A DNA stretch of 64,000 nucleotides, from assembly GCA_964572485.1 (NCBI GenBank), contig CAZNGA010000003.1, forward strand, positions 9,591 through 73,590. Direction: 5' to 3'. The notes under the pieces were generated by a model. The model ran no database searches and had not been told where the DNA came from. It was given only the letters and a program-made list of their open reading frames with translations. The DNA is from an uncultured Chitinophagales bacterium (lineage in GTDB: Bacteria > Bacteroidota > Bacteroidia > Chitinophagales > CAZNGA01). Positions 1 through 64,000 of the stretch are shown in pieces (position 1 is the stretch's first letter; the number at the start of each line of letters is the position of its first letter). A program made the position numbers and the translations under genes.

Positions 1-180
1 GGAACGGTGACCTCCGTATTGATCCCCTGGAATACCTGTGGCGCTACTCAATCAGCCGTTTTAGGAGTTGCTACTTTCACATACCTTCCCTATTGTTTTT
101 TTAATATTATCAGCCCATTTATGAGTATTTTCTTTGCTTACGCAGGGATAAAAATTGCAAAATATACTGGGAAGAAATGA
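1..180 (+). CDS. C-terminal fragment of a polytopic membrane transporter (NhaC-type antiporter-like); 5' end outside window
   Basis: Frame 1 is open from base 1 to TGA at 178-180. Translation GTVTSVLIPWNTCGATQSAVLGVATFTYLPYCFFNIISPFMSIFFAYAGIKIAKYTGKK is hydrophobic. The IPWNTCG...LPY.FFN pattern recalls NhaC C-termini (from memory, not searched). Confidence 0.4.
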   Translation, partial: GTVTSVLIPWNTCGATQSAVLGVATFTYLPYCFFNIISPFMSIFFAYAGIKIAKYTGKK

Positions 181-181
181 T

Positions 182-2512
182 CTAGAAAGGATAACCAATT
201 GCTAGGTTATAGAAAATATTATTATTCCTCCACGATGCACTTGAAAGGTTTATATCATCTATCAGCCACCTGTCTCCAGCAGGTAAAGCTGGATCTCTAA
301 TAGGTACTGCCACATCAAATCTGACAATAAAGTAGGTAAAATCCAGTCTTACTCCTACTCCGGTTCCAATAGCAAATTCACTTAAGAAATCCTCTTTTAT
401 CTTTGCTCCCGGGCGTAACGTATCTTCTTTCAAAGTCCACATATTTCCCCCATCAACAAAAAGAGCGCCTTTCAAAAGACCAAAGACCCCAAATCGAAAT
501 TCTAAATTGGATTCCAATCTCATATCCGCTGTTTGATCAACAAAAACATCTTCAGAGGTATTATCAAAAGATCCGGGGCCTAAAGTTCGAATGCGCCATG
601 ATCTTACGCTATTTGCCCCTCCAATATAAAATTGTTTTATATAAGGCAGTGATTTAGAATTGCCAACCGGAAAGCCAATTCCACTGGCAAATCTATAGAT
701 CAGTACCCTGTTTTTTGAAAAGACCTGATAGTACCTGAAATCAATATCTGTCCTTACGTATTGAGAATAATTGATCCCTATTAGATCTAAGGACTCATCA
801 TCGGTTGGAGAAGCAGGGATATTTACTAGTGTCTGACTTAACGCTACCAAGAGCCCTGCTGATTCTATATTTCCTCTGAAATAAATATAATCTCTCAACC
901 TATCTAAACGTTGATTATTGAAGAGAAAACTGTAGCTACTTCCAATGATCAATTGCTCCTCAAACCTACTTTTCAACAAGGGTTCCTTTTCCAATCGCTC
1001 AAAAAAGCGTTCACTTGTAGCATTTTCATTCAAATTAACCAGACTTATTACGGTAGGTGATAAAATATGTCTTTTAAAGGTGAATTCTTTCCACTCAAAG
1101 CCATAAGAAACATTGATCATATTGATTGCATAAGACTCCTCCCCTTCCCTTTTTAGAAAATTGTACCCCATTGATATCCGGGTCTTTGGATTGAACTTTT
1201 TAGACAAATTCTGAAATCTGATAGGAGTCAATAATTTTGGGAAATAGAAATTGATTTGAGGGGTGATGTCAACCGTATTAAACAAAAGACTGTCGCCAAA
1301 TTGCATTTCCACACCACCCTGCAAGTTAATGGTCGTAAGGTCTGCATTGCGAAATAGGTTCCTGGTCTTATAAGATAAATTGATCGTTGTGCCCAGGGGA
1401 TAATCAGAAGTTGTACGAGTATTCGTATTTAATTCGGTTTCTACTGAGATTTCATTTTTCTTTTTAGGTGTCAAGTAGATATGACAATCCAACAGACTCT
1501 CATCAGCCCTATCGAGATTTGTAAATCTGATATTCACAAATTTAAAAACCCCAATATCTAATAGTCTGTAATGCGTCCGGTCATGCTTCTCTTTTGAATA
1601 CAGGTCTCCAGCGCTAATAAAAACGGCGTCAAGAAGCACCTTTGGATTGTATTTCAAAGCTGTCGTGACAAAAAAGTAATTATTGATCAACAAAGTATCT
1701 ATCTCAGTTGCTTCCTTGAATTCTGTGGTATAATCAGGATAGATATATACATTATTGATCGTAAAATATTGATAGGCCTGCTGGTCAGGTAATTGATGGA
1801 GTTTGATCTCAATATCAATTGTCTGATCTTTCTTATTACTGTCGAGTTCAAATGACACATATTCTTTATTAAAATAATAGTATCCAACATTCTTTAATAA
1901 TTTCACGATCCTTTCTCTTTCCAACTGAAGTAGATCAATATCATAAGGGGCTTCAGCTTTTAATAAGCATTCGTCAATATTTACAAGCATCTTACGCTCA
2001 ATTCTATTTACCCCTTCAGGAAGAATAACTTTATTGATCTTGTAGCGGTCCCCGGTGGTGATGTTATAGACGATCTTTGTTTTTCGTTTTTTACTGAAGG
2101 AAGCAAATGAAACCTCTGCATGAAAGAACCCTTTGTTAAACAAGTAGTTTTTCATCAGGTTAGAGGTGGCCTCAGAAATTTTCGCATCATAAATAACAGG
2201 TGTTTCTCCTAATTTATTCTTGACCCAATTCTTGAACCTATTTAGATTCCCCTGGCTGGCTCGATTATAAAACCACAACTTGACCTTTAATGAGCCTAAA
2301 AAGCGTTCGTTTGGTTTCTGCTTGGTAAGCAACTCAAGGTCTTTCTTTAATTGTCTTTTTCCTGCCTTGTTTTCCTTAACATCAAGAAAAACCCTACTTT
2401 TATTCAATAAAGCCTCATTTTCGGATAGATATTTCGTGTTACTACATCCAAAAAAGAGTACGATGAATAATAAGAAGAAAAAAAGGCTGCACTTTTCCTT
2501 GATAAATTGCAT
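182..2512 (-). CDS. Omp85/BamA-TamA family outer-membrane protein (POTRA + D15 surface-antigen beta-barrel)
   Basis: The ORF runs to a TTG at 2530. The ATG at 2512 gives MQFIKEKCSLFFFLLFIVLFFGCSN, a signal/lipobox-like N-terminus. Large beta-rich protein ending ...YNLAIGYPF, with the terminal aromatic typical of OMP barrels. Confidence 0.85.
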   Translation of the reverse strand: MQFIKEKCSLFFFLLFIVLFFGCSNTKYLSENEALLNKSRVFLDVKENKAGKRQLKKDLELLTKQKPNERFLGSLKVKLWFYNRASQGNLNRFKNWVKNKLGETPVIYDAKISEATSNLMKNYLFNKGFFHAEVSFASFSKKRKTKIVYNITTGDRYKINKVILPEGVNRIERKMLVNIDECLLKAEAPYDIDLLQLERERIVKLLKNVGYYYFNKEYVSFELDSNKKDQTIDIEIKLHQLPDQQAYQYFTINNVYIYPDYTTEFKEATEIDTLLINNYFFVTTALKYNPKVLLDAVFISAGDLYSKEKHDRTHYRLLDIGVFKFVNIRFTNLDRADESLLDCHIYLTPKKKNEISVETELNTNTRTTSDYPLGTTINLSYKTRNLFRNADLTTINLQGGVEMQFGDSLLFNTVDITPQINFYFPKLLTPIRFQNLSKKFNPKTRISMGYNFLKREGEESYAINMINVSYGFEWKEFTFKRHILSPTVISLVNLNENATSERFFERLEKEPLLKSRFEEQLIIGSSYSFLFNNQRLDRLRDYIYFRGNIESAGLLVALSQTLVNIPASPTDDESLDLIGINYSQYVRTDIDFRYYQVFSKNRVLIYRFASGIGFPVGNSKSLPYIKQFYIGGANSVRSWRIRTLGPGSFDNTSEDVFVDQTADMRLESNLEFRFGVFGLLKGALFVDGGNMWTLKEDTLRPGAKIKEDFLSEFAIGTGVGVRLDFTYFIVRFDVAVPIRDPALPAGDRWLIDDINLSSASWRNNNIFYNLAIGYPF

Positions 2513-3262
2513 ATGATCTCGAAAGCACAAATTAAGTTTATTAATTCACTTAAAACTAAAAAATACAGGCAAAAGTATCATCTATTCTTATCTGAAGGCA
2601 AAAAGCTTGCCAAAGAACTCCTAAATGGACCAATTGAAAAAGATTCCATTTTTGCGACACAAAATTGGGTCAAGTCAAATGCAATGGACGCACAAAGGTA
2701 TGATGACATCCTAAATGAGGTATCAGAACCAGAACTGAAAAAGATATCTTCTCTATCAACACCTAACGAAATATTAGTAGTGGCAAAGATCCCCCAGGAT
2801 AGCCCAGATCCCTCTGAGATCAATACTTCTTTGTCTTTGGCACTTGACAACATTCAAGATCCCGGAAATATGGGTACGATAATTCGTATTGCCGATTGGT
2901 TCAATATTCCTTATATCTTTTGCTCGAAGGACTGTGTAGATATGTATAACCCAAAGGTAGTACAGGCAACAATGGGCTCAATTGGGCGTGTTAAAGTGTA
3001 TTACCGTGAGCTTAGCAAACTCTTTATAGAATATAGCAGTCTTCCGGTCTATGGAGCGACTATTCATAGTACAAGTATTTATGATTGTGATCGTTCAGGA
3101 GAGGGATTTATCTTAATGGGGAGTGAGTCACTTGGCATCAATGAGCAATTGAATGAGTTTATAAGTACACAGATAAGTATTCCTAAATATGGCGCTGCCG
3201 AATCCTTAAATGTAGCTATGGCAGCTGCAATAATTTGTGCGGAATTCCGAAAAGGAAACTAA
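2513..3262 (+). CDS. SpoU/TrmH-family RNA 2'-O-methyltransferase
   Basis: Motifs DNIQDPGNMGTIIRIADWF, GSESLGI and ESLNVAMAAAIICAEF are typical of the SPOUT/TrmH family. The ATG at 2513 is preferred over the TTG at 2507. Confidence 0.85.
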   Translation: MISKAQIKFINSLKTKKYRQKYHLFLSEGKKLAKELLNGPIEKDSIFATQNWVKSNAMDAQRYDDILNEVSEPELKKISSLSTPNEILVVAKIPQDSPDPSEINTSLSLALDNIQDPGNMGTIIRIADWFNIPYIFCSKDCVDMYNPKVVQATMGSIGRVKVYYRELSKLFIEYSSLPVYGATIHSTSIYDCDRSGEGFILMGSESLGINEQLNEFISTQISIPKYGAAESLNVAMAAAIICAEFRKGN

Positions 3263-4179
3263 TGGAACAAAATTATCGAAGAACAAGAATATGCTTACTT
3301 CTCATTATGGTCTTTTCTGCTTTTGACGGATCAGCACAGGATTTTTCATGGTGGAACAAAGCGCAAAACTGGGATGGGATCACGCCATGGCATCAGTATA
3401 TCACTACAGCCTCAAATCATATGGGACCCAATTCATTACCGGTTCCTCAAATCAAAAAAGGGCTCATATCCAATGACACAGAAATAGAATATGGGATTTT
3501 TTCTCATTTAAGTAATGGTGATAATACTCAAAACTTCATGTTAAAATTATATTTGCCATTAGCTAAAGACAAAGCTGCCTTGGAAATTTATGGTGTTCCG
3601 GTCGAATATTTTAAAATGGATTTTCAGACAAGAGATGATCGTGGCTGCCGTGATTATGATGGAGAAGGCTTTGCAGGAGGGGACATCTATTTTGGGACAA
3701 TTTTGCAATTGGTAGGCAAAAAAGAACATTTTCCTGATGTTACCCTGAGTTTGAATTGTAAAACTGCTTCGGGTAATAACTTTAGGAATGCTCGATTTAC
3801 AGATACTCCAGGATATTTCTTTGATCTTTCCTTTGGGAAAACTTTTAGCAAGCAGGAAAAGGGCATTAATAACTCAACAAGATTATATGGCACAGTAGGT
3901 TTCTACGGATACCAGACATATTCAGAAAGCCACCGACAGGATGATGCTGTAATGTATGGCACGGGAATTACAATTAGGAAGGGGAGTTTTTCTTTAGATA
4001 ATGCTTTTGGTGGCTATTATGGTTATATAGGAAATGGTGATCGTCCATTTGTTTATCGATTCAGTTTTACCAAAATTGGCAAACAAATGAACCTAAGGAT
4101 AAGCTACCAATTAGGTATAATTGATTTGGATTATCATTCAATCGGATTTACAATGATTAGTCATTTTTCAAAAAAATAA
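3262..4179 (+). CDS. hypothetical secreted protein
   Basis: The ATG at 3262 overlaps the upstream stop (TAATG). Signal peptide RICLLLIMVFSAFDGSAQ. No recognisable family motif. Confidence 0.55.
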   Translation: MEQNYRRTRICLLLIMVFSAFDGSAQDFSWWNKAQNWDGITPWHQYITTASNHMGPNSLPVPQIKKGLISNDTEIEYGIFSHLSNGDNTQNFMLKLYLPLAKDKAALEIYGVPVEYFKMDFQTRDDRGCRDYDGEGFAGGDIYFGTILQLVGKKEHFPDVTLSLNCKTASGNNFRNARFTDTPGYFFDLSFGKTFSKQEKGINNSTRLYGTVGFYGYQTYSESHRQDDAVMYGTGITIRKGSFSLDNAFGGYYGYIGNGDRPFVYRFSFTKIGKQMNLRISYQLGIIDLDYHSIGFTMISHFSKK

Positions 4180-4188
4180 TAGTGATCG

Positions 4189-5031
4189 TTGAATAAGAAT
4201 TGTTTGTATTGGTTCGGTGTATTTTTCCTATTACTTGGATGCGGGAAAGACCCTTATATTAATATTGAGAACCCATCTACCAAAGATGGATGGGGATTGA
4301 TTTTCCAAGAAGAATTTGATACTAATTCAATTGATAAGCAATTATGGGGTGATAACTCATGGAGTAGAAGCATCGTTGGCAACAAGGAACTACAATACTA
4401 TACAAGCCCTTTAGATGGTGACAATTATCAAATTAAAAATGGGATCATTAAACTTATTGCCTTAAAGAAAAATATTACTAGCAGAGTTGTTGATCATTGG
4501 GCAGATGACAAGATCATTTACGACGGATATCCCAACAAAAGATTCTTTACTTATTCTTCGGGGAAATTAGAAACTAGTATCGAGTTTTTGTATGGCTATT
4601 TTGAGATTAAATGTAAAATTCCAAAAGGAAAAGGTTTGTGGCCGGCATTTTGGTTAATTGCAACTAATACCAGTGATTATAAGGAAATAGATATATTTGA
4701 ATTTCATTGTGATGAACCAAATGTGCTTCATATGACAAACCACTATTTAGATGGTAATGGAGAAAAAAGAATAAAAGCAAAACACATAAAAGGGCCCGAT
4801 TTTTCTAAGAATTTTCATACAATTGGTATAGAATGGGATAGCAGAAAAATAGTGTGGTATTTTGATAACATGAGAATTTTTACTTCTCGCAAAGAAATAC
4901 CTCACGTTGGGCTTAGAATGATAGTAAATTTAGCTGTTGGTGGAGAATGGCCAGGACACCCTAATAATGACACCCAATTTCCGGCTGCTTTAGAAGTTGA
5001 TTACATAAGAGTATTTCAAAAATTATACTAA
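4189..5031 (+). CDS. glycoside hydrolase family 16 lipoprotein (beta-glucanase/laminarinase-like)
   Basis: Lipobox FFLLLGCGK. GH16 catalytic signature EIDIFE within YKEIDIFEFH. A TTG start is the only in-frame start giving the signal peptide. Confidence 0.8.
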   Translation: MNKNCLYWFGVFFLLLGCGKDPYINIENPSTKDGWGLIFQEEFDTNSIDKQLWGDNSWSRSIVGNKELQYYTSPLDGDNYQIKNGIIKLIALKKNITSRVVDHWADDKIIYDGYPNKRFFTYSSGKLETSIEFLYGYFEIKCKIPKGKGLWPAFWLIATNTSDYKEIDIFEFHCDEPNVLHMTNHYLDGNGEKRIKAKHIKGPDFSKNFHTIGIEWDSRKIVWYFDNMRIFTSRKEIPHVGLRMIVNLAVGGEWPGHPNNDTQFPAALEVDYIRVFQKLY

Positions 5032-5045
5032 GGAAATAGCACAAA

Positions 5046-6536
5046 ATGACAAACCAGATTTTTGGAATTGCAACAATTATCTTATCATGTATTGGTTTTT
5101 ACTTTTCATTTAGAGCTTTTAGAAATGAAAATTATTCCCTTGCCGTTTCTCTTGTTGTAGTTGCTGGACTCCTATTAAGAAGCTATGTTGGAGCAGATCT
5201 TTATCTTCATGCATGGGATGAGAGATACCACGCTTTAGTAGCAAAGAACTTTTTAAAGCATCCTTTATTGCCAACTCTTTATGATAATCCACTGCTGCCT
5301 TTCAACTATAAAGGTTGGGATATGAATCATGTTTGGCTTCATAAACAACCCCTACCAATGTGGCTTATGGCTCTCAGCATGAAATCTTTCGGAGTCAATG
5401 AAATAGCATTAAGATTACCTTCCATACTCCTATCTTCGCTAAGTATTTATTTCACTTACTATATTGGTGCTTACTTATTTAATAAACAAACAGGATTATT
5501 AGCCGCATTCTTTCATTCAATAAATGGATTAGTAATTGAAATTACTGGTGGACGAGTCGCTACAGACCATTATGATATCTTATTTTTAGTCTTTATAGAA
5601 TTGGCAATATTACTCTCAATTGCTTATGTAAAAACCAACAAAAGATTCCTCCATTTGCTAATTGGCGCTTCAGTAGGAGCTGCAATACTAACAAAATGGC
5701 TGCCAGCATTAATTGTGATACCCATTTGGTATCTATTGGTATGCAGAAAAGATGATCAAAAAAATATTTTAATAAATTTCGCCTTGTTATCATTCGCTTG
5801 TATTGCATTTTTTCTTCCTTGGCAAATCTATATTATGAATACCTTCCCTTTAGAGGCACAATGGGAATACAATTATAATTTATTACATATATTAGAACCA
5901 CTTCAAGGGCATTCCGGATCTTTTTTTTATCACTTTAACAAAATTCGAATAATATTTGGTGAGCTCATTTATATTCCAATTCTGTGGTTTTTATATGTGA
6001 TTTATAGAAGGAGAGCGAACCTAAACATCATTATCATTGGAATTTGGTTTTTAGTCCCTTATATATTCTTTTCTGCAATTCAGACAAAAATGCAGGGCTA
6101 TATATTATTTGCTGCCCCCAGCATTTTCATTTTACTGGCTTACTTTTGGTGGAAGCAATTCAAAATTAGAAGAAAGACGAAATATCCAAAGCTTCTAATT
6201 CTGTTTCTAATTTTATTGATTGTTTTACCAATAAGATATTCCTTCGAAAGAGTAAAACCATTTCATAAATTGAACAGAAACCCAAAATGGGCGGTTACTC
6301 TTAAAAATCTTGATGAAAAGATAATCCCTAATAATGCAGTACTTTTCAATATTGATTATTCGATTGAGGCCATGTTCTATTCTGAAATCGTAGCATATCC
6401 GTATTTGCCAACAGCTGATCAGGTCATGTATCTAAACAACAAAGGTTATAATATATATGTGTATGATACCGGGGATTTACCACAATACATTCTTGATAAT
6501 AAGAGCATAATTATTCCAGAGATCCAATTCAAATAA
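5046..6536 (+). CDS. GT39 (ArnT/PMT-like) integral-membrane glycosyltransferase
   Basis: About 12 predicted TM segments. The first loop, HAWDERYHALVAKNF, resembles the Asp/Glu loop of the ArnT/PMT family. Confidence 0.7.
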   Translation: MTNQIFGIATIILSCIGFYFSFRAFRNENYSLAVSLVVVAGLLLRSYVGADLYLHAWDERYHALVAKNFLKHPLLPTLYDNPLLPFNYKGWDMNHVWLHKQPLPMWLMALSMKSFGVNEIALRLPSILLSSLSIYFTYYIGAYLFNKQTGLLAAFFHSINGLVIEITGGRVATDHYDILFLVFIELAILLSIAYVKTNKRFLHLLIGASVGAAILTKWLPALIVIPIWYLLVCRKDDQKNILINFALLSFACIAFFLPWQIYIMNTFPLEAQWEYNYNLLHILEPLQGHSGSFFYHFNKIRIIFGELIYIPILWFLYVIYRRRANLNIIIIGIWFLVPYIFFSAIQTKMQGYILFAAPSIFILLAYFWWKQFKIRRKTKYPKLLILFLILLIVLPIRYSFERVKPFHKLNRNPKWAVTLKNLDEKIIPNNAVLFNIDYSIEAMFYSEIVAYPYLPTADQVMYLNNKGYNIYVYDTGDLPQYILDNKSIIIPEIQFK

Positions 6537-6601
6537 CAGTATATGTTTCCAACTGATTGGGTTATGTTTTATTTAATTAGTACTTTTTCTAATTAACTTT
6601 C

Positions 6602-7138
6602 ATGAACAGGGACTATTACCAAATATTAGGCGTACCCTCAAATGCCCGTTTGCATGAGATCAAAAAGGCATTTAGGGAGAAAGCTAAGGACCTGCATCCT
6701 GATATCAATACCTCAGAAAATGCCAGCCAGCAATTTATCAGCATTCATGAAGCTTACCAGATCTTAAGCGACCATAAGAAAAGATATATGTATGATCTTA
6801 GGTACCATACGCGATCTCAGGTCAAATCACCAAAACACCCCGGGCCAAAGAAATACGATCCGCACTTTGATAATTGGGTTAAAGATGCACGAGATACTGC
6901 CGGTAAGCATGCACATATGGGATATTCAGATTTTCTGGAGTCTTCATTTTATAAAACTGCATCAGCGGTATCAAATGTAATTGCTTTTCTAGCAATAGGC
7001 GGTGGGATCGTCATCTGTTTATTTCCTGTAGGCAGATATTGGATGATACACCAAAGCAGTGCGCTTTATGCTTTATTATATTGCATTCCTGTGGGATTAG
7101 CTTTAATAGCTAGTGGTATGGCTGCAATAAGATCTTAA
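6602..7138 (+). CDS. J-domain (DnaJ-like) protein with C-terminal membrane anchor
   Basis: DYYQILGVPSNARLHEIKKAFREKAKDLHPD contains the HPD motif. Two C-terminal hydrophobic helices. Confidence 0.85.
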   Translation: MNRDYYQILGVPSNARLHEIKKAFREKAKDLHPDINTSENASQQFISIHEAYQILSDHKKRYMYDLRYHTRSQVKSPKHPGPKKYDPHFDNWVKDARDTAGKHAHMGYSDFLESSFYKTASAVSNVIAFLAIGGGIVICLFPVGRYWMIHQSSALYALLYCIPVGLALIASGMAAIRS

Positions 7139-7141
7139 TTA

Positions 7142-8011
7142 TCAATTCTGCTGAAACTTGGGATTTGGGACAGGTGGCTTATCAAATTCCCCGATCGAAT
7201 AATGAAATACTTTGGATATATGTTTCCATTTTCCCTTTGAGAATTTAAAGCCCCTGTAGGTGCCATCAGGGATGTAAGTGCTTTTATCACCGGCATTACC
7301 CTCTTCGGGGATCAGGTTGTCATAAATGATCTGCTTCAATTCCTGATCATAGTTCAAGCCAACTGCGGCACCCTTTTTATATTCAATGATTATCCTTGTC
7401 TTTAAGGAATCAGCGCCAAAATCAAATATTTCCGCTCCAAATACCGGGCCACTTTTTTTATTCAATCTCAGCACTTCAATGAGCTTCTTATTGCTAGATA
7501 AATTGTTTCCGTCCCATCCAAAAAGCATGTAGTACTTCTTCACTTTTACAATATTGTAATACATACAACCATACCATCCCTCATTGTTTACGATCGTGTC
7601 TTGAGGAAATACCATAAATGGGGAGTTATCAAAGAGGGGGAATAACATGAACTTCTTGGGGCTATTCATAAAAATGGTGCCATAAAAACGAAAGCTCCCA
7701 TTAGATTTTAATAATTGCCATGTGAATATCCTAAATTTCTTATCCGGAGAAGTGATCTTTGAAATGGTGATCAATGAATCAAATGGAAATTCAAATGAGC
7801 CATCTATTTTTAGCGCTTTAACAAGCATTGGGATAAAGACATGGCACGCATTCCTTCGGGTATATTCATCTCCCCCCTTAACAATTGAATCAGCCAATAT
7901 TTTAAGGGTATCTTCATAAGCCTTCAGACGAGCAAGGTGATCGCTTTCATTTTGTCCATAAGTACTAGTAAACATAATACTCAAGATCAAAATCAATATG
8001 CACTTCCTCAT
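7142..8011 (-). CDS. hypothetical secreted protein
   Basis: Signal peptide MRKCILILILSIMFTSTYGQ. 289-aa ORF with normal composition and no recognised motif. Confidence 0.6.
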   Translation of the reverse strand: MRKCILILILSIMFTSTYGQNESDHLARLKAYEDTLKILADSIVKGGDEYTRRNACHVFIPMLVKALKIDGSFEFPFDSLITISKITSPDKKFRIFTWQLLKSNGSFRFYGTIFMNSPKKFMLFPLFDNSPFMVFPQDTIVNNEGWYGCMYYNIVKVKKYYMLFGWDGNNLSSNKKLIEVLRLNKKSGPVFGAEIFDFGADSLKTRIIIEYKKGAAVGLNYDQELKQIIYDNLIPEEGNAGDKSTYIPDGTYRGFKFSKGKWKHISKVFHYSIGEFDKPPVPNPKFQQN

Positions 8012-8105
8012 ACTTTTCTATTTACGGGAAAATAATAACTGCCCTTTTGAACAAATGTACTCAAATAACTCCTTTTACTAACGACAATTCCAAGTGCAAA
8101 TTGCA

Positions 8106-9284
8106 TTATACCAATTCCACAACCATTGCAGAAGCACCACCACCGCCATTACAAATTCCGGCAGCACCTAATGTACCATTATTTTGCTTCAAAACATTTA
8201 GTAAAGTGACAATAATGCGAGCTCCTGAGCAACCTATAGGGTGGCCAAGAGAAACACCACCACCATTCACATTTACTTTCGCAGGATCCAGTTTCATCTC
8301 GTTGTTATTCGCTACGGCAACCACAGAAAAAGCTTCATTGATCTCGAAATAGGCTATATCTTCAAGTTTCTTCCCTGCTTTTTCAACCGCTTTCGGCAGT
8401 GCTTTTGATGGAGCTGTTGTAAACCATTCGGGAGCCTGTGCTGCGTCAGCATAACTCAATATTCTGGCAATAGGCTTTACACCTAAGGATTCCATTTTCT
8501 CCTTACTCATAATGATAACAGCAGCTGCGCCATCATTGATCGTAGAGGCATTCGCTGCGGTAACTGTACCCTCCTTTTGAAAGACAGGTCTGAGTTCAGG
8601 GATCTTTTCAAACTTTACATTTTTGTATTCCTCATCTTCATTAAAGATAACTGGGTCACCCCTTCTCTGAGGTATTTCAACTTCAACGATCTCATCTTTG
8701 AACTTTCCTGATTCAGTGGCTGCAGCGCTTCTTTTATAGGATTCTATTGCAAAGCTATCCTGCTCTTCCCGAGAAATATTACATTCTTTCGCACACAATT
8801 CAGCAGCATTTCCCATGTGGTATTTATTGTAAACATCTGTTAGCCCGTCGCCCACTAATCCATCAATGACTTTACCATCTCCTAACCTATACCCATTTCT
8901 CGCCTTGTCAAGATAATATGGGACATTGGACATGCTCTCCATCCCTCCTGCAACAACAACGTCATTATCCCCGGCTATGATAGTTTGAGCTCCCAGCATG
9001 ATTGACTTCATCCCTGAAGCGCATACTTTATTAACTGTTGTACATGGGACCTCATTGCCTATTCCGGCGTAGATAGAAGCCTGGCGTGCTGGTGCTTGCC
9101 CGATGTTAGCAGTCAACACATTACCCATAAAGACCTCATCAATTTCAGATGGTTTAATACCTGCTCTATCAATGGCCCCTTTAATTACTATAGCTCCAAG
9201 GTCAGGTGCAGACATTGAAGCTAATGCTCCTCCAAAACTTCCGATCGGTGTACGAGCGCAAGCTACAATATAAACTTCTTTCAT
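8106..9284 (-). CDS. acetyl-CoA C-acetyltransferase (thiolase II)
   Basis: Active-site motifs VNKVCASGMKS, GHPIGCSGARI and CNGGGGASAMVVE. 392 aa. Confidence 0.95.
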   Translation of the reverse strand: MKEVYIVACARTPIGSFGGALASMSAPDLGAIVIKGAIDRAGIKPSEIDEVFMGNVLTANIGQAPARQASIYAGIGNEVPCTTVNKVCASGMKSIMLGAQTIIAGDNDVVVAGGMESMSNVPYYLDKARNGYRLGDGKVIDGLVGDGLTDVYNKYHMGNAAELCAKECNISREEQDSFAIESYKRSAAATESGKFKDEIVEVEIPQRRGDPVIFNEDEEYKNVKFEKIPELRPVFQKEGTVTAANASTINDGAAAVIIMSKEKMESLGVKPIARILSYADAAQAPEWFTTAPSKALPKAVEKAGKKLEDIAYFEINEAFSVVAVANNNEMKLDPAKVNVNGGGVSLGHPIGCSGARIIVTLLNVLKQNNGTLGAAGICNGGGGASAMVVELV

Positions 9285-9369
9285 TTGATTATAATTTAGA
9301 TGTTAAAATTTCGATACAAATTTAATTTAGTTACTTTTAACATCAAATTTCTAAAGCTTAAAAATTGGG

Positions 9370-11481
9370 ATGAAGCGGTTCTTTTCTTTTTTAATCAACA
9401 GCCATCAGGACATACTAAAATATGTACTTATTTTGCTGGCCATTTTCTTGATCACCAATTGGTATCCAAAAACAGGGAAATTTAAATATGAATTTGAGGA
9501 GGGAAAGCCCTGGAAGTATGAGACCTATTTAGCCCCATTCAACTTTGCTATCAAAAAATCTGATGAGGAACTCAGTCTCGAAAAAGAAAAGATACTCACC
9601 GGATTCAATCCTTATTACAGAATTCATAGCGGGGTCATTACCGGCAGCAAGGAACTATACACCTCCAATTTCAAAAGGGAGTACAAAACCTTACGAACAG
9701 ACAATACCGCTTTATTGAAACTGAAATCCCTCTTCAAAAAGAAGATCGACCCCAAAAAAGATTCATTACAGAACCTGCAACTCGGATTGGATTTACTTGA
9801 AGATATTTATGGTTATGGGATCATAGATGTGGACGAGGCAAAGAGTAGGATCGGACCAGATGGATACATCAATCTGTTAAGTAAAAATATTGCCTCTAAA
9901 AGAACAGTCTCAGACTTTAGGACAATTGCTGAGGTTTATATTTATATAATTGATACACTGAACAACACTCCAGCTGAGATCATCATACCCATCATTGAGT
10001 CAGCAGTTACCGCTAACATATTATATGATGACTCCACAACGGAGCTACTACAGAATGAGAAGTTGGCTAATATTTCTGTCACAAGAGGTCTTATTCTTGA
10101 AGGCCAGATGGTTATTGCGAAGGGGACCATCATTACTAAGGATAAGTATCAAATATTACACTCGTTAAAAGATGAATATGAGCAAAGGATCGGATCGACC
10201 CAAAAGGGGCATATTATCTTTATGGGTTACTTATTGTTGACGGCTATCATATTTGTATTGCTCTCTCTTTTTCTATTTCTTTTTGCCAAAGAAGTTTTCT
10301 ATAGCATCAGAAAATTGACCTTTATTTTATTGATCATTGTGGTGAGCACACTTCTTGTAAGTGTAGTAGCAGATTCAGATAAGGTTTTTTCATTATATGC
10401 AATACCATTTTGCATAGTTCCGATCATGGTCAGGACATTTTTTGGCTCCCGGCTGGCTCTCTTTGTTCATCTTTGCGTGGTCCTGATCTCAGGCTTCATT
10501 GCTTCTCTTGGGTTCAATTATCCATTCCTACATTTGATCGCAGGAATTGCAGCCATCTACTCAAATGTGCAAGCTTACTATTGGTCTCAATTTGTCAGGT
10601 CAGGAGCATTTATTTTGATCACTTATTGTTTTACTTATCTCGGGTTATCATTGACCCAGGAAGGAAGCTTTGAGTCCATAGAATGGGCAAATTTCGGATG
10701 GCTTAGCTTGAATGCTTCCCTTACTCTGCTGGCTTATTTGCTGATCCCTTTATTTGAGAAGATGTTCGGTTTTGTTTCAAACATTACCCTAACAGAATTA
10801 GCTGATACCAACAAACCCTTGCTGAAAGAGCTATCCCTGAATACGCCCGGGACCTTTAACCATTCACTACAGGTAGCTAATTTGTCAGAAGCTGCGGCCT
10901 ATGAGATCGGTGCAAATACGATCCTTGTTAGAGTTGGCTCACTTTATCATGATATCGGTAAAATGGAAAATCCTCTCTACTTTATTGAGAATCAGATCAC
11001 TGAGGTCAACCCTCACGATGAGTTACTATTCGAAGAAAGTGCCAGAGTCATCATTGGCCATGTGAGCAAGGGCATAGAGAAAGCTAAAAAGCATAATTTG
11101 CCTGATATGGTCATTGATTTCATTCGTACGCATCATGGGACAACAAAGGTTGAATATTTCTATCAATCTTATTTAAAGAATTTCCCAGAAAAAGATGTTG
11201 ATGAACAGATCTTTACCTACCCCGGGCCTTTACCCTACTCAAGAGAAACAGCTATTGTAATGATGGCTGACTCGGTTGAAGCAGCATCACGCTCTATTAA
11301 AAATCCCAATTTCGAAGACATCGATAACCTCGTCGAAAAGATCGTGAACGGTCAAATCAACCAAGACCAATTCATCAATTGCGGTATTACCTTCAAGGAA
11401 ATTACGGTAACAAAAAAGATATTCAAGAAAATGCTTAAAAGCATATATCATGTTAGAGTTGCATATCCTGAAACCAAGTAA
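9370..11481 (+). CDS. pgpH: 7TM-receptor HD/HDIG phosphohydrolase (PgpH-like cyclic-di-AMP phosphodiesterase family)
   Basis: Extracellular N-domain, a seven-TM block, then an HD domain with HSLQVANL and LYHDIGK (HDIG) motifs. Confidence 0.8.
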   Translation: MKRFFSFLINSHQDILKYVLILLAIFLITNWYPKTGKFKYEFEEGKPWKYETYLAPFNFAIKKSDEELSLEKEKILTGFNPYYRIHSGVITGSKELYTSNFKREYKTLRTDNTALLKLKSLFKKKIDPKKDSLQNLQLGLDLLEDIYGYGIIDVDEAKSRIGPDGYINLLSKNIASKRTVSDFRTIAEVYIYIIDTLNNTPAEIIIPIIESAVTANILYDDSTTELLQNEKLANISVTRGLILEGQMVIAKGTIITKDKYQILHSLKDEYEQRIGSTQKGHIIFMGYLLLTAIIFVLLSLFLFLFAKEVFYSIRKLTFILLIIVVSTLLVSVVADSDKVFSLYAIPFCIVPIMVRTFFGSRLALFVHLCVVLISGFIASLGFNYPFLHLIAGIAAIYSNVQAYYWSQFVRSGAFILITYCFTYLGLSLTQEGSFESIEWANFGWLSLNASLTLLAYLLIPLFEKMFGFVSNITLTELADTNKPLLKELSLNTPGTFNHSLQVANLSEAAAYEIGANTILVRVGSLYHDIGKMENPLYFIENQITEVNPHDELLFEESARVIIGHVSKGIEKAKKHNLPDMVIDFIRTHHGTTKVEYFYQSYLKNFPEKDVDEQIFTYPGPLPYSRETAIVMMADSVEAASRSIKNPNFEDIDNLVEKIVNGQINQDQFINCGITFKEITVTKKIFKKMLKSIYHVRVAYPETK

Positions 11482-11575
11482 TTATTGTTCCAGGTGATCT
11501 TTTAAGTCATCCAAAAATCAATCCCTCCCGATTTATGCAATTTTCACTATCTTTACAAAAAGCCTTTCTACGCCA

Positions 11576-13498
11576 ATGATACCGCAAAATACTATTCAGG
11601 AGATCTTTGATACTTTAAAAATTGAAGATGTTATTGGTGATTTTCTTCCTCTGAAGAAAAGAGGGGTTAACTTTATTGGGTTATGCCCTTTTCACAACGA
11701 AAAAACACCCTCATTCACAGTCTCCCCTTCAAAGGGAATTTACAAATGCTTTGGTTGTGGTGTAGCAGGAAATGGTGTTAAATTCTTAATGGAGCATGAG
11801 CATTATTCTTATGTAGAATCCATTAAATATCTAGCCAACAAGTACCACATAGAGATTGAGGAAGCAGCACCCACTGAGGAAGAATTAGCTTACAAAAATG
11901 TACAGGATAGTCTATTCATTGTTACCTCCTTTGCACAGACATATTTCAGCACCACATTATTGGATAATGAGGAGGGAAAGACGATAGGATTGGCTTATTT
12001 GAAAGAACGCGGATTCAGGGAAGATGTGATCAAGAAATTCCAACTTGGCTATTGCCTTACCTCCACCAATGGATTCGTAAACTATGCGCTTGAAAAGGGC
12101 CATCAATTAGAGTTATTGAAAAAATGCGGGTTGGTCACTTCTAAAGGCAATGAGAACAAAGACTTCTTTAGCGGACGCATATTGTTCCCTGTGCATAATT
12201 TATCTGGGAAGATCATTGCTTTTGGGGGCAGGACACTTAAAAATAACGAGAGATCACCTAAATATATCAATTCACCTGAAACAGATATATACCACAAAAG
12301 CAAAGTACTTTATGGATTGTTCTTCTCACGCAATGCGATCATAAGAGAAGACTCATGCTATCTTGTAGAGGGCTATACAGATGTTTTATCATTACACCAG
12401 GCGAACATTGAAAATGTGATCGCCTCTTCCGGGACCTCTCTCACTGATGATCAAATACGATTGATCAAACGGTATACCCAGAATATTGTGATCTTATATG
12501 ATGGTGATGAAGCGGGTATTAAAGCCGCGCTGCGAGGAATGGAGATCATCTTACAACAAGGGCTGAACGTAAGGATCGTTTTACTCCCAGATAAAGATGA
12601 TCCTGATTCTTTTATTCGTAAAAAGGGGACTGATGGATTTAAGGAATTCATTTCTAAAAATGGCCGTGATTTTGTACTATTCAAAACATCCCTCCTACTC
12701 AAAGAATCGGAAAATGATCCTGTTAAAAAGGCACATCTTATCAAAGAGATTGTGACCACTATAGCCAAGATCCCTGATCCGATCAAGCGATCATTATATA
12801 TAAAAGAGTGCAGCGATTTATTCAAGGTAAAAGAGCAGATCCTTATAACAGAAACCAATAAGATCAGCAGGAAAGAGCTTCAGAAAGGGATGACCATTTC
12901 AAGAAGCGAAGCAGAAACATTGGAAAGACTCAACCAACCATCTACGAATGATGATAATAAGGAAATAGAGTCCTTATTTCAAAATGACGCCAAAGAACTC
13001 CATGAAAAAGATATCGTCAGGATACTTCTTGAGCACGGAGATAAAGAAATATCAGAGAACGTATCTGTGGCTTCCTTCATATTAAAGGAGATTGAGCATA
13101 TTGATTTCAGTAATGAAAAATATAGAAAGATCCTGGAGGAATATTCCGATCGATCTGAAGATGAAACCCCACAAAAAAAACACTTCATCCAACACCAGGA
13201 TCAAGAGATCAGTACGGCAGTTGTTGAGATCCTATCAAGCCAATACGAATTAAGCGATAATTGGGACAAAATGCATAATATCGTTGTTTCAGATAGTGAA
13301 TCAAACTTCAGGGAACATGTAAAATCCAGCATTTCCCGCTTCAAACTGAAAAAGGTTCTAAAGATGATCTCCGAGAATGAGATCAAAATGAAAGAAGATG
13401 GCAATGAGGAGACCATTCAGAAATTACAAAAAGTGCACTCAGAACTGCTTGGCTGGAAACAGGAACTATGTAAAGAGTTGGGGACAGTTATCATATAA
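11576..13498 (+). CDS. dnaG: DNA primase
   Basis: Zinc ribbon CPFHNEKTPSFTVSPSKGIYKCFGCG. TOPRIM motifs EGYTDV and YDGDEAG. Confidence 0.95.
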   Translation: MIPQNTIQEIFDTLKIEDVIGDFLPLKKRGVNFIGLCPFHNEKTPSFTVSPSKGIYKCFGCGVAGNGVKFLMEHEHYSYVESIKYLANKYHIEIEEAAPTEEELAYKNVQDSLFIVTSFAQTYFSTTLLDNEEGKTIGLAYLKERGFREDVIKKFQLGYCLTSTNGFVNYALEKGHQLELLKKCGLVTSKGNENKDFFSGRILFPVHNLSGKIIAFGGRTLKNNERSPKYINSPETDIYHKSKVLYGLFFSRNAIIREDSCYLVEGYTDVLSLHQANIENVIASSGTSLTDDQIRLIKRYTQNIVILYDGDEAGIKAALRGMEIILQQGLNVRIVLLPDKDDPDSFIRKKGTDGFKEFISKNGRDFVLFKTSLLLKESENDPVKKAHLIKEIVTTIAKIPDPIKRSLYIKECSDLFKVKEQILITETNKISRKELQKGMTISRSEAETLERLNQPSTNDDNKEIESLFQNDAKELHEKDIVRILLEHGDKEISENVSVASFILKEIEHIDFSNEKYRKILEEYSDRSEDETPQKKHFIQHQDQEISTAVVEILSSQYELSDNWDKMHNIVVSDSESNFREHVKSSISRFKLKKVLKMISENEIKMKEDGNEETIQKLQKVHSELLGWKQELCKELGTVII

Positions 13499-14149
13499 TT
13501 ATACTGCCTTATTATCAATGGTATATGCCAGCATATAGTCATCCAACCTCTCATAGTAGATCTTATATGCTCCGGATTCGTTGGGTTTTACCACCTTACC
13601 TATAAAATGACCCTTTTCATCATAATCGAAAGGATCTAAGATGATGTCTTGTTTGAAATTCAAACTGCCTTTGCCATATAGCTTATAAAGTACCTCTTTG
13701 GAGCACCAGTGCACATACATTTCTTCTGTCTCCATGCCAGGTGTTAGTCTGTCAAGGTCATCTCTTTCCATAAATTTATGTGCCACACGCTCAATCCTTG
13801 GATGCAAGAACTCAATATCAATGGCTACATTATAATCTCTGCTGACAATAACTCCGGCATAGTCTGTGGAATGGCTAATAGATATATTGTAAGGGAGGTT
13901 CTTAATTATCGGTTTACCAACAAAAGCTACATCTGTCTCAACAAATTCTTCAGTTTGAAGAAGTTCCTTTAACAGCACTCTACTACCTAACCAATGAAGG
14001 TATCTTTCCTCATTCTTGATGCTATTAAGAAATTCTCTTTCTTTTGCATTTAGCCGTAATCTCGATAATAAGTACTCTCTATCTTCATCGATATCCCAGA
14101 CTCCCAATCTGGTCCCTTCCCCAATCTCCTTTTGATAGATAACCGCCAT
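13499..14149 (-). CDS. 4'-phosphopantetheinyl transferase (Sfp-type)
   Basis: ISISHS and WCSKEVLYKLYGKG (W.xKE..xK) motifs. The stop abuts the dnaG stop with no spacer. Confidence 0.8.
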   Translation of the reverse strand: MAVIYQKEIGEGTRLGVWDIDEDREYLLSRLRLNAKEREFLNSIKNEERYLHWLGSRVLLKELLQTEEFVETDVAFVGKPIIKNLPYNISISHSTDYAGVIVSRDYNVAIDIEFLHPRIERVAHKFMERDDLDRLTPGMETEEMYVHWCSKEVLYKLYGKGSLNFKQDIILDPFDYDEKGHFIGKVVKPNESGAYKIYYERLDDYMLAYTIDNKAV

Positions 14150-14253
14150 CTTTTTTTTATATAAAAATAATAAATTATTCTTCCAATAATTCTATACAAC
14201 AACTATTTCTTTTATCCATTAAATGCTAACAGATAGCCAATTTCAACAAAAAA

Positions 14254-14289
14254 AGCCCCTGATGACGTTTTCAACACCATTCAAGGGCT
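14254..14289 (-). terminator. hairpin downstream of the 1694-aa gene
   Basis: AGCCCCTGA / TCAAGGGCT stem (one mismatch) with an 18-nt loop. Flanked by an A7 run on the plus strand (U-run on the minus strand), 19 nt past the stop at 14308. Confidence 0.5.
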
Positions 14290-14307
14290 TTTATATTAAG
14301 TATAAGA

Positions 14308-17300
14308 TTATCGAATTAGTTTTATCCAACCGGTCCAGGTACGCTCATCATCACAGATGTACACATAGTAATAAGTATCACTCTCTAATAATTTACCATT
14401 CAAATCCTTCCCTGCCCAGTCATTCTGATAATCATTGGCTTCATACACCTTAGTTCCCCATCTATTAAATACAACTAATCTGCAGTTTGCAAAGTCGGTA
14501 CCATCAATGATAAAGAAATCATTCTTACCATCATTATTTGGTGTAAAGGCATTAGGAATACTAAAGTCCTCACAAACCTCAATACTTACTTGGGTACTAT
14601 TGGTACAAGAACTGCCACCATAAGTATGAACTACAGTGAATTCAATGGTATATCTCACCGGATAATTTGAATCTGCTCTTGCATACGTGTGTAAGTGTGG
14701 CCCAACGACATCTATAGCAGGTAGTGTTCCGTCACCAAAATCCCATTGCCACGAAGTGACATTAGGTTCAACCGTAGCATATTCAACGGTTACATCTAAA
14801 GGATAACACTTACCCACAATATATGATGGTTCTTCAAAGACAGGCACCGGATTTGGAAGTACATTCACTGTTATAAATGCAGTATCCATACAGCCTGTAG
14901 CGATATCTTCTCCAATGAGTATAAATAGTGTTGTATCTGATGGATCAACAGAAATGGTATCTAATGGAGGAGTTGTAGTTGTGATCAAGCTATCAAGTCC
15001 GGAGGACAGTCTTGCATAAAAATGATAAGTCACATTACCTGTGGCTCGCAATGTAATGGTTCCTCCTGCACAAATAGCACTATCGCTTGAAGCAATAGTA
15101 ACTCCTGGTCTTGGATTAATTGTAAGTGAAACAGTACTTGTATCATTTCCGCACAAAGTAGTAGTGGCTATCATTGAGAAAACGACAGTACCAGCGTCAC
15201 TAGTTGTGGAATAATAAGTAGGTGTAGCGGTTGTGCTATCCTGCAAAACGCCTGTTCCATTATGGGTCCAATACACTAAGTTCCCTGTAAAAGAGCCTGC
15301 AAGGGTAACACTTTGCCCTTGGCATATGGCTGATGGAGAAGCGCCTGCATTGGCTAACGGTAATGGCATTACGACAACAGTCACTGAATCCATCACAGGA
15401 ACGCATGCACTTCCTGAGGCACTTGCAGTAAGCGTTAATGTAACGGTTTGTGGCGTCGTGATGCCCGTACATAAAATATAACCAGGTGTCAAAATCGTGT
15501 TACTCGGTGTAAAGGTTCCACCTGCACCACCATCTGACCATGCAAAAGTATTAGAAGCTGTAACTGCTGAATACAAAGCAACGGTATCGCACTCACAAAC
15601 CGTATCAGGAGGGAAGGGAGCTGTAAGAGATATGGAATCAATGAGTGGTAATGAATCTACAGTTACATAGGCGGTATCAACATCAAATCCGCACATACCG
15701 AAAGTATCAGTTACCGTTATTGTCAACATCAACACTACTCCGGCAGAATCAATATGAGGCGTATAAGTAGGATCTTCAATAATTGTGCTTGAAAAAGCAC
15801 CATTTCCACCATTGTCAGACCATAATATACTTCCTCCTGAAGCTGTACCATTCAGATTGACGAAAGTCGATTGGCAGGTATCCACATCAGGGCCTGCATT
15901 AGCTGAAGGCGTTATTACCGCAACATTGATAGGAACGGTATCCCTACATTGGCCGGCAAAGCCTATAGCTTGGAATGTAGTATTCACTGTTGGTGTCACC
16001 TCAATAGAATCGCAAAATGGAGGAGTCAGGCAATTGATACCGGCTGCGGGGATAGAGCTCCATGAGTATATAGCAGCTCCGGTAGCAGTAATCGTATCCA
16101 TTTGACCTCCACAAATGGTATCACGTGTTACCGTCAAGGTAACGATACCCGAGTCAACTCTAAATGGGTATGTCAGGGTATCAGGACATCCTCGAAGACT
16201 ATCAAATACAGCTACATCAAAAGTATAGAAACCACTGGTATGCACAGTATCAAACGCTGCACTAATACACCTATTGGTCAATGGAGTTGTGATCATTGTA
16301 TCAAATGGCGCCGAAGTCAAGCTCCAATCATAGGAAGTGCTTAGACTGGTTCCGGTAACGCAAATGGTAGTTGTATCCGGTAGATCAGGTGCACAAAATC
16401 CCGAATCGGTAGCACTCAGAGAAAACGGGATGAACAAATTAAGAAAATCGCACACGGTATCATCACAATTCAATACAGTATCCGTTACGATAAGACAGAA
16501 TGTCGTTGTATCACTAGCCAGAGCCCATGTTGAGTCTGCAGTAACACTATCGATAAAGACAACAGGATTAGAAAACCATAGATAAGAAAGGTCATTACCG
16601 GTACTTCCTTTACCATTAAGAATAATGGTATCTAAAACTCCGCCAAAACAAATCGAATCTGATGCAGCAGGTACTGAAATTGGTGGTGTTTTAGCCAATA
16701 CAGAGATGATCGTATCTTTAAAACATAAAGTAAGGGTATCTGTAACTCTTAGGGTAAATACATCAGAGAGGCAAGCTACAGCTGTTGTAACCAAAGAATC
16801 AGGTTCAGCAATACTATTACCACCTGTACTAGTCCATAAATAAGCTACTCCTACACTATCGCTACCTGTTCCATCCAAAGCTACTGTTTCGCAAACGCAA
16901 GTAGAATCCAAATCCGCTGCCTCAGCATTTGGATTCGGATACCAATCTACTACAAATGTGTCTACTTCCACACAACCACTTCGTGTTGCAACCATAATAT
17001 AAGTAGTTGTGTCCACCGGGGTATGTGTAATAAATGGCGTAGTATCGATCGCAAAAGTATCAGGAGGAGTTAATTGTGCGATAGCGATCCATGTATAACT
17101 TACATTTACAATATCACATCCGTCCGATAAGGTAACAGAGTTCCCGTCACAAACACCTGTATCAGATGCAGTGAAGCATATAGCAACTGCACTATCAAAT
17201 TGGAAAAGCAGATCAGCGGTATCAATACATCCTGTGGCACCATCTGTCACTTCCACTGAAAACTCAAATATAGAGTCCAGTAATTGTGCTGCAGGTAGTC

Positions 17301-19392
17301 CCAATTTTGACCAATTGAAATAGATAAATGAATCTGGCAGGCTATAGGATTCCAATAGCCAATTGTGTCGTGCAAGAGTACTATCCCAATCGAAAGCAGA
17401 TCCTGAGCATGATCCATCAACTCTTAAGAATATGGAGTCAGATAGGGATGATACACAAGTGCTATCAGGGGGTACCAATGTTGGGGGCTCATGAATTGGA
17501 AAACAGATTTCAAAGGTATCTACACAAAGCATGGAATCTGTAACGATCAATTGTAAGGTAAAATCAGTCTCTATTGTTCTTGACTTGACCCAAGCGGTAT
17601 CGGTAAGACTATCAGTAACCCACGCAACTTCATAATCATAAATACCTGTTGTAGGTGACCAATCCAATGTTAATGGTGGAACTCCCCTAACGGTATAAGA
17701 GAAGGCAATAGAATCACCTGGGCAATAGGCACCAACGACGAAATCAACACATATTGCCGAAGCATTTGTATCTGGGCTGCACGTGGCAGTTGTATCACTC
17801 AGGTTTGTGATCTCTATGGTATCAATTACAGGTTTATACAATTTTAGATACATGGTATCCAGTTCGAAACATCCTAAAGAATCTTCAACTCTAACTATAT
17901 AGCGAAAAGGAATGTTCTCATATTCTGCAGGGTGAAAAGACAAGAGATCTCTTAAGGAGTCTATATTCACCCGGAAGGTACAATTCGTAGTATCCGGAAT
18001 TGTGGTTGAATCTATTCGCTGGCCGGGTGCAACCGTACTATCATACCATTCATATGTAAATGGTGCAACTCCTGTTCCGGCAACGGTATCTACTTTCACA
18101 CACAATTGCATAGCCAGATCTTCTGCACAATAATAAACAGTATCTGGACTTACAAGTTGCATGGGTTTATCTAAGATATATGTGGCTCTAATAGTATCCG
18201 GACAAGGATCATCATTACTGGCGCAGTTACCATCCAAATCTAAGAATACAACCACAGTATCGTCACAAGTGGTGTGGTAGACAGTATCTTGACCGGGATC
18301 ATCAGTTGGAATAGTGATCCCATTTGGATTTTGAACAACCGTATCCCAAATAATTACAAGTGGTGCCAAACTAATGGTATCCGGCAGTGGGTCACCTACG
18401 GGCACAGTAGGATCCCCCATGATATAGGTTGTCGAATCAAGGTTCGGACATCGTTCATATACCTTCAATGTAATCCTATAAATAGAAGCGACAATGACCG
18501 AAGGGTTCATATTTCCTGAAGTTATTATTCCTAATGGATTGCCAACGCACACATTGGTAGAGGAGTCTCTTCTTAGTTCTGGTTCTAGGTTCACAGCGTT
18601 CACTTTAGCGGAGACATCCTGCGCCTGGTCACAAAAGTCAAAGGGCGGAGGTACATCAGTATGGCACCTATTACAAGCTCTTAACCTAACTGTGTAAGTT
18701 ACGCAGGGAGGGAAAAAGAAGGTGTCAACTCTTCCTGAATCCGCCAATGTATCGGGGCTGGCTGGGGGTATAATCGCTGGGGTTCGGCCACCTCCGGCTA
18801 ATTCCCAATAATAATCTATTGAATCACTATGTCTGATCGTATGGTTGGTAAAAAATCCCATCGCAGTATCGCATTGTGCAAAAGGAGCCACCGGGTCAGT
18901 ACTAAAAGCGGGTTCGGGAGCTGCAATGATCCCATTGTTCACGGTGGTCACATTGATAGTGAAACTCTCACCAACTAAAGGACATGCTGCAAGTGTGTTC
19001 ACAGCAATATAATACTTGGTACCTGAAACAGTTGGAGTGATCAATATAGAATTGGTTCCATTAGCAGGTACTGCAAAACACCCAAGAGAGCCACCTGCAC
19101 AAGAGCCGTCAAATACTTCTACATTCAATCCGCAAAGGGCGCCAGTATCCTCTACTGATACAGTGAAACTCCCTCCTGTCTTATACCCTTCCACAAAGAA
19201 CCAAACACTTCTGCTTTCAGCTAAGCAGGTCATTATCCCTTCGCTTGTAGCAAACACATTGTTCTTACCCATTTCAAAAGAAAAACCGGCACATATCCGA
19301 AGTGCATCTGTACAATCATCATTAATACCCTGAGCTGTAGAAGTAAAATTAAATGAAAATAAAACAGCTAATAGTAAAAGTAATTTTTTCAT
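14308..19392 (-). CDS. giant Cys/Thr/Asp-rich surface protein with PKD domain and type-B T9SS (gliding-motility CHU_C) C-terminal domain
   Basis: Signal peptide. Many repeats of Cys-bounded Ig-like units. WQWDFGDGT PKD signature. C-terminus IPNAFTPNNDGKNDFFII...VVFNRWGTKVYE...WAGKD..G..L.SDTYYYV is the type-B sorting-domain pattern. Confidence 0.9.
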   Translation of the reverse strand: MKKLLLLLAVLFSFNFTSTAQGINDDCTDALRICAGFSFEMGKNNVFATSEGIMTCLAESRSVWFFVEGYKTGGSFTVSVEDTGALCGLNVEVFDGSCAGGSLGCFAVPANGTNSILITPTVSGTKYYIAVNTLAACPLVGESFTINVTTVNNGIIAAPEPAFSTDPVAPFAQCDTAMGFFTNHTIRHSDSIDYYWELAGGGRTPAIIPPASPDTLADSGRVDTFFFPPCVTYTVRLRACNRCHTDVPPPFDFCDQAQDVSAKVNAVNLEPELRRDSSTNVCVGNPLGIITSGNMNPSVIVASIYRITLKVYERCPNLDSTTYIMGDPTVPVGDPLPDTISLAPLVIIWDTVVQNPNGITIPTDDPGQDTVYHTTCDDTVVVFLDLDGNCASNDDPCPDTIRATYILDKPMQLVSPDTVYYCAEDLAMQLCVKVDTVAGTGVAPFTYEWYDSTVAPGQRIDSTTIPDTTNCTFRVNIDSLRDLLSFHPAEYENIPFRYIVRVEDSLGCFELDTMYLKLYKPVIDTIEITNLSDTTATCSPDTNASAICVDFVVGAYCPGDSIAFSYTVRGVPPLTLDWSPTTGIYDYEVAWVTDSLTDTAWVKSRTIETDFTLQLIVTDSMLCVDTFEICFPIHEPPTLVPPDSTCVSSLSDSIFLRVDGSCSGSAFDWDSTLARHNWLLESYSLPDSFIYFNWSKLGLPAAQLLDSIFEFSVEVTDGATGCIDTADLLFQFDSAVAICFTASDTGVCDGNSVTLSDGCDIVNVSYTWIAIAQLTPPDTFAIDTTPFITHTPVDTTTYIMVATRSGCVEVDTFVVDWYPNPNAEAADLDSTCVCETVALDGTGSDSVGVAYLWTSTGGNSIAEPDSLVTTAVACLSDVFTLRVTDTLTLCFKDTIISVLAKTPPISVPAASDSICFGGVLDTIILNGKGSTGNDLSYLWFSNPVVFIDSVTADSTWALASDTTTFCLIVTDTVLNCDDTVCDFLNLFIPFSLSATDSGFCAPDLPDTTTICVTGTSLSTSYDWSLTSAPFDTMITTPLTNRCISAAFDTVHTSGFYTFDVAVFDSLRGCPDTLTYPFRVDSGIVTLTVTRDTICGGQMDTITATGAAIYSWSSIPAAGINCLTPPFCDSIEVTPTVNTTFQAIGFAGQCRDTVPINVAVITPSANAGPDVDTCQSTFVNLNGTASGGSILWSDNGGNGAFSSTIIEDPTYTPHIDSAGVVLMLTITVTDTFGMCGFDVDTAYVTVDSLPLIDSISLTAPFPPDTVCECDTVALYSAVTASNTFAWSDGGAGGTFTPSNTILTPGYILCTGITTPQTVTLTLTASASGSACVPVMDSVTVVVMPLPLANAGASPSAICQGQSVTLAGSFTGNLVYWTHNGTGVLQDSTTATPTYYSTTSDAGTVVFSMIATTTLCGNDTSTVSLTINPRPGVTIASSDSAICAGGTITLRATGNVTYHFYARLSSGLDSLITTTTPPLDTISVDPSDTTLFILIGEDIATGCMDTAFITVNVLPNPVPVFEEPSYIVGKCYPLDVTVEYATVEPNVTSWQWDFGDGTLPAIDVVGPHLHTYARADSNYPVRYTIEFTVVHTYGGSSCTNSTQVSIEVCEDFSIPNAFTPNNDGKNDFFIIDGTDFANCRLVVFNRWGTKVYEANDYQNDWAGKDLNGKLLESDTYYYVYICDDERTWTGWIKLIR

Positions 19393-19650
19393 TTTTTATA
19401 ATTTTAATAGGCTCACAATTATCAAAAATTAATAATATAGTTCATTTTTCCCTACTCATTTACCTAGCAGGTAATATGCTAATGTAATACAATGCAATAG
19501 TAAAATAAAAAGATAATTCGTATTCAGTCACTTACAATTAGTATTTGGTGCATTTTACAAGGAATTTGGTATATAGGATTCCTTAACAAAACATGAGTAT
19601 TTACTAAATAATCGTTCGAATAGCATCATTCAAGTAGAGGTATCAGGGCA

Positions 19651-20397
19651 TTACAAATTATTAAAAGTTGCCAAATGTGTCAAGAATTCCGACTTCTTGC
19701 TCCTGGCAATACCTATCCTTGAATCATCACTCATCATAATATATCCTCCTGTGCCCTTGACATATTTCTTCACATACACAAGGTTGATCAAATGTGACTG
19801 ATGGACTCTATAAAAGTTCACATCTGATAAAAGTTGTTCGTACTCCTTCAATGAACCTGATATCATGATCTTTTCGCCTGAAACCAGGAAGAAAGTAGTA
19901 TAAGCGTCGCTGGCTTCACACCTGATGATATCCTCCACGGAAACAAAGATGATCCCTTCATGGGTGGACAGGGCGATCTTCTTTGGCTGCATGGTTTGAT
20001 TATTCAAAAAGACCTTGAGACGCTCTTTGGATTCTTTATCTTTTACTTTCTTTGCTGCCTTATCTACTGCTGCTTTTAACTCCAGGATATTGATTGGTTT
20101 GAGAAGATAATCAAGAGCGGCAAATTTGATCGCTTTGATCGCATATTCATCGTAAGCCGTTACGAAAATAATTTCAAAGGAAATGTCCTGAAGTTTCTCT
20201 AAGAGATCCAAACCACTCCCATCAGGCATTTGTATGTCTAAAAACACTAAGTCGATTTGATGCTTATTGATCTCTTCAATACCTGAAATAGTGGAATCAG
20301 CTTGGCCAACTATGTTCACATCGCTGCAATATTTCTCAAGAAGATTCCCCAGATTCTCTCTTGCATCCGCTTCATCATCAATAATTATTGCATTCAT
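19651..20397 (-). CDS. LytR/AlgR-family response regulator (receiver + LytTR DNA-binding domain), no cognate kinase in window
   Basis: MNAIIIDDE, FLDIQMPDGSG and VTAYDEYAIKA receiver motifs. C-terminal LytTR domain (FYRVHQSHLINL). The ATG at 20397 is preferred over the TTG at 20430. Confidence 0.9.
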   Translation of the reverse strand: MNAIIIDDEADARENLGNLLEKYCSDVNIVGQADSTISGIEEINKHQIDLVFLDIQMPDGSGLDLLEKLQDISFEIIFVTAYDEYAIKAIKFAALDYLLKPINILELKAAVDKAAKKVKDKESKERLKVFLNNQTMQPKKIALSTHEGIIFVSVEDIIRCEASDAYTTFFLVSGEKIMISGSLKEYEQLLSDVNFYRVHQSHLINLVYVKKYVKGTGGYIMMSDDSRIGIARSKKSEFLTHLATFNNL

Positions 20398-20522
20398 GGA
20401 AAGGTTTTTATTTGAAGTTAACTTACTCAATGGACCCTACTAATTTATACATTATTCTCATACAATAGAAATCGAATTCGTATTTGGTGTACAGCAATTA
20501 GCAAACGGTACGTTACACATAG

Positions 20523-20581
20523 GATTTGGTGATTTGGGATCGGGTGATTGGAAGATTTGTGGATTGGAGATTTGGAGATTG
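20523..20581. repeat. eight head-to-tail 7-8 nt GATTKGR units
   Basis: The tract reads GATTTGGT GATTTGG GATCGGGT GATTGGAA GATTTGTG GATTGGA GATTTGGA GATTG. It lies in the divergent spacer between the LytTR response regulator and the CRTAC1-like gene. Confidence 0.75.
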
Positions 20582-20639
20582 TCTTCAATCAATAAATTCC
20601 TTATTATTGTAAAACTATTTAACATGAATTGCAATATTT

Positions 20640-22949
20640 ATGAAAAAGTTATTTGCCTCTATAATCATTATTCTGATCACATGTGATCTTTTTGCAGTAA
20701 CTGACTCCCTCTACCACTACGATCCTTTTGGCGGATCTACCGCATATGGAGGATATACGTTGCAGGTAGCAAGGTTTGACCCTGTCGCTCCTTGCACACT
20801 TAAAAGTTTGGCTATCATTTTTACTGGGCTCAGTGGTACCGCAACCGTACATATTTTTGGCCATGAAGCCGGCTCAACGATTCCATCGTTGCAATTAGAT
20901 CTTATTACTCCTATCGTTGTTACTAAAACGAAATCAGGAACCCAAAGGATAATGGTAGAGCTTCCCACCCCTGTATATCTTCCGAACAACCAGTTCTATG
21001 TAGGATTTTCAGATATGACCAATAATATAAAGCCTTCTTCAGACAATAAAACAAGATCTCCCTCATGCAGTTCAACCAGTGGCGGTGACTATTATTACCA
21101 ATATTTATATGATGGCAGTTCTTGGTTCTATGCAAATAAAGCCTTTAAGATCAAGGCAGTTGTTGAATATGATATAACAACCTCCCCAATGTACTTTAAA
21201 GATGTAACCGCTTCTTCAGGCATAGATACGAACTTGTCCAATGTGACTATGGCATGGGGAGATTTCAATAATGACGACCACCTAGACCTTTTAGTTGCCG
21301 GTAAACTTTATAAAAGTGACCAGGATGGGACTTTTACGGATATCTCTACCTCTTCCGGTATAGCCGCATCTCCTTCACCTCAAGGAAATGCATTTATCGA
21401 TATGGATAATGATGGGCTACTGGATGTTGTTTTCGTTTTAAGCACAGATACCATTACTATTTTCGAAAATAATGGGGACGAAACTTTTACAGAGCATATT
21501 ATCCCTGACCCTTCAGGGTATTTGCAATTTGCCGGATTCAACAGTTTCTCTTTCGCTGATATTAATTTTGATCAATATCCTGACTTTTTTATCAGCCGAC
21601 TTTGGACCCCATATCCTGATCCAATGCCTAACCATTTTTTCTTTAATGATCAAAGTTATGGCTTAATTGATACCACAAGGATGATCTACCCTCTTTCATG
21701 GACAAATAGAAGAAGCAGGGGATCATTTTGGGTAGATTTTGATGATGATGCCGACATGGACCTTTTTGTCGTAAATTATTATCTGGAGCGTGATGAACTT
21801 TGGCAAAACAATGGGAATGGTACCTTTACAAATATCACCAATAGTAAAGGTATTGATATAAATGCGACTTCTTCAAATCATGGCACCGGAGTAGATTGGG
21901 CGGATTATGATAATGACGGTGATATGGATCTGCTACTCCCCCAATTTGCGCACCCACAATGGTCAATGTTTGAGCCCACAGGATATGACCATCGCCCCAC
22001 AACCATTTACAGGAATGATGGGCCACCAAATTATAATTTTACAGACATGAAAGATACTCATGGGATTGCGTATGAAGAGACTCACGCAGGGGGTACCTGG
22101 GGAGATGTAAATAATGATGGGTTGGTTGATATTTACATGTCTACCTATTATGGTTGTCGTTATGTGGACTTCTATTTGCAGAAAGCTGACCATACATTTG
22201 AAATGAAAACATTCGAATATGGATTGGATAAGATCGTAACAGGTCAGGATGGTGCATGGGTTGATTATGATAATGACGGCAAGCTAGATCTCACTGCCGG
22301 AGATGGTGGCAAGATCGTTTTATTTAAGAACGACGCTGACTATGGTGGTAATTTTGTAGAGTTTGAATTGGTAAGTACTTCCGGAAATCACTTTGCCATT
22401 GGTGCCCGCATCATTGTGTACTCAAACGGGAATCAATACTTGCAGGAAGTAAATGCAGGCAGGGGGCAAAGAATGCAGGAGCCGGGACGTATGCATTTCG
22501 GCTTAGGACTTAATACAACTATTGACTCAGTCACTGTCAGGTGGCCAAATGGCACCCAAAATAGAGAAGTATATACAGGGCTGGAAGGCAACAACATTTA
22601 TCGCCTAACAGAAGGTGGCCTGAAGGAGATCCTCTTTACAGTGGATGTTCCTGTGTACACAAATGATATGATAGATGGCGATCACCCCATTTCAATATAC
22701 CCCAACCCTTCCACTGATAATATCAACATTGATTTTGAATTATCCTCTGATGCAAGGGTTCAATTAGAGATCTTCTCATTGTTATGTGAGCAGGTCAAGG
22801 AATTTATGAATGGCCTGCATGGTGCAGGGAGCTATCACTTCAATTGGGATATGAATGGTAAGAGTGGCAACAAGGTAAGCAATGGGATCTATTTTTATAA
22901 GCTTACTATTGAGAATCAAATTTATACCGGCAAGATCATTGCCATGTAA
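20640..22949 (+). CDS. CRTAC1/ASPIC-UnbV family FG-GAP/VCBS-repeat protein with type-A T9SS CTD
   Basis: Repeated DFNNDDHLDLLVAG, DMDNDGLLDV, DYDNDGDMDLLL and DYDNDGKLDL motifs. UnbV-like GARIIVYSNGNQYLQEVNAGRGQ. CTD is IYPNPSTDNINIDF...GIYFYKL...GKIIAM. Confidence 0.85.
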   Translation: MKKLFASIIIILITCDLFAVTDSLYHYDPFGGSTAYGGYTLQVARFDPVAPCTLKSLAIIFTGLSGTATVHIFGHEAGSTIPSLQLDLITPIVVTKTKSGTQRIMVELPTPVYLPNNQFYVGFSDMTNNIKPSSDNKTRSPSCSSTSGGDYYYQYLYDGSSWFYANKAFKIKAVVEYDITTSPMYFKDVTASSGIDTNLSNVTMAWGDFNNDDHLDLLVAGKLYKSDQDGTFTDISTSSGIAASPSPQGNAFIDMDNDGLLDVVFVLSTDTITIFENNGDETFTEHIIPDPSGYLQFAGFNSFSFADINFDQYPDFFISRLWTPYPDPMPNHFFFNDQSYGLIDTTRMIYPLSWTNRRSRGSFWVDFDDDADMDLFVVNYYLERDELWQNNGNGTFTNITNSKGIDINATSSNHGTGVDWADYDNDGDMDLLLPQFAHPQWSMFEPTGYDHRPTTIYRNDGPPNYNFTDMKDTHGIAYEETHAGGTWGDVNNDGLVDIYMSTYYGCRYVDFYLQKADHTFEMKTFEYGLDKIVTGQDGAWVDYDNDGKLDLTAGDGGKIVLFKNDADYGGNFVEFELVSTSGNHFAIGARIIVYSNGNQYLQEVNAGRGQRMQEPGRMHFGLGLNTTIDSVTVRWPNGTQNREVYTGLEGNNIYRLTEGGLKEILFTVDVPVYTNDMIDGDHPISIYPNPSTDNINIDFELSSDARVQLEIFSLLCEQVKEFMNGLHGAGSYHFNWDMNGKSGNKVSNGIYFYKLTIENQIYTGKIIAM

Positions 22950-22962
22950 CCTTACAAAAAAA

Positions 22963-22987
22963 GAGGGCATTTAAAAAAAATGCCCTC
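22963..22987. terminator. bidirectional hairpin between convergent genes
   Basis: GAGGGCA(TTT)...(AAA)TGCCCTC stem flanked by A/T runs. It sits between the stops at 22949 (+) and 23048 (-). Confidence 0.6.
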
Positions 22988-23047
22988 ATATAGCCCAAGA
23001 TAGTACGAATATCAGGCAGGCTTCATCGGCCTACCCCCAACTTAATA

Positions 23048-26000
23048 TTATTTTGAAGCAGCTGCCCCAGCGAAGGGTGAGTTGCTGATAATTATTTTCT
23101 TCTGGAAAAGGACTGATTCACCTGAAAGAACAACATAATACAATCCTGATGGCAAACTGTTGCCAATAATAATGTCTTCCATGAAATTTTCACTGGTTAT
23201 TTTTACATTTTTGCTATACACTTCACGTCCCAGGAAGTCCAATATCGAGATCTTCATTTTGTTATCTTGTTGGCCCCAAATACTCACAAAGAACCTCCCC
23301 TCCACTACAGGATTAGGATACACTTTTACTTTCGTATAAGCGATCTTCAAAAAGGTTACTGAAACTATGTCAGAATAACTTGATTGCCCATCAATATCCA
23401 CTTGTAACAAGCGATAATATGATACTCCTTCGTGAGGATGTTCATCAGTAATACCATAATTTTGATTCGTGTAACTGTTTCCATATCCCTTTACTATAGT
23501 CAATGGATAAAAGCTATAACCATCCACACTCCTTTCTACCACAAAATGATCGTTGTTGATCTCAAAAGCGGTTGCCCAGGTCACATCCACCATCTCACCA
23601 TTTATTTCAGCATCAAAGCTTATCAATTCAATTGGAAGAGGAATACCGGTGCCGCCTGTGAATGCCAACACACCAGGGAAAGGTTCAGATATCCCCACCG
23701 CTGTATAGAATATATTTGCTGCATCATCTACTGCTTCATGGCTAGCCCATGTACTTCCATCCCAGATCTGTGAAGTCATTCCTGTCTCTGAACCAACTAT
23801 ATCAGCTGACACATAAGTATAGTTCACATTAAAGTTCATAGATAACAGGCCACTCCAGGTCATTGTCCAATACCTGGTAATATAATCAGCAGTACTCATA
23901 TTGGGATGCTTCCCATCCGTGATATTCACTGCAACACCATCACCGCCAAAGAAAGTTGCGGAATTCAGTTCAAAGGTAAATGGGGAGTAATTGGTTCCAT
24001 CTCCTACAGGAAATGTAAATGAACCTGTATCACTAAACTCTTTCACCATTGCTCCGCTGCCATCTGCCTGTACATAGCTGGATGAACTACCTCCTGTGGT
24101 CAGGCCATTATCCTTCATAGTAAGATTGTAATTTCCTAATACAATATCTCTTTCAATTAAAGTTAATTCAGTTGCTGATACATTGGAAGCTAATGGAAGA
24201 TCAGAACCTTGTTTATCCACCGTTATGTTATAATAAGTACCATCGTTTGGACCTTTTATTGCCTGTGAGTTATTACCATTATATTCAACGATATTTCCGG
24301 TAGCAGAAGCTACCAATTTTCCTGTGTTTAGCAGGTCTCTTTCAACGATCAATGAAGAGTTCACCTCATTGATCCAGAATGCATTCGCATCTTCTCCAAT
24401 AATATGCTCTTCAAAAACAATGTTTCCAAAATTTGTAATTGTGAAAGCACCCTTAAAAGTAAGGTCACTTTTTTTAATGATAAGGTATGCACCTGATGGT
24501 ATCGTCTTATTGCCATTAGTGATCCAAACACCATTATCATTCTGTATCCGTCCTATTCCATCTAATATTGAGCCTGACCCACTAAGAGTAAGCACATTAT
24601 CCCCTTTGATCTTTCCATCCACAATCAGGTCTCCCTGCACATCCATGGTCTTACTTTTTATATCAAGCTCTCCACCTGACATTATGATCAGGTTTAAGAT
24701 AGTAGTATTTGATTCCAGTTCTATATCATGATTAGCGCTGATCTTTACACTATTACCAGCCAAAGGGACACAATCGCAGTTCCATGTTTCGGGATCATCC
24801 CATTTACCTGATTTTATGCTTAAGATCGGAACATATATATTGATGCTTTGGTCAACACTTGCGGCTGCGCCACAACCATTGGAGCCGATCACACTCACTT
24901 CTCCAATTCCCGCTGATCCCCAATCTACTGTTATCTCATAGGTCCCTTGTCCGGCAGATATTGTCCCACCAGTAACTGTCCAGGTATAAGTATTCCCGGA
25001 GATATCTATAACATTATATATATCTCCTATAGAGTTTTCCGGTACATTGAAAGAGCCATAAATTATTGATGTTGCAATTGGATGAATACCCACAGCGAAA
25101 TCCACAGGAGTGGCACTCATACAGCTATTACTTTCTACTAAACGGACATTCCCTTCCATCCCTACAGCCCCCCAATCAATGGTTATACTATTTGTTCCCT
25201 GCCCGGAAATTATACTCCCTCCGGTGGCTGTCCATACATAACTATTACCGGGGGTATTTGTTACAGAATATATGCTTCCGCTAGTGTTCTTACATAAGCT
25301 ATCTGTTCCTGAAATAGTTGAAGTCGCTGGCCCGGAACAATTTGTAGTATCCCCTAAAGCAAATTGCCCTAAAATACTCATGCTTGTTCGGTAAGCAATA
25401 GGTGAAATAGCGATGCCATGATTACCGTTGGCTATCCATGGATCAGCGATCAATCCTCTGTAAAGAATTCTGGTTGAACCATCCATGGTAAATGAACTTA
25501 ATCCGGTGCTTGTGATTGCCATATCATATGTGGTACCTGCGAAAGAGTTGGCTTCGGTAAACTCCCAAAAACCTTCAGTAAATGTATTGTGTACTGTTTC
25601 GGCTCCATCAACAAGTGGGAATCCGTTAGTACCCGGATCGAATTCAATGAACTCTGCGATTATAGAACCTCCTGTCAATGCGCTGAAATTAAGTTTCACA
25701 TTTAATGCATAGTCATCGGTACCTACCGGGAATTCATAGGAAGAACCAGTTGTGTTTACCCATCTTTCAAATTGGCCTATAATTGTTCCGGCAGTGTGTA
25801 CCAAGCTCCCTTCATCTAGCAGACTTTCTCCTAATATCAATTTATTGGAGCCTGGATCTATATTACCCCTGATCATGGTAAGCGTATTTTCTACCGTATC
25901 AGATTGATTTAGTATTAACTTTCCTCCTGATTTATCAACAGTAAGATTATAAAAGCATTCTCCTGATATAGTCTCAAGGTTCTGATCTGTCGATCCGTTG

Positions 26001-26833
26001 AAAATAACGGTCCCTGTAGTTTCATTATTATAGGCCCTATTGATCCAATCCCCTGACAGCGAAAAAGTAAAAGTACCTAGATCGAAAATCCCACCATTTA
26101 TTGTAAAGTCACCGCTCACACTTAAATTAGCAAGAACAGTTTTAGTGCCGCTTGCTTCTACAATCAAGTGATAATAATTTCCAAGGGGGGTTTTAATATT
26201 TTGAGCAAGACTGCCATTGTATTTTACAGTATTGCCTGATGCGGAAGCATCAAGAATTCCTAACGGTAATAACGCACTGGCAACTGTTAATGAGCTATTG
26301 ACTTCATTTACCCACTTTGAAGTTCCATCTTCACCATGCAATGTATCACCAAGTGATACGATTCCATAATTATGAACAGTGATCCCACTTTTTATGGTTA
26401 TTGTTCCAAATGCTTTAGTGAGGTTCGCTGTGGATAGGATCGTTTTATCTCCTCCCTGAAACCATAGATCAGCTTCGTGAATAGTGCCATTACCATCAAT
26501 TGTGGTGTTGCTTCCATTCAATATGGTTGCCACACTTTTAAAACTCACGTGGTCACCATTAACCACATAGTTGCCATTGATTGTTAGCAATACTTTTCTA
26601 CTGAAAAGAATACCACCTGCATTAATTGTTAGATCATTAACAACAGTTGTATTTTGCATTCTCACCTGATGGCCTGCACCAATGATAATATCGTCCGTGG
26701 ACGTTGGGATACAACCACAATCCCAGGTATTTTTATTGTCCCAATTGCCACTGGTTATTGAAGTTATCGTAGCTGATTCAGCGACGAAGATCTGCAAAAA
26801 TAGAAATGCAGTAAGTAAATATACTTTCCTCAT
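23048..26833 (-). CDS. T9SS type-A CTD protein, tandem paralog A1 (two beta-helix-like modules + two Ig-like domains)
   Basis: 1261 aa with signal peptide MRKVYLLTAFLFLQIFVAESA.
- Module openers: SGNWDNKNTWDCGCIP (aa 28-43) and SGKWDDPETWNCDCVP (aa 675-690).
- Two Cys-bounded about 85-aa domains (aa about 499-668).
- Core: SYVQADGSG..FPVGD..YSPF..KHPN..ITRYW..DIVGSE..WDGSTW.
- LPIELISF...EINNDHFVVERS.DG...YYRL.QVD.DG.
- CTD: KVYPNPV...GLYYVVL...KKIIIS plus an 11-aa tail. Confidence 0.9.
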   Translation of the reverse strand: MRKVYLLTAFLFLQIFVAESATITSITSGNWDNKNTWDCGCIPTSTDDIIIGAGHQVRMQNTTVVNDLTINAGGILFSRKVLLTINGNYVVNGDHVSFKSVATILNGSNTTIDGNGTIHEADLWFQGGDKTILSTANLTKAFGTITIKSGITVHNYGIVSLGDTLHGEDGTSKWVNEVNSSLTVASALLPLGILDASASGNTVKYNGSLAQNIKTPLGNYYHLIVEASGTKTVLANLSVSGDFTINGGIFDLGTFTFSLSGDWINRAYNNETTGTVIFNGSTDQNLETISGECFYNLTVDKSGGKLILNQSDTVENTLTMIRGNIDPGSNKLILGESLLDEGSLVHTAGTIIGQFERWVNTTGSSYEFPVGTDDYALNVKLNFSALTGGSIIAEFIEFDPGTNGFPLVDGAETVHNTFTEGFWEFTEANSFAGTTYDMAITSTGLSSFTMDGSTRILYRGLIADPWIANGNHGIAISPIAYRTSMSILGQFALGDTTNCSGPATSTISGTDSLCKNTSGSIYSVTNTPGNSYVWTATGGSIISGQGTNSITIDWGAVGMEGNVRLVESNSCMSATPVDFAVGIHPIATSIIYGSFNVPENSIGDIYNVIDISGNTYTWTVTGGTISAGQGTYEITVDWGSAGIGEVSVIGSNGCGAAASVDQSINIYVPILSIKSGKWDDPETWNCDCVPLAGNSVKISANHDIELESNTTILNLIIMSGGELDIKSKTMDVQGDLIVDGKIKGDNVLTLSGSGSILDGIGRIQNDNGVWITNGNKTIPSGAYLIIKKSDLTFKGAFTITNFGNIVFEEHIIGEDANAFWINEVNSSLIVERDLLNTGKLVASATGNIVEYNGNNSQAIKGPNDGTYYNITVDKQGSDLPLASNVSATELTLIERDIVLGNYNLTMKDNGLTTGGSSSSYVQADGSGAMVKEFSDTGSFTFPVGDGTNYSPFTFELNSATFFGGDGVAVNITDGKHPNMSTADYITRYWTMTWSGLLSMNFNVNYTYVSADIVGSETGMTSQIWDGSTWASHEAVDDAANIFYTAVGISEPFPGVLAFTGGTGIPLPIELISFDAEINGEMVDVTWATAFEINNDHFVVERSVDGYSFYPLTIVKGYGNSYTNQNYGITDEHPHEGVSYYRLLQVDIDGQSSYSDIVSVTFLKIAYTKVKVYPNPVVEGRFFVSIWGQQDNKMKISILDFLGREVYSKNVKITSENFMEDIIIGNSLPSGLYYVVLSGESVLFQKKIIISNSPFAGAAASK

Positions 26834-26872
26834 AAAATAGTAATTTTATTAAGCACATAGTTTTATCTATAT

Positions 26873-26965
26873 AGTAATTACGTATGATTACCCTTAAAAG
26901 ACATATTTATTTGATAGAGATGGCTTATTAGCGGATAAGTGATCTAAAAATGGTGTTGAATGGGC
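26873..26965. promoter_or_regulatory. three-box upstream module of A1 (degenerate box1, 21/39 spacing)
   Basis: TTACGTATG core ending at 26886, a 21-nt gap, TATTTGAT (26908-26915), a 39-nt gap, then GTTGAATGGGC (26955-26965). Confidence 0.45.
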
Positions 26966-27171
26966 TATTTTAACCGATTAATGAGGTAAAATCGGTGATT
27001 CACAGCTATATAGGTTTTCTGCTCAATTTCGCAGGGTAAGATCAGTGTCTTTTAACCTTAAGCTTAAAGAAGTCGCAAAGTTCATTGGTTTAATCAATAG
27101 GGGTCTATAATGAATCATATCTGGATGCTAAGGTACTTAATCGACTGTGGCAATTACATCAGTTATAAAAA

Positions 27172-27204
27172 CTCTTCCTTTTCTTCTTTCCTTCTTCTCT
27201 TTTT
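27172..27204. repeat. 33-nt pure polypyrimidine (CT) tract
   Basis: CTCTTCCTTTTCTTCTTTCCTTCTTCTCTTTTT, in the spacer just downstream of the A2 stop. Confidence 0.7.
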
Positions 27205-27257
27205 ATAGAAAAAGCCCCTCAAAAATGAGAACCTTTAATAATTAGGATCAAAATTTA

Positions 27258-30200
27258 TTATTTATTCCCAACAAAGATATCCTCGCTATACGAATTCGTT
27301 AAGATGACCTTTTGTTTGAAGATATAATTATCACTGCTTGAAATGACGAAGTAAACTCCTGAAGGTAATTTACTTCCTACATCAATACCAGTCAATATAT
27401 TATCACTTTCCACCAACATCATTCTAGTAAACACTTCTCTACCTAAATGGTCAAGCAGTATGACTAACATCTCTTTATTTTGAAATCCCAAGATACCGAG
27501 ATTAAGTTTACCATCTACAACAGGATTAGGATACACTTTAACCATAGGTACAGGGATATCTGATAAAGTAACAGCAACAACATCTGAATAGCTTGCCCTT
27601 CCATCTTTATCAACCTGCATCAATCGATAATAAGAGGTGCCTTGAAGCGGATGGTTATCTGTCAAAGCATAATTGCTAGGCACATAACTATTACCAACTC
27701 CAAAAACCATACCTATACCGTAAAAATCCATACCATCTTGACTTCGTTCTACAATAAAATAGTCATTATTGATCTCAGTAGCCGTAGTCCAGGCAACATC
27801 CACAGCTTGTTCATTTACTTCTGCGTCAAAAGTTAAGAGTTCAATGGGAAGAGGGCTGCCACTTCCTCCAGTAAATTGCAATATACCTGGGAATGGAGCT
27901 GAGATACCACCGGAAGTTTGAAAAGTATTCGTCACTTCATCCACTACATCGTGAATTGTCCATGAACTTCCATCCCAGACATATGTGATCATCCCTATTT
28001 CAGTGCCAACAATATCTCCTGACACATACGTATAACTTACATCAAAATTCATAGATAATAAGCCACTCCAGGTCATCGTCCAATACCGCGAAATATAGTC
28101 AGCGGAAGTTATGGTAGGGTGTTTTGCATCAATTACCTTTATAGCTACCCCATCGCCACCAAAGAAAGTGGCTGAGTTTAAGTCAAAGGTAAATGGAGAA
28201 TAATTAGTTATATCTCCAATGGGGAAGGTAAATACTCCAGTATCGCTAAATTCTTTTATTACATAACCACTGCCATCAGCTTCAATATAAGATAAAGAGC
28301 TGCCTCCGGTTATATTCCCCTGATCCTTTATAGTAAGGTTGTTATTATCAAGAACCAAATTCCCACTTGAGAGATTCAATTCTGTTGTATTGATATCAGA
28401 GGTTAAAGTAAGATCATTGCCGGGTTTATCTACACTCAACCTATAATAAGTGTTCGCATTGGGTTGTTTAACACTTTGAGTTCCGCTACCTGAATAATTG
28501 ACCAAATTTCCTGAAGCTGAAGCGATTAGTTTTCCAGTAAGTAGAAATGCTCCTTTGATGTTTACAGAACTATTGACCTCATTGATCCATATTGAGTTCA
28601 CATTGGTACCTATAATATCTCCATATAGAAGGATGTTACCATAATTGGTAATCGTATATGCATCTTTAATAATGATCATTTTCCTTGTCTTTGTCAGATA
28701 AGCAGATGATAGGATCGTTTTATCGCCATCGGTAATTTCCAAATTACCTTTATTGGTTATTTTTCCAATACCATCAATTATTGTACCTGAACCGCTTAAT
28801 GTAAGGGTTGCTGAGCCTGAATATTCCCCATCAACTGTAAGATCCCCTTTCACATCCATGGTTTTACCTTCATCATCGATCTCTCCTCCGGCAACAATTT
28901 CCAGATGATTAACAACTGTTGCTGCTTTCAATTTAATTTTATGCTTTTTCATTACACGTACATTGCTACTTGCCGATGGCACACACTTGCAATTCCAAGT
29001 GGATACATCATTCCATTCTCCCGATTTGACGCTATTTATCGGTACATAAATATTGACATTTAAGCTTATTGTATCGGCCGTTCCGCAACCATTTGAGCCA
29101 TCAACTATTACCTTACCGGTTCCTGCTGCACCCCAGTCAACTGTAATACTATTGCTACCTTGCCCAGATACAATTGTGCCTAGCATCACGGTCCAATCAT
29201 ATGTGTAACCTGTAATTCCAGAGATACTGTAAACTTCTCCAGTCGTATTCTCTGTTACATTTTCTTTCCCTGTTATGGAAGATGTGGTAAATGGATGAAT
29301 ACTTACGGGCAAATTGACGGGTGAGCCATTTGTACAATTATTTGATTCTACCACCTCCACTTCGCCTATCATACCAATACCACCCCAGTCCACGGTAATG
29401 TTGTTGGTACCCTGGCCTGAAACAATTGTTCCGCCGGATACTGTCCATGCATAAGTAGACCCTAATGTATTGGTAACAGAGTAAGGTATACCCAGGGAAT
29501 TCTTACAAGTACTATCGATACCTGTAATCATTGAAGTTGACGGGCCTGCACAATTTGAAGTGTCCCCAAATGTCAGCTGCCCAATAGTTGTTAAACCGAT
29601 TCGAGATACAAATGGTGCGAGTACTGTCCCATGGGACCCATTAGCACTCCAAGGATCACTAGAAGAAGGCCTGAACAAGACCTTGGTAGACGAGTCAATT
29701 GGGAAACTGGAAAATCCAAAGCCACCCAAAGCCACATTATAATTATTACCTACAAAAGAATTCATTGGAGTCACTTCCCAATATCCTTCACTAAAAGTAT
29801 TGTTGAGCGTATCTGTTCCATCTACAACAGGTAGCCCATTATTGCCGGGAGCAAATTCGATGAATTCTACAATTATTGATCCGGATGACATTGAAGAAAA
29901 TCCTATTGACGTTTCTCTGGAATCGGTAGAGGTACCAATTGGGAATTGATAGGTAACCAAAGGACTTTTAATCCATCTCTCAAATTTCCCAATAATATTT
30001 CCTGATATATGAATCAAAGTTCCATCATTAATTGTATCTGTCCCAAGGACCAATTTCCCTGATCCCACATCGATATCACCACTATTCATAGTTAATAAAT
30101 TCTTAACCGTATCAGTGCAGCCCAGGGAGACTTTACCACTCAATTTCTCTACTCTTAGGTTATAATAGCTTTGTCCAAATAAGCATTTGACCACCTGATC

Positions 30201-31181
30201 TGAATTACCATCAAATACTACGGTACCTGATGCCTCATTAAATGAACCGGTATTGACCCAATTGCCTCGAAGGTATATGGTATTACTATTTGAATAAAAT
30301 GGCCCACTATTTAGGATCAGGTCGCCATTTATAAAAATATTTGCCATAAGATTTTTGATCCCACTACTTTCCAGGATAAGGTTATAGTAATTATTGCCTA
30401 ACGCTGTCTTAATATTCTGCGATACAGCACCATAATATCTGATATTATTGCCAGTGGCACTTGCATTCAACTTTCCGGTGGCAAGCAAAATGCCACGTAT
30501 ATTCAAAGTACTATTACTAGCATTGATCCAAATTGCAGAAGCACTTTGCCCAATGATATCACCTCCAACAGTGATTATTCCTTTATTAGTAACGGTTACA
30601 CCAGGATAAATAGTTATAGTACCAAATGCTTTAGTTAGATTTGAAGAAGCAACGATGGTCTTATTTCCATTCATTATTGCAAGGTCAGCTTCATGAATAG
30701 TGCCAATGCCTCCAATACTAGTGTTGATCCCTGTTAAAGCAGTAACGATACCTCCCATGCTTACATGATCGCCATCAACTATATAGTCGCCTGTAATGGT
30801 GATCTGACGTTTATTATTATATAACAGTGATCCGGATTTTATGAGAAGATCATTGACAACGGTGTTGGTTCCCAATGATACTTTATGGCCGCTCGAGATC
30901 ACCACATTGTCTGAAGAAGTAGGGATGCAACCACAATCCCAGGTTGTTTTAGCTGTCCACAATCCACCTTGCACTGAAACGATAGTGGCCTGCCCGTAAG
31001 AAAATAAGGTGAGGAGGGAAAAAAACCCCGTTAGAAAATAGACCTTGCTATTACGAATAATCGGTAACCCTGCTTTTTTTAATTGGTCATTAGTCATATT
31101 CCAAGCATTGCCACTCTCTAACGGGGAAACAACGGGCATAAAAAAAATTGCTCTTTTAATGAGGTAAAGTATTTCTTTCAT
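27258..31181 (-). CDS. T9SS type-A CTD protein, tandem paralog A2
   Basis: 1307-aa ORF with the same architecture as A1 (WTAKTTWDCGCIP and SGEWNDVSTWNCKCVP openers, two Ig-like domains, core module, LPIELLTF domain, CTD). The hydrophobic signal segment VYFLTGFFSLLTLFSYGQA starts about 45 aa into the ORF, so the true start may be the ATG at 31097. Confidence 0.85.
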   Translation of the reverse strand: MKEILYLIKRAIFFMPVVSPLESGNAWNMTNDQLKKAGLPIIRNSKVYFLTGFFSLLTLFSYGQATIVSVQGGLWTAKTTWDCGCIPTSSDNVVISSGHKVSLGTNTVVNDLLIKSGSLLYNNKRQITITGDYIVDGDHVSMGGIVTALTGINTSIGGIGTIHEADLAIMNGNKTIVASSNLTKAFGTITIYPGVTVTNKGIITVGGDIIGQSASAIWINASNSTLNIRGILLATGKLNASATGNNIRYYGAVSQNIKTALGNNYYNLILESSGIKNLMANIFINGDLILNSGPFYSNSNTIYLRGNWVNTGSFNEASGTVVFDGNSDQVVKCLFGQSYYNLRVEKLSGKVSLGCTDTVKNLLTMNSGDIDVGSGKLVLGTDTINDGTLIHISGNIIGKFERWIKSPLVTYQFPIGTSTDSRETSIGFSSMSSGSIIVEFIEFAPGNNGLPVVDGTDTLNNTFSEGYWEVTPMNSFVGNNYNVALGGFGFSSFPIDSSTKVLFRPSSSDPWSANGSHGTVLAPFVSRIGLTTIGQLTFGDTSNCAGPSTSMITGIDSTCKNSLGIPYSVTNTLGSTYAWTVSGGTIVSGQGTNNITVDWGGIGMIGEVEVVESNNCTNGSPVNLPVSIHPFTTSSITGKENVTENTTGEVYSISGITGYTYDWTVMLGTIVSGQGSNSITVDWGAAGTGKVIVDGSNGCGTADTISLNVNIYVPINSVKSGEWNDVSTWNCKCVPSASSNVRVMKKHKIKLKAATVVNHLEIVAGGEIDDEGKTMDVKGDLTVDGEYSGSATLTLSGSGTIIDGIGKITNKGNLEITDGDKTILSSAYLTKTRKMIIIKDAYTITNYGNILLYGDIIGTNVNSIWINEVNSSVNIKGAFLLTGKLIASASGNLVNYSGSGTQSVKQPNANTYYRLSVDKPGNDLTLTSDINTTELNLSSGNLVLDNNNLTIKDQGNITGGSSLSYIEADGSGYVIKEFSDTGVFTFPIGDITNYSPFTFDLNSATFFGGDGVAIKVIDAKHPTITSADYISRYWTMTWSGLLSMNFDVSYTYVSGDIVGTEIGMITYVWDGSSWTIHDVVDEVTNTFQTSGGISAPFPGILQFTGGSGSPLPIELLTFDAEVNEQAVDVAWTTATEINNDYFIVERSQDGMDFYGIGMVFGVGNSYVPSNYALTDNHPLQGTSYYRLMQVDKDGRASYSDVVAVTLSDIPVPMVKVYPNPVVDGKLNLGILGFQNKEMLVILLDHLGREVFTRMMLVESDNILTGIDVGSKLPSGVYFVISSSDNYIFKQKVILTNSYSEDIFVGNK

Positions 31182-31225
31182 AAATATATTTTTAAGTAGA
31201 TTCAGTTTTCCAATTTGTTCTATTT

Positions 31226-31318
31226 CTTACATACGTAAGGGACCAGTAACAATTCGATTTAATTTGACCAAACCTATGTACATCAAGTTAAGTGAACTTT
31301 ATTTAGGGATGAATGGAC
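31226..31318. promoter_or_regulatory. three-box upstream module of A2 (21/39 spacing)
   Basis: CTTACATACGTAAG (31226-31239), a 21-nt gap, AATTTGAC (31261-31268), a 39-nt gap, then GATGAATGGAC (31308-31318). Confidence 0.55.
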
Positions 31319-31564
31319 AAAAAAGTAAGATTAAACGGCCGAAACCTATACGATTGGCTATACCAAGACTTTACAATCCAACCTGGATATTCTGCTATAT
31401 CTATTAAGTCGATTCAAAGGGCTTAGATCAGCCACAATAAGTACCATTTACATAGGTAAGGATGATCTAGTTTTCCAATGATCTATCGATGCATGGATAC
31501 AATATAAGATCAGGTGTGACTTGGGAAATAAGTTGTGTTAGAGGGTAGTCATTGAAAGGAACAT

Positions 31565-34500
31565 TTATTTTGTAGAACCTTCTTCGCTTGTTGAGACAAC
31601 CAATTTTTGCTTGTACACAAAATTGTTACATTTTGCAACAACACAATATATGCCTGCGGTGAGCTGGCGAGCCATATCCATACATTTTATAAAGCCATCA
31701 TTTTCAGGCTTTTTCGTTATTGAATATACCTCCCTGCCTAAATGATCAAGTAATGTGATCGCCACTTCAACATCTTTGGCAAGGTTTTCAATTTCAATTC
31801 TCAAACTGACATTCTTATTGATCGGGTTTGGATAAACTCTTATCGAGGTTTGAGAAGACCTTGTAAAAATAACACTTACAATTTCAGAATATTCATAGCT
31901 ACCATTCTTGTCCACTTGTTTCAAACGATAATATGAGAGTCCGATGTAAGGATCACCATCCAGACTATAATATTTTGTTAATGTGTAACTATTTCCTACC
32001 CCACTGACTTTAATAATATCTTCAAAATCTGTTCCATTATAGCTTCTTTGTACCATGTAATAGTCATTATCAATTTCTATAGACGTAGACCATTCCAGAG
32101 CTACTTCATCAATTAATCCTTTAGCAGTAAAGCTAATAAGCTCAATGGGCAATAATGCACCGCCACCACCGGTAAAGTCTTCCTCATCCGGCTCAGTGGT
32201 TATGCCTGCAGAGGTAAACAATGTATTGCTTGGAGCGATCACAGGTTCGTAAGAGGTCCAACCCCCATCCCATCTCTGAGAGAGGAAGGTATTCTCTGAG
32301 CCAACAATATCAGCATCTACATATTGATAGGTGGCATCATAGTTTATGGCATTAACATCATGAATTTTAACTGTCCAATATCTTGTAATATACCCTGTTG
32401 ATGCCATATTAGGATGTTTAGCATCTGTCACATTCACATGCATTCCGGCAGGTTTTGAGCCTCTAAAAACTGTACCGGGATTCAAAGTGTACCAGAATGG
32501 GGAAAAATCATCTACATCCCCAACAGGGAAAAAGTAGGTCCCCAAGTTGTAGGTTCTTCTCTTAAAATCACCACCGCTATCTGCCTGCACATAACTATTT
32601 ACGTCACCACCTATTACATCCCCTCCTGCCATGATCCTGAAGTTATTGGATCCTAAAATAAGTTTACCACTGGTTAATGTCAAATTCATCGCATTCATAC
32701 CTTTTGTTATTCTAGCATTTCCAGCCAACTTGTTAATGATCACATTATAGTAATCTTTTGAATTTGGCCTTTTGACGATCTGGTTGGTAGCACCTGAATA
32801 TTCAACAGTATTATTGTAGCTATTTGCCTTAAGATCTCCGAGATAGCGGAGCAATTGGCCTTTGCAATTCAGGTAACTGCCTGCTGCATTGTCCCAAGTT
32901 GCATTTTGATTATTTGTAGTAAGGTCGCCTTCCAAAGTAATAGTACCCAAATTTGTAATTGTAATGTTACCATCCATATAAAGCGTATTTGAGGATTTGG
33001 TTAAAAACGCTGATGATAGAATTGTTTTATCGCCTCCTGTTATTCTTAACAATCCGGAATTCGCAATTTGACCGGTACCATCAATATTGGCACCAGCTCC
33101 ACTTAACAACAGTTCTCCAACACCGAGGAAAAATCCATCTATAGTTAGGTCACCTGTTACTTCCAGGTCAACGGCATTTAAACTCAGTACCCCTCCGGCT
33201 TGAATTTCAAAATGATTTACAGTTGTATTTTGAAATACATCCACTACATGAGTATTCATTATTTTTACATTGCTGCTTACTAAGGGGACACAACTACAAT
33301 TCCAGGTATTGAAATCACTCCACGCCCCTGTTTGCACGCTGATAATTGGCACATAAATATTGATCTCCATACACATAGTATCTGCAAGTCCACAGCCATT
33401 TGAGCCGATAACACATACAGCGCCAATCGCTGCAGCCCCCCAATCAATAATTGCAGTACCTGTTCCTTGCCCCGCAACTACTGCCCCTCCTACAACACTC
33501 CATGTATAATTATACCCCGGAGCTCCAACGATATTATAAGGTTCACCCAAAGTAAACTCCGAAACATTTTCTTTTCCAGTTATGTCCGTAGTACTAAAGG
33601 GATGAATATTCACCGGATAGGCAACTGAAGCACCCCTGGTACAAGAATTAGTTTCATATACTGTAACTCCCCCAACCATACCCGTATTTCCCCAGTCAAC
33701 CATGACAGCATTAGTGCCCTGACCAAATGTCACGAGGCCACCAGTAGCCATCCATGTATATGTTGACAAAGGAGTGTTAACTACAGAATATGGAATTCCA
33801 AAAGCGTTTAGACAAACGCTGTCCGCCCCTGCAATTGGAGATGTAACCGGACCTGTGCAATTGGCAGAGTCACTAAAAGCAAATTGTGCAGGAAGCATAT
33901 TAACTCCATCTCGTTTTGTTGTTTGTCCAACAGCAGATGAGTGGATGCCATTTGCAGTCCATGCGCTAGCATCATTCAATCTGGTAAGTACTCTGGTCAT
34001 TGGGATAATAGGGAAACTTGTATACCCATTTCCTGAAAACTCTACATTATAATCAAAACTTAACAATCCATTTGATGCTGAGAGGTCCCAATAACCCTCT
34101 ACAAATGTATTATTTAATGTAACTGTATTATCAAGCAAAGGTAAGCCATTTATTCCCGGTGGAGTTTCGTTATATTCAACGGTAAGTAAGCCACCTGTTA
34201 TCGCATTGAATGTTACCATAGCCGGGTAATAACTTGTTGCAATACCGATGGGAAACAAATATCCTGAGCTAAGTGTATTTACCCAACGGGCCAATCTTCC
34301 GATGATCACTCCCGAAAAGTAGGTTAGGTTTCCTTCATTGGCAATGGAAGTACCTAGGATCAGCTTCGTGGTGTCAGTGTTGATATTTCCTACCATCATT
34401 TCAAGATGGTTAATTACGGTCACTTGATTTTGCAAGATCAAATCACCCATCGGCTTTTCCACCCTTAGATGATAAAATACTTCGCCTTGATTATTAGTAA

Positions 34501-35374
34501 TTGTTTGGTCAGATAATCCATTCATGATCACTGATCCATTTGAATTGACAAAAACGCCCGTATTGAGCCAATCGCCTTTTAAATACATTGTAAACCCACC
34601 CAGGTCAAAAGTCGAACTGTAGATAACAAAATCACCGTTGATTGTGACATCAGAACCTAGGGTCTTAACCCCTGAGGCCTCCAAAAACAAGTTATAATAG
34701 GTACTTCCAATTGTATTATTGATCTGTTGACTGTCTACTCCATAATATCTTACGGTATTGCCCGGGGATGTGGCATCAAAGACACCATTTGTTTCAAATA
34801 CTGCACCCCCAATATTTAATGTTGCATTAACCCCGTTGACCCATTGTGAAGTTGGATCAACACCTGTAAGGACACTACCGATGGTTATTGTGCCTAGATT
34901 ATTAACAATTACACCTGATTTAACAGATACGATTCCAAATGCTTTTGTAAGTCTCGCTGTTGCGAGAATTGTTTTATTGCCACCGCTTAATCTTAGTTCG
35001 GCAGAATGTATGGTCCCGATTCCACCAATATTGGTTCCAATTCCTGTTAATTCAGTCCTGTCGTTTCCAACATGGTCTCCGTTTATGATATAATCGCCTG
35101 CCACTGTTAATACATATGAATTATTATTGAGGAGGCCGCCGGCATTTATGGTTACACTATTTATCATTACCGAATCAGCAAGTCTTACTTCGTGACCATT
35201 ACCAATGATCACATCATCTGTAGGTGCGGGTACACAATTACAATCCCAGGTGGTCGTATTGATCCAACTCCCACTCTGAATTGAATTTGCCACAATAGCA
35301 TGTGCGTTGATCGCAAAAAGCATTATCGCTAATAAGGATATTACCCTTTTTAGTGATTGATAAAAAGTGCTCAT
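31565..35374 (-). CDS. T9SS type-A CTD protein, tandem paralog A3
   Basis: 1269 aa with signal peptide LLAIMLFAINAHA. Openers SGSWINTTTWDCNCVP and TGAWSDFNTWNCSCVP. Two Ig-like domains, core module (YVQADSGG..FPVGD..FSPF..KHPN..ITRYW), LPIELISF domain, and CTD RVYPNPI...GIYCVV. Confidence 0.9.
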   Translation of the reverse strand: MSTFYQSLKRVISLLAIMLFAINAHAIVANSIQSGSWINTTTWDCNCVPAPTDDVIIGNGHEVRLADSVMINSVTINAGGLLNNNSYVLTVAGDYIINGDHVGNDRTELTGIGTNIGGIGTIHSAELRLSGGNKTILATARLTKAFGIVSVKSGVIVNNLGTITIGSVLTGVDPTSQWVNGVNATLNIGGAVFETNGVFDATSPGNTVRYYGVDSQQINNTIGSTYYNLFLEASGVKTLGSDVTINGDFVIYSSTFDLGGFTMYLKGDWLNTGVFVNSNGSVIMNGLSDQTITNNQGEVFYHLRVEKPMGDLILQNQVTVINHLEMMVGNINTDTTKLILGTSIANEGNLTYFSGVIIGRLARWVNTLSSGYLFPIGIATSYYPAMVTFNAITGGLLTVEYNETPPGINGLPLLDNTVTLNNTFVEGYWDLSASNGLLSFDYNVEFSGNGYTSFPIIPMTRVLTRLNDASAWTANGIHSSAVGQTTKRDGVNMLPAQFAFSDSANCTGPVTSPIAGADSVCLNAFGIPYSVVNTPLSTYTWMATGGLVTFGQGTNAVMVDWGNTGMVGGVTVYETNSCTRGASVAYPVNIHPFSTTDITGKENVSEFTLGEPYNIVGAPGYNYTWSVVGGAVVAGQGTGTAIIDWGAAAIGAVCVIGSNGCGLADTMCMEINIYVPIISVQTGAWSDFNTWNCSCVPLVSSNVKIMNTHVVDVFQNTTVNHFEIQAGGVLSLNAVDLEVTGDLTIDGFFLGVGELLLSGAGANIDGTGQIANSGLLRITGGDKTILSSAFLTKSSNTLYMDGNITITNLGTITLEGDLTTNNQNATWDNAAGSYLNCKGQLLRYLGDLKANSYNNTVEYSGATNQIVKRPNSKDYYNVIINKLAGNARITKGMNAMNLTLTSGKLILGSNNFRIMAGGDVIGGDVNSYVQADSGGDFKRRTYNLGTYFFPVGDVDDFSPFWYTLNPGTVFRGSKPAGMHVNVTDAKHPNMASTGYITRYWTVKIHDVNAINYDATYQYVDADIVGSENTFLSQRWDGGWTSYEPVIAPSNTLFTSAGITTEPDEEDFTGGGGALLPIELISFTAKGLIDEVALEWSTSIEIDNDYYMVQRSYNGTDFEDIIKVSGVGNSYTLTKYYSLDGDPYIGLSYYRLKQVDKNGSYEYSEIVSVIFTRSSQTSIRVYPNPINKNVSLRIEIENLAKDVEVAITLLDHLGREVYSITKKPENDGFIKCMDMARQLTAGIYCVVAKCNNFVYKQKLVVSTSEEGSTK

Positions 35375-35397
35375 AGTTTTCCCATTTAATACTATTT

Positions 35398-35469
35398 CTT
35401 ACATACGCGAACATTCCGGATAAATCCGAGTAAATTTGACGGAAGTGGTGGTAATTTCGATGAATGGAC
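35398..35469. promoter_or_regulatory. three-box upstream module of A3 (21/18 spacing)
   Basis: CTTACATACGCGAA (35398-35411, right half degenerate), a 21-nt gap, AATTTGAC (35433-35440), an 18-nt gap, then GATGAATGGAC (35459-35469). TAAATTTG at 35431-35438 matches TAnnTTTG on the plus strand. Confidence 0.55.
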
Positions 35470-35767
35470 CTATTCCTATGGTTAATAGCCTATAAGGTTG
35501 GATAAGGCACTTAAGCTCAATGACTGCAAGGTATTAAGGCAGTACATCATCACTTCAATACTCTTATACATAATAGGTAAGCACAGGGGAAGGGCCTACT
35601 AATGATCACTTCGGATCTGATACACAAGATAAATATCGCGGACTAAATTAGAAGTAGGTGTATTTGTAATATTTGAAACTTAGGGTAAGTACAATACAAA
35701 AAAATGCCCACATCGATTCACCTTCAGGTAGGATGCAGACATTTAAAGTTTTAATATGCTTTGTAGG

Positions 35768-38296
35768 TTATTGCTTGGCAATTGAAGAAGAGGAATTGCC
35801 TGAAACGACGATTTTTTGATAATAATAATTATTGTTATTGCTTCCATAGACAAAATATACGCCAGGTTTTAATTTGCTATTAATTACAAGCGTTTGAAAC
35901 ACCTTTTTATCAGTTGGCATCATAACTTTAGTATAGATATGTTTTCCTGATTGATCAATCAAATTTACAAGGACCTCTTTTTGAGAATCAAAACCATCAA
36001 ATTCAATATTAAAAGGTTGACCTGCAATAACAGGGTTTGGATAAATCTTTATGCCCGGCAGATCAATATGGTTCATATTGACAGATACCGGTGAAAAGTA
36101 TTTGTAATATCCATCAAAATCGGTTTGCTTCAATCGATAATAACTAATGCCGTAATAAGGAGTTTGATCGGTAAAAGTATAATTAGTTGAAATATATGAA
36201 GTTCCTTGTCCATAAACTTGTCCGATCTCTTCATAAACAACACCATCATCCGAATGCTCAAGTGTAAAGTAATCATTATTGATCTCAACTGCTGTCGACC
36301 AGGTCAGTGATACTTTATGGCCTACTATTTCAGCATTAAATCCAAGCAGTTCTATTGGTAAAATCGATCCGGCACCTCCACCTGTAAATCCATCGTTGGC
36401 AGGGATCTCACTGATACCTGTAGTATTGGATAGTGTATTTGTTGGTAGAGTAGCAGAATTATATGATGCCCAGGCACTTCCATCCCATCTTATCCCTAAG
36501 AGGTTGCTCTCGGATCCTACAATATCTGCATTTACATACACCGATTTATAGGTAAAGTTAATTGCCGAGAATCCACCACTATTTACATTCCATACTCTGG
36601 TGATATGAGCAGCGCCTGCATTTATATTAGGATGTTTTTCATCAGTGATATTTACGGACATGAAATCACCTCCGCCAAATGTGGTTCCTCCAATCAACTC
36701 TACCCAAAAAGGGGAATATTCATTATTATCCCCTACCGGATAATTGAATGGATTATTGAGTGCATCCATATTTTTGATCATTACACCTGCATTATCTGCT
36801 TGCACATAACTTGAAGCACTTTCATTGGACGATGTGGCATTGACGTCCATAGTCATATCATTTGACCCTAATACGATATCCCCAAGAGTAAGATCGAGGG
36901 TACGAGAAACTGTGATATCTGTATTCAATGATACATCACCACTTGAATTATTGATGGTCAGGTCATAATAGGTTTCACTAACACCATTGACAGTTTGGGC
37001 CGCTGCGCCATCGAATGTCATCATAGCACTTTGCTCATTGAAGGTACCATTGTCTGTCCAGTCACCTGCAAGAGTGATACTATAGTTGTTGGCAACATCT
37101 GCATCCAAAGTAGTGGAAGCTACTATCAACAGGTCGCCATCTACATTAATGTTTCCTACAAGTGTCTTTGTTGCTCCTCCTGAAAGTGTTATGTTGCCAT
37201 AGGGCTCACTATTTGATGGATTGGGAACACTTTGTGCACTAGTGGCAGCAAAATTCACTGTACTGTTAACATGGATATTATGATATGCAGTACTCGATGT
37301 TTGCAACATACCTCCTGTGGCATCTGTGGTTGTAGAATAATAAGTGGCGCCATCGGCAATTTCAAAAACCTTCCCATTCTTCAATTCAATACTGAATCCG
37401 CCGGAGTTCATTTGTCCGCTTTGGATTCGGATGCTGTCATCAACTCTATTCTTTACATCGGAGATACTAATATTTGCATCTAAAGTTACACCTGCCGCAT
37501 TATTAATTTCTATATCTCCATACAGCCACAAATTAGTGAATGAATTTCCATAATCGATCATGGATAGGGTTTGTGGTGATGTACCGTTGAAATTCACTAC
37601 TGTATTCACCTCACAATCCAGATCGCCATAGTTACCGGCTGCGCTTCGGTCAAAATTTCCTGCAATATTCAATATCCCAAAATCATTCATATTGATCTTT
37701 GAATTTCCCACTTGAGCTCCGGTATATATAATATCACCTCCAACTGTGCATATCGCATTTCCTTGAATTTTGAGTTCCGCTTTTTGATTACCATCTGTCC
37801 ACAGTAATACATCACCGACTACGGTCAATGTGCCATCTTCCTTCACATCAACTTTAGCATCATCCTGAGTATGATATGCTTTTAAAATCAAATCTCTTCC
37901 AATGGACACAGTTCCAGGGCTGGCAGTTTGCCCTAGTATCTCTATTAATGCCTTATGTTTGTAGTTGACCCCTCTTAATAGAACACCATTGGTTACAGTG
38001 AGGTCGCCATTATTATCTATAATTATCCTGGAATCCTTAGCGGAGCCACACATCACATGAATAGAATCGCAAGTTTCAGTTGAATTGACAGTAACAATAT
38101 ATCCCCCCTCAATTACAGCGATATCCCCACTCCCCGGGACAGATGCTCCTGAACCACCACCTGAAGTTGCTGACCAGGTGCCGGTACTGCTCCAATTACC
38201 GGTAGCCACTGAATAGCGTGTGGCTGCCTGGAGAAACATTGTGCAAAAGAAGATGATCAAGGTGATCAAAAAGAGAATAGTAGAGATCTTTTTCAT
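35768..38296 (-). CDS. T9SS type-A CTD protein, tandem paralog B1 (single module)
   Basis: The ORF extends to 38404. The ATG at 38296 gives signal peptide MKKISTILFLITLIIFFCTMFLQA. Opener TGNWSSTGTWSATSGGGSGASVPGSGD. Core YVQADNAG..YPVGD..YSPF..KHPN..ITRVW. LPIELLGF domain. CTD KIYPNPV...GVYFVY. Confidence 0.85.
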   Translation of the reverse strand: MKKISTILFLITLIIFFCTMFLQAATRYSVATGNWSSTGTWSATSGGGSGASVPGSGDIAVIEGGYIVTVNSTETCDSIHVMCGSAKDSRIIIDNNGDLTVTNGVLLRGVNYKHKALIEILGQTASPGTVSIGRDLILKAYHTQDDAKVDVKEDGTLTVVGDVLLWTDGNQKAELKIQGNAICTVGGDIIYTGAQVGNSKINMNDFGILNIAGNFDRSAAGNYGDLDCEVNTVVNFNGTSPQTLSMIDYGNSFTNLWLYGDIEINNAAGVTLDANISISDVKNRVDDSIRIQSGQMNSGGFSIELKNGKVFEIADGATYYSTTTDATGGMLQTSSTAYHNIHVNSTVNFAATSAQSVPNPSNSEPYGNITLSGGATKTLVGNINVDGDLLIVASTTLDADVANNYSITLAGDWTDNGTFNEQSAMMTFDGAAAQTVNGVSETYYDLTINNSSGDVSLNTDITVSRTLDLTLGDIVLGSNDMTMDVNATSSNESASSYVQADNAGVMIKNMDALNNPFNYPVGDNNEYSPFWVELIGGTTFGGGDFMSVNITDEKHPNINAGAAHITRVWNVNSGGFSAINFTYKSVYVNADIVGSESNLLGIRWDGSAWASYNSATLPTNTLSNTTGISEIPANDGFTGGGAGSILPIELLGFNAEIVGHKVSLTWSTAVEINNDYFTLEHSDDGVVYEEIGQVYGQGTSYISTNYTFTDQTPYYGISYYRLKQTDFDGYYKYFSPVSVNMNHIDLPGIKIYPNPVIAGQPFNIEFDGFDSQKEVLVNLIDQSGKHIYTKVMMPTDKKVFQTLVINSKLKPGVYFVYGSNNNNYYYQKIVVSGNSSSSIAKQ

Positions 38297-38447
38297 AATT
38301 GTTGCTTTGTTATTATAGTTTACGTTTTGACCAAATCCTTGTTTCGAATTGGCCTCCTGACTTATTAGTCGGTTTACTATCGCTGATAAATGGTCGTTAT
38401 TCATAAATAAATGGTTGGTATTATATAGTTACTATACTATCAACTCT

Positions 38448-38519
38448 CTTACTTACGTAAGTTTGTCTGCATAATCTGAGAAATTTTGACCGATGTAATG
38501 GAATATTCGACGAATGGAC
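38448..38519. promoter_or_regulatory. three-box upstream module of B1 (21/18 spacing)
   Basis: CTTACTTACGTAAG (38448-38461, containing the perfect 12-bp palindrome ACTTACGTAAGT), a 21-nt gap, ATTTTGAC (38483-38490), an 18-nt gap, then GACGAATGGAC (38509-38519). Confidence 0.6.
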
Positions 38520-38658
38520 CTATTATGGTGTTGAATAACTTTGTAGAATAGATAAGCTGCCTAATAGACAATAGAACTTTGAGTATGCAAATACATTTAT
38601 AGGGTCAGGAACCATTGGGGTATATTATCAAGGGGTAAAGTTACTGCCAACAATACAA

Positions 38659-38916
38659 CTACTGCTTAGCATAGGATGAAAAGGAAGAGGAGCTGCTTAC
38701 AACCACAATCTTTTGTTTATATAGCTGTTGATCGCTGGCTCCAATAACGAAATAGATACCAGGGTTTAAAGTATTGCCAATATCCTTGAATTTACAATTC
38801 ACCACTCTTTGGAATGGGGAGGCCGGGATCCGGGATATTGAAAATTGCCCATAAAATTCAACGTGCATTAAGGTTCCTGTATTTCTTGTCAGAGGATTAG
38901 CTACTGTGAATAGCAT
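38659..38916 (-). pseudogene. CTD-only relic of a family paralog
   Basis: The 85-aa ORF holds only a degenerate T9SS CTD: ANPLTRNTGTLMHVEF...NPGIYFVIGASDQQLYKQKIVVVSSSSSFSSYAKQ. The Ser-rich ...AKQ tail matches B1. No signal peptide or passenger domain. Confidence 0.6.
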
Positions 38917-39024
38917 GTGAAGAAGGTGGAAATTTCTTAAAGATCTCAGATAAGCTTAAATGTACCCTCTCTTTCTTTTTTTTCTCTGCCTGAAAGTACT
39001 TGATAAATTTGTAAGTCTTCATAT

Positions 39025-39639
39025 TCAAAATAGTTGTATTTCCCAAAATAACCAGCCAAACATTAGAAACCTCAATATACGCACGCTGGCAAATGCCATA
39101 TATCTATTTAATGGATAATCCATAGAACCTGATAAGATGCTGATAATAGAAAAAGGGATGGGTGTAAATGCTGCTATAGCGATATACATGCCTCCCCAGG
39201 ACAAGATATTCTTCTTGTATTTATTACTGAATCCGTTCAAGTACTTTGCTAAATATTTAATTTGGCATAACTTTTTTCCAAGCAACAATGAGACGATCCC
39301 ACCAAAATAGGAAAGAAATGCTAAAAGGAACAAAAAGATCACAGGGTGAGAACATTGCAAGGACCAAAGGATAAAAAAGTCTTGAGGTAATATGCCAAGA
39401 AAGGACTCTGAAATAAAGAAAACACCAAATACGATTGGAGGGAGCACTGCCAAATGAATGCTGGTTTCAAAATTAGTAGTTGAAAAAAAGTATTTAGAGG
39501 TTGCAAGAGCTCCTACTATCAAAATAATATATAGGAACCCATGAAGTATATTTCGTGATAAGATCTTGTACTCGATATTATTTAATGGAAGGCAAATGGC
39601 TCTTATCTTTGTAATTGAATTCTTGCTAAATTGCTTCAT
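39025..39639 (-). CDS. small polytopic membrane protein, YqaA/DedA (VTT-domain)-like
   Basis: 204 aa, about 5 TM segments. The LPQDFF..., YFGG....LG and AAFTPIPFSIISILSG patterns resemble the YqaA/DedA family. It starts 33 nt downstream of the paralog C stop on the same strand. Confidence 0.6.
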   Translation of the reverse strand: MKQFSKNSITKIRAICLPLNNIEYKILSRNILHGFLYIILIVGALATSKYFFSTTNFETSIHLAVLPPIVFGVFFISESFLGILPQDFFILWSLQCSHPVIFLFLLAFLSYFGGIVSLLLGKKLCQIKYLAKYLNGFSNKYKKNILSWGGMYIAIAAFTPIPFSIISILSGSMDYPLNRYMAFASVRILRFLMFGWLFWEIQLF

Positions 39640-39672
39640 GAGTGTGTATCTTGAGATTTTACAGAGATAAGA

Positions 39673-41730
39673 TCAATTACGAGCATAATTACTTGATCCA
39701 TTGCCACCTGATATGACCAACTTCTGCTGGCATATTTCGTTCTTACTGCTCGCGACTATCAGATATACCCCCGGAGCAAGGTTGTTCATTAGATCGATCC
39801 CTGTGAGTACGCCATTACTTTCAGTGATCATCACTTTAGAATATACCTGCTGTCCCGTATGGTTATAAAGAACCACCAACACTTCTTCATTAGCTTTCTT
39901 ATCGCTTATTTCCAGAGTTAATTCCTGTCCAGTTAATAGAGGATTAGGATAGATCTTCATGGTTGAAGTTGTATTAGTGATCTGTACAGCCACAGGATCA
40001 AAATATTCAAACCTCTGATCGTAGTCGGTTTGTTTGAGTCTATAGTAGCTGGTACCAGATAGTGGCGTATTGTCAATATAAGAATAGTTGTTTTCTGTGT
40101 ATGATGTCCCCATTCCTTCCACTTCCGCAATTACTTCAAAGTTGATCCCATCATTAGACCTTTCTACAGTATAATAGTCATTATTGATCTCAACTGACGA
40201 GGTCCAATTGATCTCAACTGATCTTCCAACAACTTCTGCACCCATATCCAACAATTCGATAGGGAGTGCCATTCCATTCCCCGCAGAGAAGTCATGGTTT
40301 GAAGGTATCTCTGATATACCACTGCTACTGGTAAGTGTATTGGTGACTGTATTTACATTATTGTATTGAGTCCAGGCAACCCCATTCCATCTGGCTGTAT
40401 TCAGGGTGGCCTCAGTGCCTGTAACGTCTACTTCATTATAGATATAGCTCACATCGTAATCAATAGAACCAATACCACTTGCATCTATGGTCCAATATCT
40501 TGTGATCAGATCACCCGGATCTAAGTTGGGATGGAGACCATCGGTTATATTACAAGTTATAGTAGCTGTACCCCCTGAACTGCTATTTTTTGTAAAGGTA
40601 AATGGTGAATATTCGTTCACATCTCCTACTAAAAAGTCAATTGAGCTATTGTTGTTAAATAGCTTTACCATTTTCCCACCATTCGAAGAGGTAACATCTA
40701 CATAACTATTGATACTGCCACCAGCTGTAGTACCTGATGTTGCAATGATCAGGTCATCTGCGCCAACTTTGATCACCCCATCAGACATGGTAAGTGTACC
40801 ATTTACTGTGACATCTCCCTCTAAGGTTAATTGTGGAGAAGTACCATAGCTATTGTTTATTGTAACATTCTCGTATGTAAAACCATCTGTGCCTGCTCCC
40901 TCATCTTCTCCGATCACTTGAGCTATAGAGGCATCAAATGTGATCGTTGAATTATCCTGCATATCAAATAATCCGTAGTTATTAGGAGTTGCCTGTCGTA
41001 TAACATCACCGGCAAGATTGATGCGTGTGTCATCCAGCACTTTAAAAACAACTCTGCTTTGAGCACTCGCAGTTATATAGATATCTCCAGACACATCTAA
41101 AAATGAGTTATCCTCAAATTTGCCATACACATCTTGTGAGCCCCCGCTGTAATCCATGGTGAGGTCTCCATCTACAATAAGTTGGCCATCATCTTTTACT
41201 GACAGTGATATTCTCTTTGTCCCGCCATCACTGTCAAGGGTCATATCCCCATTTACTCTCATTATTGAATTGTCATTTACCTTTATTTTTATCACATCTG
41301 AACCGCCATTTCTATAAGCCAGGAAATCACCTTGTACGGTAAGAATACCGCCACCCATTCCACCGGAATTTTCCTCCAGGTGCAAATGTGCTTCCCTCGA
41401 GCCGCCATTTGCATCTAAAAGCATATCTCCGGCTACGGTTAATGAATAGCCATCTTCAATTTCTAATTTACCATCATTGCTTCCTGAACCAAGAAGTTGA
41501 ACATATGCACAAGCCATATTTGCGTTATTAACTTCGATCTCATATCCCTGGATATAAGCGCTATCGCCTGCAACTGGGTAAGCGCCGGCTGCAGCCCCTC
41601 CAAAACCGGTTGTTGACCAGTTATTGTTGTCATCCCAGATACCCCCACTAATAGAATAGTAAATAGTAGCACCTGCGAAATTCATCGCTGCAAAAAAAGT
41701 AAGTCCGATTAATAAAATAAAGCGTTTCAT
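39673..41730 (-). CDS. T9SS type-A CTD protein, tandem paralog C
   Basis: The ORF extends to 41814. The ATG at 41730 gives MKRFILLIGLTFFAAMNFAGA. Opener SGGIWDDNNNWSTTGFGGAAAGAYPVAGD. Core SYVDV..FLVGD..YSPF..LHPN..ITRYW. LPIELLDM domain. CTD KIYPNPL...GVYLIV. Confidence 0.85.
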   Translation of the reverse strand: MKRFILLIGLTFFAAMNFAGATIYYSISGGIWDDNNNWSTTGFGGAAAGAYPVAGDSAYIQGYEIEVNNANMACAYVQLLGSGSNDGKLEIEDGYSLTVAGDMLLDANGGSREAHLHLEENSGGMGGGILTVQGDFLAYRNGGSDVIKIKVNDNSIMRVNGDMTLDSDGGTKRISLSVKDDGQLIVDGDLTMDYSGGSQDVYGKFEDNSFLDVSGDIYITASAQSRVVFKVLDDTRINLAGDVIRQATPNNYGLFDMQDNSTITFDASIAQVIGEDEGAGTDGFTYENVTINNSYGTSPQLTLEGDVTVNGTLTMSDGVIKVGADDLIIATSGTTAGGSINSYVDVTSSNGGKMVKLFNNNSSIDFLVGDVNEYSPFTFTKNSSSGGTATITCNITDGLHPNLDPGDLITRYWTIDASGIGSIDYDVSYIYNEVDVTGTEATLNTARWNGVAWTQYNNVNTVTNTLTSSSGISEIPSNHDFSAGNGMALPIELLDMGAEVVGRSVEINWTSSVEINNDYYTVERSNDGINFEVIAEVEGMGTSYTENNYSYIDNTPLSGTSYYRLKQTDYDQRFEYFDPVAVQITNTTSTMKIYPNPLLTGQELTLEISDKKANEEVLVVLYNHTGQQVYSKVMITESNGVLTGIDLMNNLAPGVYLIVASSKNEICQQKLVISGGNGSSNYARN

Positions 41731-41776
41731 GATTAATGATTTAGTTGTGTTCAAATCGTCATTTTTTCTCATAATA

Positions 41777-41790
41777 GTTACCCGTGTAAG
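41777..41790. promoter_or_regulatory. box1 palindrome upstream of paralog C (proximal copy)
   Basis: GTTAC-CCGT-GTAAG, 46 nt upstream of the ATG at 41730. A degenerate copy, CTGTC-ATAA-GTAAG, lies at 41859-41872. Confidence 0.45.
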
Positions 41791-41915
41791 TTTTTGTTTG
41801 TTTTCTGATAGCAATATATATCTTATCGCTTCTAAATAAAAGCCATTTGCTTCAGGACACTGTCATAAGTAAGATTTACAGTTATTTCTGGTAATCAATG
41901 AAGAAATGAAGGGTT

Positions 41916-41929
41916 ACTTACAGGTGTAA
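41916..41929. promoter_or_regulatory. box1 palindrome upstream of paralog C (distal copy)
   Basis: CTTAC-AGGT-GTAAG with perfect half-sites. Confidence 0.45.
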
Positions 41930-41993
41930 GAAATAACAGCTTTTGGTTTATTCTCTTAATAGATCATTACAGCAAAATGAATAGAATTGCAGT

Positions 41994-42034
41994 GAAGAAA
42001 GGAAGAGGAAGAAAGGAAAAGGAAAGAGAAAAGG
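41994..42034. repeat. 41-nt pure polypurine (GA) tract
   Basis: GAAGAAAGGAAGAGGAAGAAAGGAAAAGGAAAGAGAAAAGG, in the spacer between B2 and C. Confidence 0.7.
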
Positions 42035-42111
42035 TCCGATCCATATAGAACCGGGGCCATAATACAACTAAATCAACATCAAAATATTATTCAATTTTTC
42101 CCTATGTCATC

Positions 42112-44604
42112 TTATTTTATTATATCGCCAGAGATGATCAATCTCTGTTGATAGATGCTTTTATTACTGCTACCAATCACAAAATATACACCTGGTATCA
42201 ACTTATTATTTAAATCTATGGCAGTAGTAATTTCATCACCTTGAATCAATAGCACCTTCGAATAGACCTCTCTCCCATATTGATCTACAAGCACTACCAT
42301 CACTTCTTCATCAGGGGTAAATCCTTGCAGAATAACCTGCAATGACTGGCTTGGCAACACAGGATTTGGGTATAACTTAATAGTAGGTTTATCAACACTT
42401 ACAAAGTGTACAGCTATCGGTGCAAAATATTCAAATTGATGATCCACATCTGTTTGCTTCAATCTATAGTAGGAAGTCCCTGTAATTGGCTCAGAGTCAA
42501 CATATTTATAATTAGTGCTTTGATAGGTAGTCCCCTGGCCATTAATTGTTGATATAACTTCATAATCAAAACCATCATTCGATCTTTCAATTGTAAAATA
42601 ATCATTATTGATTTCAACAGCTGTACTCCAATATAATACAACCCTGTCTGTCTCTACATCTGCCCTAAAACTCAGCAATTCTATAGGTAAAGCACCTCCA
42701 CTGCCGCCTGTGAAATCATGGTTACTGGGAATAGTAGTGATCCCTATAGAATTGGAGAGTGTATTGATCGCAGGATTTACAGCATTATATGCACTCCATG
42801 AACTACCATTCCATTTGGCAGCTTTCAGGTTGGTTTCTGTGCCTACAATATCTTCGTCTAAATACACTGCCTTGTAACCATATTTAATAGCTGAAAAGCC
42901 CCCACTATTCATTCTCCAAAACCTTGTAATGTGGTCCCCTTCTGCCATATTTGCATGTTTTGCATCAGTCACCTTTATTGAAATATTATCACCCCCACCA
43001 AAAGAAGTTCCCCCTTGGAGCTTAAACCAAAATGGAGAAAATTCATCATTATCGCCAACCGGAAAGTCAAATGGCGTAGTGATCCCATTAAAATTCTTGG
43101 TCATTACTCCTTCATTATCTGCCTGAACATAACTGGAAGCACCTCCGTTAGATATTGTGGCATCAACATCCATTGTCAGATCATTAGCCCCCAGGACAAT
43201 ATCTCCACTAGAAAGGTTAAGGGTTCTGGTCACTGTAATATCAGCACTCAATGAAACATCACCACTACTATTATCGACGGTAAGATCATAAAATTCTTCA
43301 CTATTGCCATTTATTGCTTGAGGAGATGAGCCATCAAATGTCACTTCACCATTTCTCTCAATAAATGTACCATTGTCTGTCCAGTTTCCTGCGAGATCTA
43401 TAGTATAATCACTTCCATTCCCTACATCCAATGCAGCATTGGCAGTAATCAACAGATCTCCATTTATATCTACATTATCAGTAAGTGTTTTGGTAGCCCC
43501 TCCTGATAGGGTTACGTTACCATAGGATTCATTATTTGAGGGATCAGGGACATTCTGGGCACTGGTAGCAGCAAAATTTACAGTACTGTTGACATGGATA
43601 CTATGAGATGCACTAGTTGAAGTTTGTAGCATTCCACCTGTACCATCTGTGGTGGTAGTAGAATATGTTGTAGTGCCAGCCATCTCGAAGAACTTTCCAT
43701 TTGCCAATTCAATACTGTAACCGCCAGAATTCAGCTGGCCGGTCATTACACGAATATCATCTAATACTGTATTCGTCTCATCTGATTGAGAGATATCTGC
43801 ATCTAAAGTTACTCCTGCAGTATTATTGATCCTCACCTCTCCATAGGTCCATTCATTTGTAACAGCACCCCCATAATTGATCATTGAGAACACTTGAGCT
43901 GATGTGCCATTGAAGTTTATAGTTGTAGTCTCTTCACAATCAAGGTCCCCATAATTACCTGATGCACTTCTGTCAAAATTACCTGCCAGATTCATTAATC
44001 CATTGTCATTCATATTGATCTTTAAACTTCCTTTCTCAGCACCTTCATATAATACATCCCCCAGTATTGTGCATACTCCATCATCTTCTAATTTAAGTTC
44101 TGCTTCCTTATCACCATTTGCCCAGAGGGATACATTGCCGGTTATGGTTAATGATCCATCTTCTTTTACTTTTACCTTTGCTTCATCTTGATCATCATAA
44201 GCCATAAGGTTCAAATTGGAGCCAATTGACATTGTTCCAGGGAATCCACTCGAACCGGATATCTCAATTTCAACTTTATTTTTATTACTTTGGGTACTTA
44301 ATAAAGTACCATATATAACTGTCAGGTCTCCATTATCCTCAATGAGCAATTTAGAGTCATCCCCTGATCCGGAGCGCATATAGATACTATCACACTGCTC
44401 AATAGAATTTACGGTTACTTCTTCATCTTCAATAACCACAATATCTCCAACGCCGGGTACAGAAGCTCCGGATGAACCACCTGAAGTAGTTGACCAGGTA
44501 CTTGTATTATCCCAATCACCTGAATTTACCGAGTAGCGAGTCCCTGCCTGCAAACAAAAGTAGGTCATCATTATCAGACATACAGTAGTAAATAAAGTTT
44601 TCAT
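42112..44604 (-). CDS. T9SS type-A CTD protein, tandem paralog B2
   Basis: 830 aa with signal peptide MKTLFTTVCLIMMTYFCLQA. Opener SGDWDNTSTWSTTSGGSSGASVPGVGD. Core YVQADNEG..FPVGD..FSPF..KHAN..ITRFW. LPIELLSF domain. CTD KLYPNPV...GVYFVIG. Confidence 0.9.
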   Translation of the reverse strand: MKTLFTTVCLIMMTYFCLQAGTRYSVNSGDWDNTSTWSTTSGGSSGASVPGVGDIVVIEDEEVTVNSIEQCDSIYMRSGSGDDSKLLIEDNGDLTVIYGTLLSTQSNKNKVEIEISGSSGFPGTMSIGSNLNLMAYDDQDEAKVKVKEDGSLTITGNVSLWANGDKEAELKLEDDGVCTILGDVLYEGAEKGSLKINMNDNGLMNLAGNFDRSASGNYGDLDCEETTTINFNGTSAQVFSMINYGGAVTNEWTYGEVRINNTAGVTLDADISQSDETNTVLDDIRVMTGQLNSGGYSIELANGKFFEMAGTTTYSTTTTDGTGGMLQTSTSASHSIHVNSTVNFAATSAQNVPDPSNNESYGNVTLSGGATKTLTDNVDINGDLLITANAALDVGNGSDYTIDLAGNWTDNGTFIERNGEVTFDGSSPQAINGNSEEFYDLTVDNSSGDVSLSADITVTRTLNLSSGDIVLGANDLTMDVDATISNGGASSYVQADNEGVMTKNFNGITTPFDFPVGDNDEFSPFWFKLQGGTSFGGGDNISIKVTDAKHANMAEGDHITRFWRMNSGGFSAIKYGYKAVYLDEDIVGTETNLKAAKWNGSSWSAYNAVNPAINTLSNSIGITTIPSNHDFTGGSGGALPIELLSFRADVETDRVVLYWSTAVEINNDYFTIERSNDGFDYEVISTINGQGTTYQSTNYKYVDSEPITGTSYYRLKQTDVDHQFEYFAPIAVHFVSVDKPTIKLYPNPVLPSQSLQVILQGFTPDEEVMVVLVDQYGREVYSKVLLIQGDEITTAIDLNNKLIPGVYFVIGSSNKSIYQQRLIISGDIIK

Positions 44605-44651
44605 TACACTTAATTTTAATTATAGAATTATTGTTGAATTTCCTTTCATTA

Positions 44652-44714
44652 CAAATATATATCTTGACATGAGGTGATACAAACCATGTTAAAATGGTTG
44701 CTTTCCCGTGTAAG
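44652..44714 (-). promoter_or_regulatory. candidate B2 promoter: box1 plus TAnnTTTG box
   Basis: Box1 CTTTC-CCGT-GTAAG (44701-44714). On the minus strand, TATATTTG (44659-44652) lies 41 nt below it and about 48 nt upstream of the ATG at 44604. A TTTG sits 20 nt upstream of the -7 box. Confidence 0.5.
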
Positions 44715-44816
44715 TTTATTTCAATTAAATAGGGAATTCAATCCTTTTTTTCGACCAATGGATATAATACATTTAAAGGGCGGATCTATTGGCTTACCTG
44801 ACCATGGATATAATAT

Positions 44817-44850
44817 AGAAGCCCCTTATCAAGTATGATAAGGGGCTTCT
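44817..44850 (-). terminator. perfect 14-bp hairpin downstream of B3
   Basis: AGAAGCCCCTTATC-aagtat-GATAAGGGGCTTCT, 41 nt past the B3 stop at 44892. Confidence 0.7.
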
Positions 44851-44891
44851 AACAATTACAACGAAGTATAAAAGTTAAATAACTATATCTC

Positions 44892-47402
44892 TTAATTTGA
44901 AGAAGAATTACTGGAGCTGGAAATAATCAACCTTTTTTTATGTATCGTTCTTTCATCGCTTCCAATAACAAAGTAAAGTCCGGGTGGAATTTTACCATAA
45001 AGGTCAATAGCTGTAAGCACCTGGCTACTCTCCATCATTATCACTTTTGAAAAAACCTCTCTGCCAAATTGATCCATCAGCAAGACAACCACTTCTTTAT
45101 ATGGTTCAAATCCTTCTAAGACCACATTCAAAGATTGGTTGGGCAGCACAGGGTTTGGGTACAATTCAATGGATGTATTATTTGAATATTCTAATACCAC
45201 TGTTACCGGTGCAAAATATTCGAAATGATGATCATAATCAGCTTGCTTCAGCCTGTAATATGAAGTCCCTTGGTAGGGTGAAACATCTACATATTTGTAG
45301 TCAGTACTTTGATATGTGGTTCCTTGCCCTTCAATAGTAACCAAGATCTCGAAATCAATACCATCATTAGAGCGCTCTATAGTAAAATAGTCATTATTGA
45401 TCTCAACAGCAGTTGACCAGGTGAGTAGCACTTCAGAGCCAACAACTTCAGCATTAAATCCTAATAACTCTATTGGCAGTATTGCACCTGCACCACCTCC
45501 GGTAAATCCATCGTTGGCAGGAATTTCACTGATCCCTGTAGTATTGGACAGGGTATTTGTTGAGGCAGAAACCGAATTGTATGATGTCCAGGCACTTCCA
45601 TCCCATCTTATCCCTAAGAGGTTGCTCTCGGAGCCTACAATATCTGCATCCACATACACTGATTTATAGGTAAAGTTAATTGCCGAGAAACCACCACTGT
45701 TTACATTCCATACTCTGGTGATATGAGCAGTACCTGGGTTAATCTGAACATGCTTGGAGTCGATTATATTTACAGAGATAAAATCACTTCCACCAAATGT
45801 GGTTCCACCGATCAACTCTACCCAAAAAGGAGAATATTCATTATTATCCCCTACCGGATAATTGAATGGATTATTGAGTGCATCCATATTTTTGATCATT
45901 ACACCTGCATTATCTGCTTGCACATAACTTGAAGCACTTTCATTGGACGATGTGGCATTGACGTCCATAGTCATATCATTTGACCCTAATACGATATCCC
46001 CAAGAGTAAGATCGAGGGTACGAGAAACTGTGATATCTGTATTCAATGATACATCACCACTTGAATTATTGATGGTCAGGTCATAATAGGTTTCATTAAC
46101 GCCGTTGATTGTTTGAGCTGAAGATCCATCAAATGTTACTTTTCCATTTCGCTCATTATAGGTTCCATTATCTGTCCAGTTTCCTGCCAGATCTATATCA
46201 TAATCATTTCCGTTATCTGCATCCAGGGTAGAAGTTGCAGTAATCAAAAGGTCGCCATTCACATCAATATTATCTACAAGTGTTTTGGTAGCCCCACCTG
46301 ACATGGTTACATTACCATAGGGTTCACTATTTGAGGGATCAGGGACATTTTGCGCACTGGTGGCTGCAAAATTCACCATACTATTTACATGGATATCATG
46401 AGAGGCAGAAGTAGAGGTCTCCAACATCCCACCAGTAGCATCTGTGGTAGTGGTATAATAAGTTGTTGCACTTGCAATCTCAAAAACCTTTCCATTTCCC
46501 AGTTCTATACTATATCCTCCTGAGTTCATCTGACCGCTCAGGATACGAATATCATCCAAGACTGTATTATTAACATCTGATTGAGAGATATCTGCATCTA
46601 AAGTTACTCCTGCAGTATTATTGATCCGTACTTCCCCATATGTCCATACATCGGTAGCCGATCCACCGTAGTCAATCATCGAAAGAGTTTGTGCAGATGA
46701 GCCATTGTAATTTACGACAGTGTTCAATTCACAATCCAACTCCCCATAATTTCCAGAGGCACTCCTGTCAAAATTGCCTGCAATGTTCAATACTGCGTTG
46801 TCCTTAACTCTCAATCTTGGCTTACCTAGCTCAGCCCCCTCAAATATAATATCTCCCACTACAATAGCTGTAGCATCATTTTCTACATTAAATTCAGCTT
46901 TTTTATCGCCATCGGTCCATAAAAACACATCCCCGCTTACGGTCAATGAACCATCATCAATTACATTAACTTCTGCATCATCTTCTCCATCAAAACCCCT
47001 TATGATCAAATCTCCTCCAATAGACATCGTCCCCGGAGTTCCGCTTGTGCCAAATATCTCAAGAGTTGCTTTATTACCATTATTTTCTGTTGTGAGAAAC
47101 ACACCATTCGTAACGGTAAGATCACCATCATCATCAACTAATAGTTTACTATCATTACCAGAGCCGGAAATAATATAAATACTATCACATTGTTCCACAG
47201 AATTTACAGTTACTGTATATTCGTCTTCAATTATTACCACATCACCACTACCGGGAACAGAAGCCCCTGAAGATCCTCCGGAACTTGTTGCCCAGGTGTT
47301 CGTATTATCCCAATCACCATTGTTGACGGAGTAACGATTAGCTGCATCAACATTGTACTCTATAACACTGATGATGAATAGTGTTGTAAATAAATACTTC
47401 AT
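44892..47402 (-). CDS. T9SS type-A CTD protein, tandem paralog B3
   Basis: 836 aa with signal peptide MKYLFTTLFIISVIEYNVDA. Opener NGDWDNTNTWATSSGGSSGASVPGSGD. An 88-aa stretch is identical to B1. LPIELLGF domain. CTD ELYPNPV...GLYFVIG. Confidence 0.9.
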   Translation of the reverse strand: MKYLFTTLFIISVIEYNVDAANRYSVNNGDWDNTNTWATSSGGSSGASVPGSGDVVIIEDEYTVTVNSVEQCDSIYIISGSGNDSKLLVDDDGDLTVTNGVFLTTENNGNKATLEIFGTSGTPGTMSIGGDLIIRGFDGEDDAEVNVIDDGSLTVSGDVFLWTDGDKKAEFNVENDATAIVVGDIIFEGAELGKPRLRVKDNAVLNIAGNFDRSASGNYGELDCELNTVVNYNGSSAQTLSMIDYGGSATDVWTYGEVRINNTAGVTLDADISQSDVNNTVLDDIRILSGQMNSGGYSIELGNGKVFEIASATTYYTTTTDATGGMLETSTSASHDIHVNSMVNFAATSAQNVPDPSNSEPYGNVTMSGGATKTLVDNIDVNGDLLITATSTLDADNGNDYDIDLAGNWTDNGTYNERNGKVTFDGSSAQTINGVNETYYDLTINNSSGDVSLNTDITVSRTLDLTLGDIVLGSNDMTMDVNATSSNESASSYVQADNAGVMIKNMDALNNPFNYPVGDNNEYSPFWVELIGGTTFGGSDFISVNIIDSKHVQINPGTAHITRVWNVNSGGFSAINFTYKSVYVDADIVGSESNLLGIRWDGSAWTSYNSVSASTNTLSNTTGISEIPANDGFTGGGAGAILPIELLGFNAEVVGSEVLLTWSTAVEINNDYFTIERSNDGIDFEILVTIEGQGTTYQSTDYKYVDVSPYQGTSYYRLKQADYDHHFEYFAPVTVVLEYSNNTSIELYPNPVLPNQSLNVVLEGFEPYKEVVVLLMDQFGREVFSKVIMMESSQVLTAIDLYGKIPPGLYFVIGSDERTIHKKRLIISSSSNSSSN

Positions 47403-47469
47403 AATGTTACCTTTTCAATAGTTTAATTGTTAATTAAATTGAACCTGCAGAGCAGGTTTTTATTAGTAT

Positions 47470-47532
47470 CAAAAATAAAACATTAGTCAAGTGAAAGCAA
47501 TCAGATTTGCACTACAATCTTTCGCATGTAAG
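47470..47532 (-). promoter_or_regulatory. candidate B3 promoter: box1 plus TAnnTTTG box
   Basis: Box1 CTTTC-GCAT-GTAAG (47519-47532). On the minus strand, TATTTTTG (47477-47470) lies 41 nt below it, the same spacing as at B2. A TTG sits 20 nt upstream of the -7 box. Confidence 0.5.
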
Positions 47533-47656
47533 ATTTAAGTAGTTTCTGGTCGATATTATTAAGATAAATGCACAATCCTGTTGAGCAAAGAACCTCAATA
47601 ACCTTTTATCATGGTTATTACTTAAAATAATAGAAATAAAATAGGATTGATTTGGC

Positions 47657-48019
47657 TTACAATAAGTTAAGTCGTTGCATTAAGCTTTTCCTATAAGATT
47701 TGCTGATCGGAATGGGCTTTTTATCCAATATAAGGATCTTTCCCTGTATGGCAGCGATCTTATCAATACGGATGATGTATGATCTGTGTACCCTGATAAA
47801 ATCTTCAGCAGGGAGCTTACCTTCAATACCTTTCATGGTAGAATGAACGGTGTAATTTTCATGCTCAGTTTGAATGATCACATAATCACCATACGCTTTG
47901 ATCCACAGGATATCTTCAGGATAGATCTTTAAAAGGCGTGCAGCCGCTTTCAGAAATATGTGGTTGCTCTGAAAAGTGGTTTGTTTACTAGGCTGATTCA
48001 AGTTGTTGCTTTGGAACAT
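47657..48019 (-). CDS. stand-alone LytTR-domain DNA-binding protein (no receiver domain), copy 1
   Basis: 120 aa. DILWIKAYGDYVIIQTEHENYTVHSTMKGIEGKLPAEDFIRVHRSYIIRIDKI is a complete LytTR domain preceded by only about 30 aa. Confidence 0.85.
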   Translation of the reverse strand: MFQSNNLNQPSKQTTFQSNHIFLKAAARLLKIYPEDILWIKAYGDYVIIQTEHENYTVHSTMKGIEGKLPAEDFIRVHRSYIIRIDKIAAIQGKILILDKKPIPISKSYRKSLMQRLNLL

Positions 48020-48071
48020 ATTTTCATGGTTTTGATGAGGTCAATATATAATACGCAGCGGAAGCTCTTTT

Positions 48072-48109
48072 GTTACAATAGTTACGGGCTTTGTCATACG
48101 TTTGTCATA
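48072..48109. promoter_or_regulatory. repeat cluster upstream of LytTR copy 1
   Basis: GTTAC-AATA-GTTAC (48072-48085, direct half-sites), then TTTGTCATA twice with 11-bp phasing (48090-48098 and 48101-48109). The cluster lies 53-90 nt upstream of the ATG at 48019. Confidence 0.35.
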
Positions 48110-48155
48110 TTTATTTTTATCTTATATGAAATGTGTTTTTTCAATAATATTGCGT

Positions 48156-48524
48156 CTAATCCATTCTTTTCATTAGTTCTTTCCTGAAGGAATCACTTAC
48201 CGGTATCAGCTTCTTTCCTACCTCCAGAGTCTTATTATTTATCGCATTTATTTTATCAATGGCCACAATATATGATCTGTGTACTCTTATAAATTTAGCC
48301 TCAGGAAGCATCTCTTCAATTTCCTTCATTGTTGCATGTACTGTATGTCTATCTTGAAAAGTTTTAATACTGACGTATGAGCCAAAGGCCTCCACACAAA
48401 GGATAGCATCAAGCAGTATCTTGAGGATGGGCGCCTTCTCTTTCACGAAAAGTGGTTTACTTGGTGGTACTCTCTTTCTCATATTGCTATCTTGGTTTTC
48501 AAAGCCGTCAATATTTCTGATCAT
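48156..48524 (-). CDS. stand-alone LytTR-domain DNA-binding protein, copy 2
   Basis: 122 aa. AILCVEAFGSYVSIKTFQDRHTVHATMKEIEEMLPEAKFIRVHRSYIVAIDKI. Confidence 0.85.
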   Translation of the reverse strand: MIRNIDGFENQDSNMRKRVPPSKPLFVKEKAPILKILLDAILCVEAFGSYVSIKTFQDRHTVHATMKEIEEMLPEAKFIRVHRSYIVAIDKINAINNKTLEVGKKLIPVSDSFRKELMKRMD

Positions 48525-48556
48525 GTCAATTAGTTTTAAATTGTTTGCCTATAGTA

Positions 48557-48628
48557 AAACTATACGTAAGGTTCCAGGTAAAAGGTGATTAATTTTGATG
48601 GATGCATTGATTAAAAGGACGAATGGGT
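48557..48628. promoter_or_regulatory. three-box module upstream of LytTR copy 2 (21/18 spacing, same as A3 and B1)
   Basis: ATACGTAAG ends at 48570 (the left half-site is degenerate), a 21-nt gap, ATTTTGAT (48592-48599), an 18-nt gap, then GACGAATGGGT (48618-48628). TAATTTTG at 48590-48597 matches TAnnTTTG on the plus strand. Confidence 0.55.
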
Positions 48629-48733
48629 CAATTATTCGGATTAACGAACCATTTAGGTGGTTGACTATCCATTAATTGTGTTGAATTGATGATTCAATGG
48701 ATACGAGTATAGGTACATTCCTTCTTTTTGAAT

Positions 48734-48764
48734 AAAAAAACCCCCGATACGCATGTACCGGGGG
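48734..48764 (-). terminator. orphan intrinsic terminator (minus strand) inside an ORF-free spacer
   Basis: CCCCCG-12 nt loop-CGGGGG, preceded on the plus strand by A7 (U7 after the stem on the minus strand). It lies 450 nt below the nearest upstream minus-strand stop codon. Confidence 0.65.
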
Positions 48765-49116
48765 TCTCTCTGTGATACTAAAACTAAATTACAATTACTA
48801 AAACTTAAAAATTATGAATATGTCATTGGTTGCTTGATTCTATACATTAAACGAAAAAAAGCAGTAATTGGTTTCATAAATTCGATGAATTGACCTGTTT
48901 ACAGTTAAAATAAAGCACATTATGCCCCCTGCTCAAACAGGGAATATTGATTCAAGTTGATTGATTATGTTGGGAGTATTGGGATTCCTGCTTGTCGACA
49001 GACAGGATTTTATTGATAATTTTTATTGCTCCTGATATTTAAATTATTCGCCTAACCAGCTAATTAATGATCACGATGCACTTTGGCATCGGGATTAATT
49101 CAACTACTAATTTTTA

Positions 49117-49153
49117 TTAAAAAGAAAACCCCTACCATCTAATTGGTAAGGGT
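49117..49153 (-). terminator. intrinsic terminator of LytTR copy 3
   Basis: ACCCCTACCA-tctaat-TGGTAAGGGT (9 of 10 bp paired), followed on the minus strand by TTTTCTTTTT. It lies about 60 nt past the stop at 49213. Confidence 0.6.
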
Positions 49154-49212
49154 CTCTTCTGATAATCAAAACCTAAGAAAGAGGATAGATCTTTAAAGGT
49201 TTTCTATGAAAA

Positions 49213-49557
49213 CTAAAGCAGATTTAAATTTTGCATCAAATTCTCCTTGTACGAATTACTAACAGGGATATATTTTGAGGCAACTTTTAGTGTTTTACCG
49301 TTTACAGAGTTGATCTTATCCAGGGCAACAATAAATGATCTATGTACGCGAATGAAAAATTCGGGGATCAGTTTCTTTTCAATGCCCTTCATTGTTGTGT
49401 GAACAGTATATTTTCTTTCAGGTGTATGGATGATAACATAGTTGCCTAGTGCTTCGATCCATAAAATATCTTCCACATTTATTCTATGAAAATGGGTACT
49501 TGTTTTCACAAAAAAGTTCGCATTTGGCTTCTGCGATATGGTCTGTTTGTTCTTCAT
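49213..49557 (-). CDS. stand-alone LytTR-domain DNA-binding protein, copy 3
   Basis: 114 aa. DILWIEALGNYVIIHTPERKYTVHTTMKGIEKKLIPEFFIRVHRSFIVALDKI. It starts 32 nt downstream of the 165-aa CTD protein gene on the same strand. Confidence 0.85.
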   Translation of the reverse strand: MKNKQTISQKPNANFFVKTSTHFHRINVEDILWIEALGNYVIIHTPERKYTVHTTMKGIEKKLIPEFFIRVHRSFIVALDKINSVNGKTLKVASKYIPVSNSYKENLMQNLNLL

Positions 49558-49589
49558 TATCTTATCTGTTTTAGAGAATTTACTTTCAT

Positions 49590-50087
49590 TTATTTTACGA
49601 TCAATTGTTGTCTTTTTATGCTATCAAAGCTTTTCACTACTATATAATAGGTCCCTGATTCTAATTCAAATCCATAGTTTATATTTTCCACTGTCCCATC
49701 GTTATTGGTAATGAAATCTTTGGAAAATATCACCTTTCCATTTTGATCAAGAAAATTAACCGTGATCTCCTTGACACCTAGCACATTTAGTTGGATGCTT
49801 ATGTTACTGGAAGTCTCAATAGGGTTTGGGAAAATATTAAATGAAAATGCCGGATAAGGTTCAAAACTTTTGACTGTGTTGCTTCGTTCTACTTTTTTAT
49901 TATCCGGTACACTGTAAGGCATACTTTCCACAACCGTAACTGTGGTTATGTTATTATGTTCATCACTCTTTACTTCAGTCGTTTCACTTTGAGCATAAAT
50001 AAAACAGGATATAAGTAAACTAATAGTCAACATGGCCAATCCTTTTGAAGCAAAAGGCGAAAAACGAATATGTTGTATCCTGTTCAT
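49590..50087 (-). CDS. minimal T9SS substrate: signal peptide + short linker + type-A CTD only
   Basis: 165 aa. Signal LAMLTISLLISCFIYAQS, an about 50-aa linker, then the CTD FNIFPNPIETSSNISIQLN...FLDQNGKVIFSKDF...GTYYIVV...RQQLIVK. Confidence 0.8.
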   Translation of the reverse strand: MNRIQHIRFSPFASKGLAMLTISLLISCFIYAQSETTEVKSDEHNNITTVTVVESMPYSVPDNKKVERSNTVKSFEPYPAFSFNIFPNPIETSSNISIQLNVLGVKEITVNFLDQNGKVIFSKDFITNNDGTVENINYGFELESGTYYIVVKSFDSIKRQQLIVK

Positions 50088-50160
50088 TCTATAAAGTTCT
50101 TTTAACTTATTGCAAATTACTTAATGCGAATTCCTTGGACAAACCATTACAAGGCATGCG

Positions 50161-50174
50161 GTTACACATGTAAG
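50161..50174. promoter_or_regulatory. box1 palindrome upstream of the 165-aa CTD gene / LytTR copy 3 pair
   Basis: GTTAC-ACAT-GTAAG followed by ATTTTGAGG, 73 nt upstream of the ATG at 50087. A near -7 box, GTAATTTG, lies on the minus strand at 50120-50113 (40-nt gap). Confidence 0.45.
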
Positions 50175-50242
50175 ATTTTGAGGGAAAAGGGGCAATCAAA
50201 TGATTCGAAGAAAGGTATTGAAAAGAAAATGTTGGATACAAA

Positions 50243-52936
50243 TTAATGTGGCATGAAGACGATCTTTCTTGTTGTTTTATGATCCCCTGCTAAAAGGGAC
50301 ACAAAATAGATCCCCCTGGCTATAAAAGGTTCAGGCTGCCAAGTGATCATATGAAATCCAGCACCTTTGGTAAATGGTGTAAAATCCTTAACTAACCTTC
50401 CTGAGATATCGTAGATCTGAATACCAATCTCTCTCTCCTCATGAAGTGCAATTTCAAAGGTTACACCATTTGAAAAGCTTGGATTTGGATATATGCTAAC
50501 CGCCAAAGAAGAAGGTAATACCTCCGGGTCCGGCTCAAAATAACCTAACGAATCGATACTTGATGTCTTCCACAATCCACCGGAAACACTACCAGCCCAT
50601 ACCGTATTGCCTGTAGCATCATTTGGGTCAACCATAATAGTACGGGTTCTGCCTCCAATATTTGAAGGGCCTCTTTCTTCCCAAATGATACTATTATCAC
50701 TCTGAATCCTACCTACATACAAACCCCTTCCATGTGTTGCTGCAAGTATTGAGTGATCTGACTTTCTTATCCTCAACATATCTGTCCTTACATAAGCCAA
50801 GCCCTGATTTGCAGGCAGCCAGATAGTACTATCACCATCCAAATTATTAGTATAGAATACGCCTATCTCTGTGGCAATATAACATACCCCGGCCTTTAAG
50901 GGATGGAGCAGTGCCCATCTAACCGGAATATCAGGCAGATCACCCTCTACAGAATGCCAGGTAGGTGATGGATCTGCCGCATCCTTACTCTCAAATATCG
51001 ACGGGGCTCCGTAGTTTGAGTATACCACAATTACGTGCCCTCCATCTTGCGGATCAACATAAATGCACGATGCGAAAAAATCCGGCTCTCCCATATTAGC
51101 TTGAGGAAGCCTGTCTGCAGGATCTGTATTTTCAGGTCTGTAGGATGATGTTGTCAAATGGGCATCAACTACTCTAAATACTTTTCCGGATGAGCTTTGT
51201 CGTCCAAAGTATAATATATTTGCAGGATTTTGACTAATCCCTATCGCTGATACCGTTCCCCATGCTTTTGTAGCCTGTTCCCAATCGGAATCATCAGCTG
51301 CTGAAGCATTCTTGAGACGCCATATCCCATTATTACTTGCCTGGTAGATTATATCTGGATCAATCGGATCCATTTCCATGGGATTGATAAATAATGTATT
51401 TCCTCCACTGCTGCTTGAGCCACCCTTCAAATACGGATTTGTGATCGCATCATATCCACCTGATCCTCCATTTACAAACCTATACATCCGTAAATATTGT
51501 GTTGTGGTATACATGATATTACCGTCGTTATAATTAATGGCACAAAAAGCGCCGTCAGCACCGGATAATTTTTGGAAATCACTTTTCCCAGAACTAATGG
51601 CTATTCCCGATCCATTATCCTGCGTCCCTCCAATCACAATGTGACTACCTGCATCAGGATGAATGGCCCCGGCATAATACTGTGTAACATTGTAGGTGGC
51701 ATTTCGATTTGTGATCATAGGTGTGTCATCTCTAAAGTTGCTGCATTTCCATATACCACCATCATTACCAAAAAAGACGGTATCTGAATTCAAAAAAGTG
51801 ACCTCATGTTGATCCACATGCACATACCCCGCTGAATCGGATTTACTATGAGTGATCTTTCGCCAATTAATGCCCCCATCTATACTTCTCCAAAAATGCA
51901 ACCCACCAGCCACCAGAACATCTTCGTTGTTCGGATCCACCTTCAAGATCAGATCATACCACCCCTGCTTTTTTGAGAATTTGGTACTATCACCCCCTGG
52001 AATATTTACCTTGAACCATGTACTTCCTTTATCCTCGGTTTTGTAAAATCCCATGATATAATAATTCTGAGACACATCACTTATTGCAGTGGCATAAGCC
52101 ACATTTTCATTGGAAGGCGCTGTGGCAAGTTCAATCCGATAAATATTATTGGCCGGGAATCCGTTGGTTTGTTCAACCCATGTACCTGTATCCCCAGTTG
52201 CTGAGAAGTAAATCCCATCGGTATTAAACATACCTATGGTTGCAAAGATCTCTCCAGATGCAGTATATTCTATGTCTGCTATCCGATCATGTACAGCTCC
52301 ATTTCCCGCTCCCAGAACCTGCTCCCATGTGAGGCCATTATCCTTTGAACGCATTAGCCCACCATCCCTTGTTGCCACATAGATATCACCTGTTGTTGGG
52401 TGTACAAACATATCCTGACACTGAAAGAAAATGCTACTGTCTGTAGCAGGAAGCTGGCTCCAAGTATCACCTCCATCCGCCGACTTCCACACACCGGCCC
52501 CTCTCACAGCATCTGCATTGAACCACCCTTCTCCAGTACAGAAATAGAAATTATTGGTATTATTCGGATCATAAACTAGCCGGGTAATACTTAAGGATGG
52601 GAAAAAATCATTGATGGTTGACCATCTTATATCCTTTTTCATGGGAGATGAATGACCGCTTAATGTTAATTTACCAGCAGCTTCCAATTTCTTTAGCGCT
52701 TTATAAACTGCTCCCTTGGGTGCTTCACCTGTATAAGGGTTGGCTACTCTGTCCAATTCAAACTGAGCTAATTCACCAGGATACTCAGCAATTGGCCTAT
52801 CTGCTTCCTGACCAATTATATTGCTCAATGGCCTATCATATAGAAATAATGCCAATAATAGGAATATGGCGACCATTAAAGATATGTTTATTAGGGTTCC
52901 TGTTCTCACGCTGCTTGATTTCAATCTAAGTAGCAA
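50243..52936 (-). CDS. BNR/Asp-box beta-propeller protein (sortilin/VPS10- or GH74-like) with type-A T9SS CTD
   Basis: Asp-boxes SADGGDTWSQ, SKDNGLTWEQ, TEDKGSTWFK and SIDGGINWRK. CTD SIYPNPSFSNGVTFEI...GIYFVSL...RKIVF. Confidence 0.85.
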   Translation of the reverse strand: MLLRLKSSSVRTGTLINISLMVAIFLLLALFLYDRPLSNIIGQEADRPIAEYPGELAQFELDRVANPYTGEAPKGAVYKALKKLEAAGKLTLSGHSSPMKKDIRWSTINDFFPSLSITRLVYDPNNTNNFYFCTGEGWFNADAVRGAGVWKSADGGDTWSQLPATDSSIFFQCQDMFVHPTTGDIYVATRDGGLMRSKDNGLTWEQVLGAGNGAVHDRIADIEYTASGEIFATIGMFNTDGIYFSATGDTGTWVEQTNGFPANNIYRIELATAPSNENVAYATAISDVSQNYYIMGFYKTEDKGSTWFKVNIPGGDSTKFSKKQGWYDLILKVDPNNEDVLVAGGLHFWRSIDGGINWRKITHSKSDSAGYVHVDQHEVTFLNSDTVFFGNDGGIWKCSNFRDDTPMITNRNATYNVTQYYAGAIHPDAGSHIVIGGTQDNGSGIAISSGKSDFQKLSGADGAFCAINYNDGNIMYTTTQYLRMYRFVNGGSGGYDAITNPYLKGGSSSSGGNTLFINPMEMDPIDPDIIYQASNNGIWRLKNASAADDSDWEQATKAWGTVSAIGISQNPANILYFGRQSSSGKVFRVVDAHLTTSSYRPENTDPADRLPQANMGEPDFFASCIYVDPQDGGHVIVVYSNYGAPSIFESKDAADPSPTWHSVEGDLPDIPVRWALLHPLKAGVCYIATEIGVFYTNNLDGDSTIWLPANQGLAYVRTDMLRIRKSDHSILAATHGRGLYVGRIQSDNSIIWEERGPSNIGGRTRTIMVDPNDATGNTVWAGSVSGGLWKTSSIDSLGYFEPDPEVLPSSLAVSIYPNPSFSNGVTFEIALHEEREIGIQIYDISGRLVKDFTPFTKGAGFHMITWQPEPFIARGIYFVSLLAGDHKTTRKIVFMPH

Positions 52937-53042
52937 TAAAGATACAAAATCAACCGAAATACCAGGTGATCAGGTCTAAGACAAGAAAAAATGTCGTGAA
53001 GATCGTAAAAGCCAATAATTTATGGCTCTGGATTAGAGAGGA

Positions 53043-53285
53043 TCAGAAGTGGTTATAACAATTGACGATCCCTTTTCCAATTCTATAGAAAATATTGGCA
53101 ACGAAATATATAGGGGCCAGGATGATAGCCAATCCATCGATAATCCTGAATCCAATTCTAAAAATTAAGTATGCCATCATAGTAATTACTTTACGGAAAT
53201 TTTGGAGAGAAGTTACTACAAATATTAGCAGAATCTTACATGCAAATTCCGATATACCTATAGTATTTATAGTGCAAAATTCCAT
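53043..53285 (-). CDS. possible small two-TM membrane protein (uncertain)
   Basis: The 80-aa ORF has two hydrophobic segments, but a competing 67-aa plus-strand ORF overlaps it. No family motif. Confidence 0.25.
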   Translation of the reverse strand: MEFCTINTIGISEFACKILLIFVVTSLQNFRKVITMMAYLIFRIGFRIIDGLAIILAPIYFVANIFYRIGKGIVNCYNHF

Positions 53286-53432
53286 AATTGATAGTTAACA
53301 TGTAATAGGAAGAAATGCCCATTTTTCTTACGTAGATATACGTATCCCACAGAAAATTATGTGTGAATTGTGTTGCGTGAGAGTCATTTACAACAACAAC
53401 AGAAAGGCAAAACAGGAGTGATCAAAGAGACC

Positions 53433-53861
53433 TCAAGAGCGTGTAATTTTAGCCTTGAATCCATCAGGCAAAGGAACTATTTTCTTTTTTTTATGGTCAT
53501 AAGAAGCGATTCCGGTCTTAGCTTCAGCGATCACTTCGGTTGAATTTTTCAGCGAAAGGCGGTAGTAAATTACAAAACTTGTATTGCTGAAGTCATCAAC
53601 AGCGATTTCAACTTTAAGGATATCACCATGGAATCCTTCTGATCTGTAGCTTATTGCCGCATCAATCATCATTGTTCCACAACCTCCAATATCCATCTCA
53701 CTGAAGCCGTTTTCCTTATAAAAATTGACCCTTGCATCATGCATGAGGGATAGTACGGCATCATTCCCTAAATGACCGCCATAATTAATATCGCTGATCC
53801 TCAAAGAAGTTTCAGTAACATAGTCCACGGTCTCCGGGAAGTGCACCTTTACCCTTGTCAT
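53433..53861 (-). CDS. hotdog-fold acyl-CoA thioesterase (4HBT/YbgC-like)
   Basis: 142 aa. The DINYGGHLGNDAVLSLMHDARVNFY pattern is typical of the 4HBT family. Its start overlaps the stop of the upstream cupredoxin gene (TAATG). Confidence 0.7.
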   Translation of the reverse strand: MTRVKVHFPETVDYVTETSLRISDINYGGHLGNDAVLSLMHDARVNFYKENGFSEMDIGGCGTMMIDAAISYRSEGFHGDILKVEIAVDDFSNTSFVIYYRLSLKNSTEVIAEAKTGIASYDHKKKKIVPLPDGFKAKITRS

Positions 53862-54514
53862 TATTTTTTGATTATTTTCTTTTTTGAAAAATAGAGGTTG
53901 TTTCTCCTATCATATACCTGCATAATATAAATTCCACAGGAAAGCTCTCCAAGGTTGAATCGTTCCATAAACACATTTCCTGATACATTTCTGCGGGTTA
54001 AAAATATCCTTTTTCCTGATATATTTGTTAATTCAATATCAAGTTCCATATCACTTTGTCCATCGATCCTAATGACAATATAGTCTATTACCGGATTAGG
54101 AAACAAATCATACTCAATGGTTGAATTACCACCTGGTCCTTTTGATAACTGATTTTCTCCTGTCGAAACCATTTGAGCAGTAAATGCACCTACCATACCC
54201 ATTCCAAAATGTGGTGTGCATTTGTAATTATATACCCCTGTATCGGTGACAACATACTCATAGGAAACATGCATACTTGTGATCATTTCGTCCCATAATG
54301 CAGCAGAATCTGGGATGGTCAAAGAGGTAGTCGTATGGGATCCTGACATCCATTCCCATCTAACGGTATCACCGACATTGACATTGACATTTGCCGGAGA
54401 AAAGGCAAAATTAGATACCTGAATTGCTACTACAGTTGATTTTGCGCTTTGTGTTGCCATCACTAAAACTACTGAGAGCAAAATTACAAAGAATGCGATG
54501 TTAAAATTTTTCAT
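53861..54514 (-). CDS. blue-copper (plastocyanin/pseudoazurin-like cupredoxin) protein with type-A T9SS CTD
   Basis: Signal peptide. GDTVRWEWMSGSHTT and YKCTPHFGMGMVG supply the type-1 copper ligands (His...Cys-x-x-His-x4-Met). CTD LFPNPVIDYIVIRI...GIYIMQV. Confidence 0.8.
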   Translation of the reverse strand: MKNFNIAFFVILLSVVLVMATQSAKSTVVAIQVSNFAFSPANVNVNVGDTVRWEWMSGSHTTTSLTIPDSAALWDEMITSMHVSYEYVVTDTGVYNYKCTPHFGMGMVGAFTAQMVSTGENQLSKGPGGNSTIEYDLFPNPVIDYIVIRIDGQSDMELDIELTNISGKRIFLTRRNVSGNVFMERFNLGELSCGIYIMQVYDRRNNLYFSKKKIIKK

Positions 54515-54626
54515 ATGCTTAAATTGTTGGTTATAGAAATTAGGTTAATATCCTATGTCAACAGATAATTCTTGCAGAAAGTTCAGGAGATACAACAACC
54601 AACATTTAATGATTCCTGAAAATTAC

Positions 54627-55664
54627 TTATCCCAACTTATATCTTGCATCCGGCACCACATTTTGGTCGGTGAACTCATTTTTTAGGTATTTATAATACC
54701 CTGTAACCGACACCATCGCAGCATTATCAGTGCAAAACTCATTTTTCGGAATATAAGTATTCCAATTCATTTCATCACCCGTTTCAGCTAATGCCAACCT
54801 CAATGCTGAATTGGCTGACACCCCGCCGGCAATTGCGATCTCTTGAATTCCTGTCTGTTCAGTTGCAAGGATCAACTTATTCATTAGAATGGTTGTGATC
54901 CTCTTCTGAACTGAGGCACAAATATCAGCGAGATTTGTTTTAATGAAGTCAGGATCTTCTTTCTCCTTATCCTGCAGAAAATAGAGTATGGCCGTTTTTA
55001 AACCACTAAAGCTGAAATTCAGCTCGGGGATCCTGGGCTCAGGGAAATTGAATCTTTCAGGATCACCCTCCTGTGCATATTTGTCGATCAATGGGCCACC
55101 CGGATAAACCAATCCCAATAGTTTTGCTGTTTTATCAAATGCTTCACCTGCAGCATCATCAAGTGTTTCGCCAATTATCTCTAACTTAAGATGGTCGCTC
55201 ACCTTAATAATTTGTGTATGCCCCCCTGAAACGGTGAGACAAAGAAATGGGAATTGAGGGTAGCCATCATTATGGTCATCATTTTTTCTTGACCCATTTT
55301 CAATAAAATGCGCCATCACATGTGCATGGATATGATGTACCTCTAAAATAGGGATATTCAATCCCATAGCAAAGGATTTAGCAAATACAGACCCCACCAG
55401 CAATGGGCCTATCAACCCGGGGCCTTTCGTGAAGGCAACTGCCTGAATGTCCTCTTTATTTATTCCTGCCGCTTTCATCGTCTCATGTACCACCGGTATG
55501 ATATTCTCATGATGAGCCCTGGCAGCAAGTTCAGGGACTACACCACCATATGCCTCATGAATTTCTTGTCCTGCGACTATATTGGCAAGGATTTTGGTGT
55601 TACTTGAAATAGCAGCGGCAGTATCATCACATGATGATTCAATACCTAAAATAATAGTGTCCAT
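54627..55664 (-). CDS. tsaD: tRNA N6-adenosine threonylcarbamoyltransferase
   Basis: GIESSCDDTAAA, VHHIHAHV and AGGVSAN motifs. 345 aa. Confidence 0.95.
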   Translation of the reverse strand: MDTIILGIESSCDDTAAAISSNTKILANIVAGQEIHEAYGGVVPELAARAHHENIIPVVHETMKAAGINKEDIQAVAFTKGPGLIGPLLVGSVFAKSFAMGLNIPILEVHHIHAHVMAHFIENGSRKNDDHNDGYPQFPFLCLTVSGGHTQIIKVSDHLKLEIIGETLDDAAGEAFDKTAKLLGLVYPGGPLIDKYAQEGDPERFNFPEPRIPELNFSFSGLKTAILYFLQDKEKEDPDFIKTNLADICASVQKRITTILMNKLILATEQTGIQEIAIAGGVSANSALRLALAETGDEMNWNTYIPKNEFCTDNAAMVSVTGYYKYLKNEFTDQNVVPDARYKLG

Positions 55665-55836
55665 AACTTTTTACACTGTGAAACGTTAATGGATAGTGGT
55701 ATTTTTGAATTTTGGCGATTTACTAACTTATGATCATTGGGTTGTGATAAAAACTAGTAATTATTTACAACCCTTTATCTGATTACCTTTGATTACTCAA
55801 ACAAAATTACCTTAATTTTGAGGTAATTCAAAATTG

Positions 55837-58800
55837 ATGAACTTAGTTAAACTCAGGCGTAAACTCGTTAAGACCTTTCTTTATTTGATTGGAGGTATCT
55901 TATGCTTACTCCTATGTGGTTATATCATACTGCTTCAACCCTCTGTTCAAACCAAGATCGTAAAACAGGTGGCATCTCATCTGTCAGAACAGTTGGATGC
56001 CAAGATCACCTTGTCAGGTGTTAAGATCGATTTTATCAAAACACTTGTTCTGGAAAACCTATGCATTGCAGATCCGGCACAAGACACCCTCCTATTCGCA
56101 AAAAAGCTAAAAGCAAATATTGCTTCTTTAGATATTAGGAATCGGAAGGTAAGTTTGAATTTCTTTGGCCTCGAGGATGCTTACATCAATCTGAACAAAA
56201 AAAGCGGGGAGGATCAATTCAACTTCAAGTTCCTTATTGCTGCACTCTCCGGTGGAAAGAACCCGATAAAATTCAACATAAAAAAAGTAGGCCTCCAACA
56301 AATCAAGTTCCGTCTCAATAATGAAGCAAGGTCATTGGAGCTATCTATTGACCTCGAACGTCTCAATATCAACCTTGACAAATTTATTCCCAGCGAAAAA
56401 ACCATCATTGCTGACCTTATCGATATCAACCAAGCAAAAGTTGTGATCAACAAGCCAAAATATGTCCCACGAAAAATTTCAGATAAGGCAAAAGCAATTA
56501 CCGATGGTACCTTCATGAATAAGAAATGGGAATTTGGGGTTCATCAATTGAATATTGCCACCTCCTCTTTTGAATTCGACAATTACAAAACCCATAAAGG
56601 GGAAGGCTATATTGACTTCAACCATCTTGACATCCCTTTGATCGACCTCATTATAACGGAAGCAGTATTTAATCAAGATACCATTATGGGGTCCATAGAT
56701 CAGCTTGCTTTTACAGAAAAGGGTGGATTTAAGGTGAACAACGTAACAACAAAGGGAAGGATCACCACCAATGAGGTACGGGCTGATGATCTCAAGATAG
56801 AAACCTCTGAAAGTCATATTGAAAGGGTATTTAGCATGCAATACGACTCTTTCAAAGATTTCAAAAATTTCACCAGCCAGGTCACATTATTCCTGGAATT
56901 TAATAACTCGCATATCTCTCTTGGTGATATGGCTCATTTTGTGCCAGCTTTGGATAAGCATTCAGAGGATATAAGATTGGATGGTATTGTTCGTGGCAAA
57001 ATAAGTAAATTAAAAGGGAAAGACCTTACCATTAAGGCCGGGGAATACACTTTTTATAAAGGGAACATAAACCTCAGTGGCCTCCCACAGATAAAGGAAA
57101 CTTATATTGACCTGAAAGCTGATCAGGCAACAACTTCAGCCAGGGAACTGGCGAGTTTGATCCCAGGGATAAAAGTGACTGACCAAATGTTGAAACTTGG
57201 ACATGTATCATTCACAGGTCGCTTTACAGGATTTGTCAATGATTTTGTGGCTAATGGGATCATTTCCTCTGCTTTAGGGGAATTTTCATCAGATATAAAT
57301 CTAAAATTAGCCGAAAATCCTGTTGAAAGTTTCTTTTCAGGGAGACTATCCGCTAAAAGATTTGAGCTTGGCACCATGCTGAATATGGAACATATCCTCG
57401 GGACGATCAGTTTTGATGCCAAGGTATATGGTAACGGTTTTGACATTAATACCATTACCGCTAAACTCAATGCCAACATACAGCAAATTGATTTTAAGAG
57501 CTACAACTATAAGAACATCCTAATGGATGGCCAACTACAACAGAAGCTCTTTGCAGGAAACCTTTTTGTCAATGATGACAACCTATTTCTTGATTTCCAG
57601 GGTACGGTGGATTTCAATGGTACAAAACCCCTATTCGACTTTACTTCCCATATTAAGAATGGAAATTTAAAGGAATTGAATTTAGCCAATGAGCCCTACA
57701 CCTTAAACGCTGATTTCTACTTTAACCTTCAGGGAAGTCATGTGGATAGTATTGAAGGAACATTTGCTGTAGCTAATTATGAGATAGAAAATAAGGGGAG
57801 CAAGTATGCTTTAGATACTTTGTCAATTTCCTCATCTTTGGTAAACCAAAAAAGAGAGATAATTATCAATTCAGAGATCGTAGAAGCTAAGATCCTTGGC
57901 AATCTGCAGTTGAGTAAGTTGCCCACAACTATCAGCTCTTATATAAGCAATTACTTCCCTTACATGTTTACATTGGGAACCCCTTCAGAGACAACTACAC
58001 CTGATGACTTCACCTTTCAGGTCAAGGTTTTGAATACAAAGAATCTGACTAACTTCTTCTTACCAGAATTGAGCAACTTCAATAATGCCCAGATCAGTGG
58101 TGATTTCAACAGTGGTCAGCAAAAATTACGGCTGGCACTGAGCATTCCCGGCTTAATGTACAAAAAGACCGATTTCAGAGCTCTATCCTTCACGGTTGAG
58201 TCAAACGAAGAGAGTTTAGAGATCATTGCAAAGATCGACAATATTGCAATGAGCGATAGCATGGAAACCTCTGACAATTCATTCTCCGCATCAATCAATA
58301 AAGACAGCATAACGATGCATTTAATTTCAGGGGCTGATTCATCGGTAAATCGTTTTGATATTTTTGCATTTATACAAAACACAAAAGATGTGGTCAATTT
58401 ATCAGTATTGGCTAACGAGATAATATTGAATAATAAGAATTGGGACTTGCCGGATGACAATAATATCAAACTGACCAAAGATCAGATCATTTGCAAGAAT
58501 TTCAAATTAACACACAAGAATCAGATACTTTCTTTGGAGAGCAAAGTTCTTAGCGACACTACATCTCAACTGTTGTGCAATTTCAAGAATTTAGACATCT
58601 ACGATTTCACCCAATTGATCCGATTTTCAAAGCACAAATACAGCGGGCTGCTAAATGGTGTGGCAACCATAAAAAATCCAAAGACAAATCCGGGCATATG
58701 GGCTAACGGGCGTTTAACTGATCTAGCCATTAATGGTGATACTATTGGGAACCTGTTTGTAGATGTAGAGACAAATGATGATAATAAAACCATTGATATC

Positions 58801-60534
58801 AGTGCCAACCTTGGCGACCTCTTAAAGAATATCAACATTGCCGGCTCCTATCATCTTAACCAGCCGGATAGCAGTTTAGCATTTAGGATGAGGGTTAAAA
58901 AACTCAACCTCAGTGTGTTTCAAGAATTCTTGCATCCTGTATTCTCAAATATCCATGGAACCGTAACCAGCAATCTTAAATTGACAGGAAGTTTAAAGGC
59001 TCCTGTATTATCTGGCAAGGCAGTTATCACTGATGGAGGCACAACAGTCAATTACCTAAAAACCCACTATACCATTCCAAAAGCTACTGTTATATTTAAA
59101 GAGAACAAGATCGTGTTACGCAATTTAATGCTCTATGATTCATTAGAGAATGTGGCAATTGCCAATGGTGCATTTCTCCATCAATATTTCAAAAAAGTGT
59201 CGTTGGATGTAGCAGTAAATACCGACAATCTGCTGATGCTGAATACTACAGAGGATGACAACAAGATCTATTATGGAACCGCATTCGGCAAAGGGTTGAT
59301 CAATTTTAACGGCCTCTTGAAGAATTTAGATATTGACATGAAATTAATGACTTTGAAAGGGACCAAGATCATCACCCCAATGCTTGACGAAACGAGTGTC
59401 ACCAAAAATTCCTTTGTGAAATTTGTGAACAGCTCAAAACAAGTATCCACCTCTCAGCCTTACAACGTAAATCTGAAGGGATTGAAGGTCAATATTGATT
59501 TGGAAATTACACCTGACGCTCACGGGCAGATCATAATAGACCCGGATGCCGGAGATGCTATCAGAGTAAATGGTTATGGCAACATCAAGATGTCCATAAG
59601 TACCCTTGGTGAGTTCAAGATGTATGGTACTTTTGAGATCGCCCACGGGGATTACATCTTCACCTTTTACAATAAGCTGATCAACAAGCAATTTGACATT
59701 GAGAAGGGAGGTACAATTACCTGGTCAGGAGACCCATATGAAGCGATCATCAATGTCAATGCACTTTATAAGGTAAGAGCCTCCAGCTATGATCTGATAA
59801 AGAGTATTAGTGAAATGACCGAAGAAGATAAGCTGATCTATAAGAAGAGAACACCATTTCACGTAAAACTGCTCCTGACAAATTCATTATTTTCTCCTGA
59901 CATAGATTTTGACATACTGGATGTTACTTCACTCAGTGATCATGTACATAGGAAACTATTGGAGATCAAACAAGATAAGAATGAATTGAATAAACAGGTA
60001 TTTGGATTACTGGTATTGAATAGGTTCATCCCTACAGAAATTCCAGGAGAGCAGGTGTGGAGATCAGGAGTAAATACAAGCGTGAGTGAGTTCATTTCAG
60101 CCCAACTCAGCCATTGGGCCTCTCAGCTCAGCGAAGATGTAGAATTAAATGTGGCTTATTATGGAAAAACTGAATCAGGGGTTCAGGCCGAGGAGAATCC
60201 GGATCTCTTTAAAAGAAGAGAACTGCAATTAGCCCTCACCAAACGCTTTTTTGATGACCGGGTTTCTGTGGATATTGGCGGAAATTTTAATCTCGCCAAT
60301 GATTATGCAAAAGAAGCACAAAATGATGCCAGTAACATTGCCGGTGATTTCAATATTGAATACAAGATCACACCATCCGGTAACCTGAGGGTAAAGGTTT
60401 TCAGAAAGAGCGATTTTGACATTATCCTTGAACGCAACAAAAGCAGGACTGGCGTAGGCATCTTCTACCGCAGGGAGTTCGATAAACTCAAGGAATTATG
60501 GGAAGGTAAAAAGGGGACAAAGAAATCTTCCTGA
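55837..60534 (+). CDS. tamB: translocation and assembly module protein TamB-like (DUF490 C-terminus)
   Basis: About 1565 aa with a single N-terminal TM anchor and a long beta-rich body. Divergent from tsaD, as is common in Bacteroidota. The ATG at 55837 is preferred over the TTG at 55834. Confidence 0.75.
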   Translation: MNLVKLRRKLVKTFLYLIGGILCLLLCGYIILLQPSVQTKIVKQVASHLSEQLDAKITLSGVKIDFIKTLVLENLCIADPAQDTLLFAKKLKANIASLDIRNRKVSLNFFGLEDAYINLNKKSGEDQFNFKFLIAALSGGKNPIKFNIKKVGLQQIKFRLNNEARSLELSIDLERLNINLDKFIPSEKTIIADLIDINQAKVVINKPKYVPRKISDKAKAITDGTFMNKKWEFGVHQLNIATSSFEFDNYKTHKGEGYIDFNHLDIPLIDLIITEAVFNQDTIMGSIDQLAFTEKGGFKVNNVTTKGRITTNEVRADDLKIETSESHIERVFSMQYDSFKDFKNFTSQVTLFLEFNNSHISLGDMAHFVPALDKHSEDIRLDGIVRGKISKLKGKDLTIKAGEYTFYKGNINLSGLPQIKETYIDLKADQATTSARELASLIPGIKVTDQMLKLGHVSFTGRFTGFVNDFVANGIISSALGEFSSDINLKLAENPVESFFSGRLSAKRFELGTMLNMEHILGTISFDAKVYGNGFDINTITAKLNANIQQIDFKSYNYKNILMDGQLQQKLFAGNLFVNDDNLFLDFQGTVDFNGTKPLFDFTSHIKNGNLKELNLANEPYTLNADFYFNLQGSHVDSIEGTFAVANYEIENKGSKYALDTLSISSSLVNQKREIIINSEIVEAKILGNLQLSKLPTTISSYISNYFPYMFTLGTPSETTTPDDFTFQVKVLNTKNLTNFFLPELSNFNNAQISGDFNSGQQKLRLALSIPGLMYKKTDFRALSFTVESNEESLEIIAKIDNIAMSDSMETSDNSFSASINKDSITMHLISGADSSVNRFDIFAFIQNTKDVVNLSVLANEIILNNKNWDLPDDNNIKLTKDQIICKNFKLTHKNQILSLESKVLSDTTSQLLCNFKNLDIYDFTQLIRFSKHKYSGLLNGVATIKNPKTNPGIWANGRLTDLAINGDTIGNLFVDVETNDDNKTIDISANLGDLLKNINIAGSYHLNQPDSSLAFRMRVKKLNLSVFQEFLHPVFSNIHGTVTSNLKLTGSLKAPVLSGKAVITDGGTTVNYLKTHYTIPKATVIFKENKIVLRNLMLYDSLENVAIANGAFLHQYFKKVSLDVAVNTDNLLMLNTTEDDNKIYYGTAFGKGLINFNGLLKNLDIDMKLMTLKGTKIITPMLDETSVTKNSFVKFVNSSKQVSTSQPYNVNLKGLKVNIDLEITPDAHGQIIIDPDAGDAIRVNGYGNIKMSISTLGEFKMYGTFEIAHGDYIFTFYNKLINKQFDIEKGGTITWSGDPYEAIINVNALYKVRASSYDLIKSISEMTEEDKLIYKKRTPFHVKLLLTNSLFSPDIDFDILDVTSLSDHVHRKLLEIKQDKNELNKQVFGLLVLNRFIPTEIPGEQVWRSGVNTSVSEFISAQLSHWASQLSEDVELNVAYYGKTESGVQAEENPDLFKRRELQLALTKRFFDDRVSVDIGGNFNLANDYAKEAQNDASNIAGDFNIEYKITPSGNLRVKVFRKSDFDIILERNKSRTGVGIFYRREFDKLKELWEGKKGTKKSS

Positions 60535-60550
60535 TAATGTATGAATAAAA

Positions 60551-60586
60551 CTTCTCCTCTCTCCTTCCTCTTCTTTTCCTTTTTTC
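60551..60586. repeat. 36-nt pure polypyrimidine (CT) tract
   Basis: CTTCTCCTCTCTCCTTCCTCTTCTTTTCCTTTTTTC, just downstream of the tamB stop. Confidence 0.7.
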
Positions 60587-60701
60587 ATATTGTTTGGAAA
60601 ATCTACAACCATTGCTATCCCACTTTGGTACCAGCATATGGAGTTGATAAATTCGAGATGGATATATTTTGTAGGTTTGCACATCATCAAGGTATTTCAC
60701 T

Positions 60702-61565
60702 ATGAGGGCTTTTGTAAACCGGTTATTCATATTTATCCTCCCAACCATTTTATTTCCTTTTTTTTCCTTTTATGTAATTAAGGAAATTCATGAGCCTTTT
60801 ATAATTGAAAAAAGCATCGATACAATTATTACCGGGGATTCCCATCTGCAATATAGTGTAAATGATTCCTTGTTAGGGAATAACATGATCAACATTTCAA
60901 TAAATTCTGAAGGGTATTTTTATTCCTATTATAAGATAAAAGTAATTCTGGAGAACAATCCCCACATACAGAATGTATGGCTTGGTGTGAATTACCATAA
61001 TCTGTCCTCGTATTATGATGATTTTCTTTTTAACTGTTTTGTTTTCACCAGATACTATCCCCTTATTGATTCAAAAGGATATGCCACAATTCTTAAAAAT
61101 AACCCAAAGGCTATTTTAGCTACCTTAAATGGTATTAGAAATATTTTTGCATATCCATATATAGGGCATTATTATGAACATAAAGTGGCAAGCAATCAAA
61201 AAGTTACCAGTAAATCACTAAAAAATAGGATCAGGACCCAATTTGGTGCGGATGGGAACTTCAAAGAGGTTTCTGATCTAAATGTATCTTATCTGACTCA
61301 GATTGTTCTGTTATGCGAACAAAAAAAAGTCAATTTGGTTTTGGTTAAGCCCCCTCTTCATAAAGAGTATATGAATAACGTCCCTCATAAATATCTTTAT
61401 GATCAGATCACAACTTTATATAAGGTACCAATCATTGATATGGAAAATTTAGAGATGGGAGATGATTGCTATTTACCAGATGGTGACCATCTAACAAATA
61501 AAGGTGCCCTAGTTGCTACCAATTGGATCAAGGACAATTTTACTACATTGGGGAAAAGAAAATGA
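60702..61565 (+). CDS. membrane-anchored SGNH/GDSL-like hydrolase-fold protein (tentative)
   Basis: N-terminal TM segment. ITGDSHLQ (block I GDS-like) and DGDHLTNKGA (block V DxxH-like). Confidence 0.5.
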   Translation: MRAFVNRLFIFILPTILFPFFSFYVIKEIHEPFIIEKSIDTIITGDSHLQYSVNDSLLGNNMINISINSEGYFYSYYKIKVILENNPHIQNVWLGVNYHNLSSYYDDFLFNCFVFTRYYPLIDSKGYATILKNNPKAILATLNGIRNIFAYPYIGHYYEHKVASNQKVTSKSLKNRIRTQFGADGNFKEVSDLNVSYLTQIVLLCEQKKVNLVLVKPPLHKEYMNNVPHKYLYDQITTLYKVPIIDMENLEMGDDCYLPDGDHLTNKGALVATNWIKDNFTTLGKRK

Positions 61566-61591
61566 AAGTCCCAATCATCTTAAGAGAAGAT

Positions 61592-62155
61592 CTAGAATTT
61601 TGTTAACTCCTCACATAATCTATTGACCGGGAGCCCTACTACGTTAAAATAGCATCCCTCGATCCTCTGAATGGCTGTCAATCCGATCCATTCCTGAATA
61701 CCGTAACCACCTGCCTTATCAAAGGGCTTATAGTTATCAATATACCGATAAATAGCTTCATCTGTAAGCACTCCAAAATATACATTTGTGGAAACGGAAA
61801 AGCTGTGGGTTTTCTGATGTGCTGCCAAACAAACCCCGGTAATTACCTCGTGTTTCTTCCCTGACAGCATTCGGAGCATTGCATACGCATCCTCCCTGCT
61901 ACCCGGCTTGCCCAGGATCTTGTTATAGAAGGAAACAACAGTATCGGCTCCGATCACAACTTCATTATTCGCTATTTCTTCAATGGACATCGCTTTTAGC
62001 TTCGCATTATGTATTGCAAATTCTTTAGGCGAAAGCTCTTCAGGAACCACTTCTTTTACTTTGGGAACTTTTACTGTAAAATCAAATCCTGCTTCTTTCA
62101 ATAGTTGAGATCTGCGCGGAGATCCGGAAGCAAGAATGATTACTTTTTCAACCAT
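61592..62155 (-). CDS. maf: Maf-family nucleoside triphosphate pyrophosphatase
   Basis: ILASGSPRRSQLL and GKAGGYGIQ-like (KAGGYGIQEW) motifs. 187 aa. Confidence 0.9.
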   Translation of the reverse strand: MVEKVIILASGSPRRSQLLKEAGFDFTVKVPKVKEVVPEELSPKEFAIHNAKLKAMSIEEIANNEVVIGADTVVSFYNKILGKPGSREDAYAMLRMLSGKKHEVITGVCLAAHQKTHSFSVSTNVYFGVLTDEAIYRYIDNYKPFDKAGGYGIQEWIGLTAIQRIEGCYFNVVGLPVNRLCEELTKF

Positions 62156-62173
62156 ACAAACAGTAGTACTCTC

Positions 62174-63121
62174 TTATTCAAATATTAATATGAAAAAATA
62201 GAGCATTGACAATACCCCTAAAAACATAACGATCTTAATAAGTAAACTTAATCGATGATAGTGTTTTTTATGTTCTGCTTTATATAATCCGGCCAGGAAG
62301 ACGATCAACGGTAGCTGCAGTGCTAACATCAAATACCAAAATTCGTAAAATTGATGGCCGACAAATTGTATTTTTTGGATCCATCCAATACCACACAGGA
62401 TGCTAATCACAAGAAAAGCTACGATCGCTTTGCCGGGAAGTATCCCAAAGACAATTGGCAGTGTTCTGCAATCATAATCAGCATCTCCTTTAATATCTTC
62501 CATGTCTTTAACGATCTCCCTCACCAATGACACAAAAAAAGCAAAAACAGCATATGATCCAATGATCAGGAGTATCGCACCTGAAGCGGCCACTGTACTG
62601 GGAGCTTCAGCCAAGTACAACATAGGTTCGTAGAACACAACGATCAATAATACAAAAGCCGACAAGAAACTCACGATCAGGTTTCCAACCAACAGCATCT
62701 TTTTGAAGGAGGTGGCATAGAACCAAAGCAAACTTGCTGTAAAGAAGTGGAGATAGCCCAGCTTATAATTCCCAACATACCATCCCAAGTAGATCCCAAT
62801 ACCAATTGCTATAATATTGCAGGTAAAATACACCGGCATGATGAAGTTCTTATTGATAACCGATCCTATTATAAGACGGTGTGGCTTATTTATTGTATCT
62901 ATACCCACATCATTGTAATCGTTAATGATATAGCCGCTAGCAGCGATTAACAATGTGGACAAAGCGAGTAATAAAAAATGAAGATCATCCAGAAAACGAG
63001 GCACCCCATAGGAGTTAAAAATAGGCGTAATAATGCAATACCAGATGAGGAATTGAGTCATCGCAATAAGTACCAGGTTTGGAAAACGGATCAATCTAAG
63101 AATAGAAATGAAAATTTTCAT
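62174..63121 (-). CDS. UbiA-family prenyltransferase
   Basis: About 9 TM segments. The NDYNDVGID (NDxxDxxxD) and DMEDIKGD motifs are present. Confidence 0.85.
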   Translation of the reverse strand: MKIFISILRLIRFPNLVLIAMTQFLIWYCIITPIFNSYGVPRFLDDLHFLLLALSTLLIAASGYIINDYNDVGIDTINKPHRLIIGSVINKNFIMPVYFTCNIIAIGIGIYLGWYVGNYKLGYLHFFTASLLWFYATSFKKMLLVGNLIVSFLSAFVLLIVVFYEPMLYLAEAPSTVAASGAILLIIGSYAVFAFFVSLVREIVKDMEDIKGDADYDCRTLPIVFGILPGKAIVAFLVISILCGIGWIQKIQFVGHQFYEFWYLMLALQLPLIVFLAGLYKAEHKKHYHRLSLLIKIVMFLGVLSMLYFFILIFE

Positions 63122-63125
63122 TGGG

Positions 63126-63902
63126 CTATCTTTTCTGTTGCTGAATATCTTGCGTCATCAATTCATACACCTTTTTGTATTGTGGATAATCACTAAGAAA
63201 TTCCAAGTGCTTTGCAATTGTCTTTGCATCATTCCTAATTGCTGGCCCGGTCTGCATCTTTGCAGGGGACCCCTCCAAGCTTTTTCTCATAGTCTCTTTG
63301 ATGAGAGGTTGCAGAATTTCCATTGACAGATCACTCCTTTGTAAAAGATCTGCTGCAATAGACAATAAATGGTTTGAAAAATTATTGACAAATACCCCAC
63401 AGATATGCAATAACAATCGTTGCTCCTCTTTAATATCCATTGACCTGGCACCGATCAATTCGGCAAGTCCAGCTAGTTGCCTGGCTACATCCGGGTGATT
63501 TGCTTCAATGCATACAGGGCTCCCGGCTACATCGAGGGATTCCCCCTTAGTGAAGGATTGCAAGGGATAGAAAACACCGATGTTATTTGATATACCATTT
63601 AGCACTTGCATAGAAACAGTTCCTGAGGTATGAGCCACTGTAGCTACATCCCTTATAGATAATTGGTTAGCAACCACAGGAATACCTTCATCCTTTACCG
63701 CAATAATAAAAATATCAGAAGCGGCTTCTTTCAACATCTCAATATCATTTACCGGGCGAGCATCAAGTTCTTTCGCCAAAACTTCAGCATTGCTCATATC
63801 TCTGCTGTAAACAAATTCGATGTGCTGCCCCTTACTCTTTAGATTAACGCCTAAATGATAGTTTACATTGCCTGCACCAATAAGAGTGATCTTTTGACCC
63901 AT
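63126..63902 (-). CDS. Rossmann-fold NAD(P)-binding protein, DUF2520-like
   Basis: N-terminal ITLIGAGNVNYHLG dinucleotide-binding motif. The about 258-aa size and context (next to UbiA/Maf) fit the Bacteroidota DUF2520 family. Confidence 0.6.
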   Translation of the reverse strand: MGQKITLIGAGNVNYHLGVNLKSKGQHIEFVYSRDMSNAEVLAKELDARPVNDIEMLKEAASDIFIIAVKDEGIPVVANQLSIRDVATVAHTSGTVSMQVLNGISNNIGVFYPLQSFTKGESLDVAGSPVCIEANHPDVARQLAGLAELIGARSMDIKEEQRLLLHICGVFVNNFSNHLLSIAADLLQRSDLSMEILQPLIKETMRKSLEGSPAKMQTGPAIRNDAKTIAKHLEFLSDYPQYKKVYELMTQDIQQQKR

Positions 63903-64000
63903 TACTTATTTTGAATTATTGTATGATATCATATCGTGGTCAAAGTTAAGTAAAAAAAAAGGGGATTCTACAGACCTCCAAACATTGCTGGCTACTCCCC

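Follow-up and report, generated by a model that had tools for sequence, protein, structure and literature searches.

The window, by which we mean the whole 64,000-nucleotide stretch of DNA that we analyzed, holds an array of paralogous genes for T9SS-secreted proteins and, next to it, a trio of small LytTR genes (Table 1). A preliminary description made from the sequence had reported this paralog array, three intact LytTR-only genes with no receiver domain, the lack of a kinase or membrane partner beside them, and the pairing of the third gene with a minimal T9SS substrate. All of these observations held up in our analysis. The positions and lengths of the three ORFs were exact, all on the minus strand, and the array is real, with seven T9SS-tailed paralogs between 23048 and 47402.

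Por_Secre_tail matches are at or above the gathering score of 27 for the array genes at 23048, 27258, 31565 and 39673 and for the gene at 50243, and the array gene at 35768 is exactly at the cut-off. The array gene at 44892 has a Pfam score of 16.9, below the cut-off, and the one at 42112 has no Pfam match. In both cases the C-terminus aligns with those of the paralogs and matches our in-house C-terminal-domain (CTD) HMM. The sole membrane protein within the array has 204 aa (39025-39639). We considered it as an inhibitor of the LRS type, but it is a generic YqaA/VTT protein (PF09335) and we ruled it out. A partial copy of the locus (L091) is 99.9% identical and ends before the LytTR genes.

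At the far end of the array there is a full-length REC+LytTR response regulator gene, which the preliminary description had missed. Its LytTR domain has no BLAST match to the trio at 1e-5.

Table 1. Positions in the window of the genes and promoter elements discussed in the text. Boxes 1 to 3 are defined under Promoter elements.
Feature	Position	Strand	Remarks
T9SS array	23048..47402	-	seven T9SS type-A cargo paralogs; also a YqaA/VTT gene and a CTD remnant
LytTR1	47657..48019	-	120 aa; ORF and Pfam LytTR, E 2e-23
LytTR2	48156..48524	-	122 aa; ORF and Pfam LytTR, E 1e-19
LytTR3	49213..49557	-	114 aa; ORF and Pfam LytTR, E 4e-22
Mini T9SS substrate	49590..50087	-	165 aa; signal peptide, ~45 aa, type-A CTD; Pfam Por_Secre_tail and TIGR04183
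Intrinsic terminator after LytTR3	49125..49156	-
Orphan unit, candidate small RNA	48734..48895	-	box-1-like GGTCAATTCATCGAA, conserved 22-nt core 48797-48818, strong terminator 48734-48768
REC+LytTR response regulator	19651..20430	-	full length; far end of array; orphan, no kinase in the window
Boxes 1 and 2 of LytTR2 promoter	48597..48626	-	box 1 CCATTCGTC 48618-48626, 12-bp spacer, box 2 GCATCCATC 48597-48605
Box 3 of LytTR2	48557..48570	-	CTTACGTATAGTTT; left half-site and TAGTTTTA -7-like box
LytTR1 upstream region	48090..48109	-	TATGACAAA twice with an 11-bp period, on both sides of the box 3 core ACGTATG
Box 3 of 165-aa/LytTR3 unit	50161..50174	-	CTTACATGTGTAAC; 87 nt upstream of the unit; equivalent distance in L095, L097 and L100
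Module 5' of array gene 27258-31181	31226..31316	-	box 1 31308-31316, box 3 31226-31239
Module 5' of array gene 31565-35374	35397..35467	-	box 1 35459-35467, box 2 35438-35446, box 3 variant 35397-35410
Module 5' of array gene 35768-38404	38448..38517	-	box 1 38509-38517, box 2 38488-38496, box 3 38448-38461
Box 3 5' of array gene 39673-41814	41917..41930	-
Box 3 5' of array gene 42112-44604	44701..44714	-	48.5 nt before -7 box TATATTTG
Box 3 5' of array gene 44892-47402	47519..47532	-	48.5 nt before -7 box TATTTTTG

Domain and ORF scans of the 64 kb agree on the neighborhood of the trio. There is no histidine kinase among the 35 large ORFs of the window, no membrane protein adjoins the trio, and no TM-bearing ORF of at least 20 aa is nearby. 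The genes downstream of the trio genes are LytTR or array genes, and the flanking gaps contain no hidden ORF, pseudogene remnant or receiver remnant. We searched the 688-bp gap between LytTR2 and LytTR3 for a membrane ORF, a pseudogene or a known RNA and found nothing; the Rfam matches there were far below the gathering scores and we judged them to be due to terminator hairpins.

The sole partner gene beside the trio is the upstream gene for the 165-aa protein, which has a hydrophobic N-terminal segment and a CTD that scores 30.7 with TIGR04183 (cut-off 23) and 26.7 with Pfam, slightly below the cut-off of 27. This gene comes first, the 32-bp gap between it and LytTR3 has no terminator, and the two are probably co-transcribed.

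The LytTR proteins

LytTR (PF04397) is the sole Pfam match of each of the three proteins. It spans profile positions 2-97 of 98 and scores above the gathering score of 22.6. Pairwise identity within the trio is 47-54%. Pfam finds no Response_reg match in the proteins, and the DNA upstream is free of REC remnants. Because there is no earlier start codon between each ORF and the preceding stop, a receiver cannot be gained by extending it. The true start of LytTR2 may be Met15.

The AlphaFold2 model of the 120-aa LytTR1 (pLDDT 85.5) has 10 strands and 2 short helices, with the LytTR fold in residues 21-116 and a disordered stretch in residues 1-16. Foldseek matched this model to 3D6W, 4CBV, 4G4K and 3BS1 (E 1e-7 to 4e-6), with ComE among the matches, and aligned it to the LytTR domain of AgrA with an rmsd of 1.9 A. 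The ten-stranded beta fold of AgrA_C is present in the model. Residues Y46 and R79 align with the base-contact residues H169 and N201 of AgrA, and both are invariant in the trio and its stand-alone relatives. The trio shares the DNA-binding fold of the LytR/AlgR response regulators AlgR, AgrA, ComE and BtsR (target TM 0.80 to AgrA), but has no receiver, no phospho-acceptor and, in the window, no cognate kinase. Without these three, activation by phosphorylation-driven dimerization is impossible.

Synonymous sites are saturated, so we give no numeric dN/dS; dN is 0.27-0.44 and 47-70% of residues are retained. This pattern indicates that the genes are under purifying selection and are not decayed fragments. 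We believe that they are most likely functional receiver-less LytTR transcription factors that come from the LytR/AlgR-type response-regulator family of Bacteroidota.

Relatives and gene order

Among 185,000 species genomes, the nearest relatives of the trio are REC+LytTR response regulators of 230-255 aa, and the trio is 50-57% identical to the C-terminal domain of those from Bacteroidota. Scans of genomes and metagenome contigs for close stand-alone relatives returned almost exclusively full-length regulators, which have no T9SS neighbors. Receiver-less relatives are common in the clade: among the 150 best cluster representatives, about 15% have at most 140 aa. Single-copy receiver-less genes (P0092, P0095, P0105, P0134 and P0143) resemble the trio in length (108-123 aa) and belong to one clade with it. 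They differ in that they are neither in tandem nor amid T9SS cargo, and several stand alone in unrelated contexts: between prfB and DUF5916 (L100), with hydrolases, or with a downstream membrane protein. In L104, for example, a 124-aa membrane protein follows the LytTR gene 8 bp on, which is LRS-like.

Orthologs of the trio are present in at least four other contig families. Those of LytTR1 are 61-73% identical (P0002-P0009, L001 5833-6222, L098 791-1153), LytTR2 has the motif FLKEKAP in common with L001 5356-5715 and L098 309-674, and LytTR3 has an ortholog in P0095 (53% identity). The order CTD protein, LytTR2-like gene, LytTR1-like gene, sometimes with an array gene after it, is repeated in two other contig families (L001-L003 and L098/L099). 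A CTD protein is immediately 5' of a LytTR gene in three lineages (the window, L001 and L098), with gaps of 32-48 bp; the one in L001 has 298 aa. In L097 the equivalent position is occupied by a 44-aa single-pass membrane ORF, and in L095 the LytTR3 ortholog is directly behind its promoter and has no partner. We also looked at the N-termini MKEILY, MKKELYTKRK and MREIYIKRKK (array gene, L001 CTD protein and L097 small ORF) as a possible likeness and rejected it, since they are too short and A-rich.

No LytTR genes adjoin the distant homologs of the array, so the linkage between trio and array is lineage-specific and not a general rule. The receiver-less architecture as such is already known; the peculiarity of this locus is that three such genes stand in tandem amid T9SS cargo genes.

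Promoter elements

Within the window, a module of three boxes is confined to this cluster, and the T9SS cargo genes elsewhere in the window (14308-19392, 20640-22949 and 53861-54514) do not have it. Box 1 is the 9-mer CCATTC(G/A)TC. It is one base off the AlgR operator consensus CCGTTCGTC, agreeing at 8 of 9 positions; a footprinted AlgR site is CCGTTCATC (PMC4787818). CCATTCRTC occurs 5 times in the window, with 1.44 +/- 1.13 copies expected, and 4 of the 5 are on the coding strand upstream of LytTR2 and three array genes. Box 2 is a degenerate copy of box 1 exactly 12 bp on, a 9-12-9 arrangement that is classical for LytTR sites; in three of the four modules (35438, 38488 and 48597), 6-7 of its 9 positions agree with box 1. 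Upstream of the gene at 27258 there is no match at the +21 position and a box-2-like GGTCAAA is found at +42 instead. Box 2 is a weak copy, and in a blind self-similarity test of the window the 21-bp offset did not stand out (z about 0). The modules of the array genes are paralogous, so they do not count as independent instances.

The preliminary description had assigned the three-box module of the array to one LytTR copy and a direct-repeat cluster to another, and we find both. LytTR2 has all three boxes, with its boxes 1 and 2 forming a 9-12-9 direct repeat (7 of 9 positions match) that is a putative operator. LytTR1 has a small repeat and just the ACGTATG core of box 3. Neither LytTR1 nor LytTR3 has a 9-bp direct-repeat pair at 11-13 bp spacing upstream.

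Similar repeats occur in other contigs. In L001, box 1 is present exactly (CCATTCATCGAA), TTCRTCGA is repeated with 42/21/21-bp phasing (z = 8.1 for an offset of 21), and there is no full box 3 palindrome. L083 has a perfect CCATTCGTC-N12-CCATTCGTC site 57 bp 5' of an operon whose last gene encodes a REC+LytTR regulator, and a second site of this type next door. We rejected CCATTCATC, found downstream of the closest full-length regulators (L006-L008 and L026), as a shared operator because it is conserved C-terminal coding sequence of a convergent gene (...DEWGFEV*).

Box 3 is a 14-bp palindrome, CTTAC-N4-GTAAG, situated some 45-49 nt 5' of -7-like boxes. Of its 9 matches in the window with at most one mismatch, 7 are in intergenic DNA of the cluster, while intergenic DNA makes up 9.5% of the window. 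The core WACGTAW occurs 24 times, with 12 occurrences intergenic and all 12 of these inside the cluster. We scanned 12 promoters, and in 7 of the 10 that have the palindrome it is 44.5-52.5 nt upstream of a -7-like box, from which we infer the position of an upstream activator. Four independent units with a receiver-less LytTR gene (the LytTR3 unit of the window, L095, L097 and L100) have WTCTTAC 87-92 nt 5' of their first start codon, and among the single-copy genes listed above it has this placement for P0092, P0095 and P0105. It is upstream of none of 78 full-length regulator genes; the background rate is 0.023 per 200 nt. This conservation may hint at positive autoregulation.

All characterized LytTR operators that we know of are direct repeats, and box 3 is palindromic. 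Another factor may bind there, or box 3 may belong to the core promoter. We considered an ECF-type -35/-10 promoter with CGTA as the -10, and on inspection of the sequence rejected it since there is no consistent GxAAC-type -35 at the right spacing. A sigma-70 promoter scan gave 10 sites with 14.6 expected, and such a scan is uninformative for Bacteroidota.

Comparison with LRS

Among the closest known parallels are the LytTR regulatory systems (LRS) of Streptococcus mutans, HdrRM and BrsRM, whose receiver-less LytTR regulators HdrR and BrsR are activators and autoactivate through 9-12-9 repeats just 5' of their own promoters (PMC6193735). As in these systems, the trio proteins are LytTR regulators that have no receiver domain, there are several paralogs in one genome (the paralogous LRS cross-regulate), and LytTR2 has a candidate pair of 9-bp repeats with a 12-bp gap on its 5' side. 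The box 3 half-site WWWTCTTAC also has a TCTTA core in common with ACCTCTTAG and ACATCTTAT. However, an LRS is defined by its second component, a transmembrane inhibitor that is co-transcribed with the regulator from a gene downstream of it (PMC6193735), and the trio has none. Its most conserved element is a palindrome, whereas LRS operators are direct repeats. An LRS is a two-gene operon, whereas the trio is in tandem within a cargo-gene array and LytTR3 is a second gene, after a T9SS substrate.

Proposed role and alternatives

We put the chance at about one half that the trio binds the shared module, autoregulates, and controls the array locally. The three proteins, whose genes have become established within a cluster of T9SS-secreted surface-protein paralogs, would bind a composite promoter module common to their own and the array-gene promoters, and in this way would set both their own synthesis by feedback and expression of the array, their presumed regulon. 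Because they have neither a phospho-acceptor domain nor a membrane inhibitor, their output would not depend on phosphorylation. It would be governed by abundance, through promoter feedback and because LytTR3 shares an operon with a cargo gene, and by whether the three paralogs compete or cooperate. Our analysis establishes the proteins, their fold and purifying selection, the conserved gene order, and that the promoter elements exist, are specific to the cluster and are conserved; autoregulation, the sign of regulation and which protein would bind which box are inferred. The preliminary description had proposed a regulatory link to the neighboring surface family, and the shared cluster-specific cis-elements and the conserved synteny (L001-L003 and L098/L099) support one. 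Its further idea, that signal-blind regulators form a combinatorial or mutually exclusive expression switch, found no support in the sequence, which shows no recombinase and no invertible element. We rejected phase variation by DNA inversion, as we found no recombinase gene and no inverted repeats flanking the promoters.

The co-location of trio and array may be incidental. The module would then be a lineage-specific promoter architecture for some other factor or an alternative sigma factor, passed on through duplication and the capture of promoters, and the targets of the LytTR proteins would lie elsewhere. The palindromic symmetry of box 3, its overlap with a -7-like sequence in some promoters, the paralogy of the array-gene modules, and the occurrence of receiver-less relatives singly in unrelated contexts all fit this, but we consider it rather unlikely. 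The box 3 element keeps its fixed distance in unrelated contexts such as L100, where the LytTR gene is the sole common denominator, box 1 agrees closely with a proven LytTR operator, and the cargo genes outside the array do not have the module. A somewhat more doubtful explanation is that the trio are competitive antagonists. Lacking the receiver, through which such regulators dimerize and are activated, these DNA-binding domains would occupy the CCATTCRTC repeats and block a full-length LytTR regulator (19651-20430 or another), damping or gating the array. A full REC+LytTR regulator does flank the array, the trio is most closely related to full-length regulators, and the perfect 9-12-9 site of L083 is linked to one. 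Against this, the distance between the trio and the LytTR domain of 19651-20430, which gave no BLAST match, does not point to a shared specificity, the characterized receiver-less HdrR and BrsR are activators (PMC6193735), and box 3 goes with receiver-less genes and not with full-length ones.

It is also conceivable, but improbable, that this is an LRS-like sensory system in which the co-transcribed, signal-anchored CTD protein replaces the inhibitor and couples LytTR to T9SS export. This would account for the CTD protein that precedes a LytTR gene in three lineages, the single-pass membrane ORF in the same position in L097, and the membrane protein behind the LytTR gene of L104. The signal peptide of the CTD protein, though, looks ordinary and cleavable, a cytoplasmic domain is not evident, the LytTR3 ortholog of L095 does without a partner, and LRS inhibitor genes are downstream of the regulator, not upstream. 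An extended version is just as much of a long shot: the operon of signal-anchored T9SS-CTD protein and receiver-less LytTR would provide secretion-coupled feedback, with the partner or the cargo flux through T9SS gating LytTR instead of a membrane inhibitor or kinase, and the paralogs and the candidate small RNA (48734-48895), driven by the module, would be a self-contained circuit to select which array members are expressed. We find it hard to believe that the trio ORFs are non-functional remnants of truncated response regulators. Their nearest relatives are indeed full length, and the short P0116 and P0121 clearly are fragments, but here there are three intact paralogs with orthologs in other contig families, with a complete fold, no receiver remnant upstream, and 47-70% amino-acid identity even though dS is saturated.

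Significance

To our knowledge, little is understood of how T9SS cargo is regulated outside Porphyromonas and Flavobacterium, and no regulators are known for the large paralogous cargo arrays of environmental Bacteroidota. The locus described here is a compact and testable system, with three small DNA-binding proteins, a defined set of candidate operators (the CCATTCRTC 9-12-9 repeats and the CTTAC-N4-GTAAG palindrome) and a clear candidate regulon. Should the link to the array fail, the locus would be just one more case of a stand-alone LytTR architecture that is already common. Should box 3 prove to be the site that the receiver-less proteins bind, it would be the first LytTR operator to have inverted symmetry, and it would also show how the output domain of a response regulator is re-used after loss of its receiver, and without the inhibitor that defines an LRS.

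The LytTR trio and its neighbourhood

The preliminary description had placed three complete stand-alone LytTR genes directly after an array of cargo paralogs, and the three minus-strand ORFs lie where it put them (LytTR1, LytTR2 and LytTR3 in the table, together the trio). The proteins belong to the LytTR domain family. PF04397 is the sole Pfam match in each, at nearly full profile length (E-values 2e-23, 1e-19 and 4e-22, respectively), and pairwise identity is 47–54%. The ORF calls already use the earliest start codon that follows a stop, which leaves no room to lengthen any of them into a receiver domain (REC); the true start of LytTR2 may be Met15. In the AlphaFold2 model of LytTR1 (mean pLDDT 85.5), residues 1–16 are disordered and 21–116 form a complete LytTR fold, with the 3D6W LytTR domain, ComE and the LytTR domain of AgrA, both free and DNA-bound, as top structural matches (AgrA: target-normalised TM 0.80, rmsd 1.9 Å). 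A profile alignment pairs the base-contacting H169 and N201 of AgrA with Y46 and R79, which are invariant across the trio and stand-alone relatives; position 45, adjoining a predicted base-contact residue, varies among the trio (D/S/N).

Features of the trio, the array and related sites (window coordinates unless a locus is named)
Feature	Position	Strand	Remarks
BNR/sortilin-like T9SS cargo gene, 897 aa	50243-52936	-	precedes the 165-aa gene in 5'->3' order
165-aa protein	49590-50087	-	signal peptide, ~45 residues, type-A CTD (T9SS C-terminal sorting domain)
LytTR3, 114 aa	49213-49557	-	32 bp after 165-aa gene
Terminator 3' of LytTR3	49156-49125	-	
Orphan unit	48734-48895	-	core 48797-48818; terminator 48734-48768
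LytTR2, 122 aa	48156-48524	-	
LytTR1, 120 aa	47657-48019	-	
Hairpin	47442-47458	-	GC-rich, T-rich tail
Array, seven paralogs	23048-47402	-	
YqaA/VTT (DedA-superfamily, PF09335) membrane protein gene	39025-39639	-	mid-array, 33 bp behind 713-aa paralog
CTD remnant, 85 codons	38659-38916	-	in the 620-bp gap 5' of array gene 35768-38404
Full-length REC+LytTR response regulator	19651-20430	-	far array end; LytTR domain distantly related to trio
L083 (Flammeovirgaceae MAG) LytTR site pair	6833-6862; 12390-12419	+; -	

Every gene between 23048 and 55664 is on the minus strand. Along it LytTR3 is followed by a 688-bp gap, LytTR2, 136 bp, LytTR1, 254 bp and the array, whose paralogs (836, 830, 713, 878, 1269, 1307 and 1261 aa, 5' to 3') are all T9SS-tailed. 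Past the array come a divergent FG-GAP/ASPIC T9SS protein and the full-length regulator. This orphan regulator is our sole addition to the factual statements of the preliminary description, which hold: no histidine kinase is encoded in the whole 64-kb window, neither a membrane-segment ORF nor a pseudogene or receiver remnant lies in the gaps flanking the trio, and the copy paired with a minimal T9SS substrate is LytTR3, behind the 165-aa protein.

The CTD remnant points to past gene loss or rearrangement within the array. A JGI metagenome contig (L091, 3300002231) matches window 26861-41691 at 99.9% identity (5 mismatches, 7 indels), and one indel breaks the 878-aa array gene into 515 + 29 + 333 aa, which reflects either an error in sequencing or frameshift variation of this gene.

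Promoter elements

The three-box module reported earlier exists, and LytTR2 is the copy that has it complete. The window has five copies of box 1, CCATTC(G/A)TC, where 1.44 ± 1.13 are expected and none of 100 shuffles gives as many. Four of the copies precede LytTR2 and the array genes 27258, 31565 and 35768, each on the coding strand. In three of these four modules box 2 follows exactly 12 bp later with 6–7 of 9 positions identical (ACTTCCGTC, ACATCGGTC, GCATCCATC). Characterised LytTR operators, those of receiver-less regulators included, have this 9-12-9 geometry (PMC6193735), and box 1 is one base off both the AlgR consensus CCGTTCGTC and a footprinted AlgR site, CCGTTCATC (PMC4787818). 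The window modules are not independent evidence because they are paralogous copies, and in a blind self-similarity test of the window offset 21 is not significant (z about 0). Independent support comes from repeats at two other loci. In L083, a perfect CCATTCGTC-N12-CCATTCGTC lies 57 bp upstream of an operon in which genes for a histidine kinase and a REC+LytTR regulator follow that of a 361-aa protein. The gene next to it (688 aa, TPR/outer-membrane-like) has TCATTGATC-N12-CCATTCGTC upstream; judged by sequence, the two sites are a textbook pair of LytTR operators. In L001 (Bacteroidota MAG GCA_022573915.1), exact CCATTCATCGAA and TTCRTCGA repeats spaced 42/21/21 bp precede the array gene, CCACTCGTC with TTCATC 21 bp on precedes two other genes, and offset 21 stands out in the same blind test (z = 8.1).

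Box 3 is a near-palindrome, CTTAC-N4-GTAAG. Seven of its nine matches in the window (at most one mismatch) fall in the cluster's intergenic DNA, with intergenic DNA in total making up 9.5% of the window. The core, WACGTAW, occurs 24 times; 12 are intergenic, each of them preceding an array gene, LytTR1, LytTR2 or the 897-aa gene, and other T9SS cargo genes within the window have none of these elements. The 897-aa gene, a non-paralogous cargo gene that may be in the same regulon, has two cores (GATACGTATATCTACGTAAGAAA; 53333-53349, minus strand) some 400 nt 5' of its called start. In 1.5 Mb of full-length-regulator loci the palindrome stays at the background rate of about 1 per 55 kb, and in no case does it adjoin the regulator gene. 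The 1.6-kb contig L097, which carries a further receiver-less LytTR gene, has two copies; a 44-aa single-pass membrane ORF (707-841) lies there between box 3 and that gene.

Four independent receiver-less LytTR units (the LytTR3 unit, L095, L097 and L100) have the left half plus flanking bases, WTCTTAC, at 88, 91, 92 and 87 nt, respectively, before their first start codon, and an alignment of these four regions shows no other conserved island. WTCTTAC is upstream of none of 78 full-length regulator genes (background predicts 0.023 per 200 nt). Of 12 promoters scanned, 10 had the palindrome, and in seven of these a -7-like box (TAnnTTTG, at most one mismatch) lies 44.5–52.5 nt downstream of its centre, at exactly 48.5 nt for 42112, 44892, L097b and L100 (weaker box). 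This distance would place box 3 at roughly -57 to -61, a predicted upstream-activator position. L100 has no T9SS context, and a receiver-less LytTR gene is the sole thing common to the four loci, so autoregulation by the LytTR protein through box 3 would be the most economical reading. The reading is an inference, palindromic LytTR operators being to our knowledge undescribed.

For 27258-31181 and for 35768-38404, the called ATG and a -7-like box overlap, and signal peptides begin near residues 47, 37 and 29 of the ORFs starting at 31181, 38404 and 41814. The called starts of these three array genes are probably too far upstream, the true ones likely being internal Met codons. The hairpin, downstream of the -7 box of 44892-47402 in its presumed 5' leader, could be an attenuator.

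LytTR1, the copy with the reported direct repeat, keeps just the ACGTATG core of the module, within a TATGACAAA direct repeat. The orphan unit between LytTR3 and LytTR2 has a box-1-like GGTCAATTCATCGAA, a 22-nt core (TTCATAATTTTTAAGTTTTAGT) and a strong terminator, with no credible ORF and no Rfam match. On L095 a LytTR3 ortholog is followed by the same layout (590-800), with the core identical at 21/22 positions (local alignment score 39 vs 18.5 ± 2.9 in shuffles). The unit is a candidate module-driven small RNA.

Relatives and linkage in other lineages

A word-indexed search found eight stand-alone LytTR1 orthologs in metagenomes (61–73% identity, 117–129 aa). Among 185,579 species genomes, 78 of the best 80 loci are REC+LytTR regulators (228–294 aa), none in a comparable T9SS-cargo setting, and only five of the 80 have a T9SS-tail match within 10 kb; a metagenome scan agrees. 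In an exhaustive profile search, 67 cluster representatives reached E<=1e-30. Full-length regulators make up about 65% of the best 150, whereas about 20% have 141–200 aa and about 15% at most 140 aa; several of the shortest are Met-initiated and look complete (P0092, P0095, P0105, P0134, P0143 and others), and some are fragments. Thus the trio are receiver-less output domains of a Bacteroidota LytR/AlgR-type clade in which receiver loss is recurrent, the architecture as such being already known.

L001 has, in order, two larger CTD proteins (496 and 669 aa), a smaller one (298 aa), a LytTR2-like gene 39 bp on (119 aa), a LytTR1 ortholog (129 aa) and an array-like gene; shorter contigs L002 and L003 hold parts of this layout. 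On L098/L099, a LytTR2-like gene (121 aa) starts 48 bp behind a gene ending in a CTD, and a LytTR1 ortholog (120 aa) and a terminator come next. The core arrangement is therefore kept in at least three lineages. The linkage proposed earlier thus holds for true orthologs but not for the wider family: array homologs at 32–38% identity (L092-L094) have no LytTR neighbour, and more distant receiver-less LytTR genes are single copies in unrelated contexts, such as prfB-LytTR-DUF5916 (L100-L102), beside hydrolases (P0134) or beside riboflavin synthase (L104). In L104 a 124-aa hydrophobic membrane protein (3111-3485) begins 8 bp downstream of the LytTR gene, a pair like that of a LytTR Regulatory System (LRS; receiver-less regulator plus membrane inhibitor).

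Proposed regulation and alternatives

We read the trio as autoregulated local transcription factors with predicted operators spread across the promoters of the adjacent cargo paralogs, at a probability of about 0.5. LytTR2 has the complete module, LytTR3 would be expressed jointly with the 165-aa mini-cargo gene from a box 3 promoter, and LytTR1 keeps the reduced core. Receiver, kinase and membrane inhibitor all being absent here, the trio would be controlled through abundance and interplay among paralogs. Three paralogs with heterogeneous promoters would fit the mutually exclusive or combinatorial switch suggested earlier, but none of these results supports it directly.

That the co-location is incidental and the module serves another factor would suit the receiver-less relatives that sit singly in unrelated contexts; WTCTTAC upstream of the receiver-less gene of L100, away from T9SS genes, speaks against it, and we consider this reading unlikely. 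Competitive antagonism of a full-length regulator has a possible target at the far array end; the palindrome's distribution follows receiver-less genes, and we judge antagonism quite improbable. An LRS-like system would need a CTD protein as its unconventional partner; such proteins do lie just upstream of LytTR genes here and in L001, and we would be surprised if this were the mechanism. The full-length regulators among the nearest relatives might suggest gene remnants. Synonymous sites are saturated, both between window and L001 and between paralogs, with non-synonymous divergence of just 0.27–0.44 (amino-acid identity 47–70%), so the trio bear the mark of purifying selection rather than of decay, and we give remnants almost no credence.

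The trio differ from two-component response regulators in having no REC and no kinase in the window, and from the LRS in having no co-transcribed membrane inhibitor, although they share with the LRS receiver-less regulators and, at LytTR2, a putative 9-12-9 repeat. Overall, the preliminary observation stands and its regulatory interpretation is supported in part. These are tandem receiver-less LytTR regulators embedded in, and probably controlling, a T9SS cargo array, with a palindromic candidate operator. As predicted from sequence, such a LytTR/array system is plausible, with a common protein architecture and a narrow phylogenetic distribution.

Follow-up and report, generated by a model that had tools for sequence, protein, structure and literature searches.

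[quoted passage not shown] Four of these genes carry the same composite module upstream of the start codon, which therefore appears to mark a sub-regulon, and a fifth copy precedes a gene for a small LytTR-domain protein. All five genes are on the minus strand. Genes A1 (23048–26833), A2 (27258–31181) and A3 (31565–35374) code for proteins with PKD_6, G8 and Por_Secre_tail domains, and gene B1 (35768–38404; probable true start at 38296) for a protein with a Por_Secre_tail domain. An earlier reading made from the sequence alone (the sequence-only reading) described these four as paralogs. This stands for A1–A3, whose products are 43–53% identical, but B1 is a partial paralog, related to the others in the C-terminal ~400 aa only and at 38–40% identity; its closest paralogs are cargo proteins of 836 aa (D836, 67% identical) and 830 aa (D830, 58%). 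Other module-downstream proteins are unrelated. The placement of the module upstream of both structural genes (A1–A3 and B1) and a 122-aa stand-alone LytTR gene was confirmed.

LytTR-domain regulators are very abundant in Bacteroidota, and the system includes regulators of this family: a span of 30 kb holds genes for four LytTR-domain proteins. LytTR copy 2 (LytTR2; 122 aa, 48156..48524, minus strand) is a stand-alone protein without a REC domain (Pfam PF04397, E=1.2e-19), and is a candidate binder of the module that would itself be under module control. A second stand-alone protein (120 aa, 47657..48019, minus strand) is encoded 136 nt downstream of LytTR2 and is 52% identical to it. The gene for the third (114 aa, 49213..49557, minus strand) follows a T9SS cargo gene (165 aa, 49590–50087) after a gap of 32 nt; the promoter of that cargo gene has AAAATCTTACATGTGTAAC. 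The fourth is a REC+LytTR response regulator (259 aa, 19651..20430, minus strand) whose gene immediately precedes one for a CHU_C adhesin of 1694 aa. Matches to PF04397 range from E=1e-19 to 2e-23 for the three stand-alone proteins, with 1.7e-15 for the REC-LytTR protein, and the LytTR-domain chain 3d6w in the PDB is matched at E=2e-4. No membrane-protein ORF adjoins the LytTR genes (ORFs of at least 25 aa, gene strand, 47403–49212), the nearest multi-pass membrane ORF being 8 kb away at 39025–39639. A strong intrinsic terminator (48733..48770, minus strand, z=−5.75) lies immediately upstream of the LytTR2 module, so this module heads a transcription unit of its own.

Layout of the module and its phased units

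In the direction of the genes, the module consists of box3 (YCCATTCRTC), 18 or 39 nt, box2 (RTCAAAWT), 21 nt, and box1 (CTTACGTA), with the first ATG 28–60 nt downstream of box1 in the five copies. The internal spacing is fixed whereas the start codon lies anywhere from 28 nt to about 150 nt away, and in A3 the gap between box1 and the ATG is only 28 nt. The positions and gaps reported in the sequence-only reading proved exact: box1 and box2 are separated by 21 nt in all five copies, and box2 and box3 by 18 nt in A3, B1 and LytTR2 and by 39 nt in A1 and A2. Its consensus also holds overall, with exceptions in box1 of A3 (TTCGCGTA) and in box3 (CCCATTCAAC) and box1 (CATACGTA) of A1, the most degenerate of the five copies. 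However, the boxes are not three independent elements. Box3 belongs to an array of LytTR-type units phased every 21 nt, the last of which runs into box2, and box1 is not part of this set but belongs to a separate and more widespread dyad, CTTAC-N4-GWAAG.

Box3 is the strongest of at least four imperfect 10-mers per promoter (consensus yyCATTCRTC), the weaker units taking the forms ..CACTTAWC and ..GTTTAATC. The units are 9–10 bp long with spacers of 11–12 bp, are in direct orientation, and repeat with a period of exactly 21 nt from start to start in all five copies; 21 bp correspond to two helical turns, which places every unit on one face of the helix. Unit n=0, the last, terminates in the RTC of box2, and the array ends 26 nt before box1 and 54–90 nt before the first ATG. 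The strongest unit is at register n=1 in A3, B1 and LytTR2 and at n=2 in A1 and A2, which accounts for the longer gap of the latter two as one further register (39 = 18 + 21).

The LytTR2 module (48557..48669, minus strand) has box1 CTTACGTA at 48563–48570 and box2 ATCAAAAT at 48592–48599, with minus-strand 10-mers TGCATCCATC (n=0, 48597–48606), CCCATTCGTC (n=1, box3, 48618–48627), TTCGTTAATC (n=2, 48639–48648) and GATAGTCAAC (n=3, 48660–48669). The other four modules are likewise on the minus strand. That of B1 (38448..38560) contains the dyad CTTACGTAAGTAAG (38448–38461, including box1), box2 GTCAAAAT (38483–38490), and units TCCATTCGTC (n=1, box3, 38509–38518), GTTATTCAAC (n=2, 38530–38539) and GCAGCTTATC (n=3, 38551–38560). 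In A3 (35398..35510) the variant box1 is at 35404–35411 and box2, GTCAAATT, at 35433–35440, followed upstream by TCCATTCATC (n=1, box3, 35459–35468), GCTATTAACC (n=2, 35480–35489) and GTGCCTTATC (n=3, 35501–35510). The A2 module (31226..31338) has the dyad CTTACGTATGTAAG (31226–31239, including box1) and the same box2, GTCAAATT (31261–31268); here the n=1 unit is weak (TTCACTTAAC, 31287–31296), the strong box3 unit TCCATTCATC is at n=2 (31308–31317), and CCGTTTAATC is at n=3 (31329–31338). In A1 (26874..26985), box1 is at 26879–26886 and box2, ATCAAATA, at 26908–26915, with units ATCACTTATC (n=1, 26934–26943), the variant box3 (n=2, 26955–26964) and CTCATTAATC (n=3, 26976–26985).

When the promoters are aligned without gaps on box2, 10-mers ending in C appear at each 21st position. 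The leave-one-out PWM sum at the ten phased positions other than box3 is +3.4 against a null of −115.6 (sd 17.5), a value that no set among 20,000 random ones attained, and sliding the frame gave at most −56.6 in all 20 cases. Position 10 is C at every one of the ten sites (P=6e-8). Phased PWM pairs outside the modules gave nothing convincing in a scan of the window. The motif CCATTCRTC itself has five matches on both strands of the 64 kb, four of them inside modules, and the composite CCATTCRTC-N18-RTCAAAWT-N25-CGTA has three exact matches where 0.01 is expected from shuffled sequences. In leave-one-out nhmmer searches the omitted copy was always the best non-training match (E=0.16 for A1, 2e-6 for A2, 3e-12 for A3, 6e-11 for B1 and 2e-8 for LytTR2), and a profile built from A1–A3 only retrieved both B1 (E=4e-8) and LytTR2 (E=4e-5).

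Conservation is concentrated in the boxes. Equal identity throughout the spacer, which would point to recent duplication of the whole region, was not seen; mean pairwise identity is 0.62–0.80 in boxes and units and 0.32–0.44 in spacers, compared with 0.26 for random sequence. Because proteins A1–A3 are merely 43–53% identical, recent duplication does not account for the upstream similarity. The box-centered identity, together with downstream proteins that are this divergent or unrelated, argues at the level of sequence for a composite cis-regulatory element rather than a remnant of duplication, as had been proposed.

The CTTAC dyad and the core promoter

Box1 forms the left half of the dyad, which is also present at three array promoters that have neither box2 nor box3: CTTACACCTGTAAG (41917..41930, minus strand) upstream of a 713-aa cargo gene, CTTACACGGGAAAG (44701..44714, minus strand) upstream of D830, and CTTACATGCGAAAG (47519..47532, minus strand) upstream of D836. 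The D830 promoter has a canonical −7 box, TATATTTG (44652–44659), 41 nt downstream of the dyad, and a box3-like CCATTGGTC (44753–44761) 38 nt upstream of it; in the D836 promoter a canonical −7 box, TATTTTTG (47470–47477), is similarly 41 nt downstream of the dyad. The dyad would be a separate input common to the remaining cargo array, as the site of a dimeric factor or as an element close to the start site. No mention of the TTACGTAA palindrome in Bacteroidetes came up in a literature search.

The window's housekeeping genes have the canonical Bacteroidota sigma-A motif TAnnTTTG 33–43 nt before the ATG, whereas the module promoters lack it on the gene strand in four of five copies. Between box2 and the ATG it is absent in A1, A3 and B1; A2 has TAGGTTTG upstream of box2 only, and LytTR2 has a near-match, TAGTTTTA, directly after box1. 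The long spacer between box2 and box1 (about 21 nt) is nonetheless like that of the canonical sigma-A promoter (−33 TTTG / −7 TAnnTTTG). No −33/−7 or −35/−10 pair was seen at the canonical distance of 4–11 bp downstream of a repeat pair, a point against a LytTR interpretation, and a sigma-70 consensus scan was at the level of shuffled sequence (53 matches vs 48.7). There are no Rfam families at gathering score in the 64-kb window, and the module does not match a known riboswitch or leader.

Relation to known LytTR systems and other genomes

The promoters controlled by AgrA, ComE, PlnC/D, VirR and YpdB are bound cooperatively and belong to autoregulated operons. They are similar to the module in having two direct repeats of 9–11 nt with spacers of 11–13 nt and critical spacing, but their regulators are controlled by phosphorylation and they have a single repeat pair, whereas the array here has double that length and three of the four candidates are devoid of a receiver domain. 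Repeats of 9–11 nt with 11–13-nt spacers are the rule in the LytTR family (PMC4847170), and the module agrees with it in its at least four imperfect repeats of 9–10 bp, its spacers of 11–12 bp and its strictly kept spacing; a 9+12 geometry is a hallmark of LytTR sites. Known LytTR promoters use two repeats rather than four or more, a difference that counts against a LytTR interpretation.

A close likeness is to the LytTR regulatory systems (LRS) HdrRM, BrsRM and their relatives (Zou et al. 2018, PMC6193735), which also have small soluble LytTR-only regulators and 9-bp imperfect direct repeats with a 12-bp gap and a 21-bp period. These repeats sit just upstream of the promoter, in the regulator's own as well as target promoters, giving positive feedback (PMC6193735). 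Positive LytTR autoregulation through direct repeats in the regulator's own promoter is well documented (PMC6193735), and the placement of the module both at LytTR2 and in the array fits positive autoregulation of this kind. The proposal that LytTR2 belongs to the same regulon as the array is thus upheld insofar as sequence can speak to it, the full module being present upstream of the 122-aa gene. Among LRS features, direct repeats in the regulator's own promoter appear to be present, and the two-gene operon with a membrane inhibitor does not; such an inhibitor gene is co-transcribed in LRS, with none beside the three LytTR genes here. LRS also differ in having two repeats instead of four or more phased units, in targeting bacteriocin and competence genes instead of T9SS cargo genes in Bacteroidota, and in the promoter, which here is not of the sigma-70 type. 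The 'LRS-like' operons of Bacteroides have 11-bp repeats, 11-bp spacers and membrane-anchored regulators (PMC6193735).

Individual units resemble those of several LytTR regulators. Eight of nine positions of the BrsR repeat ACCACTTAT and seven of nine of the HdrR repeat ACCACTTAA recur in the weak units ATCACTTAT and TTCACTTAA, and CCCATTCAA agrees with the S. aureus repeat ACCATTCAA at 8/9 (PMC6193735). YpdB binds the direct repeat GGCATTTCAT (PMC4847170), which is similar to CCATTCATC here and to GTATTTCATC at locus L009. The box3 variants CCATTCGTC and CCATTCATC are one base from the AlgR sites CCGTTCGTC and the footprinted CCGTTCATC and CCGTTGGTC of P. aeruginosa; sites CCGTTCGTC and CCGTTCATC were footprinted or found by ChIP-seq (PMC4064291, PMC4787818). 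AlgR is a LytTR-domain protein, but is the REC-LytTR response regulator of a proteobacterium, unlike the three stand-alone candidates here, and many of its sites stand alone or at irregular intervals and can be hundreds of bp from the start site, whereas the units here are strictly phased and promoter-proximal. We rejected membership in an AlgR regulon: box3 agrees at eight of nine positions, every copy having A instead of G3, the host is a member of the Bacteroidota, and no AlgZ-like kinase was found in the window. Members of the LytTR family do not share a conserved binding specificity (PMC4847170), and the likeness to the AlgR 9-mer may therefore be coincidental.

Searching 185,579 species genomes for a strict form of the module (CCATTCRTC-N19-TCAAA-N24-TTACGTA) gave two matches and metagenome contigs gave one, the window's own genome being apparently absent from both collections. 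All three were set aside as chance-like, as they lie inside ORFs or in the wrong context and their number is close to that expected from composition. In these collections the strict module was thus not found outside this genome, which also counts against a LytTR interpretation. A profile of seven aligned modules detected no further copies in the window or in loci L004–L013 (E >0.4). The best foreign match of the module profiles (E 0.006–0.05) is at L010, upstream of a T9SS FG-GAP gene, where GCCCTTCATC lies at register n=3 (gap 18+42) and is followed by GTCAAATA and CCGTA. At L009, a REC-LytTR gene is directly upstream of a T9SS adhesin gene, and between the two genes GTTTTCAATC, GCTGTTTATC and GTATTTCATC form weakly phased units, a likeness that nhmmer did not detect. 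Homologue loci of the A and B families either have no module (L012, L014 and L015) or have a different conserved leader (L006, L007 and L008). The sole LytTR2 relative found (L004, 56% identity) lacks the module, and its context is like that of LytTR copy 1. JGI contig L001 shows 19 strain differences from the window with none in the module, too few to be informative.

A proposed LytTR-dependent promoter and its alternatives

On balance, and with considerable reserve, we favor reading the module as the region that controls a promoter dependent on activation by LytTR-domain regulators. At least one of the window's four LytTR proteins (three sensor-less proteins of 114–122 aa and one REC-LytTR) would bind the phased units cooperatively and recruit RNA polymerase to a weak core promoter, located at or just downstream of box1, that is without the canonical Bacteroidota −7 box TAnnTTTG. 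Since the same module heads the 122-aa LytTR gene, positive feedback or a feed-forward arrangement would be expected, and the four T9SS adhesin-like genes would be co-expressed in a switch-like manner.

We know of almost no LytTR regulator of the Bacteroidota with a known binding site or regulon, and to our knowledge the regulation of paralogous T9SS cargo/adhesin genes is essentially unknown; a full-text search for LytTR in combination with T9SS turned up nothing but genome descriptions. The locus offers a testable cis-code – unit sequence, 21-bp phasing, register shift, and a second dyad element – and names four candidate regulators. It also suggests a feedback loop, which might underlie coordinated or switch-like remodeling of the surface. 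Study of the phased units could yield the first LytTR regulon of the phylum, and the motif can be used to scan the remaining genome. In a bolder version, which we consider rather improbable, the four or more phased units and three sensor-less LytTR paralogs form a self-amplifying, register-coded switch, with the CTTAC dyad gating the array. If so, each T9SS adhesin paralog would fire at a threshold and in an order dictated by where its best unit lies (n=1, 2 or 3) and how strong that unit is, adhesin display at the surface in an uncultured Bacteroidota could be bistable or variegated without DNA inversion, and the LytTR 'enhancer' architecture and T9SS-cargo logic would be so far undescribed.

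A different and unlikely explanation is that an alternative sigma factor uses the module as its core promoter, with box2 as a −33/−35-like and box1 as a −7/−10-like element, and with the upstream units acting through curvature or as UP-like elements with no LytTR involvement. Box2-N21-box1 does resemble the Bacteroidota −33/N19–21/−7 layout (TGTA-19 bp-TATCTTTG; PMC6193735 Table 3), TACGTAWG fits TAnnTTTG at four to five of six specified positions in A2, B1 and LytTR2, the canonical −7 box is missing on the gene strand, and the short distance from box1 to the ATG in A3 means that transcription must start at or near box1. However, no sigma or anti-sigma gene was found in the window, and the sigma-54 (GG-N10-GC) and ECF (AAC-N16/17-CGT) readings of box1 and the spacer were rejected, fitting at most one or two of the five copies by eye. 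At D830 and D836 the dyad's position relative to the canonical −7 box makes it an upstream site there and not a −10 element, and the 21-nt phasing of LytTR-like units is left unexplained.

We give little credence to the idea that box2 is a canonical −7 box on the plus strand, driving a divergent or antisense transcript away from the gene. Box2 does read as a Bacteroidota −7 box on that strand, which is a point against the LytTR-dependent promoter, with perfect matches to TAnnTTTG in LytTR2 (TAATTTTG) and A3 (TAAATTTG) and one mismatch each in B1 (AAATTTTG), A2 (TTAATTTG) and A1 (TTTATTTG), and the motif is the one used by housekeeping genes of the window. Yet there is no plus-strand ORF or Rfam family downstream, no −33 TTG at the right distance on that strand, and the module's orientation and proximity (28–60 nt) to a minus-strand ORF start are always kept; if TCAAA flanks the last LytTR unit, the TTTG would be conserved regardless.

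It is very unlikely that the boxes have no current function and were inherited by promoter duplication along with the genes, with one capture of the promoter by the LytTR gene. A1–A3 are tandem paralogs that could have inherited part of their similarity, A2 and A3 share 15 identical bases just after box1, and spacer identity is somewhat above random. But neutral intergenic DNA should be randomized at this level of protein divergence, identity is concentrated in boxes and not spacers, and boxes 2 and 3 are absent from the B1 paralogs D836 and D830 and present at the unrelated LytTR gene. Displacement of the strong unit by exactly one 21-nt register is also not a product of neutral decay.

Site-specific recombination at the dyad or boxes, as in an invertible promoter or shufflon that varies the expressed adhesin paralog, is scarcely credible and was rejected: although CTTAC-N4-GTAAG is shaped like the core site of a recombinase, the 11-mer AATCTTACATG flanks an 897-aa cargo gene in both orientations (50167–50177, minus strand; 53232–53242, plus strand) and the B1 box2 region has a perfect 14-nt inverted copy at 37646–37659, no recombinase domain was found in any window ORF, inverted repeats touch modules at chance level (3 of 33 pairs, with an estimated two or so expected), a JGI contig from an independent assembly keeps the order of the window for 10.3 kb (99.8% identity), and the five modules are all in direct orientation.

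A T9SS cargo array with a recurring upstream module

The window contig is of low GC content (~38%) and Bacteroidota type; over 10.3 kb it is 99.8% identical to a metagenome contig from JGI sample 3300002231. All genes relevant here lie on the minus strand, where Pfam identifies a tandem array of Por_Secre_tail T9SS cargo genes: the paralogs A1 (23048-26833), A2 (27258-31181) and A3 (31565-35374), each also with PKD_6 and G8 domains; B1 (35768-38404); a 713-aa gene (39673-41814); D830 (830 aa; 42112-44604) and D836 (836 aa; 44892-47402); a 165-aa gene (49590-50087); and an 897-aa Sortilin/BNR-like gene (50243-52936). The same strand codes for three stand-alone LytTR-domain proteins of 120 aa (47657-48019), 122 aa (LytTR2; 48156-48524) and 114 aa (49213-49557), with pairwise identities of 49-54%, and a REC+LytTR response regulator (19651-20430). 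For B1, A2 and the 713-aa gene, the longest ORF probably reaches too far at its 5′ end – signal-peptide-like sequence and paralog alignment begin 28-44 codons inside it – and starts at those points would give leaders of 100-190 nt. In the independently assembled JGI contig L001, two single-base indels (window 52042-52048) break the 897-aa gene into ORFs of 290 and 565 aa, reflecting either assembly error or strain-level frameshift variation.

The sequence-only reading described a three-box module at A1, A2, A3, B1 and LytTR2, and its box coordinates and gaps were all correct on re-checking of the gene-strand sequence. The order on that strand is box3 (YCCATTCRTC), N18 or N39, box2 (RTCAAAWT), N21 and box1 (CTTACGTA), with 28-60 nt from box1 to the first ATG; its consensus holds overall, with small deviations in A1 (CCCATTCAAC and CATACGTA) and A3 (TTCGCGTA). 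CCATTCRTC occurs five times on the two strands of the window, four of them within modules, and the fixed-gap composite matches exactly at 3 places where 0.01 would be expected. When each copy in turn was left out of the profile and ~190 kb (both window strands and the fetched loci) were searched with nhmmer, the omitted copy was the best non-training match in all five runs (E = 0.16 for A1, 2e-6 for A2, 3e-12 for A3, 6e-11 for B1 and 2e-8 for LytTR2), and a profile from A1-A3 alone finds B1 (4e-8) and LytTR2 (4e-5).

Phased units and a separate dyad

Ungapped alignment anchored on box2 reveals 10-mers with a terminal C that recur every 21 nt; their registers are numbered outward from box2, n=0 to n=3. 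Across the five copies these are CTCATTAATC, CCGTTTAATC, GTGCCTTATC, GCAGCTTATC and GATAGTCAAC at n=3; CCCATTCAAC, TCCATTCATC, GCTATTAACC, GTTATTCAAC and TTCGTTAATC at n=2; and ATCACTTATC, TTCACTTAAC, TCCATTCATC, TCCATTCGTC and CCCATTCGTC at n=1, and the last bases of the n=0 unit are the RTC of box2. Box3 is just the strongest unit of a phased array; it lies at n=1 in A3, B1 and LytTR2 and one register further out, at n=2, in A1 and A2, which is why their gap is 39 (18 + 21) nt. A leave-one-out PWM, trained only on the other copies' strong units, gave a summed score of +3.4 at the ten remaining phased positions, relative to -115.6 (sd 17.5) for random 10-mers; none of 20,000 random sets reached the observed value, and shifting the frame by 1 to 10 nt to either side gave scores of -56.6 or lower in all twenty cases. 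Position 10 is C in 10/10 of these sites (P=6e-8).

Box1 forms the left arm of a separate dyad, CTTAC-N4-GWAAG. The 14-bp dyad has 8 strand-hits in place of 0.2 expected, every one intergenic, and marks five T9SS cargo-array promoters: at A2 (31226-31239) and B1 (38448-38461) it is part of the module, and at 41917-41930, 44701-44714 and 47519-47532 (all minus strand) it occurs in three promoters without boxes 2 and 3. A3, LytTR2 and the promoter of the 165-aa gene (CTTACATGTGTAAC) have half-dyads, as does the region upstream of the 897-aa gene, where the orientation is reversed. The geometry of the three-box module is therefore fixed as proposed, but the module is really a combination of two cis-elements, of which the dyad is common to most promoters of the cargo array. 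At D830 and D836 a canonical -7 box, TAnnTTTG, lies exactly 41 nt downstream of the dyad.

An 11-mer, AATCTTACATG, occurs three times (~0.1 expected), always intergenic, at 47525-47535 (-), 50167-50177 (-) and 53232-53242 (+), the last two copies being inverted and flanking the 897-aa gene. The 500-nt intergenic region with the last copy also contains TACGTA-N4-TACGTAAG (53327-53344) and GTAATTACTAT, the latter common to the A1 box1 region.

A candidate LytTR operator and its alternatives

LytTR-family operators are imperfect direct repeats of 9-11 nt with 11-13-nt spacers and critical, exact spacing (PMC4847170, PMC4064291), and the phased units have this defining geometry. They also resemble known sites: CCATTCGTC and CCATTCATC are similar to the AlgR sites CCGTTCGTC and (footprinted) CCGTTCATC, ATCACTTAT and TTCACTTAA to the BrsR and HdrR repeats ACCACTTAT and ACCACTTAA, and CCCATTCAA to the Staphylococcus aureus LRS repeat ACCATTCAA; the YpdB unit GGCATTTCAT is likewise comparable. 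In LytTR Regulatory Systems (LRS), stand-alone LytTR regulators use such repeats to activate the operon that encodes them (PMC6193735). Housekeeping genes of the window have TAnnTTTG 33-43 nt before the ATG; it is absent from the gene strand of the module promoters save for a near-match, TAGTTTTA, in LytTR2, as activator dependence would lead one to expect. Directly upstream of the LytTR2 module is a strong terminator (48733-48770; z=-5.75), so the module heads its own transcription unit.

We therefore consider a LytTR-activated direct-repeat promoter with LytTR2 feedback somewhat better than an even prospect. One or more LytTR proteins would bind the units cooperatively on one DNA face over ~85 bp and switch on a weak promoter located at or close to box1; LytTR2, itself in the regulon, would provide positive feedback or feed-forward. 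Sequence anatomy, statistics and domain content are observed directly, and binding, the paralog responsible, the direction of regulation and the start of transcription are deduced from them. The module would then work like an autoregulated LytTR direct-repeat promoter. It is not a strict LRS, which has an adjacent membrane inhibitor gene, whereas none adjoins the LytTR genes here; nor is it an AlgR site, although 8/9 positions match, the phylum being different and the window having no AlgZ-like kinase. What is new is the context, an uncultured Bacteroidota in which adhesin-like T9SS cargo paralogs occur with three LytTR paralogs that lack a sensor, the array length (at least four phased units) with its shifting strongest unit, and the fixed coupling to a second element, the dyad. 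A literature search did not turn up any mechanism connecting LytTR regulators with T9SS cargo; the module offers a clean, directly testable regulatory hypothesis and no surprise in principle.

An alternative-sigma core promoter, with box2 and box1 as -33 and -7 analogues, is an unlikely substitute for this reading, and the two may coexist. Box2 also makes a good -7 box on the plus strand, perfect in A3 and LytTR2, so it might, with low probability, drive a divergent transcript. Pure inheritance – raised as a matter of duplication age, with equal identity throughout the spacer – is marginally less credible still: mean pairwise identity along the ungapped alignment is 0.62-0.80 in units and boxes versus 0.32-0.44 between them (0.26 for random sequence), so equal identity does not hold; A1-A3 proteins are only 43-53% identical; B1 resembles them solely in its C-terminal third, and the LytTR gene is unrelated to them; and neither box2 nor box3 is present at the closest paralogs of B1, D836 (67% identical) and D830 (58%). 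Internal spacing is invariant and the distance to the start codon ranges from 28 nt (A3) to ~150 nt (B1, for which alignment with D836 makes the ATG at 38296 the probable true start), a pattern in keeping with a promoter or operator rather than a translational signal. Recombination or inversion was rejected, as inverted repeats are at chance level, the window has no recombinase and an independent assembly is collinear. No Rfam family matched in the 64-kb window. The B1 box2 region (38480-38493) has a perfect 14-nt inverted copy, TCGGTCAAAATTTC, 820 nt away in the B1 coding sequence (37646-37659), compatible with chance (an estimated ~0.3 expected in the scanned region).

Echoes in other genomes and neighboring repeats

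The strict module has two matches in species-representative genomes and one in metagenome contigs, all apparently chance. Close LytTR2 relatives are almost absent, with two proteins found by word-indexed search; exhaustive search found no representative below E=1e-30 and 9,115 below 1e-3, and among the best 150 of these 32 are stand-alone-sized (<=150 aa) and most others are ~230-aa REC-LytTR proteins.

Four contexts of B1 and A3 homologues contain partial echoes. L010 (Logan SRR29093009), the top foreign match of every profile (E 0.006-0.05), has GCCCTTCATC before a T9SS FG-GAP gene; then come CTGTTTAATC, TGCGCTTGAC and CTGCTTGGTC, which are phased and continue into GTCAAATA, with CCGTA 20 nt further. 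Here n=3 is the register of the strong unit (gap 18+42). In L009 a T9SS adhesin gene lies directly downstream of a REC-LytTR gene, and units GTTTTCAATC, GCTGTTTATC and GTATTTCATC+AAAGA are spaced 21 nt apart, a similarity undetected by nhmmer. Upstream of the A-family homologues P0126 and P0129, L011 (9828-9890) and L013 (8394-8450) carry three copies of TTACGTA, spaced by 14 and 16 nt, then GTCAAAAT + CGTAAT – box1 and box2 words in another order. These echoes weakly suggest a vocabulary common to related Bacteroidota. ATCAAAYAT-rich repeats (280-345) precede the L010 module, and neighbors in L011 include a REC+GerE regulator and an FG-GAP T9SS gene. Upstream of two B-family homologues, L006 (~985-1050) and L007 (~4370-4440; same JGI sample as the window) share a conserved TTCATTGAATCYGGATRCCTGA...GGAATCTGGATAAAACTTTT, which might be a separate leader or regulatory element or belong to a mis-called start.

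Several further repeats occur in the window. The B1 leader, downstream of the module, has a perfect LytTR-style direct repeat, ACCATTTAT-N12-ACCATTTAT (38386-38415, minus strand), that covers the first ATG of the ORF (probable real start 38296), matches the BrsR-type unit at 8/9 positions and is followed by a fused box2-like and box1-like GGTCAAAACGTAAAC (38318-38332); it could be a second LytTR-controlled promoter or roadblock site. Between the REC-LytTR gene and a 1694-aa CHU_C (type B CTD) adhesin gene (14308-19392), the repeat ACCAAATTC-N12-ACCAAATAC (19541-19570, minus strand; 8/9 match, 21-nt period) is possibly the operator of the response regulator. About 7.5 tandem copies of GATTTGG(A) (20523-20580) lie in the intergenic region from which the REC-LytTR gene and an FG-GAP T9SS gene (20640-22949) diverge. 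Finally, an ORF-less unit of ~380 nt (48733-49118, minus strand), between the LytTR1 terminator (~49119-49155) and that at 48733-48770, is a possible small-RNA gene controlled by the same regulator; it includes a box3-like 16-mer, AGGTCAATTCATCGAA (48881-48896), with one mismatch relative to that of A3/B1, a -7-like TAATTTTT and, just before the terminator, two perfect direct copies of the 10-bp AGTTTTAGTA (48776-48805).
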